From: Oxalobacteraceae bacterium
Lineage (GTDB): Bacteria > Pseudomonadota > Gammaproteobacteria > Burkholderiales > Burkholderiaceae_D
Assembly: GCA_965194545.1 (NCBI GenBank)
Contig: CBDAEJ010000003.1
Coordinates: 25,208 to 49,207, forward strand
Reading direction: 5' to 3'
Length of the DNA stretch: 24,000 nucleotides
Below the pieces are notes generated by a model that saw only the letters and a program-made list of their open reading frames with translations, was not told the origin of the DNA and did not search any database. Positions 1 through 24,000 of the stretch are shown here, piece by piece. Within the stretch, counting starts at the first letter, position 1, and every line of letters starts with the position of its first letter. A program made the translations under genes and the position numbers.

Positions 1-1
1 C

Positions 2-595
2 CAACTTGGTTTATCCGATTTCGGTCGTCGGGAGGGGTTTGTCGCGAGACAAATCGACCGTTGGTCACGTAATTTGCAGTCCTCACCGGTACCACCGAGT
101 GATGATATGCACTTCATGATGACCTGGCTGCCCCAGCACCTACCAGCGCAGACACGAAGCGCGCTGATTCATGGCGACTACCGACTGGATAATTTGATTT
201 TTCATCCGACTGAGCTGCGCGTGATCGGCGTCTTGGATTGGGAGCTGTCAACGCTAGGCGACCCGATGTCTGACTTTGCGTATCACTGCATGAGTTGGCA
301 TATACCGCACGACCTATGGCGCGGCATTGGCGGCTTGGACCTGCGTACGCTGGGTATTCCTGATGAGGCAAGCTATCGACGGTGGTATCTGCAGCGGGTA
401 AGCGGCGAGGCGGCGATTGATGAAGCGACCTGGCGCTTTTATTTGGGCTTTAACTTGTTTCGCATGTCTGCCATCTTGCATGGCATTGCCGAGCGCGCCC
501 AGCAGGGTAACGCTAATGCTGATGATGCAGTCGCCACCGGGCGCAAGGCGGTGCCGCTGGCGGCACTCGCGCGCCGAATGGTTGAGATGGTCTAG
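2..595 (+). CDS. APH-fold phosphotransferase family protein (C-terminal part; 5' end outside window)
   Basis: Frame 2 is open from the window edge to TAG at 593-595. It contains the APH/choline-kinase catalytic motif IHGDYRLDNLIF (HGD-x4-N) followed by VLDWELSTLGDP (DWE). The upstream in-frame residues ..FVARQIDRWSRNL.. are also typical of this family. Confidence 0.75.
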   Translation, partial: QLGLSDFGRREGFVARQIDRWSRNLQSSPVPPSDDMHFMMTWLPQHLPAQTRSALIHGDYRLDNLIFHPTELRVIGVLDWELSTLGDPMSDFAYHCMSWHIPHDLWRGIGGLDLRTLGIPDEASYRRWYLQRVSGEAAIDEATWRFYLGFNLFRMSAILHGIAERAQQGNANADDAVATGRKAVPLAALARRMVEMV

Positions 596-655
596 CCATT
601 ACACCGGACTGCATAGCGCTCGTACGCTAGAATCAGGATCTGCATCAACCGATGT

Positions 656-1621
656 TTGATCAAAGCCTCAAACGTGAATAACCCGATTTCCGAGCGCATC
701 GATGCCTTCTGCCGCCAGCGGCGCGTGCAGGCGAGTTCACTGATTGTTACCCTATTTGGTGATGCGGTACTGCCGCGCGGTGGCCGTGTCTGGTTGGGTA
801 GTCTGATTCGTCTGCTGGAGCCGGTGCAACTGAGTGAGCGATTGGTGCGTACTTCGGTATTTCGCTTGGTCAAAGATGGCTGGCTCAGCGCGGAGACCGT
901 CGGGCGACGTGCCAACTATGCACTGACCCCCTGGGGGCGCCGCCGTTTCGAAGAAGCTTCCAGCCAGATCTACGCCACGCGTGCGCCAGTATGGGATCGG
1001 CGCTGGCGCATGATGTTGGTGGTGGGCGAGCTGAGTAGTCGGCAACGCGAGCAACTACGTCGTACCTTATTCTGGAAAGGCTTTGGGTTGATCGGGCCAA
1101 ACTGCTTCATTCATCCCGGTGTCCAGCTCGGTGAAGTGATTGATGCGCTGTCTGCAGAGGGCTTGCAGAACTTGCTCCCACAATTGGTTCCGATGATGGC
1201 TGCAGACGTTCAGTCGACGCTCGCAGCATCAGATGCAGATCTGGTGGCGCGTGCCTGGGACCTTAGCGCACTTGGTCAATCCTATGCAGAGTTTGTGTCG
1301 CTGTACGCACCGATTTTTGCCTACACCAGAGACACTTCAGTCGCCGATGAGCAAGCATTCTTACTCCGTATGCTGTTGATTCATGACTATCGGCGCTTGC
1401 TCTTGCGCGACCCGGAATTGCCGGATGCCTTGCTACCGAAAGATTGGTCAGGGCGGCAGGCGAGGTTGCTGTGCAAGGAGCTATACAAGCGGCTGGAGGT
1501 GGCATCGGAGCGTCATCTCGATCACATACTTCGGCTGGCAGACCGTGCTCCATTAGTACGGGATAGCGCCTTGGCAGGCAGATTCCCCGAACAAGACATC
1601 CTCACTACTGCAGTGCCCTAG
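656..1621 (+). CDS. paaX: Phenylacetic acid degradation operon repressor PaaX
   Basis: The N-terminal region SSLIVTLFGDAVLPRGGRVWLGSLIRLLEPVQLSERLVRTSVFRLVKDGWL matches my recollection of E. coli PaaX (..SLYGD..GGEIWLGSL..RTALFRLNKEGWL). The gene lies next to paa genes. The start is uncertain: TTG at 656 or the in-frame GTG at 671. Confidence 0.85.
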   Translation: MIKASNVNNPISERIDAFCRQRRVQASSLIVTLFGDAVLPRGGRVWLGSLIRLLEPVQLSERLVRTSVFRLVKDGWLSAETVGRRANYALTPWGRRRFEEASSQIYATRAPVWDRRWRMMLVVGELSSRQREQLRRTLFWKGFGLIGPNCFIHPGVQLGEVIDALSAEGLQNLLPQLVPMMAADVQSTLAASDADLVARAWDLSALGQSYAEFVSLYAPIFAYTRDTSVADEQAFLLRMLLIHDYRRLLLRDPELPDALLPKDWSGRQARLLCKELYKRLEVASERHLDHILRLADRAPLVRDSALAGRFPEQDILTTAVP

Positions 1622-1663
1622 CCGCCGCCGCGGTAGCGCTGAGATTTAGCCAAAATGAGTGGC

Positions 1664-2671
1664 TCAAGTGGTGTGTTGATCTTCCGGAGTCCCATTGCGG
1701 TGCGTGACGGGCGGAAGCTCAATTCCTAGCGTGCGCTGAACAATGAATCGAGGTCGCCGCTTTGACTCCATATAGGTGCGGCCGAGGTACTCGCCGAGAA
1801 CGCCAATCCCTATCAGTTGTACGCCACCCAAAAACAGGATTGCCACCATGATGGACGGATAGCCGGGTACCTCATTGCCAAAAAATATTTTTTCGACGCT
1901 GAGTCTTACTGCCCAGATAAAGGCGAACCCGGCGACAGCGAAACCGAAGTAACTCCATACTCTGAGTGGCAGCGTACTGGACGAGGTAATGCCCTCGAGT
2001 GCAAGACGCCAAAGCCGGAAAACATTAAACTTCGAGCTACCGTGAGTTCTTGAGCGTCTGGTGTACGGGATGATGCTGGTTTTGAAGCCTACCCAAGAAA
2101 AAACTCCCTTCATGAATAGCTGGGTCTCGGGCAATTGGAGAATAGTGTCGACTACTTTACGAGACAGAAGCCGGAAGTCGCCCACGTTCTCGTTGATCTT
2201 TTGCTCTGCCAGTAGATTAATGGTTTTATAGAACAGGCCGGCACTCAGGCGCTTGGAGAAAGATTCCTGTTGACGATCCGTGCGCTGCGCGAGGACGACA
2301 TCAAAACCCTTGAAGTAGTGCTGCAACATCTCCGGTATCAAGTCCAACGGATCTTGCAGATCGACGTCGAAAGGTATGGCGACATCGCCACGGCAGAAAC
2401 TCAGGCCTGCCATCAAGGCGGGCTCTTTGCCAAAATTGCGAGACAACTGCACCAGCTTGATACGGTCATCGGACCGTAACAGCGCTTCAATTTTTGCGAC
2501 GGTCTGATCGGTACTGCCGTCATCAATGAACACCAGTTCGAAGCGGACATGGTCCGGCAGCGTCAGTCGTGTGACTTCCTCATAGAAATGATCAACCGCA
2601 GCTTCTTCGTTGAAGACGGGGAGGATGAAGGACAACAAACATGGGTCGGCAGGCATTGGCGTCATGGTCAT
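1664..2671 (-). CDS. Family 2 glycosyltransferase, GtrB/ArnC/DPM1-like polyprenyl-phosphate glycosyltransferase
   Basis: GT-A signatures are present: LSFILPVFNEE, VFIDDGSTDQT, SRNFGKEPA and a DVDLQDP (DxD-type) motif. Two C-terminal TM helices (FGFAVAGFAFIWAV, IMVAILFLGGVQLIGIGVLG) are typical of GtrB-like enzymes. I prefer the ATG at 2671 (MTMTPMP..), which is preceded by GGAAG. The longest ORF starts at GTG 2719. Confidence 0.8.
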   Translation of the reverse strand: MTMTPMPADPCLLSFILPVFNEEAAVDHFYEEVTRLTLPDHVRFELVFIDDGSTDQTVAKIEALLRSDDRIKLVQLSRNFGKEPALMAGLSFCRGDVAIPFDVDLQDPLDLIPEMLQHYFKGFDVVLAQRTDRQQESFSKRLSAGLFYKTINLLAEQKINENVGDFRLLSRKVVDTILQLPETQLFMKGVFSWVGFKTSIIPYTRRSRTHGSSKFNVFRLWRLALEGITSSSTLPLRVWSYFGFAVAGFAFIWAVRLSVEKIFFGNEVPGYPSIMVAILFLGGVQLIGIGVLGEYLGRTYMESKRRPRFIVQRTLGIELPPVTHRNGTPEDQHTT

Positions 2672-2725
2672 CGGTACTTCCGTGCCCTCGGACGTTTCGG
2701 AGTGCGAATCATATCGCACACTACG

Positions 2726-3823
2726 TCACCGCTCATCAAAACTCAAGCTCACACGGGCGCTCAGCGCGCGCGCCTGACAGCTCAGCACAAAACCCTGCGC
2801 CATTTCATCGGCTTCCAGTGTGAAGTTCTTGTCCATGCTGACCTCGCCCTCCAGCAGCTTTGCGCGGCAGGTGCAGCACACGCCGCCTTTGCAGGCGTAG
2901 GGTAGGTCAAGCCCAGCCTCCAGCGCTGCATCGAGCAGGTGCTCGTCGGCACTGACGGCAATCTCATGGTGCTTACCATCAACTACCACAGTGAGCGCGA
3001 TATTTTTGTTTTCCGGTTTCTCTTGAGGGTATCGGTCGGTATCGGCTTGCACCTTGGCAGCGACCGTTGGGCCGGAGGTAAAGCGTTCGGCATGCACTCG
3101 GTCCGCGGGAACGCCAGCCTCGATGAGCGCGGTTTCAGTTGCAATAATCATCGCCTCCGGCCCACAGATGAATACCTCGTCCATGCTCCTGACGGGGAGT
3201 AATGCGGCGATCATGGCGCGCACCTTGTCACCATCAATCCGACCTTGCAGCAACGCGACCTCTTGCGCTTGCCGCGACAGTACATGAATCAGCGTGAGAC
3301 GGTCTGGATAGCGATCTTTGAGATCTTGTAGCGCCTCGTTGAACATGACACTCGCCATCTTGCGGTTGCCATACACGAGCGTGAATTTGCTGTTCTTTTG
3401 TTCTTCCAGGCTTGAAGCTGCAATCGATAAAATCGGTGTAATGCCCGAACCAGCTGCAAACCCAACCCGATGAATCGCATGGGGCTTTTGTATGGTGAAG
3501 CGACCATCGGGTGGCATCACCTGAATGATGTCGCCCGCGCTCAGTTGCTGTGCAGCCCAGTTCGAGAACACGCCGCCTTCCACCGGCCGGATGCCGACTT
3601 CAAGTTCGCCTTGTCGCTCTAGCCGACTGCGCTCACAACTGATTGAATAATTGCGGCGCACTTCATGGCCGTTGATCTCGGCGCGTAGCGTCAGAAACTG
3701 CCCGGGTTCGAAGCGGAAAGCTTCTCGATGTGCCTCGGGTATCTCGAATGCAATGGCCACTGAGCCTGCAGCCTCAGGCGTGACACGCTTGACTCGCAGG
3801 GGATGAAAGCGGGCAGCGGACAT
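2726..3823 (-). CDS. paaE: Ring-1,2-phenylacetyl-CoA epoxidase reductase subunit PaaE
   Basis: 365 aa. It has an FNR-like FAD/NAD module (RNYSI, GSGITP) and a C-terminal plant-type 2Fe-2S ferredoxin motif (CKGGVCCTCRAKLLEGEV). It is the last gene of the paaABCDE block. Confidence 0.92.
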   Translation of the reverse strand: MSAARFHPLRVKRVTPEAAGSVAIAFEIPEAHREAFRFEPGQFLTLRAEINGHEVRRNYSISCERSRLERQGELEVGIRPVEGGVFSNWAAQQLSAGDIIQVMPPDGRFTIQKPHAIHRVGFAAGSGITPILSIAASSLEEQKNSKFTLVYGNRKMASVMFNEALQDLKDRYPDRLTLIHVLSRQAQEVALLQGRIDGDKVRAMIAALLPVRSMDEVFICGPEAMIIATETALIEAGVPADRVHAERFTSGPTVAAKVQADTDRYPQEKPENKNIALTVVVDGKHHEIAVSADEHLLDAALEAGLDLPYACKGGVCCTCRAKLLEGEVSMDKNFTLEADEMAQGFVLSCQARALSARVSLSFDER

Positions 3824-3835
3824 AGTGGTGGTTAT

Positions 3836-4345
3836 TTAATAAGGTTTGAAATAATCAAACGGCTCACGGCAATCAAGGCAGCGGTATAGGGCCTTGCACG
3901 CGGTTGAGCCAAAACGTGCGCTTTCTATCGTATTCAGTGATGCGCATTGCGGGCACGCCACCGGCTCAGGTGAGGGCGGATTGGCAGCAAATCGCACCAC
4001 ATCCACGTCAGCCTTCACGCTATGTGGTGGCGCGATGCCGTACGCCTTCAACTTCTGCTTGCCCTCGGGGCTCATCCAGTCTGTGGTCCATGCGGGCGCG
4101 AGTTGCGTGACCACGCGAGCGTTGATCTGGTGCTCTGCTAAAGCGGCGTATATATCGTCTTCAATCTGATTCATCGCTGGGCAACCGCTATACGTGGGCG
4201 TGATAACGACTTCTAGTTGACCATCTTCGGCCTCGCGCACTGCACGCAAGATACCAAGATCGCGAAGCGTTAATACCGGAATCTCCGGGTCGCACACATG
4301 ATCGAGCAACGCCCACGCGGTGGTAATGTGGTCACCAGGTCGCAT
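3836..4345 (-). CDS. paaD: Phenylacetate-CoA oxygenase subunit PaaD (DUF59/Fe-S assembly-like)
   Basis: 169 aa. It has a DUF59-type N-terminus (VCDPEIPVLTLRDLGILR, TPTYSGCPA) and a C-terminal Cys cluster (CPQCAS..CKALYRCLDCREPFDYFKPY) typical of PaaD. It overlaps the paaC stop by 14 nt. Confidence 0.9.
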   Translation of the reverse strand: MRPGDHITTAWALLDHVCDPEIPVLTLRDLGILRAVREAEDGQLEVVITPTYSGCPAMNQIEDDIYAALAEHQINARVVTQLAPAWTTDWMSPEGKQKLKAYGIAPPHSVKADVDVVRFAANPPSPEPVACPQCASLNTIESARFGSTACKALYRCLDCREPFDYFKPY

Positions 4346-5114
4346 GCGGTAGCGTACGCGCTAAGCTTTGCATCTCAGCCAGTAAATAGCCAAGGTGCTC
4401 TGAGTGCAGACCCAGTTTTCCTTCTGTCACATAGCCACCCACGGCAGGTCGCTGGAGTGTGGCTTCCGATAGTGCCTCATCAATGATGCGATCCCAATCA
4501 TTGCGGAGCGTTGCGACATCAACGCCGATGCCGACGTCCACCGCTGCGCTTTCCATCGGGCTATGAGTCCAGAATTCTTGTGTATAGGGGAACAGATGAT
4601 CGAGCGCCGCTTGCATACGTTGGTGCGATTCATCGGTGCCATCGCCCAGCTTTACTAACCAATCTCGGCTATGCTGAAGGTGATAGCGCACTTCTTTGAC
4701 GGATTTTTCGGCGATCGCGGCCAAGGTGGTATCGCTTGATTTTTTTAGCGCTTGCCAGAGCAGCGCCATCAGCGTGCTGTACAAAAAATTACGGACTATC
4801 GTCGTCGCAAAATCCAGCTCGCCTTGTGCATAGCCGACGAGCGGACCGTGATGCGGCAACTCAAGCAGGGTGTAATTTCGAAACTCGGCACCATCACGCA
4901 GATAAGCCAGCGTATCTTCCGTTGCATCGCCACCTTGTAGCTGCGCTGCGTATTGGTATAGCAGCCGCGCTTGACCAATCAGGTCGAGCGTGATGTTCGA
5001 CATGGCAATATCTTCTTCCAGAATCGGACCATGGCCGGTCCACTCTGCATTACGCTGGCCGAGCACCAACGCGTTATCAGCGAGGTGCAGCGTGTAGTCG
5101 AGGCTGACGTGCAT
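4332..5114 (-). CDS. paaC: Ring-1,2-phenylacetyl-CoA epoxidase subunit PaaC
   Basis: 260 aa, lying between paaB and paaD. N-terminal LADNALVLGQRNAEWTGHGPILEEDIAMSNITLDLIGQARLLY is typical of PaaC. Its ATG overlaps the paaB stop. Confidence 0.9.
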   Translation of the reverse strand: MHVSLDYTLHLADNALVLGQRNAEWTGHGPILEEDIAMSNITLDLIGQARLLYQYAAQLQGGDATEDTLAYLRDGAEFRNYTLLELPHHGPLVGYAQGELDFATTIVRNFLYSTLMALLWQALKKSSDTTLAAIAEKSVKEVRYHLQHSRDWLVKLGDGTDESHQRMQAALDHLFPYTQEFWTHSPMESAAVDVGIGVDVATLRNDWDRIIDEALSEATLQRPAVGGYVTEGKLGLHSEHLGYLLAEMQSLARTLPHATW

Positions 5115-5407
5115 TACATGTGGCCGACATCACCGGGGATGTCGTAAAAGGTAGGGTGGCGATAGATTTTGTCGGCGGCCGGATCAAACAGCTCGCCTTT
5201 GTCATCCGGACTGCTGGCAACGATATCTACGGAACGTACCACCCAGATACTCACGCCTTCCTGCCGACGGGTGTACACATCACGCGCCATATGCAGCGCT
5301 TGTGAAGCATCGGCGGCGTGCAAGCTGCCACAGTGCTTGTGTTCCAGCCCCTGTTTCGAGCGCACGAAGACTTCCCATAGTGGCCACTCTTTCAGTGTGC
5401 TACTCAT
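5114..5407 (-). CDS. paaB: Ring-1,2-phenylacetyl-CoA epoxidase subunit PaaB
   Basis: 97 aa. [26 protein letters not shown]...IWVVRS..IVAS...[15 protein letters not shown] closely matches conserved PaaB sequence. There is a 4-nt overlap with paaA. Confidence 0.93.
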
Positions 5408-6426
5408 GCAGCTTCCTTCGCTTCACGTGCAGCCCGCTTACGCGCATTCGCCACTGCGGCATCGCGTACCCATTGTCCGTCACGATCGGCTTTAACACGA
5501 GTAGCGAGGCGTTCTTTGTTGCAGGGGCCATCACCATTCACGGTGCGCCAGAACTCATCCCAATCAATTGGGCCATAGTCATAATGCCCGCGCGCTTCAT
5601 TCCACTTCAGATCAGGGTCGGGCAGGGTAACGCCAAGTATCTCGGCCTGAGGCACGGTGGCATCTACGAATTTCTGGCGTAGGTCATCGTTCGAGAAACG
5701 CTTGATGCCGTAGCGCATGCCAATTGCACTATTCGGACTATCCGCATCGGGTGGACCAAACATCGCCAGGCACTTCCACCACCAACGATTCACTGCATCC
5801 TGCACCATGGCGCGCTGCTCTTCGGTACCTCGCATCATCACGAGCAGTGACTCATAGCCTTGGCGTTGATGAAACGACTCTTCTTTGCAGACGCGGATCA
5901 TGGCACGCGCATAAGGGCCATAGGAGCACCGACACAGCGGAATCTGGTTCATGATCGCCGCGCCATCTACCAGCCAGCCGATGACGCCTACATCCGCCCA
6001 GTTGAGGGTAGGGTAGTTGAAGATCGAGCTATATTTGGCGCGACCGGTATGGAGGTCGTCGAGCATCTTGTCGCGCGATACGCCCAGTGTTTCAGCGGCC
6101 GAGTACAAATACAAACCATGGCCACCTTCATCCTGTACTTTGGCGATCAGAATCGCCTTGCGCTTCAGACTTGGTGCGCGCGAGATCCAGTTACCTTCGG
6201 GCAGCATGCCAACGATTTCACTATGTGCATGTTGGCTGATCTGCCGAATAAGCGTTTTACGGTATGCCTCGGGCATCCAGTCTTGGGGCTCGATACGGCC
6301 GTCATCGGCAATCTTCTGCTCGAAGGCGGTAACCTTCTCGGCCTCGTCAACGCTGATTACCGGTACCGGCTTAGGGCCATTGGCTTTGCCTTGGCCGTCA
6401 CCGACGCTGAAGGATTGGGTATACAT
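5404..6426 (-). CDS. paaA: Ring-1,2-phenylacetyl-CoA epoxidase catalytic subunit PaaA
   Basis: 340 aa. [37 protein letters not shown]...[20 protein letters not shown]...[25 protein letters not shown]...[11 protein letters not shown] is near-identical in motif content to E. coli PaaA (di-iron EExH-type ligands). Confidence 0.95.
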
Positions 6427-6438
6427 ACAGCCTCCTGT

Positions 6439-7767
6439 TTACTGAATCTTGCGCTCGTCGATCACGCGTTTTGCTTTGCCAATCAGGGTGCGCGGAATTG
6501 TGTCGACATCCAGCAGCGTCACCGCCACGCTGATGCCCACACTGGATTTAATCCGCTGAGTCAGTGCCTGCACGACGGCATCACGCTCGCTGCCGGTAAG
6601 TGTGCCTGCATGACGCTGCAGCTCGCAGCGCACTTCCAGATTGTCCAAGGGTCCTTCGCGTGTGAGCACCAATTGGTAGGTGCCGCCTAAACGCGTGTCG
6701 AGCAGGATCTGCTCTTCAATTTGGGTCGGGAATACATTCACACCCCGGATGATCAGCATGTCATCCGAGCGTCCGGTGATCTTGCCGATACGTCGAAATG
6801 AACGCGCAGTGGGGGGTAGCAAGCGAGTGAGGTCGCGCGTGCGGAATCGAATCACCGGGAAGGCTTCTTTGGTGAGTGAGGTGAACACCAGTTCACCCTC
6901 TTGACCGTCTTCGAGTACCTCACCGGTTACGGGATCGATAATCTCGGGATAAAAATGATCTTCCCAGATCACCGGGCCATCTTTGGTCTCTACGCATTCG
7001 CTCGCGACACCAGGGCCGATTACCTCAGTCAGGCCGTATATATCCACCGCATCAATACCGAGGCGACGTTCGATCTCGGCACGCATGCCTTCGCCCCAGG
7101 GCTCGGCACCAAAAATCCCGACTCTAAGCGAGATCTCGTCTGCAGCAATACCGAGTCGTTCGAATGCTTCCGCAATCACCAGTGCGTAGGAGGGCGTGAC
7201 CATGATGCAGTCAGGACGAAAATCAATAATCTGCTGCACCTGCTTCTCGGTTTGTCCACCCGACATGGGTACCACACAACAACCCGCTTGCTCAATGCCG
7301 TAATGCGCGCCCAAGCCACCGGTAAACATGCCATAGCCATACGCGTTGTGCACCATATCGCCAGCACGCACACCCGCGGCACGTAGTGAGCGCGCGACGA
7401 CCTGCGCCCAATTCACTAAATCTTGTTTTGTGTAGCCCGCCACCACAGGTTTGCCGGTGGTGCCGGATGAGGCATGTAAGCGCGCAAGCTGCTCACGCGG
7501 TACGGCAAATAAACCAAATGGGTAGTGATCACGCAGATCGGTCTTGGTCATGAAGGGAAACTTCGCCAGATCCGACAAGGTTTTCATGTCATCGGGATGC
7601 ACGCCGACCGCAAGGCATTTGTCGCGAAATGCGTTGACATTGTCGTAGGTATGACGCAGCGTCCACTGCAGGCGTTGCAGTTGCAAGGTGGCGATCTCGT
7701 CACGGCTGGCGCGCTCGATCGGTTCGAGATTGTCAGGGGAGTACGCCATTACCATGACAGAGCCCAT
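6439..7767 (-). CDS. paaK: Phenylacetate-CoA ligase PaaK
   Basis: 442 aa. LEPIERASRDEIATLQLQRLQWTLRHTYDNV, the AMP-binding motif SSGTTGKP, and the C-terminal GKAKRVIDERK are typical of PaaK. The start may be ATG 7767, 7755 or 7749. Confidence 0.93.
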   Translation of the reverse strand: MGSVMVMAYSPDNLEPIERASRDEIATLQLQRLQWTLRHTYDNVNAFRDKCLAVGVHPDDMKTLSDLAKFPFMTKTDLRDHYPFGLFAVPREQLARLHASSGTTGKPVVAGYTKQDLVNWAQVVARSLRAAGVRAGDMVHNAYGYGMFTGGLGAHYGIEQAGCCVVPMSGGQTEKQVQQIIDFRPDCIMVTPSYALVIAEAFERLGIAADEISLRVGIFGAEPWGEGMRAEIERRLGIDAVDIYGLTEVIGPGVASECVETKDGPVIWEDHFYPEIIDPVTGEVLEDGQEGELVFTSLTKEAFPVIRFRTRDLTRLLPPTARSFRRIGKITGRSDDMLIIRGVNVFPTQIEEQILLDTRLGGTYQLVLTREGPLDNLEVRCELQRHAGTLTGSERDAVVQALTQRIKSSVGISVAVTLLDVDTIPRTLIGKAKRVIDERKIQ

Positions 7768-7808
7768 AGCTCACAAATAAACTTCTCATAGAAACACTGA
7801 CGAAATTT

Positions 7809-7844
7809 GATTCCGTCATTCGGGCGAAGCCCGGAATCCAGCAA
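7809..7844. repeat. REP-like GC hairpin unit (CGTCA-..GGGCGAAGCCC..-TCCAGCAA) in the paaI-paaK spacer
   Basis: 7814-7844 reads CGTCATTCGGGCGAAGCCCGGAATCCAGCAA. The stem is ATTC-GGGC / GCCCGGAAT around a GAA loop, with core GCGAAGC. An alternative outer pairing is GATTCCG (7809-7815) with CGGAATC (7832-7838). By my base-by-base comparison it is 25/31 identical to the unit at 16389-16419 on the opposite strand. Confidence 0.7.
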
Positions 7845-7859
7845 GCCATTAACGCTTCC

Positions 7860-8324
7860 TTACGCATGATCCGGCCCGCTAATGACTTCGCCACCAATGC
7901 GATGGCTCTTACCCCGAAACAGCGCAATTAATTTACCTTCAGCTGTACGCACCGTCACGTCGTACACGCCTGTGCGGCCGCTGGCTGAACGTTCAGTCGC
8001 TTCGGCCTGCAGTACTTCACCTTCCTTGGCCGGCGCAATGAAATCTACATGGCAAGCCGAGGCGACTGTTGTCTGGTTGTAGCTATTGCAGGCGTAGGCA
8101 AACGCGGTATCCGCCAGCGTAAAAATCATGCCGCCGTGGCAGATGTGATGACCATTCACCATATCGCTGCGTATCGGCATGCTAAGGGTGGCATGGCCCG
8201 GTGCGATGTGCTCAATACGCATCGCAAGCGCTTGTGCGGTTCGGTCACGCTCCCACATCGCGTGCGCGGTGGCGCTGGCGAGTGCTTGCGCGTCAGTCGG
8301 CAAAGTTTTTCCTGGCTCAGTCAT
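7860..8324 (-). CDS. paaI: Hydroxyphenylacetyl-CoA thioesterase PaaI (hotdog fold)
   Basis: 154 aa. ..ATLSMPIRSDMVNGHHICHGGMIFTLADTAFAYACNS.. is the PaaI/4HBT hotdog signature. There is an 8-nt overlap with the paaH stop. Confidence 0.9.
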   Translation of the reverse strand: MTEPGKTLPTDAQALASATAHAMWERDRTAQALAMRIEHIAPGHATLSMPIRSDMVNGHHICHGGMIFTLADTAFAYACNSYNQTTVASACHVDFIAPAKEGEVLQAEATERSASGRTGVYDVTVRTAEGKLIALFRGKSHRIGGEVISGPDHA

Positions 8325-9849
8325 TCAAACCACCTCCCGCATAGCAGGCTTGTTGAATGCGTGGTGAGATCCGGTAGCGATCTTCACCGTAGCTGTGTAC
8401 GAGGTTTTGTAATACGTCACGCACTGTCTCAGTACCAATCTGGGCTGCCCATGCCAAAGGTCCGCGTGGGTAATTCACGCCAAGTCGCATGGCGGAATCC
8501 ACATCGGCTGCTGAGCAGACGCCTTGGTTCACCGCATCGGCAGCTTCATTCGCTAGCATCGCTACCGTGCGCATCACAGCCAGACCGGGAACATCTTTCA
8601 TGAGCGAGACTTGCAAGCCCGCAGTCTGCAGCAATGCGATGGCGCTATCGCGCGCTGAGGGGGCACATTGCTGAGCGCAGCTGATAGCGATGCGCGAGGC
8701 ACTACCGTAGTCGAATGCGAGATCGAGCAGCACCGTATTACGCACACCGGATTCAGCTGCGCGTTGGGTTGCACTGCGGCCATCGGTGATAAATATGGCG
8801 GCATCACCGACCGTCGCGATACGTCCATCGGATGAATGAGCATCCGATACTAGCGGGGTGTTCGTGTTCGAGAGTCGCGTTGCCAGTGCGGCAGTGACCT
8901 CGCTATTGCCGTGTAGCGTCACCGCAGCGTTCAATACACGCGGCGCTTCAGTCGCTGCGACTACCTTGTCAGCACCCTCGCGGTAATCGTAAAACCCGCG
9001 TCCACTCTTGCGACCGAGGAAACCGCCCTCGAGCAGTTCTTGTTGAATCAGCGAAGGTGTAAAGCGCGTGTCATGGAAAAAAGCGGTCCACACTGAACGC
9101 GTCACGGCAAAGTTGACGTCATGTCCAATCAAATCCATCAACTCGAACGGCCCCATCCGAAATCCACCGGCTTCACGCATCACTGCATCAATGGTGGCGA
9201 CATCCGCTGCACCTTCTTGCAGCAAGCGTAGTGCCTCAGCGTAGTAGGGCCGCGCAACGCGATTCACAATGAAACCCGGTGTGGAGCGCGCGTGTACGGG
9301 TGTTTTACCCCAGGCTTTGGCGGTAGCAAACAAGGTGGCGGCGACCGCCGTATCGGTACCGATGCCGCTGACGATCTCCACCAAGGGCATCAGGGGCGCA
9401 GGGTTGAAGAAATGCAGACCCGCTAAGCGTTCCGGGCGCTTGAGTGCAGCGCCGATTGCAGTGACTGAAATCGATGAAGTATTGGTGGCGAGGATAGCCG
9501 TGTCAGAGACCAATGTTTCCAAGGCGACGAACAGCGATTGTTTCGCCGCCAGATCTTCGACAATAGCCTCGATCAGTAGTGCTGCGTGGGTCAGTTCGGG
9601 TAAGGATGTGGCAAGGCAGAGCCGCGCACTCGCTGACTGCGCTGCCTCAGGTGTGAGGCGGCCTTTGTCGGCGAGCTTCGTGAGCTGGGACTGGATGGCT
9701 TTGATTGCTGACGCTGCCGCACCATCACGTGTGTCCAGCAACAAGACCTCATGCCCGGCGAGCGCCGCGATTTGCGCAATGCCGCTGCCCATGGCACCCG
9801 CGCCGATGACGGCGACGGTGCTGCTGCTGGGTAGCGGCGTCGCGCTCAT
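8317..9849 (-). CDS. paaH: 3-hydroxyadipyl-CoA dehydrogenase PaaH (long form, 3-hydroxyacyl-CoA dehydrogenase family)
   Basis: 510 aa. It has an N-terminal Rossmann motif VAVIGAGAMGSGIAQIAALAGHEV, 3HCDH motifs (ILATNTSSISVT, HFFNPAP, GFIVNRV), and a second C-terminal 3HCDH_C-like repeat (PGLAVMRTVAMLANEA..GVNYPRGPL). Confidence 0.88.
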   Translation of the reverse strand: MSATPLPSSSTVAVIGAGAMGSGIAQIAALAGHEVLLLDTRDGAAASAIKAIQSQLTKLADKGRLTPEAAQSASARLCLATSLPELTHAALLIEAIVEDLAAKQSLFVALETLVSDTAILATNTSSISVTAIGAALKRPERLAGLHFFNPAPLMPLVEIVSGIGTDTAVAATLFATAKAWGKTPVHARSTPGFIVNRVARPYYAEALRLLQEGAADVATIDAVMREAGGFRMGPFELMDLIGHDVNFAVTRSVWTAFFHDTRFTPSLIQQELLEGGFLGRKSGRGFYDYREGADKVVAATEAPRVLNAAVTLHGNSEVTAALATRLSNTNTPLVSDAHSSDGRIATVGDAAIFITDGRSATQRAAESGVRNTVLLDLAFDYGSASRIAISCAQQCAPSARDSAIALLQTAGLQVSLMKDVPGLAVMRTVAMLANEAADAVNQGVCSAADVDSAMRLGVNYPRGPLAWAAQIGTETVRDVLQNLVHSYGEDRYRISPRIQQACYAGGGLND

Positions 9850-9852
9850 GGT

Positions 9853-11520
9853 TTAGACGTGATATCGCCGCTGCACAACAACGAAGCGGTTGGCGACGTA
9901 CGCTGCATCGGTATACGAAGCATTAGCCGCCGGGTTTGCGCCGGTGCCATGGAAATCCGAGAACGCTGCCGACTGATTGACGAAGACGCCACCGGTCAGA
10001 TTGATCGATAGCGCCACCTTGGCGTTCAAGGTCGCCTGCGTCATCGCATCAATCACCTCGTCGTGTGTGGAGTAGACACCTACCGTCAAAGCACCTTGGG
10101 TATTCACCAAGTGCTCCGAGCGCTTGATGGAGGCTGCAGTATCGGGCGTTTTGACGATAAAGCTGATTGGTCCGAAGCATTCATGGCCATACGCAGCCTC
10201 ATCGCTGGCATCGCACGCAATCAACGCGGGCGTATGTACCTGCGCATGCGGGAACTCGGGGTTATCCAGCTTGTTGGATGCCAGCACGACTTTACCGAGC
10301 TTGCCGCTGTTGGCTTGGGCGATACGTTGTACGGTATCTGGTGAGCGAATCGCACCGAGAATCGCCAGTGCTACTTCTGGCTTGGCGAGGAAGTGGCTGA
10401 CTGCATTGCCCAGATCCGAGCAGAATTCGTCATACGACTTGTGTCCTTCGTCGGTATCAATACCCCCCGCCGGTACGAACAAAGCCTGCGAGGTGGTACA
10501 CATCTGCCCGGAGTACAGCGACAGCGTGAAGGCCAGATTACCCAGCATACGCTTGTAGCTGTCGGTGGAATCAACCACGATGTTATTGACACCAGCCAGC
10601 TCGGCATACACATGGGCTTGTCGGCAATGATCGATGAGCCACTGCCCAAACGCATTGCTACCCGTGAAATCAATCGACTTCACTGCCGGGTGCGTCACCA
10701 AGTGCTGTGTTGCCTCGCGCTTGTCGGTAACGCAGAGGCTGACCAGATTAGGGTCAATACCGTTCTCTGCTAGCACCGCGCGTACGGTTCGTACCGTCAT
10801 CGCTACCGGCAGTATCGCGACTTCATGCGGCTTGATGATCACCGCATTACCCGTTGCGAGCGCCGCGAATAATCCGGGATAGGTATTCCAGGTCGGGAAG
10901 GTGCTGCAACCGACCACCACAGACACGCCACGGCCGACGATCTCGAAATGCTTCTTCATCACTAGCGGTGGGTTCTTGCCTTGCGGCTTTTCCCAAACCG
11001 CTTCGCTTGGCACAAAACTTTGCTCGCGCCAGGCGTAGGCGACTGCTTCCAGACCACGGTCTTGCGCGTGCGGTGAGCCCGCCTGAAACGCCATCATCCA
11101 ACCTTGGCCCGAGGTGAGCATCACCGCATGCGCTAATTCGAAACTTTGTTTGTTGAGACGATCAAGAATCTCGAGGCAAATACCGGTGCGGCCTTCGGCA
11201 CCGATTTTTTGCCAGGCCGGCATCGCAGCCTGCGCCGCTTGTATTAAGGCATCCGGATCGCATACGGGGTAGGACACATTTAGCGCTGTGCCATAGGGGG
11301 ATGTCTCTTGGTCATACCAACCGCCCAAGCCCGGCTGATCAATCTCGAAGCGTTTACCCAGCAACTGGTCGAACGCCGCTTTGCCGGCCACATCCGAGCC
11401 TTCGCCGTAATTGCGCGGACTGGGGTGCTCTCCGTAGGCTGACCAGTACTGGCGGGTGTGGATGGCTTGCAGGGCGCCGTCGAGTGTGGCGCGGTGTTTG
11501 TCGAGCAGGGGGTGCGACAT
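9853..11520 (-). CDS. paaN: Phenylacetic acid degradation aldehyde dehydrogenase PaaN (ALDH-only type, no fused MaoC hydratase domain)
   Basis: ALDH superfamily motifs are present (IDFTGSNAFG, catalytic-Cys context YSGQMCTTSQALFVP). It is the first gene of the paa operon. I prefer the ATG at 11520 (MSHPLLDKH..), which is preceded by GGGAGA 7 nt upstream. The longest ORF extends to 11586. Confidence 0.85.
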   Translation of the reverse strand: MSHPLLDKHRATLDGALQAIHTRQYWSAYGEHPSPRNYGEGSDVAGKAAFDQLLGKRFEIDQPGLGGWYDQETSPYGTALNVSYPVCDPDALIQAAQAAMPAWQKIGAEGRTGICLEILDRLNKQSFELAHAVMLTSGQGWMMAFQAGSPHAQDRGLEAVAYAWREQSFVPSEAVWEKPQGKNPPLVMKKHFEIVGRGVSVVVGCSTFPTWNTYPGLFAALATGNAVIIKPHEVAILPVAMTVRTVRAVLAENGIDPNLVSLCVTDKREATQHLVTHPAVKSIDFTGSNAFGQWLIDHCRQAHVYAELAGVNNIVVDSTDSYKRMLGNLAFTLSLYSGQMCTTSQALFVPAGGIDTDEGHKSYDEFCSDLGNAVSHFLAKPEVALAILGAIRSPDTVQRIAQANSGKLGKVVLASNKLDNPEFPHAQVHTPALIACDASDEAAYGHECFGPISFIVKTPDTAASIKRSEHLVNTQGALTVGVYSTHDEVIDAMTQATLNAKVALSINLTGGVFVNQSAAFSDFHGTGANPAANASYTDAAYVANRFVVVQRRYHV

Positions 11521-11633
11521 CGGTGTTTCTCCCGGTGGCATTGAGGCGAACGTGGGGCGAGCAGCTAGCGCTGACCCTGATAGCACCGATTACGATACCG
11601 CAAAATCAAATCTCCGGCAACTTCAGGTATCAA

Positions 11634-11647
11634 AATATGCGCATATT
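11634..11647. promoter_or_regulatory. Perfect 14-bp palindrome AATATGCGCATATT in the paaN / MFS divergent intergenic region (candidate operator)
   Basis: Checked base by base: pairs 11640/11641 outward to 11634/11647 are all complementary. It lies about 115 nt upstream of the preferred paaN start, within a 487-bp non-coding divergent region. Confidence 0.4.
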
Positions 11648-12007
11648 GGGTGATGCTTTTGGATCGCTTGCAAATCATTGCCTAGTCGCCTTGCTCCGCT
11701 GCAGATGACGGGACCCAAGAGGGCTGTTGCCGAGAGGCGATTGGCCGAAATGACAGTGCTTTAAAGATACAAAATAAAAACAACTGTATAAAATTACGTA
11801 TCAAGAATGCGTTCTTTGGGGCAACGCCTTCCCAAGGGGATTCTGCTTGCAGTCGAGTACACTGCGCCAATTTTCCAGTACATCCAACACATCCATGAAC
11901 CTGTTCTCCCCCGCCAGGCTTTGCGCGGCCACCAGACCGACACCCATGATTCCGATACAGCCTGAGCCGGGCAGTGGGCACGCTGCCGTGACCGACTGGA
12001 GCCGCGC

Positions 12008-13324
12008 GTGAGCCCTCAACAGCCGACTACCGACGCGGCCGCAGTGTCCGACGATGCGCTGCGCGATGTGGTGTACCGCAAGGCGATGCTGCGCTTTATG
12101 CCCTTGCTGTGTTTGTGCCTGGTCGCAGCCTATCTGGATCGGGTGAATGTCGGCTTCGCCAAGCTGACCATGCTCGATGATCTGGGGTTCAGTAATACCG
12201 TCTTTGGTCTTGGTGCCGGCGTGTTCTTTTTGGGGTACTTCTTGTTCGAGGTACCGAGTAACGCACTGCTGCATCGCATTGGCGCACGTGCCTGGATTGC
12301 CCGCATCATGATCACCTGGGGCGTGATTGGGGCGCTCATGCCTTTCGTACAAACACCGACCCAGTTTTACATTCTGCGTTTCTTGCTGGGTGTGGCCGAG
12401 GCGGGCTTTAGTCCCGGTGCGATGTACTTTATCGCTTGCTGGTTCCCGTCTGACCGGCGCGGCCGCATGCTGGCGCTTTACTTGACTGCGGTACCGTTAT
12501 CGAGCGTCATCGGCGGCCCCTTGTCGGGCTACATTCTCGCGGCTTTTGCGGATGTCGGCGGCTGGCATGGTTGGCAGTGGTTGTTCTTGATCGAGACCAT
12601 CCCCTCGATTGTGCTGGGCTTCGTCGTACTGAAAGTGCTGATTGACCGCCCTGCTGATGCACCCTGGCTGAGTGAACAAGAGGCCGCTCTGATTACAGCT
12701 GACTTGGCGCGCGAGGCAGAACGGAATCAAGAATACACAGGATTTTTCAGTGCGCTGCGCAGCAAGTTGGTATGGCAGCTCAGCATTGCCTACTTCTGCA
12801 TCGTTAGCGCGGTGTATGTGCTGATTTTCTGGTTGCCGACGCTGATCAAGCAGCATGGAATCAGCGACCCGGTACAGATCGGCTGGTTAACGGCGGTCCC
12901 GTACTTCTGTGCCATCGTTGCCTCGCTCCTCAATAATGCGCATGCTGACCGTCACCGTGAGCGTCGCTGGCATACCGCTCTACCGTGTATCGTGACAGCG
13001 ATTGGTATGGCCGTCAGCTGGGTACACTTTGATAGCTTATTGCTCACCATGTTGGTGCTGAGTGTTACTGCCGCAGCGGCTTCAACCACGCAGGCAGCTT
13101 TCTGGAGCGTACCGCCGACTTTCTTGAGTGGCGCTGCTGCTGCCGCTGGTTTGGCATTGATCAACTCGATCGGCAATATTGGTGGCATGGTCAGCACGTC
13201 GCTGGTGGGTTGGATCACTGACCTCACTGGCAACTCGCAAAACAGCTTGATTCTGTTTGCCGGTATCTTGTTGGTGAGCGTGGTGTTGGTGGTGAGGTTG
13301 CCTGCGCATTTGGTCGACAGGTAA
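12008..13324 (+). CDS. MFS transporter, anion:cation symporter (ACS)-like family (possible aromatic/organic acid permease)
   Basis: 438 aa and about 12 TM. YRKAMLRFMPLLCLCLVAAYLDRVNVGFAKLTMLDDLGFS...FLGYFLFEVPSN...FLLGVAEAGFSPG is typical of the ACS-family N-terminal half (DRxNxxxA motif). The start is uncertain: GTG 12008 or GTG 12044. Confidence 0.85.
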   Translation: MSPQQPTTDAAAVSDDALRDVVYRKAMLRFMPLLCLCLVAAYLDRVNVGFAKLTMLDDLGFSNTVFGLGAGVFFLGYFLFEVPSNALLHRIGARAWIARIMITWGVIGALMPFVQTPTQFYILRFLLGVAEAGFSPGAMYFIACWFPSDRRGRMLALYLTAVPLSSVIGGPLSGYILAAFADVGGWHGWQWLFLIETIPSIVLGFVVLKVLIDRPADAPWLSEQEAALITADLAREAERNQEYTGFFSALRSKLVWQLSIAYFCIVSAVYVLIFWLPTLIKQHGISDPVQIGWLTAVPYFCAIVASLLNNAHADRHRERRWHTALPCIVTAIGMAVSWVHFDSLLLTMLVLSVTAAAASTTQAAFWSVPPTFLSGAAAAAGLALINSIGNIGGMVSTSLVGWITDLTGNSQNSLILFAGILLVSVVLVVRLPAHLVDR

Positions 13325-13329
13325 GCAGG

Positions 13330-13725
13330 ATGCGGCTCCTGATTGTGTATGACGGCGCTTGTCCGTTTTGCAGTGCATACACCGGTTTGCTGCAGCTACG
13401 TGAGCAAATGTACGTTGAGCTCCTCAGTGCGCGCAGCGATGATGCGCGGATTGATGGATTTCGGGCAGCGGGCTACCGTTTGGACGAGGGCATGCTGCTG
13501 CAAATGAATGGTGAGGTATATGCGGGTGCTGAAGCCATGCACCGTCTGGCAATACTGTCGACACGCGGTGGCTTGCTAAACCGTTTACAGCGTTTTGTGT
13601 TTGCCCGTCGCTGGTTGGCGCATGCGCTTTATCCTTGGCTGCGAGTAGGGCGTCGTCTCGCGCTCTATGTGCGGCGAGTGCCCTTGATTGACGGGCCGGG
13701 CCCACTAGCCGAAAAGAAGCCCTAG
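13330..13725 (+). CDS. DCC1-like thiol-disulfide oxidoreductase (DUF393 family)
   Basis: 131 aa. N-terminal LIVYDGACPFCSAY carries the YDGxCxxC motif that defines DUF393/DCC proteins. The gene starts 5 nt after the MFS stop. Confidence 0.75.
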   Translation: MRLLIVYDGACPFCSAYTGLLQLREQMYVELLSARSDDARIDGFRAAGYRLDEGMLLQMNGEVYAGAEAMHRLAILSTRGGLLNRLQRFVFARRWLAHALYPWLRVGRRLALYVRRVPLIDGPGPLAEKKP

Positions 13726-13727
13726 AG

Positions 13728-13967
13728 ATGTTCCTGCGCGCGCTGTTGCCTTTGCTAGTGGTCATGCTCAGTGCTTGCACGAGCACTAGCAGCGGCCCGG
13801 ATGGCGAGACGCGCTATCGGTACAGCACTTTTGATTTTTCTGGAAAATCTTGGGTGGCGCAAAAGCAGCACTGTGAGACGCTGGGTATGAAGCCGAAACA
13901 TCTGGAGACCGTCTGCGGTTTTTTGCTATGCACCAGTCGCTATGCTTGTGAGCCCAAGACTCAGTAG
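13728..13967 (+). CDS. Small Cys-rich lipoprotein (79-aa precursor), unknown function
   Basis: A signal peptide ends in the lipobox: MFLRALLPLLVVMLSAC (L-S-A-C). The mature 62 aa contain 4 further Cys (positions 49, 63, 68, 73 of the precursor). The ATG is 2 nt after the DCC stop, with a purine-rich GAAAAGAAG upstream. Confidence 0.6.
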   Translation: MFLRALLPLLVVMLSACTSTSSGPDGETRYRYSTFDFSGKSWVAQKQHCETLGMKPKHLETVCGFLLCTSRYACEPKTQ

Positions 13968-14034
13968 CACGTAAGCACTTAATAGCAACAATGCGCTTAC
14001 CGAATCAAATGTTTTGAGGGCATCGAAGCCTCGC

Positions 14035-14826
14035 TCACCACAAGCGTGCGCAATAAATCATTGCCGGAAAACTCACTAGCCACGCCCACACGAAGCGGTT
14101 GAGACCGAAGAAGGCAAATACCAGCAAATGAAATACCAGCGCGATAGCGCAGAACACAAATGCAAATAGCGGACCCAAAAACACCATCGGTACCGCACAT
14201 TCCCAAAGAATAAAACCCCACGAGCAAGCGATAGCTACGAATCGGTGGCGAAACACGCTATCCGCTGCGAGCGGGCCATAGATGCCGCCATCGAGAAAAT
14301 AGGGCAGTGCGATGCCATTGCGCCACTCGCGTGAAAACAGCTTGATTGTCCCCGAGATGAAATAAGAGGTCATTGTTTGCAGGCAGACGTAACCGAGTCC
14401 TGCTTGCCAAGCGAGCACGGGGCTGACAAAGAATTGCCCCCAGTGCGCGATCATCAAGCCGGTAAGGGCGATGATGGTCATGAAATCACTGCCACCATTG
14501 AAAGCGCCCCGCCAGCGGATCAGGATGATGACCGTACTGAAAAAAAGTAGCGTGGCACTGACAATGCTGCTACCCCAATACAAACTGGCCGCTGCAGCAA
14601 GGCGTAGTAGCAGATGTGTTTTGTGGATGTGTTCGCTGAACAACCAATCAAAGGCCTTGCGTACTGCTATTGAGGCATGCGCTAGATCGCCGCGTTGAAT
14701 AGTCCAACTCCACAGCGCATCGGGTTGCTGTGTTGAGCGGATGCGCAAAAACTCCAGCGTCTGGATCAGCAAGCTGGTCGCCAGCAGGCACTCGAAGCTA
14801 CGCAAGGCGATATAGAGCGGCGGCAT
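14035..14826 (-). CDS. HTTM-domain (vitamin K-dependent gamma-carboxylase-like / SdpB-like) integral membrane protein
   Basis: 263 aa, multi-pass. SYFISGTIKLFSREWRNG matches the HTTM signature as I recall it from human GGCX (VYFIAGVKKLDADWVEG). RWRGAFNGGSDFMTIIALTGL and FFGLNRFVWAW also fit bacterial HTTM proteins. Its ATG is 1 nt from the stop of the upstream 171-aa gene. Confidence 0.7.
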   Translation of the reverse strand: MPPLYIALRSFECLLATSLLIQTLEFLRIRSTQQPDALWSWTIQRGDLAHASIAVRKAFDWLFSEHIHKTHLLLRLAAAASLYWGSSIVSATLLFFSTVIILIRWRGAFNGGSDFMTIIALTGLMIAHWGQFFVSPVLAWQAGLGYVCLQTMTSYFISGTIKLFSREWRNGIALPYFLDGGIYGPLAADSVFRHRFVAIACSWGFILWECAVPMVFLGPLFAFVFCAIALVFHLLVFAFFGLNRFVWAWLVSFPAMIYCARLW

Positions 14827-14827
14827 C

Positions 14828-15343
14828 TCAGGCCTGCAATTCTGGTGAGACGAGTATGGTCATCGATTCACTTGGTGTCTCTAGCGGTGGCACTTGCATG
14901 ATCTGAAATTGCCACCGACAGCCACTCACACCCTGTTGCTGTAGCAGGCTACGCGCCAGCCGCATGACCATGTGGTAGCTAACGAGGTCGCTTGCTGACT
15001 TTTCATCGGGCAGCGTTTGAATGTCAAATGCGAGATGGTCGATCAGGTTTTGGTTGGCAAGGAGCAGATTGTTTCGCGCGTTATGAAACAGATCGCGTGG
15101 CGAGAATAGTGCGCGTGGCATGAACATCTGCCACTCACTCCATGACCCGTCTGCTTGCTGGGTGCGAAGAAACAGCCTTGGTTGTGAGCCGAACCCATGG
15201 TAAAAGCGCCAATTCGGAAAGAAGCTGCGAAGCAGATACCACCATGGCCCCGAGACTTCGCGACCACGCAGAATCAGGCTGCCGAACACGAAAGCGAAGT
15301 AGGCGGCAATCAGTATGAGAGTGAGGGTGGAGGTCGAGGTCAC
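14828..15343 (-). CDS. Single-pass membrane protein, possible SdpA-like partner of the HTTM protein
   Basis: 171 aa with one N-terminal TM (LTLILIAAYFAFVFGSLIL) followed by a soluble domain. SFFPNWRFYHGF weakly resembles the P-Q-x-W-x-F-F motif I associate with SdpA-family proteins. It is translationally coupled to the HTTM gene. The GTG start has no clear SD. Confidence 0.5.
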   Translation of the reverse strand: MTSTSTLTLILIAAYFAFVFGSLILRGREVSGPWWYLLRSFFPNWRFYHGFGSQPRLFLRTQQADGSWSEWQMFMPRALFSPRDLFHNARNNLLLANQNLIDHLAFDIQTLPDEKSASDLVSYHMVMRLARSLLQQQGVSGCRWQFQIMQVPPLETPSESMTILVSPELQA

Positions 15344-15493
15344 GCGTTGGTTTCAATGAAATGCCAGCCAGCGGCGCGACTTCGCTGAACGGCGAAGTCC
15401 GAACTGGTTACCCCATGATTTTATTCTAGCTGCGCCCGGTTTCGGGCCATCCCTGTGCATCGCTGAATTAAACTAAGGTCTTATTTCATTTTC

Positions 15494-16321
15494 GTGACGG
15501 TCAACGCGCTTTATTCATGTGTATCCAGCCCATGCAGCAATACGCAAAACAATCAGATCATCAGCAGGTCCGTCTTGGCTGAGACACGCGACACTACTGG
15601 CGGTTTGCGCTGGCATTTGCGCGCACTGTGGCGCCGCCGTCAGTGGCACGAGACTACGCGGCAAATCGCTGAATGGCTTGATACCACCCAGCCTGCATCG
15701 CGCCATTTATTGCTGATCGGCGGCAGCGCGGGTTGGATGATGTCTGGACGCTGGCTACAGCGATTCTCGCGCATTGATCTGATCGACCTTGATCCGTTTG
15801 CGTATCGCCTGTTTAGTTGGAATCACGGACGTGCTTTGCGCGAATCTGGCACCGAGTTGCACTACGCTTCGATCGATGCGCTCGCGAATTTGGATGCGCT
15901 TTTACGAAAGCACCCGGATGCGACACTCTTTTTCGACAATGTCTTAGGTCAGCATTTGTTCCGGATATGGCAGATTGAGCGTGCTGAAGCCGATCTGGCC
16001 CGCACTGCCCAACAGCTGAAGGGTCGCGACTGGGGTAGTGTGCATGACTTGTTCTCAGGGCCGACCGACCCGCTCAAGGTACCCGTCTCAGCAGTCACGC
16101 AATTCGATGCCGTACGCGACGCGAATGGGCTTCTGGCAGACGGCTTGCGCGGAACGCCGCTTCACCTGCGGCTGCTGGCACAGGTGGGTGGTCAGCCAGA
16201 GTGGGTGGATCATCTGACCTCTGAGCTGTTCCCCGTGGGTACGACTAGTCGCCTGATTGCCTGGCCGTTCGTGCCGGACTATGCACACTGGCTACAGGCA
16301 GGATGGGTGTCAGGCAGGTAG
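15494..16321 (+). CDS. Hypothetical protein with Rossmann-like (methyltransferase-like?) motifs
   Basis: 275-aa ORF with coding-like composition and no competing long ORF. HLLLIGGSAGW...RIDLIDLDP...LFFDNVLGQ loosely resembles class-I SAM-MTase motifs I, II and IV. The N-terminal 30 aa look non-native, so the true start may be downstream (for example TTG 15575). Confidence 0.55.
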   Translation: MTVNALYSCVSSPCSNTQNNQIISRSVLAETRDTTGGLRWHLRALWRRRQWHETTRQIAEWLDTTQPASRHLLLIGGSAGWMMSGRWLQRFSRIDLIDLDPFAYRLFSWNHGRALRESGTELHYASIDALANLDALLRKHPDATLFFDNVLGQHLFRIWQIERAEADLARTAQQLKGRDWGSVHDLFSGPTDPLKVPVSAVTQFDAVRDANGLLADGLRGTPLHLRLLAQVGGQPEWVDHLTSELFPVGTTSRLIAWPFVPDYAHWLQAGWVSGR

Positions 16322-16346
16322 GCCTCTGCGGAAGCACCGATGCATT

Positions 16347-16419
16347 CTCGTCATGCAGGCGCAGGCCGGTATCCCGTGTTTCGATGTTGCTGGACCCCGG
16401 CCTTCGCCAGGGTGACGAG
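16347..16419. repeat. 73-bp imperfect palindromic element: two inverted copies of the REP-like unit (BIME/MITE-like)
   Basis: The termini are CTCGTCA (16347-16353) and TGACGAG (16413-16419). The left arm is CTCGTCATGCAGGCGCAGGCCGGTATCCCG. The reverse complement of the right arm is CTCGTCACCCTGGCGAAGGCCGGGGTCCAG. The arms are 23/30 identical by my count. The right arm is 25/31 identical to the unit at 7814-7844. Confidence 0.7.
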
Positions 16420-16521
16420 CTAAATTTATTTCCCTCGACCTAATTTTCTGGTTACAAGTGTCGATTTCCGAATATCGCTAGAATCCCGCCCATCAAGCCT
16501 CGTGGATGGAGAAATGAGTTC

Positions 16522-17328
16522 ATGAAACATCTCGCCTTGCCCCTATTCGTTGCTGTTTCGCTGGCGGCACCTGCGCTGGCGAAAGACCCCGCGCCAGCGG
16601 CCCCGGCTCGTCCGCCATCCCCCGGCGCCAAGCATTCACCACGCGCGCCACTATGGAGCTACGACGGTGAGACTGGTCCCACGAAATGGAGCGAGCTGGA
16701 CCCGAAGTTTCGTCTCTGCCAATCCGGCAAGCGGCAGTCACCGATCGATATCGAGACCCAGACGGTGGAGCGTGGTGGTCTTAAGCCGATCATGTTCAAC
16801 TATGCCGCTGGTCCGCTCACGCTGGTGAACGGGAACAACACGATTCAGGTGAATTTCACGACCAGTGGTGGCGCGCGTCTGGACGGTCTGGAGTACAAGC
16901 TGGTGCAGATGGTGTTTCATGCACCGAGTGAAGAGAAGATTGATGGTATCGCCACGCCGATCTCAGCGCAGTTGATTCATCGTGCGGGTGATACGCGTAC
17001 CGCCGTGGTGGCGATTCGCTTCAAGCTGGGCAAAGAGAACAAAGCCCTGAAACCAATCTTCGAGCGACTGCCCAAGACCGACGCCTTCAATGAGACGGTC
17101 GAGAGCTTTAACCCTTCGGATATCTTGCCCGCCAATCCTGCTTACTTTACGTATATGGGTTCACTCACGACACCGCCTTGTACCGAGGACGTGAAGTGGT
17201 TTGTGATGCGCCAGACGGTGGATATTTCCTTCCGTCAGTTGGCTGCGTTTAAGGAGCGTTACAAGTCGAACTCAAGGCCTTCACAGCCGGTCAATGGGCG
17301 GCGCGTGCAGGAGTATGTCGAGGAATAA
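16522..17328 (+). CDS. Secreted alpha-class carbonic anhydrase homolog (apparently degenerate metal site)
   Basis: There is a signal peptide (MKHLALPLFVAVSLAAPALA|KD). Alpha-CA hallmarks are present: WSYDGETGPTKWSEL, FRLCQSGKRQSPIDI, FHAPSEE, YMGSLTTPPCTEDVKWFV, NSRPSQPVNGRRV. The canonical QFHFHxPSE reads QMVFHAPSE here. Confidence 0.85.
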   Translation: MKHLALPLFVAVSLAAPALAKDPAPAAPARPPSPGAKHSPRAPLWSYDGETGPTKWSELDPKFRLCQSGKRQSPIDIETQTVERGGLKPIMFNYAAGPLTLVNGNNTIQVNFTTSGGARLDGLEYKLVQMVFHAPSEEKIDGIATPISAQLIHRAGDTRTAVVAIRFKLGKENKALKPIFERLPKTDAFNETVESFNPSDILPANPAYFTYMGSLTTPPCTEDVKWFVMRQTVDISFRQLAAFKERYKSNSRPSQPVNGRRVQEYVEE

Positions 17329-17379
17329 TAATCGGCTGACTCATCAAACGCTGACTACTACTGAAATCGTTGCGGCTTT

Positions 17380-17763
17380 TTACAGCTTTTCTAGCGACTG
17401 ATGCAGTCGCAGCAGCTTTTCTTTGAGGACTGGGTCAGCGTCGACCATGGGGGCAATACTGGGCACGACTCGGCGTCCCGCATCGGTCGGATCGGTTTTC
17501 GGTTGTGCCGCAGGCTTAGACGTCGGCATCAGCCAAGCAGCAGTTAACAGCAGCGTGAGGCACAGCCAGAGTATCCACACGGTACTTGCCGAGACACTGC
17601 CAAGGTGCATCAGCTCGGGCAGTTCGCGCAGCCAGCCAGCCCAATCCAGGCGCAACCACCAAAGGACGTTCTCTTGCACTTTGCAAGTCCAGACAAAGGC
17701 GAGTCCAAACAAAGTCCAGTTAATCGCAAGTAGGGCAGCGGGCAAGCGGATGCGGAGGGTCAT
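17380..17763 (-). CDS. Small 2-TM membrane protein, unknown function
   Basis: 127 aa with two hydrophobic helices (AALLAINWTLFGLAFVW; TVWILWLCLTLLLTAAWLM). The C-terminal tail is Pro/Lys-rich and ends in a short amphipathic helix (LKEKLLRLHQSLEKL). The gene starts 4 nt after the upstream coiled-coil gene stop. Confidence 0.55.
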   Translation of the reverse strand: MTLRIRLPAALLAINWTLFGLAFVWTCKVQENVLWWLRLDWAGWLRELPELMHLGSVSASTVWILWLCLTLLLTAAWLMPTSKPAAQPKTDPTDAGRRVVPSIAPMVDADPVLKEKLLRLHQSLEKL

Positions 17764-17767
17764 CGAT

Positions 17768-18247
17768 TCAGGACTTCAGTGCGACGGTCAGCTTCTGGCT
17801 CAGCTCTTCAGCGATCTGCATCCGCAGCTTGGACGTCTCGTGAATTTCTTGCTCACTACGGTAAGCGTTGCCAACCAATTCAGCTGCCAGGCTGCGCACA
17901 CCCTCGATTTCTGTCTCGAGTGTGGCGATACGTTCTTGCAGGGTTTTTCGTTCTTGCAGCTTGCCGCTAATGAGCCGGATCGCCGCATTTACTTGAGTCC
18001 AGGCTTGTAGCCGGGGGTCGCTGATTTTCAGGCTCTCAAAAACCTCTTGCATGGATTCACCGATATCGACCAGCGTATCGGAAGGGATCGCCTCAAGGGC
18101 AGACTGTTCGGCGCTTTCGGCGCTGGTGTCGCGCAACTCACGCATATGCTCGTTAATGGAGATAACCTGCCCAGGTGCGGGGGCCTCGCTCCAGCCGGAC
18201 TGGGGCTCAAAACGCATCATCGTGGGTTTTTCCGAGCGCTTCGCCAT
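17768..18247 (-). CDS. Coiled-coil protein, unknown function
   Basis: 159 aa. The C-terminal half is heptad-like and charged (LISGKLQERKTLQERIATLETEIEGVRSLAAELVGNAYRSEQEIHETSKLRMQIAEELSQKL). The ATG is preceded by AGGG. It is divergent from the ParA-like gene. Confidence 0.6.
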   Translation of the reverse strand: MAKRSEKPTMMRFEPQSGWSEAPAPGQVISINEHMRELRDTSAESAEQSALEAIPSDTLVDIGESMQEVFESLKISDPRLQAWTQVNAAIRLISGKLQERKTLQERIATLETEIEGVRSLAAELVGNAYRSEQEIHETSKLRMQIAEELSQKLTVALKS

Positions 18248-18288
18248 ATGTCAGTACCCTTATTAGAAAACCGATAACGAAAAAAAGT

Positions 18289-18317
18289 TTGGTATTTAAA
18301 ACAACCTCACCTATACT
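18289..18317 (+). promoter_or_regulatory. Candidate sigma70 promoter for the ParA-like gene
   Basis: TTGGTA (18289-18294), a 17-nt spacer, then TATACT (18312-18317), in an AT-rich divergent intergenic region about 95 nt upstream of ATG 18413. Confidence 0.5.
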
Positions 18318-18412
18318 CGTCGTTATATTATGGCAAATCTTCCCCTTTGGCAACTTTCCTGGGGGGCGAAGTCAAAATAATCAACGGCTTGCGACAAAAA
18401 CGAAGGAAAACT

Positions 18413-19273
18413 ATGAGCAAGGCACTTAGGATCCTCATTACCAGCCAAAAAGGGGGCGTTGGTAAAAGTACGGTATCCGCCAATTTAGCCGCGTATTTTT
18501 CTTATATATCTGGCAAAAAAACCGCTTTAATCGACTTTGATCACCAGGCGACAGCCGGTAAATGGGTAAAAAAAGCTTACCCAATTGGTATTGATTGCCA
18601 TACCGTCGATTTACCTAATGCCAAAGGCTCGGGTATTGCGCTGTTAAAGGCCAAAGAAGCGCTGCGTAAATCGCATGAAACGCGCGAAGTGGTCATCACC
18701 GACCTGACTTGGACTGATGTTTTGCCGCCAGACTTCTTGTTTGAGTTTGATTTGGTGCTGGTGCCGAGTTCTTTATCGCGCGTTGAGCTCGACAGCACAC
18801 TCGAATTTGTGAATCGTTTTTCGTTTGTATTCAACTCGCGTCTGAAGAAGCCGCCGAAGTTGGTGATCGTGCCTAGCCGTGTCGATAATCTGCAGACGTA
18901 TGAGAGCATTTTCTCGAAGTCATTCAATGCAGGTTTCTTCCTGTCGCCACCGGTGATGTACAGCGCCAGTGCGCATGAGTTCTTCGGTACTGAATTCTTC
19001 GTCATGACATCGAAGAAAGAAGTGCGCGAAAACTTCCTCGAGTTTGGTCGTTCGATTGAGCAACTCGGTGAGAGTGAATCCGATCTGCGTGCAACCACCA
19101 AGCAAGCGCCGCTGACTCAAAAAGTGAGTGGTTCGATTCTGGATCGCTTCCGTGCAGTGCGTAATTCGGATACGGAAGTTGGTGCGCGTATGGCAGCGAA
19201 TGACAGCAGGCGCATGATTGCCCCGCGTGGCAAATCGGTGATTCCTTCGTTCTTGATTACGGGACGCGACTGA
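18413..19273 (+). CDS. Diverged ParA/MinD-family P-loop ATPase
   Basis: It has a deviant Walker A with both lysines: ILITSQKGGVGKSTVSANLAAYF. This is followed by ALIDFDHQ (Walker A') and VVITDL../LVLVPSS (Walker B region). I prefer the ATG at 18413, which has AAGGAA 5 nt upstream. The ORF track start, TTG 18347, is less likely. There is a roughly 60-aa C-terminal extension with no recognisable motif. Confidence 0.8.
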   Translation: MSKALRILITSQKGGVGKSTVSANLAAYFSYISGKKTALIDFDHQATAGKWVKKAYPIGIDCHTVDLPNAKGSGIALLKAKEALRKSHETREVVITDLTWTDVLPPDFLFEFDLVLVPSSLSRVELDSTLEFVNRFSFVFNSRLKKPPKLVIVPSRVDNLQTYESIFSKSFNAGFFLSPPVMYSASAHEFFGTEFFVMTSKKEVRENFLEFGRSIEQLGESESDLRATTKQAPLTQKVSGSILDRFRAVRNSDTEVGARMAANDSRRMIAPRGKSVIPSFLITGRD

Positions 19274-19327
19274 TCTCACAGACTGTACAGCGCTGCATGA
19301 TCAATGCAGTGCACTGTAGGTAACAAA

Positions 19328-19353
19328 GCCCGCCAACCGGCGGGCTTTTTTTT
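19328..19353. terminator. Bidirectional Rho-independent terminator between the ParA-like gene and the Ala/Pro-rich protein gene
   Basis: GCCCGCC (19328-19334), loop AACC, GGCGGGC (19339-19345), followed by T8 (19346-19353) and preceded by AAA. It is preceded by a second, imperfect hairpin centred on CTGCAT-gatca-ATGCAG (19293-19309). Confidence 0.85.
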
Positions 19354-19359
19354 AGTACG

Positions 19360-20067
19360 CTACTTTTTGTCGGCCCCTTTTTTACCAGCGCCTTTCTCAT
19401 CCGGTGGGGGTGGCGGTGGCGGGGTGCCGTAAAGCAGTATCGCGACTTCGCGGTTGGTCTCGGCAAACGACTCAAGCAAGCCGTCGATCATCGCGGCAAT
19501 GGTGGCCGAGTCTGCACTGCCTAGCCATTGCTCGCGGTTGTTACGCATCACGATCAATTGCTCAGCCGTGCAATCCGGCGCTTTCTTTTTTAACCAAGCG
19601 ATGGCTTTGGTGCGACGCGTTCTTTCGTCGGGATTATCAATACCAATCGCTCTGAACTCTGCCACGGCGCAGTTGGGGGCTTTAAATGGCCCGGTCTTCA
19701 CGGGTGGCGGAGGCGGTTCCTCTTTGCCTTTCTTGCCGGGCTTGGGTGCAGGCGTAGGTTCCGCCTGTGCGGTTTGCGTTTTGGATGGTTCGGCCTTGGC
19801 GTCTGCCTTAGGTGCGGGCGCTGCAGGCGCAGCGGGAGTATTCGCAGGCGGCGCAGCGGCGGCAGGGGGCGCACCCTTAGCCGGTGCAGTCGCGGCCGCA
19901 TTCGGTGTCGGACGTGCCGCAGGAATCGCGGTTTGAGCGTCTGCGGGTTTTGGCGCTGCAGGTGCGACGGATGAATTTGCCGGTGCGGCAGCAGGCGCTG
20001 GCGCGGCGGTTTGCGCATGCGCGTGGTTCAGGTAAAGCGAGATCAGCAAAAGCGCGAGTCTGGACAT
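19360..20067 (-). CDS. Secreted Ala/Pro-rich protein with a conserved-looking C-terminal domain and a poly-Pro/Lys tail
   Basis: I prefer the internal ATG at 20067, giving MSRLALLLISLYLNHAHA|QT (signal peptide). It lies 13 nt downstream of the motB stop. About 110 aa of A/P-rich low complexity follow, then a 2-Cys globular region (FKAPNCAVAEF...KKKAPDCTAEQL...), then TPPPPPPPDEKGAGKKGADKK. The longer ORF to 20325 would overlap motB. Confidence 0.65.
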   Translation of the reverse strand: MSRLALLLISLYLNHAHAQTAAPAPAAAPANSSVAPAAPKPADAQTAIPAARPTPNAAATAPAKGAPPAAAAPPANTPAAPAAPAPKADAKAEPSKTQTAQAEPTPAPKPGKKGKEEPPPPPVKTGPFKAPNCAVAEFRAIGIDNPDERTRRTKAIAWLKKKAPDCTAEQLIVMRNNREQWLGSADSATIAAMIDGLLESFAETNREVAILLYGTPPPPPPPDEKGAGKKGADKK

Positions 20068-20080
20068 GGTGTTTGCGCGC

Positions 20081-21043
20081 TTAGCTGGCCGGTCCGCCTT
20101 GGTACTGCACGGTGATACTGATGCGGCGGTTGCGCGGATCGGCGGGATTGTTCGGTATGTAGGGTGCGGTATCGGCCACGCCTTCAATCTTGGCGAAGCG
20201 CTCTTCGGGGATACCAGCACCCTCCATGATGCGGCGTGTGCTCTCGGCACGATCGCCTGACAGCGACCAGTTACTGCGCACACCATCATCATAGGCAAGG
20301 CTGTCAGTATGCCCACGGATGGCAATCTTGTTCGGCATGCCGGCGACTGATTTTGCGACCTCGCGAATTAGGGTCAACGCTTTAGCATCCATACGCGCGT
20401 TGCCGAGCCCGAACATCGAGAAATCCGCTTTATCAATCACCTCGATGCGCAATCCATCTTTCTCGCGGATGAACTTGACCTGATCTTTGATTTTGTCGAG
20501 CTGAGGGTTTTGCTGGAGCTTTTCTTTGACTTCTTTTTCCAGCTTGTCGAAGTTTTTCTTGTCGTTCTCGGCGGCGATGCGCTGCTTCTCTGCCTCCGAC
20601 AGCTCGCTCGGATTCATGTCGTTCTTTTCATCCTTGGAGTCGCCGGCACCGCTCTGCTTGCCACCTTCCAGACGAGGCGTCTCGCGCTCAAACAGGCTGG
20701 TCTGCTGACCAGCGTAGGGCATACCATCGGGATCGGTGATGGAGTTACCGCCCATCACGCCACCGACGCCCGCCAGCTTACTGACGTTGGCCATACTGTG
20801 GGACATGGGCTTGAAGTACTCGGCGATACTTTTGCGCTGATCTTCGGTGGTCGCGCCCAGCAGCCACATCAACAAGAAGAACGCCATCATGGCCGTCATC
20901 ATGTCGGCCAGCGCGATCTTCCAGGCACCACCGTGTGCACCGGCGTGACCGGCCTCGATCATCTTTTTCTTGACGATCGGCTCTAAGGGTACGGCTTCCG
21001 CCGCTGCGCCTTCTGCTGGCTTGTTATCGGCTGGTTCAGCCAT
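20081..21043 (-). CDS. motB: Flagellar stator protein MotB (OmpA-like peptidoglycan-binding C-terminus)
   Basis: [26 protein letters not shown] matches the MotB TM/plug segment, including the conserved Asp (E. coli ..[20 protein letters not shown]). The C-terminal OmpA-like part reads IAIRGHTDS...[14 protein letters not shown]...NRRISITV. Confidence 0.88.
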   Translation of the reverse strand: [320 protein letters not shown]

Positions 21044-21220
21044 GTCTGATACCCGTGGTAGTTAGCAAAGAGAATCGGCAGCAGCGACGCAAAATCAAGT
21101 GAACGCAGCCGCTTGCTGTGCTCTTTTATGCAAGATAATACCGGAACTATTGCTCTACGGAACGTTTTGGAAGGCGGTTTCCCTTGGCATACTTCGCTTT
21201 CCATCCTTGATAAAGCCCTG

Positions 21221-22954
21221 ATGCCATCACTTATTTCTCGCGCTGCTTTACTGCTGATCCTGTTTTCAGGCATGTCGGCTCCTGCGGCGGCACCCGATGC
21301 GGCACCCGAGGCGGCGACTGCCACTACCAAAAAATCACTGGTGCAGGCGCGCAAGTGGATGGTGTCGTCGGCAAATCCGCTCGCCAGCGAAGCCGGTCGT
21401 CAGGTGCTGCGCGAAGGTGGCAGCGCGCTGGATGCGGCGATCACCATGCAGATGGTATTGGCGCTGGTCGAGCCGCAATCGTCCGGGCTGGGTGGCGGTG
21501 CCTTTATCGTGAACTATGACGCCAAGCGGCGCCGGGTGACGACCATCGACGGACGAGAGACCGCGCCAGCGGCAGCCACACCGCAACTGTTCATGGGGGA
21601 TGGTAAGCCGTTAGGCTTTATGGATGCGGTCAATAGCGGCCTCGCGGTGGGTGTGCCTGGTGTGTTGCGCGCGCTGGAGTTGGCGCATCAGCGCCATGGC
21701 CGCTTGCCATGGGCCAGACTGTTGCAACCTGCGATCTCGCTGGCGGAGCAAGGCTTTGCGGTATCACCGCGCTTGCATGCACAAATCAAAGGCAATCGTC
21801 ACCTCGCCATGCAGATCGCTGCGCGTGATTATTTCTACCCGCAGGGCCAGCCTGCTGCAGTCGGTCATGTGCTGAAAAACCCCGCGCTTGCCGACGTCTT
21901 GCGTCGTATCGCGACCGAGGGGGTGGGGGTTTTTTATCGCGGTGATATCGCGCGTGACATGGTGCAAGCGGTCAGCGCGCACGCCCGTCCGGGTACGCTC
22001 AGCTTGGAGGATCTTGCCGTATACCGAGCGATCGAGCGTGAACCGGTATGCAGTACTTATCAGCAGTACCGGCTGTGCGGCATGGGGCCGCCGTCATCCG
22101 GATCGATCGCGGTCATGCAGATGCTGGGGATGTTGCGGCAGCATGACATGAGCACGATGCCGCCTGGCTCGCGCGAGTCAGTGCATTACTTCGCCGAAGC
22201 TGGGCGGTTGGCATTTGCCGATCGCGAGCGCTATGTCGCAGATCCGGATTTCGTACGTGTGCCGGTCGCTGCGATGTTGGATAGTCAGTATCTAGACTGG
22301 CGTGGCGCACTGATCGATGGGCGGCAATCAATGGGTGTGGCGCAAGCGGGTGACCCGGTCGGCATGTTAAAACAGCGTGGCGATGGAAAGGCGATCGATC
22401 AGCCTTCGACCACGCATCTGGTCGTCATTGATGCACAAGGCAATGCCGTCAGCATGACCAGCACCATTGAATCTGAATTCGGTAGCAAGATTTTTGTGCG
22501 CGGTTTTTTATTGAATAATCAGCTGACCGATTTTTCAATGATGCCGACGGATGCAGCGGGCCGTCCTGTCGCCAACCGGGTAGAGCCGCGTAAGCGGCCA
22601 CGCAGCGCGATGACGCCACTAATCGTGCTGAAAGATGACAAGCCCTATCTGCTAATTGGATCACCGGGAGGAACGTCGATTATTTTGTACGTTGCCAAGA
22701 CCTTGATCGGTGTACTCGATTGGCAGCTGGATATTCAGCAGGCGATTGCGCTGCCTAACATGGGAAGTCGTAATCGCGATACTGAGTTAGAGCAGGGCAG
22801 CGACTTGGAAAGACTACAACAGGTCTTGCGCCAAAATGGTCATCGCGTCACTATCGCGCCTTCGCCCAGTGGTGTGCACGCGATCATGATCAAGCCTGAG
22901 GGTTTGTTTGGCGGGGCTGATCCGCGGCGCGAGGGCATTGCATTGGGTGATTAA
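21221..22954 (+). CDS. ggt: Gamma-glutamyltransferase
   Basis: I prefer the ATG at 21221, giving a signal peptide (MPSLISRAALLLILFSGMSAPAAA). GGT motifs are present: SSANPLASEAGRQVLREGGSALDAA, GLGGGAF, and the autoprocessing/nucleophile context QPSTTHLVVIDAQGNAVSMTSTIESEFGS, GSPGG. Confidence 0.9.
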   Translation: MPSLISRAALLLILFSGMSAPAAAPDAAPEAATATTKKSLVQARKWMVSSANPLASEAGRQVLREGGSALDAAITMQMVLALVEPQSSGLGGGAFIVNYDAKRRRVTTIDGRETAPAAATPQLFMGDGKPLGFMDAVNSGLAVGVPGVLRALELAHQRHGRLPWARLLQPAISLAEQGFAVSPRLHAQIKGNRHLAMQIAARDYFYPQGQPAAVGHVLKNPALADVLRRIATEGVGVFYRGDIARDMVQAVSAHARPGTLSLEDLAVYRAIEREPVCSTYQQYRLCGMGPPSSGSIAVMQMLGMLRQHDMSTMPPGSRESVHYFAEAGRLAFADRERYVADPDFVRVPVAAMLDSQYLDWRGALIDGRQSMGVAQAGDPVGMLKQRGDGKAIDQPSTTHLVVIDAQGNAVSMTSTIESEFGSKIFVRGFLLNNQLTDFSMMPTDAAGRPVANRVEPRKRPRSAMTPLIVLKDDKPYLLIGSPGGTSIILYVAKTLIGVLDWQLDIQQAIALPNMGSRNRDTELEQGSDLERLQQVLRQNGHRVTIAPSPSGVHAIMIKPEGLFGGADPRREGIALGD

Positions 22955-22956
22955 GC

Positions 22957-23841
22957 ATGTCGCTACATCGTCTTCTCGCGCTCGCACTGATCCTGACGGG
23001 TGGTTCCGGTCTTGTATTGGCCGACACACTCGAAAAAATTACCCGGAGCGGGCGCGTCACGTTCGGCTATCGTGAATCATCGGTACCGTTCAGCTATCTT
23101 GCCGGACCACGTCAGCCTATCGGCTTTGGCGTGGATATCTACACCCATGTGATTCCTGCATTGAAGCGGGCGACTGGCCGCAATGATCTCGAGGTGAACT
23201 GGCAGGCGCTCACCTCGCAGAACCGCATACCGCTGATCGCGAATGGCACGGTCGATCTGGAGTGTGGCTCCACCAGTAACACTGCCGCCCGCGCCAAAAC
23301 CGTCGCCTTTGCGATCAATTATTTTTATACCGGCCCAAAACTTTTGGTGAAGAAGGACGCGGGTATCCATGGGTTTGATGATCTGGCGGGTAAGCGTGTT
23401 GCGGTGACAACCGGGACCACCACGATGAAGCTGCTGCGTAAGTTGGATCTTGAGCGCGGCATGAACATGCAGCTGCTGCCCGGCAAAGATCATGTGGATT
23501 CATTTTTGCTCGTCGATGCAGGTCGAGCGGTTGCATTTGCGATGGACGATATCCTGCTCTATGGCCAGATATTGAATGCTAAACAACCGGGTCAATGGCA
23601 GGTGGTGGGTACGCCACCCCAAGTGGAAGCGTATGCCTGCATGCTGAGGAAGGATGATCCGGCCTTCAAGCGGGTGGTCGATGACGTCATCATCGACTTG
23701 ATGCGCTCGGGTGAGTTTGAGCAGATTTACGCCAAGTGGTTTCTGTCACCAATACCTCCGCGAGGACGTAGCCTGAACCTACCGATGAGTGAAGCATTGC
23801 GCGATAACCTGCGTAAGCACTCCGACCAACCCGCGAACTGA
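22957..23841 (+). CDS. gltI: Glutamate/aspartate ABC transporter periplasmic binding protein (GltI-like)
   Basis: Signal peptide, then GYRESSVPFSY, LTSQNRIPLIANGTVDLECGSTSN, VTTGTT, GKDHVDSF, GRAVAFAMDD, AYACMLRKDDPAFK, WFLSPIPP. These motifs follow E. coli GltI closely as I recall it. The ATG is 2 nt after the ggt stop. Confidence 0.88.
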   Translation: MSLHRLLALALILTGGSGLVLADTLEKITRSGRVTFGYRESSVPFSYLAGPRQPIGFGVDIYTHVIPALKRATGRNDLEVNWQALTSQNRIPLIANGTVDLECGSTSNTAARAKTVAFAINYFYTGPKLLVKKDAGIHGFDDLAGKRVAVTTGTTTMKLLRKLDLERGMNMQLLPGKDHVDSFLLVDAGRAVAFAMDDILLYGQILNAKQPGQWQVVGTPPQVEAYACMLRKDDPAFKRVVDDVIIDLMRSGEFEQIYAKWFLSPIPPRGRSLNLPMSEALRDNLRKHSDQPAN

Positions 23842-23861
23842 GTAGAAGAGGAGTTTAAGGC

Positions 23862-24000
23862 GTGAGCTTGGACTGGTCGATTTTCTGTCGCAGCACCACC
23901 GGCAACGTACAACTAGCGGGTTGCTTGGGCCAGAACGGCGAACTCAGCTATTTGCAATGGCTGCTATCGGCATGGGGTTGGACCGCGACGGTAGCGTTGC
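23862..24000 (+). CDS. gltJ: Amino-acid ABC transporter permease, N-terminal fragment (GltJ-like; 3' end outside window)
   Basis: The GTG at 23862 is preceded by AAGAGGAG. The translation MSLDWSIFCRSTTGN...YLQWLLSAWGWTATVAL resembles the GltJ N-terminus (MSIDWNWGIF...YLGWIWSGFQVT..). The position after gltI is as expected. Confidence 0.7.
   Translation, partial: MSLDWSIFCRSTTGNVQLAGCLGQNGELSYLQWLLSAWGWTATVAL

Follow-up and report, generated by a model that had tools for sequence, protein, structure and literature searches.

A group of four small genes in the 24,000-nt stretch of Oxalobacteraceae DNA analysed here (the window) raises the question of what its two membrane proteins act upon. 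In a preliminary description of the locus the four genes were read as a Gram-negative, envelope-located counterpart of the SdpAB/SdpC system, in which a multi-pass HTTM protein, its single-TM partner and a DCC-family CxxC protein would oxidise, modify or export a small Cys-rich lipoprotein encoded beside them. The comparisons reported below lead us to lean towards another explanation, namely that what is conserved here is a membrane enzyme with two subunits, of the type of the human vitamin K-dependent carboxylase (GGCX/HTTM), with a DCC redox partner and a substrate from outside the locus.

Gene arrangement at the locus

The ORF read of the window found the four genes packed at 13330-15343 (Table 1), with the coordinates and spacing that the preliminary description had given. 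The DCC gene, whose product carries the motif YDGACPFCS, starts after a gap of 5 nt from the stop codon of an MFS permease gene at 13324, and the ORF of the 79-aa prelipoprotein follows the DCC stop codon after 2 nt. On the opposite strand, the stop codon of the 171-aa protein and the ATG of the 263-aa protein are 1 nt apart. Because the DCC gene and the 171-aa/263-aa gene pair are convergent, they are not co-transcribed. In a promoter and terminator scan of the locus the number of sites did not exceed that of shuffled sequence, and the convergent gap (13968-14034) yielded no terminator.

Table 1. Features of the locus and the adjoining permease gene
Feature	Coordinates	Strand	Remarks
MFS permease, 438 aa, HpaX/aromatic-acid type	12008..13324	+	MFS_1 E 8e-53; context only
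DCC-family thiol-disulfide oxidoreductase, 131 aa	13330..13725	+	PF04134 match; YDGACPFCS
Prelipoprotein, 79 aa	13728..13967	+	LSAC lipobox, Cys17; between DCC and HTTM genes
Predicted minimal HTTM-fold catalytic subunit, 263 aa, GGCX/SdpB-related	14035..14826	-	fold and relatives
Putative accessory subunit, 171 aa, N-terminal TM helix and ~145-aa domain	14828..15343	-	remote DUF5819-superfamily

The permease gene is the first of the + strand string MFS-DCC-lipoprotein, and the match of its product to TIGR02332 (HpaX), 288 bits, is under the family cutoff. It is preceded by paa genes and probably belongs with this upstream paa cluster. In the genomes surveyed (see below) an MFS homolog was found beside the 171-aa/263-aa pair in two loci only (L001 and L002), and a weak match (21%) was located about 5 kb off in L006. 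Asp/Asn beta-hydroxylase and carbonic anhydrase were considered as functional partners and set aside, since their presence as neighbours is limited to Oxalobacteraceae synteny; they were treated as context.

Homology of the 263-aa and the 171-aa proteins

The 263-aa protein had been assigned to the HTTM proteins from its sequence. A direct match was absent: the window protein hit no Pfam family at E<=1, PF05090 included, and no NCBIfam family, including TIGR04033 (SdpB). The assignment could nevertheless be sustained through the relatives of the protein, its fold and its pocket residues. PF05090 was matched weakly by just 5 of 30 close relatives, and by 42 of 58 diverged relatives, which belong to the same family and share 30-47% identity with the window protein (best E 4.9e-10). 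Judged by E value, TIGR04033 was matched by 38 of the 58 (best E 7.5e-11). Relatives encoded on plasmids are either annotated as HTTM or score as HTTM. At 50% identity the whole family divides into 2415 clusters, and almost all of its proteins are about 260 aa long.

The AF2 model of the 263-aa protein (pLDDT 89.4) is multi-pass, as had been described. In a Foldseek search of the PDB with this model the top 12 matches were GGCX chains, with probability 1.00 and TMq between 0.49 and 0.61; the next match had a TM of about 0.2, leaving GGCX as the sole significant one. Profile searches of the PDB sequences with the 263-aa and 171-aa proteins did not find GGCX, and the fold search and hhalign were therefore needed to establish the link. 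The profile of the 263-aa family aligned with human GGCX at E 6.3e-5 (the human sequence used was checked at 10 published positions), and the alignment paired K162 with Lys218, W168 with Trp223 and F245 with Phe299. These three GGCX residues are functionally important, and the HTTM pocket of GGCX binds a quinone. K162, W168 and F245 are invariant across the 58 diverged members, as are R104, N110 and D114. The likeness between SYFISGTIKLFSREWRNG and the HTTM signature YFIAGVKKLDADWVEG, to which attention had been drawn previously, was upheld and is more than chance, for hhalign aligns exactly that stretch and both K162 and W168 are invariant. Judged from its relatives and its modelled fold, the 263-aa protein is a divergent member of the HTTM/SdpB superfamily. 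It consists of the HTTM core alone, its chain having no clamp domain at the C-terminus, and none of its cysteines is conserved among the 58 diverged members. The Glu-binding residues of GGCX (N159, H160 and Y395) were not aligned by hhalign, whose alignment leaves out both the N-terminal half and the region around Y395, and carboxylation of Glu by the module is therefore unlikely.

For the 171-aa protein the AF2 model (pLDDT 78) shows one N-terminal helix, residues 4-25, in agreement with the single TM segment noted before. Its family has the invariant motifs FFPNWRF and HNxxNNLxLAxQNL, and the window protein gave no direct match in Pfam or NCBIfam. The likeness to SdpA that had been suggested for it was not found: PF17418 and TIGR04034 were left unmatched by the window protein, by 34 members of the family, by the consensuses and by the actinobacterial relatives (E up to 1-10). 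A remote relationship to DUF5819 emerged instead. The window protein, the 34 members and the family consensus did not match PF19136 (DUF5819) directly. With hhalign, the family matched the HTTM-adjacent partner proteins of actinobacteria (probability 98%, E 2e-13); the consensus of these partners reached 30.0 bits with PF19136 (cutoff 27.1), and all six partners tested matched this model individually (E 4e-5 to 0.013). The S. atratus partner homologs carry no precomputed Pfam label, and DUF5819 was seen upon rescanning the homologs and the consensus. The 171-aa protein also has the traits of DUF5819 proteins, that is, an N-terminal TM helix, a domain of about 150 aa and an adjoining HTTM gene. 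By way of these intermediates, sequence comparison places the 171-aa family in the DUF5819 superfamily as a remote member. The 171-aa model had no fold match in the PDB, and tblastn of the protein against plasmids gave no match. It was also considered whether the partner could be a detached C-terminal piece of GGCX, an idea that found no support at the sequence level, as hhalign detected no similarity between the 171-aa family and GGCX residues 346-625.

Conservation of the pair and of its neighbours

In a survey of 80 genome loci the 171-aa gene adjoined the HTTM gene on its upstream side in all 77 that could be evaluated, the other three lying at contig ends. The two genes are a strictly conserved, translationally coupled pair. 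Roughly 540 genomes carry the pair, which was also encountered in Paroceanicella, Rhodococcus, Streptomyces and a haloarchaeon. The flanks across the 80 loci are heterogeneous housekeeping genes, and no third gene was found to be conserved beside the pair in these proteobacterial loci, be it a small ORF, a precursor, a protease, a transporter, an immunity gene or a small Cys-rich lipoprotein. The substrate of the module is probably encoded outside the locus.

These findings bear on the possibility that the pair tailors a RiPP or toxin peptide encoded elsewhere, by carboxylation or another modification. Such a role is suggested by distant relatives: in S. atratus and W1SF4, LanB/LanC is the neighbour of a cassette of HTTM-like, alpha-beta hydrolase and DUF5819-like genes, the cassette of W1SF4, like that of GBA 94-10, is flanked by small ORFs that are candidate precursors, and in Haloplanus the pair is near SagB/ThcOx and an ATP-grasp enzyme. 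It would also fit the matches of 38 of the 58 members to the SdpB model (see above) and the activity of MloH, which carboxylates a peptide-like intermediate. However, the cluster-embedded relatives are just ~28% identical to the window protein, and the 80 proteobacterial loci are devoid of a conserved precursor, protease, transporter or immunity gene. Taken together, such a function is unlikely for the module in the window.

The 131-aa protein was confirmed as a DCC protein by PF04134 (40.7 bits, cutoff 27.8; E 6.4e-10). The homology calls of the preliminary description were thus largely right, those of the DCC and HTTM proteins having stood and the SdpA likeness having fallen; in the HMM checks against Pfam/TIGRFAM that it had proposed, PF04134 was the model matched directly, whereas the 263-aa window protein did not reach PF05090 or SdpB, nor the 171-aa protein SdpA. 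The DCC sequence contains D8-G-A-C11-P-F-C14 (DxxCxxC) and no signal peptide. Its homologs are the direct convergent neighbours of the HTTM gene in 22 of the 80 loci (~29% when reckoned on about 75 loci), in Burkholderiales and Hyphomicrobiales (Beta- and Alphaproteobacteria) with otherwise unrelated flanks, and DxxCxxC is kept in 22/22 of them; L089 and L090 likewise have a DCC gene. The tie between DCC and the pair that had been proposed therefore extends over two proteobacterial classes, and DCC is an optional third component, about 70% of the loci having no adjacent DCC gene.

This linkage, like the occasional fusion of DCC to HTTM proteins, would also be expected if the module were a quinone-linked thiol redox relay with a DsbB/VKOR- or DoxX-like role, in which the HTTM protein would bind a quinone, as the HTTM pocket of GGCX does, and exchange electrons with the redox CxxC of DCC, C-H activation playing no part. 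DsbB and VKOR require cysteine pairs in the membrane protein, but no cysteine is invariant in the 58 HTTM members. The residues that are invariant are those of the GGCX catalytic pocket, including the CO2-stacking Phe, and the obligatory component is the 171-aa partner, not the often missing DCC. A pure redox relay is on these grounds distinctly improbable.

The topology of the proteins was deduced from their charges. The HTTM proteins carry on average 12.2 K+R on the loops of the K162 side vs 0.36 on the other side, and in the 171-aa proteins the TM helix is preceded by a mean of 0.09 and followed by a mean of 3.2 K+R. By the positive-inside rule, which is a statistical predictor, this bias and the absent signal peptide of DCC predict that the K162 side, the 171-aa domain and DCC are all cytoplasmic, which makes the envelope location assumed in the preliminary description unlikely. 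Against this orientation stands that the luminal loops of human GGCX itself are basic.

The 79-aa ORF contains MFLRALLPLLVVMLSAC, the signal peptide of a predicted lipoprotein with a lipobox of the type [LVI][ASTVI][GAS]C. As stated in the preliminary description, the lipobox is LSAC and the mature part has four cysteines; the lipobox cysteine is Cys17, and the four further ones are at 49, 63, 68 and 74. Homologs with 48-64% identity keep all four of them and a lipobox (LAGC or ACGC among them), and by this conservation the ORF is a real gene, which belongs to no Pfam or NCBIfam family. The lipoprotein gene was found in 3/80 HTTM loci, more than 70 loci having the pair without it. It is intact in L086 and L088, which have no pair, and in L091 it stands beside a decayed pair, a fused remnant. 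The loci that have the lipoprotein are without exception Oxalobacteraceae-like, with a local synteny in common (P275, carbonic anhydrase). The order DCC-lipoprotein-HTTM-partner recurs in L089 and L090 at 57-66% identity, and in L005 the lipoprotein gene abuts the HTTM gene. The co-occurrence of all four genes is consequently not a conserved feature across the 80 loci, an outcome that the preliminary description had itself named as speaking against its model; the lipoprotein is a lineage-specific neighbour outside the conserved module and probably not its substrate. An envelope machine acting on the lipoprotein in the manner of SdpAB on SdpC, in spite of the four invariant cysteines of a real gene, the recurrent gene order, the need of SDP toxin production for SdpAB and the distant pair relatives in RiPP-like clusters, is highly improbable, considering the rarity of the lipoprotein and its persistence without an intact pair, the predicted cytoplasmic position of the catalytic side and of DCC, the failure to find SdpA or SdpC similarity and the absence from the 58 HTTM members of a conserved Cys that could relay disulfides; the maturation model thus went unsupported.

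Proposed mechanism and comparison with known systems

Taking into account that the pair is conserved, that DCC is often joined to it and that the lipoprotein is rare, the core of the locus is a split version of a DUF5819 + HTTM-DCC module. The preliminary description knew of no characterised example of its combination in proteobacteria, but a DUF5819 protein beside an HTTM-DCC fusion already appears in a 2026 preprint. There, the DUF5819 protein and the HTTM-DCC1 fusion of Melghirimyces thermohalophilus (A0A1G6IAS5 / A0A1G6IBF2) are combined in an AlphaFold 3 complex, from which a GGCX-like system of bacteria was predicted; the predicted complex resembles GGCX and MloH, a region of MloH corresponds structurally to DUF5819, some Firmicutes have DCC and HTTM fused, and Lys189, Trp195 and Phe273 are the residues reported for the HTTM-DCC protein (bioRxiv 10.64898/2026.08.19.745780).

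The Melghirimyces system, itself only predicted, has the same three components as the locus in the window, with the gene of a small single-TM protein beside the HTTM gene and a DCC domain in addition. The spacing K(+6)W, K(+83/84)F is common to both (K189/W195/F273 vs K162/W168/F245), and the 171-aa family is tied to DUF5819 through the intermediates described above. In contrast, DCC is here a separate convergent gene, found in ~29% of the loci, the HTTM protein has nothing beyond its 263-aa core, neither window protein reaches the Pfam thresholds, and the hosts are Proteobacteria of the ubiquinone type, where Melghirimyces is a Firmicute of the menaquinone type.

In the two-subunit enzyme that we favour, the 263-aa protein would be the minimal HTTM catalytic subunit, with K162 (GGCX K218) as the quinol-activating lysine, W168 as its neighbouring tryptophan and F245 as the phenylalanine of the CO2 pocket. 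The 171-aa protein would contribute a further TM helix and a domain serving as clamp or facing the substrate, both of which GGCX and MloH have within one polypeptide, a clamp role being predicted for it after the DUF5819 model of the preprint. The CxxC of DCC may act as a thiol-dependent redox partner regenerating the quinol, a VKOR-like role. Quinol and O2 would give rise to a base strong enough to remove a C-H proton from the substrate, probably with carboxylation as the next step, and the reaction would take place at the inner membrane, on its cytoplasmic side. The homology, the fold, the conserved residues, the strict pairing and the partial linkage of DCC are observed, and the complex, its cofactor, chemistry and orientation and the part played by DCC are proposals built on them.

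The host lineages (Oxalobacteraceae, Comamonadaceae) are ubiquinone-only by chemotaxonomy. Menaquinol, which serves GGCX and MloH, therefore could not be the cofactor. A more specific form of the two-subunit enzyme, which we put forward as quite unlikely, would have the pair run a ubiquinol-based, vitamin-K-like oxygenation/epoxide cycle in menaquinone-free bacteria, with DCC as the recycling reductase, and carboxylate or C-H activate a non-clustered housekeeping substrate (for instance a lipid, cofactor or unlinked protein) at the cytoplasmic face. If true, this would be a menaquinone- and VKOR-independent enzyme system of the GGCX type, widespread in freshwater Proteobacteria.

Human GGCX shares with the 263-aa protein the HTTM fold (Foldseek probability 1.0, TMq ~0.6) and the three pocket residues. 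It differs in its size (758 aa), its single chain including additional TM helices and a clamp domain on the luminal side, in its Glu-binding residues, which were not recovered in the 263-aa protein, and in facing the ER lumen, whereas the module studied here is predicted to face the cytoplasm and has no apparent propeptide-bearing substrate. MloH, which serves malonomycin biosynthesis in Streptomyces as a vitamin K-dependent carboxylase, belongs to the bacterial HTTM enzymes and acts on a cytoplasmic substrate; unlike in the window, where there are two genes and no cluster, its two parts are fused and it lies inside a biosynthetic cluster. In B. subtilis, SdpA/SdpB and YitP/YitO are needed to make the toxins SDP and YIT from SdpC and YitM. 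There, too, the gene of a small protein is directly upstream of a multi-pass HTTM-type gene, and many relatives of the 263-aa protein match the SdpB model (see above), but the window protein does not reach it, the 171-aa family is without SdpA similarity, and neither an SdpC-like precursor nor immunity genes are present.

We know of no bacterial HTTM protein with a known function other than MloH and the genetically defined SdpAB. The family described here would represent a minimal GGCX machinery, reduced to a catalytic core with an obligatory single-TM partner, to which a DCC may be added, in lineages without vitamin K2. It offers a compact system for asking which chemistry the HTTM fold had ancestrally, what DCC proteins do and whether the orientation of GGCX was inverted on transfer to eukaryotes. 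The curated HTTM, SdpB and DUF5819 models miss many members of this large family, that of the window included, and the 263-aa and 171-aa hypothetical proteins can now be named as an HTTM-type / DUF5819-like pair.

The 263-aa protein and its 171-aa partner

The four ORFs of the preliminary description were all present and arranged exactly as it had claimed.

Location of the features in the window and in homologous loci
Feature	Location	Strand	Remark
Phenylacetate catabolism (paa) cluster	1664-11586	-	
HpaX-like MFS permease	12008-13324	+	divergent from paa cluster
DCC gene, 131 aa	13330-13725	+	starts 5 nt past MFS stop
79-aa prelipoprotein gene	13728-13967	+	starts 2 nt past DCC stop
263-aa multi-pass protein gene	14035-14826	-	
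171-aa single-TM protein gene	14828-15343	-	stop 1 nt from 263-aa ATG
275-aa conserved protein gene	15494-16321	+	divergent from 171-aa gene
Alpha-type (eukaryotic-type) carbonic anhydrase	16522-17328	+	with signal peptide
Asp/Asn beta-hydroxylase (LpxO-like) gene	L006:6420-7376	-	
Asp/Asn beta-hydroxylase (LpxO-like) gene	L088:4347-5264		
Decayed 171-aa/263-aa pair remnant	L091:2175-2669	-	motifs of both genes
Archaeal partner and HTTM-like pair	L094 (Haloplanus sp. GDY1 plasmid):3136-4546		overlapping genes

No Pfam or NCBIfam model matched the 263-aa protein at E<=1, which formally counts against its proposed HTTM/SdpB identity, but its family, its fold and the alignment with human vitamin K-dependent carboxylase (GGCX) speak for it. 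Judged by sequence similarity, the protein is a member of a large and tightly conserved family: a word-indexed search gave 1072 matches and an exhaustive search 2415 cluster representatives at E<=1e-3, nearly all of about 260 aa. Of 58 diverged members, which share 27-47% identity with the window protein, 42 matched the HTTM model PF05090 (best E 4.9e-10) and 38 the SdpB model TIGR04033 (best E 7.5e-11). The top PDB matches of the AlphaFold model (pLDDT 89.4) were twelve human GGCX chains (probability 1.00, TMq ~0.6), all other matches having TM ~0.2. In hhalign the family profile aligned with human GGCX (a sequence in agreement with ten published positions) with E 6.3e-5, residues 141-263 pairing with GGCX 194-317. 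Model matches of the diverged relatives, predicted fold and profile alignment together tie the family to the HTTM superfamily. The alignment places K162, W168 and F245, invariant among the 58 sequences, on GGCX K218, W223 and F299, which are the lysine adjoining the vitamin K hydroxyl, a tryptophan needed for activity and the phenylalanine stacking on CO2, respectively (PMC12647623). Thus, the motif resemblance to GGCX noted earlier was correct and meaningful. The Glu-binding residues N159, H160 and Y395 of GGCX were not recovered in this alignment; the 263-aa protein is the HTTM core only.

The suggested SdpA likeness of the 171-aa protein was not borne out: neither the SdpA models (PF17418, TIGR04034) nor the DUF5819 model was matched by the window protein, 34 family members or the family consensus. 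A PDB fold search with its AF2 model (pLDDT 78) gave no match, and hhalign of the family against the C-terminal region of GGCX found no similarity. When annotated plasmids were searched with the 263-aa protein (tblastn), HTTM-like genes were found in Paroceanicella, Rhodococcus, Streptomyces and Haloplanus, each adjoining, or sharing a cassette with, a gene for a small protein. The 171-aa family profile detected these small partners and left control neighbours undetected; hhalign against the HTTM-adjacent actinobacterial partners gave a probability of 98% (E 2e-13, 133 columns). The actinobacterial partner consensus matched PF19136 (DUF5819) with 30.0 bits (cutoff 27.1), as did all six individual partners (E 4e-5 to 0.013). 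By way of these intermediates, sequence comparison identifies the 171-aa protein as a remote member of the DUF5819 superfamily, not detectably SdpA-like.

Gene neighbourhood

The preliminary description had postulated a four-gene module with the lipoprotein as its substrate. In 80 genome loci of the 263-aa gene (freshwater Burkholderiales, Hyphomicrobiales, Rhodospirillales) the four genes showed no conserved co-occurrence. The 171-aa gene immediately preceded the 263-aa gene, in the same orientation, in 77, and the remaining three loci were cut at the contig end; DCC was the direct convergent neighbour in 22 of ~75 evaluable loci; and the lipoprotein was found in 3/80, two of them near-identical to the window. 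No other conserved gene or small ORF accompanied the 263-aa gene in the 80 loci, and the flanks of the pair were heterogeneous (DUF945, aminotransferase, M23 peptidase, TctC, LpxO-like hydroxylase, EamA). Both Burkholderiales and Hyphomicrobiales are represented among the DCC-adjacent loci, whose flanks are otherwise unrelated, and all 22 adjacent DCC proteins retain DxxCxxC and have no signal peptide. The window DCC protein (motif DGACPFC, no signal peptide) matched PF04134 above threshold (E 6.4e-10, 40.7 bits, cutoff 27.8), confirming its identity.

The prelipoprotein has a lipobox, LSAC (Cys17), and four more cysteines (49, 63, 68, 74). A search starting from it found eight metagenome loci; L084 and L085 match the window, and L089 and L090 have the complete four-gene arrangement (57-66% identity). 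The lipoprotein gene stands without any of the others in L086, is present in L088, where the pair is absent and downstream synteny is kept, and lies intact in L091 next to what is left of the pair, a fused remnant with "SLFPNWRF" of the partner and "NRFF...AIIYCATLLW" of the HTTM C-terminus. The partner N-terminal and HTTM C-terminal motifs are ~250 bp apart, a sequence pattern that indicates a recent internal deletion in one lineage. These three loci and the 3/80 count show that lipoprotein and pair occur independently and that their adjacency is local Oxalobacteraceae synteny, which speaks against the substrate model. Because of the short gaps behind the MFS gene, the DCC and lipoprotein genes look co-transcribed with this catabolic transporter.

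The paa cluster encodes a PaaA/C-type oxygenase subunit, an AMP-binding ligase, a 4HBT thioesterase, a 3-hydroxyacyl-CoA dehydrogenase and a 577-aa aldehyde dehydrogenase. The gene of the 275-aa protein, which had no Pfam or NCBIfam match, shows synteny in 23 loci and persists in L088 and L091 despite loss of the pair. Synteny of the carbonic anhydrase gene with the pair was seen in 23 loci of Oxalobacteraceae, an association limited to that one lineage; the enzyme, predicted to be periplasmic, is a curious neighbour for a putative CO2-using GGCX-like enzyme. An Asp/Asn beta-hydroxylase gene (LpxO-like, PF05118), absent from the window, adjoins the 171-aa gene divergently in 16 loci (L006 and 15 others). 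ASPH and GGCX act on the same clotting factors in animals, and membrane lipids are hydroxylated by bacterial homologs of LpxO/OlsC; the hydroxylase gene could hint at a lipid substrate or reflect no more than synteny. Four MAG records titled 'uncultured Bifidobacterium sp.' look taxonomically mislabelled, L001 being 97% identical and L006, L009 and L019 clearly syntenic to Oxalobacteraceae loci.

Topology and proposed activity

In the 58-sequence alignment the K162-side loops carry on average 12.2 K+R, versus 0.36 in the opposite-side loops, and the 171-aa family has 0.09 K+R ahead of the TM helix and 3.2 behind it. With this charge bias, and with DCC proteins devoid of signal peptides, the positive-inside rule predicts that the functional parts of all three proteins are cytoplasmic, which argues against the envelope location proposed before and against action on an exported lipoprotein. 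The equivalent GGCX loops, which are luminal, are likewise basic; speculatively, this may be the vestige of a change in orientation that followed horizontal transfer.

The best-supported interpretation of the pair is a two-subunit GGCX-type membrane enzyme. Working at the cytoplasmic face, it would use a substrate whose gene lies elsewhere, with quinol and O2 driving base generation and then, probably, carboxylation, and it would have DCC as an optional partner for redox recycling. In chemotaxonomy the host lineages count as ubiquinone-only, and if they are, the cofactor would have to be other than menaquinol. The homology calls of the preliminary description largely stand, whereas its SdpA call, envelope location and lipoprotein-substrate model do not.

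Comparison with related systems

SdpAB resembles the window pair in gene order, and SdpB resembles the 263-aa protein at the superfamily level; SdpA and SdpC show no likeness to the module. A closer counterpart is described in a 2026 preprint: the gene of a DUF5819 protein, consisting of an N-terminal TM helix and the DUF5819 domain, adjoins that of a 447-aa HTTM-DCC1 fusion, and their complex, as predicted by AlphaFold 3, is similar to whole GGCX and to the bacterial carboxylase MloH, DUF5819 taking the place of the clamp and the quinone being enclosed by Lys189, Trp195 and Phe273 (10.64898/2026.08.19.745780). The window module shares with it the three parts and the K/W/F spacing, but its DCC is a separate, convergent gene, its HTTM protein is cut down to the core, and its 171-aa and 263-aa proteins have diverged below model thresholds. 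The module is a split form of this known type of system.

Distant relatives of the pair are located in RiPP-like clusters of Streptomyces and Haloplanus, which makes peptide tailoring a plausible activity for the superfamily. A cassette of HTTM-like, alpha/beta hydrolase and DUF5819-like genes recurs in S. atratus (plasmid, L082), Streptomyces sp. GBA 94-10 (pGBA1, L092) and Streptomyces sp. W1SF4 (p1, L093). LanB/LanC lie beside it in L082 and L093, 60-66-aa candidate precursor ORFs accompany it in L092 and L093, and pGBA1 has a single 601-aa protein combining the HTTM-like and hydrolase parts; the cassette looks like an undescribed RiPP tailoring step. Near the archaeal pair are ATP-grasp, amidase, M28 peptidase, methyltransferase and SagB/ThcOx dehydrogenase genes. 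Unlike these cluster-embedded relatives, the proteobacterial pair is an orphan.

Follow-up and report, generated by a model that had tools for sequence, protein, structure and literature searches.

A conserved and probably noncatalytic alpha-carbonic anhydrase homologue with a dismantled zinc site in an uncultured freshwater Burkholderiales genus

The window analyzed here, a stretch of 24,000 nucleotides from an Oxalobacteraceae bacterium (assembly GCA_965194545.1, contig CBDAEJ010000003.1), contains a gene that resembles those for secreted alpha-carbonic anhydrases (alpha-CAs). A preliminary description, made by eye, held that the first zinc-ligand histidine is missing from its product, which might therefore be an inactive binding protein like the carbonic anhydrase-related proteins (CARPs) of animals. 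Is the protein still an enzyme, and, if not, what became of it? The reading frame and the motifs SPIDI, PSEE, SLTTPPCTE, and NSRPSQPVNGR are present in the sequence as that description gave them. The gene and the main parts of its product are as follows.

16508..16511, forward strand: Shine-Dalgarno-like GGAG, 10 nt 5' of the ATG (sequence reading)
16522..17328, forward strand: coding sequence of the putatively zinc-less alpha-CA-like protein, 268 amino acids plus stop (open reading frame list and sequence)
16522..16581, forward strand: predicted Sec-type signal peptide, residues 1 to 20 (MKHLALPLFVAVSLAAPALA, then KD), from reading the sequence
16582..16650, forward strand: Pro/Ala-rich linker, residues 21 to 43 (KDPAPAAPARPPSPGAKHSPRAP), pLDDT <50 in the model
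16651..17313, forward strand: alpha-CA fold domain, residues 44 to 264 (AlphaFold2 and Foldseek)

The protein belongs to the alpha-CA family by both profile and fold. It matches PF00194 over the full length of the model (137 bits against a cut-off of 27; E = 9e-40; profile positions 2 to 252 of 254; Pfam), and phmmer finds bacterial alpha-CAs in the PDB at E values of about 1e-50; no NCBIfam model matches it. The mean pLDDT of the AlphaFold2 model is 82.9, and from residue 71 onward most block means exceed 90; the best Foldseek matches of the model are again bacterial alpha-CAs (4xz5, 4x5s, 4coq, 6im0, and 1koq; target-normalized TM scores of 0.89 to 0.92). The N terminus, read by eye, is signal-like, with a basic start, a hydrophobic core, and an A-L-A cleavage motif, all of which are conserved in the orthologues, and it lacks a lipobox cysteine. 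Cys66 and Cys220, which correspond to the Cys23-Cys203 disulfide of bacterial alpha-CAs, do not vary among 50 sequences. These features are those of the bacterial periplasmic subgroup, and the protein is probably exported to the periplasm. The linker has an RPPSPGA motif in common with the nearest canonical sister species. A scan of positions 16250 to 17450 for promoters and terminators gave no sigma-70-like promoter and nothing above the shuffled expectation.

The residues that distinguish the active site are listed below, with positions in human CA II numbering given as the counterparts.

16831..16839, forward strand: Gly104-Asn105-Asn106 replacing Asn62-Gly63-His64; shuttle codon AAC (alignments)
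16912..16914, forward strand: Val131 (GTG) at the position of zinc ligand His94 (alignments)
16918..16920, forward strand: His133 (CAT), the kept zinc-ligand position His96 (alignments; CAT or CAC among the relatives that share this site)
16930..16935, forward strand: Glu137-Glu138, the kept gatekeeper Glu106 and the His107 position, here Glu (alignments)
16963..16971, forward strand: Ser148-Ala149-Gln150, the Glu117 position, here Ser, and His119 replaced by Gln (CAG) (alignments)
17164..17172, forward strand: Leu215-Thr216-Thr217, the kept Leu198-Thr199-Thr200 (alignments)

Four independent alignments agree on these assignments: phmmer residue alignments against 6eki, 4xz5, 6im0, and 4x5s, a MAFFT alignment with the verified human CA II sequence, a family alignment, and an HMM alignment. 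The codons in the preliminary description were read correctly, both in QMVFHAPSE (GTG for Val131 at 16912-16914 and CAT for His133 at 16918-16920) and in SAQLIH (CAG for Gln150 at 16969-16971 and CAT for His153 at 16978-16980), and the proton shuttle is indeed lost, NGNNT standing where NNGHT is expected and Asn106 aligning with His64. That the first zinc histidine is missing also holds, His94 being Val131, but the count was too low. Gln150 had been labeled as the equivalent of His107, whereas the alignments place it at His119, the third zinc ligand. With both His94 and His119 replaced, two of the three zinc ligands are lost, not one, and where an enzyme of EC 4.2.1.1 has three histidines (H-H-H) the triad reads Val131, His133, and Gln150 (V-H-Q). 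His153 falls at the nonligand position 122. Because the domain holds just two histidines overall, three cannot be placed at the ligand positions, and the profile alignment places only one there. The alternative first considered, an altered site with two histidines plus another ligand, does not hold in that form, since the sole ligand histidine left is His96, beside Gln119.

Some differences from human CA II lie outside this lesion. The PSEE motif had been counted as a retained hallmark, but its second glutamate occupies the true His107 position, and Glu is found there in 120 of the 120 nearest homologues, including P0102 of Cupriavidus necator. Likewise, Glu117 is replaced by Val or Ser in every canonical H-H-H member of the betaproteobacterial subfamily, including the C. 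necator alpha-CA. Since both changes are subfamily-wide, neither belongs to the lesion. His96, Gln92, Glu106, Thr199, and Thr200 are kept in the cavity, as is the hydrophobic CO2 pocket (Ile152, Val162, Leu215, Val224, and Trp226 at the positions of Val121, Val143, Leu198, Val207, and Trp209), and further cavity states are Gly at 62, Ile at 121, and Thr at 141.

Within one uncultured genus of freshwater Burkholderiales, 8 of 57 species genomes carry the V-H-Q form, at identities of at least 89%, and it is also present in the more divergent metagenomic proteins P0002 and P0003 (80% and 77% identical). The histidine-to-valine change is thus shared by orthologues, with the same residues in the eight species genomes and in additional metagenome contigs, and this recurrence in independent genomes argues against chance or assembly error. 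The possibility that misalignment or sequencing error mimics the missing ligands has in its favor only the earlier caveat about alignment by eye. We regard it as close to inconceivable, given that both motifs align without gaps to four crystal-structure sequences, human CA II, and 120 homologues, that independent metagenome-assembled genomes from different lakes and ponds have identical residues, and that the domain is so poor in histidine. The triad is also as unusual for a bacterial alpha-CA as had been supposed; among the 120 nearest homologues, 113 retain H-H-H.

The V-H-Q gene is the single-copy positional orthologue of the canonical H-H-H alpha-CA of its sister species. It is the only PF00194 gene in the genome, and its neighbors are the same in V-H-Q and H-H-H species (a 275-amino-acid gene, the CA gene, genes of 127 and 159 amino acids, a ParA-like gene, and MotB). 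The full-length homologues in other species of the genus are 52 to 66% identical to it, and all 20 that were read out are H-H-H with His64. The conversion arose once, on one long stem branch. The V-H-Q clade has support of 100/100, and its stem measures 0.44 to 0.53 substitutions per site, versus 0.10 for the sister stem, with about 35 substitutions fixed along it. In place of a formal branch-site test, the amino-acid branch length was divided by the third-position branch length. The quotient, which is sensitive to saturation, reaches 0.425 for the stem, compared with 0.077 within the crown and 0.224 for the canonical branches.

Among the neighboring sequences, P0004 is an intermediate in which three of the stem changes are already present, and P0018 and P0030, from a neighboring canonical clade, have lost His64 and kept the zinc triad. 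The presence of both states of one gene at one locus in one genus, with intermediates, amounts to a natural experiment.

Purifying selection on the V-H-Q state is now very strong, exceeding that on the enzyme about threefold. The maximum likelihood omega is 0.025 for the V-H-Q clade and 0.071 for the canonical orthologues. Pairwise dN/dS within the clade is 0.011 to 0.042 with dS up to saturation, synonymous sites being saturated between the deepest members (dS of 1.2 to 3.2). At N64, H96, S117, and Q119 the clade shows synonymous codon variation (AAC or AAT for Asn106, where the residue is held and the codon drifts; TCA or TCC for Ser148; CAG or CAA for Gln150). The Val131 codon, three nucleotide changes from CAY, is GTG in eight of eight coding sequences. 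A gene that had recently lost its function and was drifting toward a pseudogene would be expected to lose catalytic residues, and the long stem could mean relaxed constraint. However, the frame is intact in all eight species and in further contigs, the signal peptide and disulfide cysteines are kept, and the omega, measured at saturated dS, is tighter than that of the canonical enzymes, all of which makes decay very improbable.

Conservation within the clade, whose members are 77 to 100% identical, extends to both old and new cavity residues. Q92, H96, E106, L198, T199, W209, V211, and N244 are invariant, among them the gatekeeper pair Thr216 (Thr199) and Glu137 (Glu106); V143, T200, and V207 are nearly so; and the new residues V94, Q119, N64, I121, and T141 are likewise conserved. 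Asn106 takes the place of His64 in 10 of 10 clade members, compared with a histidine in 19 of 21 canonical members of the genus. Variable positions make up 5 of 28 in the cavity and 66 of 193 in the rest of the protein, a difference that is not significant (Fisher P = 0.13).

This pattern bears on whether the protein is still an enzyme, either a CA with a noncanonical metal site or a metal-free mechanism (water together with His96, Gln119, Glu106, and Thr199) or a hydrolase or lyase of a new kind acting in the hydrophobic pocket. Such a function would fit an active-site cone that is the most conserved part of the protein, new residues included, and an omega below that of true enzymes, and there is a parallel in dioscorin, an alpha-CA-fold protein reported to be active through a His-Asp dyad (PMC7463553). 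Against it, one ligand histidine of three is left, the proton shuttle is gone, and none of the stem changes introduced a His, Cys, Asp, or Glu at a cavity position. The loss of His64 is not disqualifying by itself, since some active CAs also lack it, and glutamine can serve as a weak zinc ligand, which is a point against zinc loss. In human CA II, replacing a single ligand lowers zinc affinity and activity by a factor of approximately 10^4 to 10^5. Human CARPs whose triads are comparable show no activity unless H-H-H is put back (PMC4981384). Overall, continued catalysis of either kind seems unlikely.

The reading that we favor, with a probability of roughly 0.7, is that of a conserved, noncatalytic, CARP-like periplasmic protein whose zinc site was dismantled in a single conversion. 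The exported alpha-CA fold would have stayed intact while the zinc site of a single-copy orthologue was taken apart in one burst of substitutions on the stem, and the new state would then have been held by purifying selection. CO2 hydration at an enzyme-like rate was most likely given up, and the protein would act in binding or as a scaffold through the remodeled cavity or through a surface already in use in the ancestral enzyme. Because two zinc histidines are lost and selection is nonetheless tighter than on the working enzyme, a nonenzymatic job is probable. As far as sequences can tell, the original suggestion of an inactive CARP-like protein appears well founded, two ligands and the shuttle having been replaced along with some of the second shell, and the state having become fixed. 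The kept CO2 pocket and Thr199/Glu106, in a cavity that is if anything less variable, speak against a noncatalytic role and would fit surviving or new catalysis too.

That the only copy was converted, and that selection was about threefold stronger afterwards, points to a preexisting second function of the periplasmic alpha-CA. If bacteria have CARPs of their own, a tentative reading taken up below, the enzyme would already have had a noncatalytic role, for instance in docking to a partner in the envelope or in sensing CO2 or bicarbonate, which selection kept and tightened once catalysis was given up.

The gene neighborhood gives no clue to a ligand or partner. Compensation by another CA or by loss of a bicarbonate transporter was considered and rejected: the genome has one beta-CA, which lacks a signal peptide, all V-H-Q species have one copy, like most of the genus, and SulP genes number two to four throughout, so that V-H-Q and H-H-H species do not differ in either count. 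Nor is there support for a link in function to the vitamin-K-carboxylase-like (HTTM) pair located upstream, a candidate CO2-using enzyme. This pair lies 0.7 to 2.3 kb from the 275-amino-acid gene in sister species, and the 263-amino-acid HTTM-module protein was not found in four genomes of other families that carry the alpha-CA.

Compared with the bacterial periplasmic alpha-CAs of known structure (Thiomicrospira 4xz5, Persephonella 6eki/6im0, Sulfurihydrogenibium 4x5s/4g7a, Thermovibrio 4c3t, and Neisseria gonorrhoeae 1kop), the protein has the same fold and length class at 35 to 38% identity, a predicted Sec signal, and the disulfide pair. It shares with them SPIDI, PSE, SLTTPPC, and NxRPxQPxNxR, the Thr199/Glu106 gatekeepers, and the hydrophobic pocket. 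It differs in having Val for His94, Gln for His119, Asn for His64, and Gly for Asn62, and the defining zinc triad is absent. It forms one betaproteobacterial subfamily (PSEE, no Glu117) with the C. necator alpha-CA P0102; Caa of Ralstonia eutropha/Cupriavidus necator is an active periplasmic enzyme (PMC3904209). The yam tuber storage protein dioscorin (4twl) shares the alpha-CA fold (phmmer E = 3e-34; Foldseek rank 8, target-normalized TM score of 0.84) and, like the present protein, departs from alpha-CAs in its active site. Unlike it, dioscorin is a plant vacuolar storage protein. The CA and dehydroascorbate reductase activities reported for dioscorin rest on the His-Asp dyad (PMC7463553, a secondary source).

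A second bacterial case is the unrelated pair P0230/P0271, which has the V-H-Q triad and no His64 in a group whose 118 other relatives are H-H-H. Like the present protein, these are single-domain proteins with an aliphatic residue at 93; unlike it, they keep PSEH and Glu117. Since they are about 40% identical to it and nested among different H-H-H relatives, the two V-H-Q events are independent. The P0271 contig carries typical bacterial genes for sugar metabolism and sugar modification. A search of a representative library, which served only to survey triads, returned mostly giant tandem-CA proteins. It is possible, although we put it forward tentatively, that bacteria have CARPs of their own, exported alpha-CA-fold proteins that repeatedly and independently became zinc-less with an X-His-Gln triad, as in CARP X.

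Full-text searching found no paper describing a bacterial acatalytic alpha-CA homologue, and in the literature found CARPs are described for animals only (PMC4981384). Sources that name the present proteins use the label “carbonic anhydrase,” which would mislead inferences about carbon cycling from freshwater metagenomes. The metazoan CARPs (VIII, X, and XI, and those of cnidarians, sponges, and molluscs) likewise combine the alpha-CA fold with replacement of at least one zinc histidine and conservation by selection; the protein studied here, with two zinc histidines lost and an omega of 0.025, has the features of this functional kind. It does not descend from the CARP VIII/X/XI lineages: it nests in a Burkholderiales genus as sister to canonical orthologues, its nearest structures are bacterial alpha-CAs, and its origin is independent and its location probably periplasmic. 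Metazoan CARPs are recurrently R-H-Q, as in CARP X and many invertebrate CARPs, or more broadly R/H/Y-H/R-Q/H, and at least some cnidarian secreted CARPs adjoin an active CA and are products of recent duplication (PMC4981384). In contrast to these duplication-derived proteins, the present one is a converted single-copy orthologue. Its triad matches R-H-Q at His96 and Gln119, with Val and not Arg at position 94, and this likeness makes it a tractable bacterial model for what a zinc-less cavity binds.

The ORF at 16522..17328 (+) encodes a 268-aa protein that matches the PF00194 profile along its whole length (137 bits in a Pfam search; score cut-off, 27 bits) and the sequences of the bacterial alpha-carbonic anhydrase (alpha-CA) structures 6eki, 4xz5, 6im0, 4x5s, 4c3t, and 1kop at an E value of ~1e-50. 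None of the NCBIfam models was matched, and a promoter scan near the gene gave nothing useful. The N terminus, MKHLALPLFVAVSLAAPALA followed by KD, looks like a Sec-like signal with no lipobox. In the AlphaFold2 model (50-sequence alignment; mean pLDDT, 82.9), values are mostly <50 for residues 1 to 43, which comprise the signal peptide and a linker rich in Pro and Ala, and block means are mostly >90 from residue 71 onward, including the strands with altered residues. Foldseek ranks bacterial alpha-CAs first among PDB entries (target-normalised TM, 0.89 to 0.92), with dioscorin at rank 8, and the family alignment shows no variation at the two cysteines that form the disulfide of bacterial alpha-CAs. 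These results show that the alpha-CA fold is intact; a putative export signal precedes it.

The metal site of this fold is changed. Pairwise alignments to four crystal-structure sequences have no gaps across both metal-binding strands, pairing QMVFHAPSEE with QFHFHAPSEH and ISAQLIH with FEAHFVH. Numbering follows the human CA II sequence (identical to 1ca3), aligned with the family.

Residues of the alpha-CA-like protein and their human CA II equivalents
16912-16914 (+), codon GTG: Val131, equivalent to zinc ligand His94
16918-16920 (+), codon CAT: His133, equivalent to zinc ligand His96, kept
16969-16971 (+), codon CAG: Gln150, equivalent to zinc ligand His119
16978-16980 (+), codon CAT: His153
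Asn106: His64, proton shuttle
Gly104: Asn62
Glu137: Glu106, gatekeeper
Glu138: His107
Ser148: Glu117
Ile152: Val121, CO2 pocket
Thr160: Leu141
Val162: Val143, CO2 pocket
Leu215-Thr216-Thr217: Leu198-Thr199-Thr200
Val224: Val207, CO2 pocket
Trp226: Trp209, CO2 pocket

The preliminary description had reported loss of the first zinc-ligand His, and its observation is real but understated. Its motifs and codon coordinates are all correct when the ORF is reread, and it rightly saw the replacement of His94 by Val and the absence of the proton-shuttle His (NGNNT replacing NNGHT). However, a second ligand is gone as well, since Gln150, which it had labeled as the His107 position, is really at His119. 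The structure-sequence alignments and the alignment with human CA II thus read the triad at positions 94, 96, and 119 as V-H-Q. The only histidines in the whole CA domain are 133 and 153, so a three-His site is impossible under any register shift. His94, His119, and His64 are therefore lost, and His96, Gln92, Glu106, Thr199, and the CO2 pocket are kept. An alignment or sequencing artefact is excluded by the gap-free structure-sequence alignments and by recurrence in related records. Glu at 107 and Val or Ser at 117 occur in all 120 nearest homologues, including P0102 of Cupriavidus necator, and are thus subfamily traits outside the lesion. In C. necator H16, caa is the sole alpha-CA gene, and its product is active and periplasmic, with 422 EU/mg on CO2 (PMC3904209); P0102, one alpha-CA of that species, shares Glu107 and the lack of Glu117 but may differ from the H16 Caa sequence.

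The source genome (2.8 Mb, 7 contigs, 99.99% complete) contains exactly one PF00194 gene and one beta-CA gene, whose product has no signal peptide. Across the genus, 55 of 57 species genomes have a homologue, nearly always single. Eight species (G000, G047, G069, G046, G014, G022, G006, and G024) encode a protein with ≥89% identity to the query, and all of those read out in this group have V-H-Q and Asn64, so the His-to-Val change pointed out in the preliminary description is shared by orthologs. The metagenomic proteins P0002 (80% identical) and P0003 (77%) are V-H-Q too. The full-length homologues of the remaining species are 52 to 66% identical, and all 20 that were read out have H-H-H and His64. 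Numbers of beta-CA and SulP copies did not differ between V-H-Q and H-H-H species. Alone among the high-quality genomes of the genus, G050 (100% complete) lacks a real alpha-CA homologue (best E value, 5e-4), and its second beta-CA, different from the first, may serve as a replacement. Isolate names of several related MAGs point to ponds and lakes. Their record titles read Oxalobacteraceae, Burkholderiales, Burkholderiaceae, or Betaproteobacteria bacterium, and several TPA bins of the genus (L024, L027, and L030 to L032) are titled "uncultured Bifidobacterium sp.," an evident taxonomic mislabel.

In V-H-Q and H-H-H sister species alike, the CA gene follows a 275-aa gene and is succeeded by a convergent 127-aa gene, one of 159 aa, a ParA-like ATPase gene, and MotB, with identical order and orientation. 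This shared neighborhood makes the zinc-less gene a positional orthologue of the gene for the enzyme rather than a paralogue that has diverged. Between the two groups, CA identity (61 to 66%) is similar to that of the neighboring hypothetical genes (60 to 70%); within the V-H-Q group, nearest strains aside, the CA-like proteins are ~89 to 96% identical, versus 72 to 86% for those neighbors. The convergent 127-aa two-TM protein (window 17380-17763, minus strand) evolves much faster than its neighbors, with 34 to 47% identity between V-H-Q and H-H-H species compared with 60 to 85% for flanking genes. In clade members L025 and L028, only ~90 bp separate the CA-like gene from the 275-aa gene. A functional link to the HTTM neighbor pair was unsupported by the neighborhood comparison.

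Maximum-likelihood trees place the V-H-Q proteins in a single clade (100/100) on a stem of 0.44 substitutions/site with sparse sampling and 0.53 with denser sampling. In the denser tree, the canonical P0004-P0012 group branches as its sister (98/75) and has a stem of 0.10. At 35 positions the clade is fixed for a residue absent from 18 canonical genus members, including cavity positions 62, 63, 64, 93, 94, 119, 121, and 141. P0004 (66% identical; H-H-H and His64) holds 3 of the 35 changes (Asn76Asp, Thr134Ala, and His146Pro), which must then predate ligand loss. Val94 is encoded by GTG in 8 of 8 coding sequences (CDSs), a codon that differs from CAY at all three positions; a single change suffices for His119 to Gln and for His64 to Asn. 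In a neighboring canonical clade, the metagenomic proteins P0018 (His64 to Gln) and P0030 (His64 to Arg) have an intact zinc triad; both also have Phe93 to Leu, and the two proteins may mark a first step in degeneration.

Within the V-H-Q clade, pairwise dN/dS (Nei-Gojobori) ranges from 0.011 to 0.042, with dS from 0.13 up to saturation (>1 to 3) between the deepest members, and canonical pairs of comparable dN give 0.02 to 0.10. Under a Goldman-Yang codon model, omega is 0.025 for 8 V-H-Q CDSs versus 0.071 for 20 canonical CDSs. The ratio of amino acid to third-codon-position branch length, from a fixed topology, is 0.425 on the V-H-Q stem, a value that saturation may inflate, 0.077 in the crown, and 0.224 on canonical branches. 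Residues are fixed while codons vary synonymously (Asn64, AAC/AAT; His96, CAT/CAC; Ser117, TCA/TCC; Gln119, CAG/CAA). A burst of substitutions gave way to tighter constraint than the enzyme experiences, and this pattern, with the low dN/dS and omega, excludes a decaying gene.

One His and one Gln amide would be unable to hold zinc with enzyme-like affinity, so useful CO2 hydration is probably lost; in human CA II, single ligand substitutions reportedly already cost 10^4 to 10^5. A surviving or new catalytic activity, which would fit a cavity no less conserved than the remaining protein, is unlikely. Since the sole copy underwent the conversion, with no gain of a further exported CA, these species have probably given up periplasmic alpha-CA activity and keep the protein for another use. 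The simplest account would be a binding or scaffold role already present in the ancestral enzyme; alternatively, the remodelled cavity may have taken on a new ligand-binding role.

The H-H-H triad is kept by 113 of the 120 nearest homologues; of the others, 5 belong to this clade, P0115 is Q-H-H, and P0035 is H-H-N (His119 to Asn). P0035 (249 aa) adjoins L013 in the tree and stands for 36 member sequences; its species group, in the same genus, is otherwise canonical. The best matches in a 50%-identity representative library are giant tandem-CA-domain proteins, many with degenerate triads. Of ~65 complete non-H-H-H triads there, ~44 have Gln119 and ~29 are X-His-Gln, although the tandem domains are mutually related and the counts are thus not independent. 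These giants (P0121 to P0139, P0156, P0172, and P0222) have 4 to 14 alpha-CA domains in 800 to 3000 aa, and where their triads are degenerate, X-His-Gln or X-Arg-Gln predominates. The V-H-Q triad also arose independently in a second bacterial lineage, that of the single-domain P0230 (258 aa; Tyr at 64, Ile at 93) and its sole close relative, P0271 (62% identical; same triad, Tyr64, and an aliphatic residue at 93), and the next 118 relatives (at most 48% identical) are all H-H-H. P0271 lies at L038:687-1487 on a contig with phosphoglucomutase (PGM/PMM), DegT-type aminotransferase, and PglD-like genes. The recurrence of X-His-Gln may reflect a shared function, or it may reflect structure only, if His96 and a His-like Gln119 are needed for the hydrogen-bond network of the fold.

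A full-text literature search of limited coverage found no paper on a bacterial carbonic-anhydrase-related protein (CARP). Among animal CARPs, the R-H-Q triad recurs in CARP X, cnidarians, sea urchin, oyster, and sponges, and restoration of H-H-H in human CARPs brings back activity (PMC4981384). All computational tests applied favor the CARP-like reading of the preliminary description. The V-H-Q protein would be a variant, from bacteria, of an already known type of pseudoenzyme, and its evolutionary record is unusually clean.
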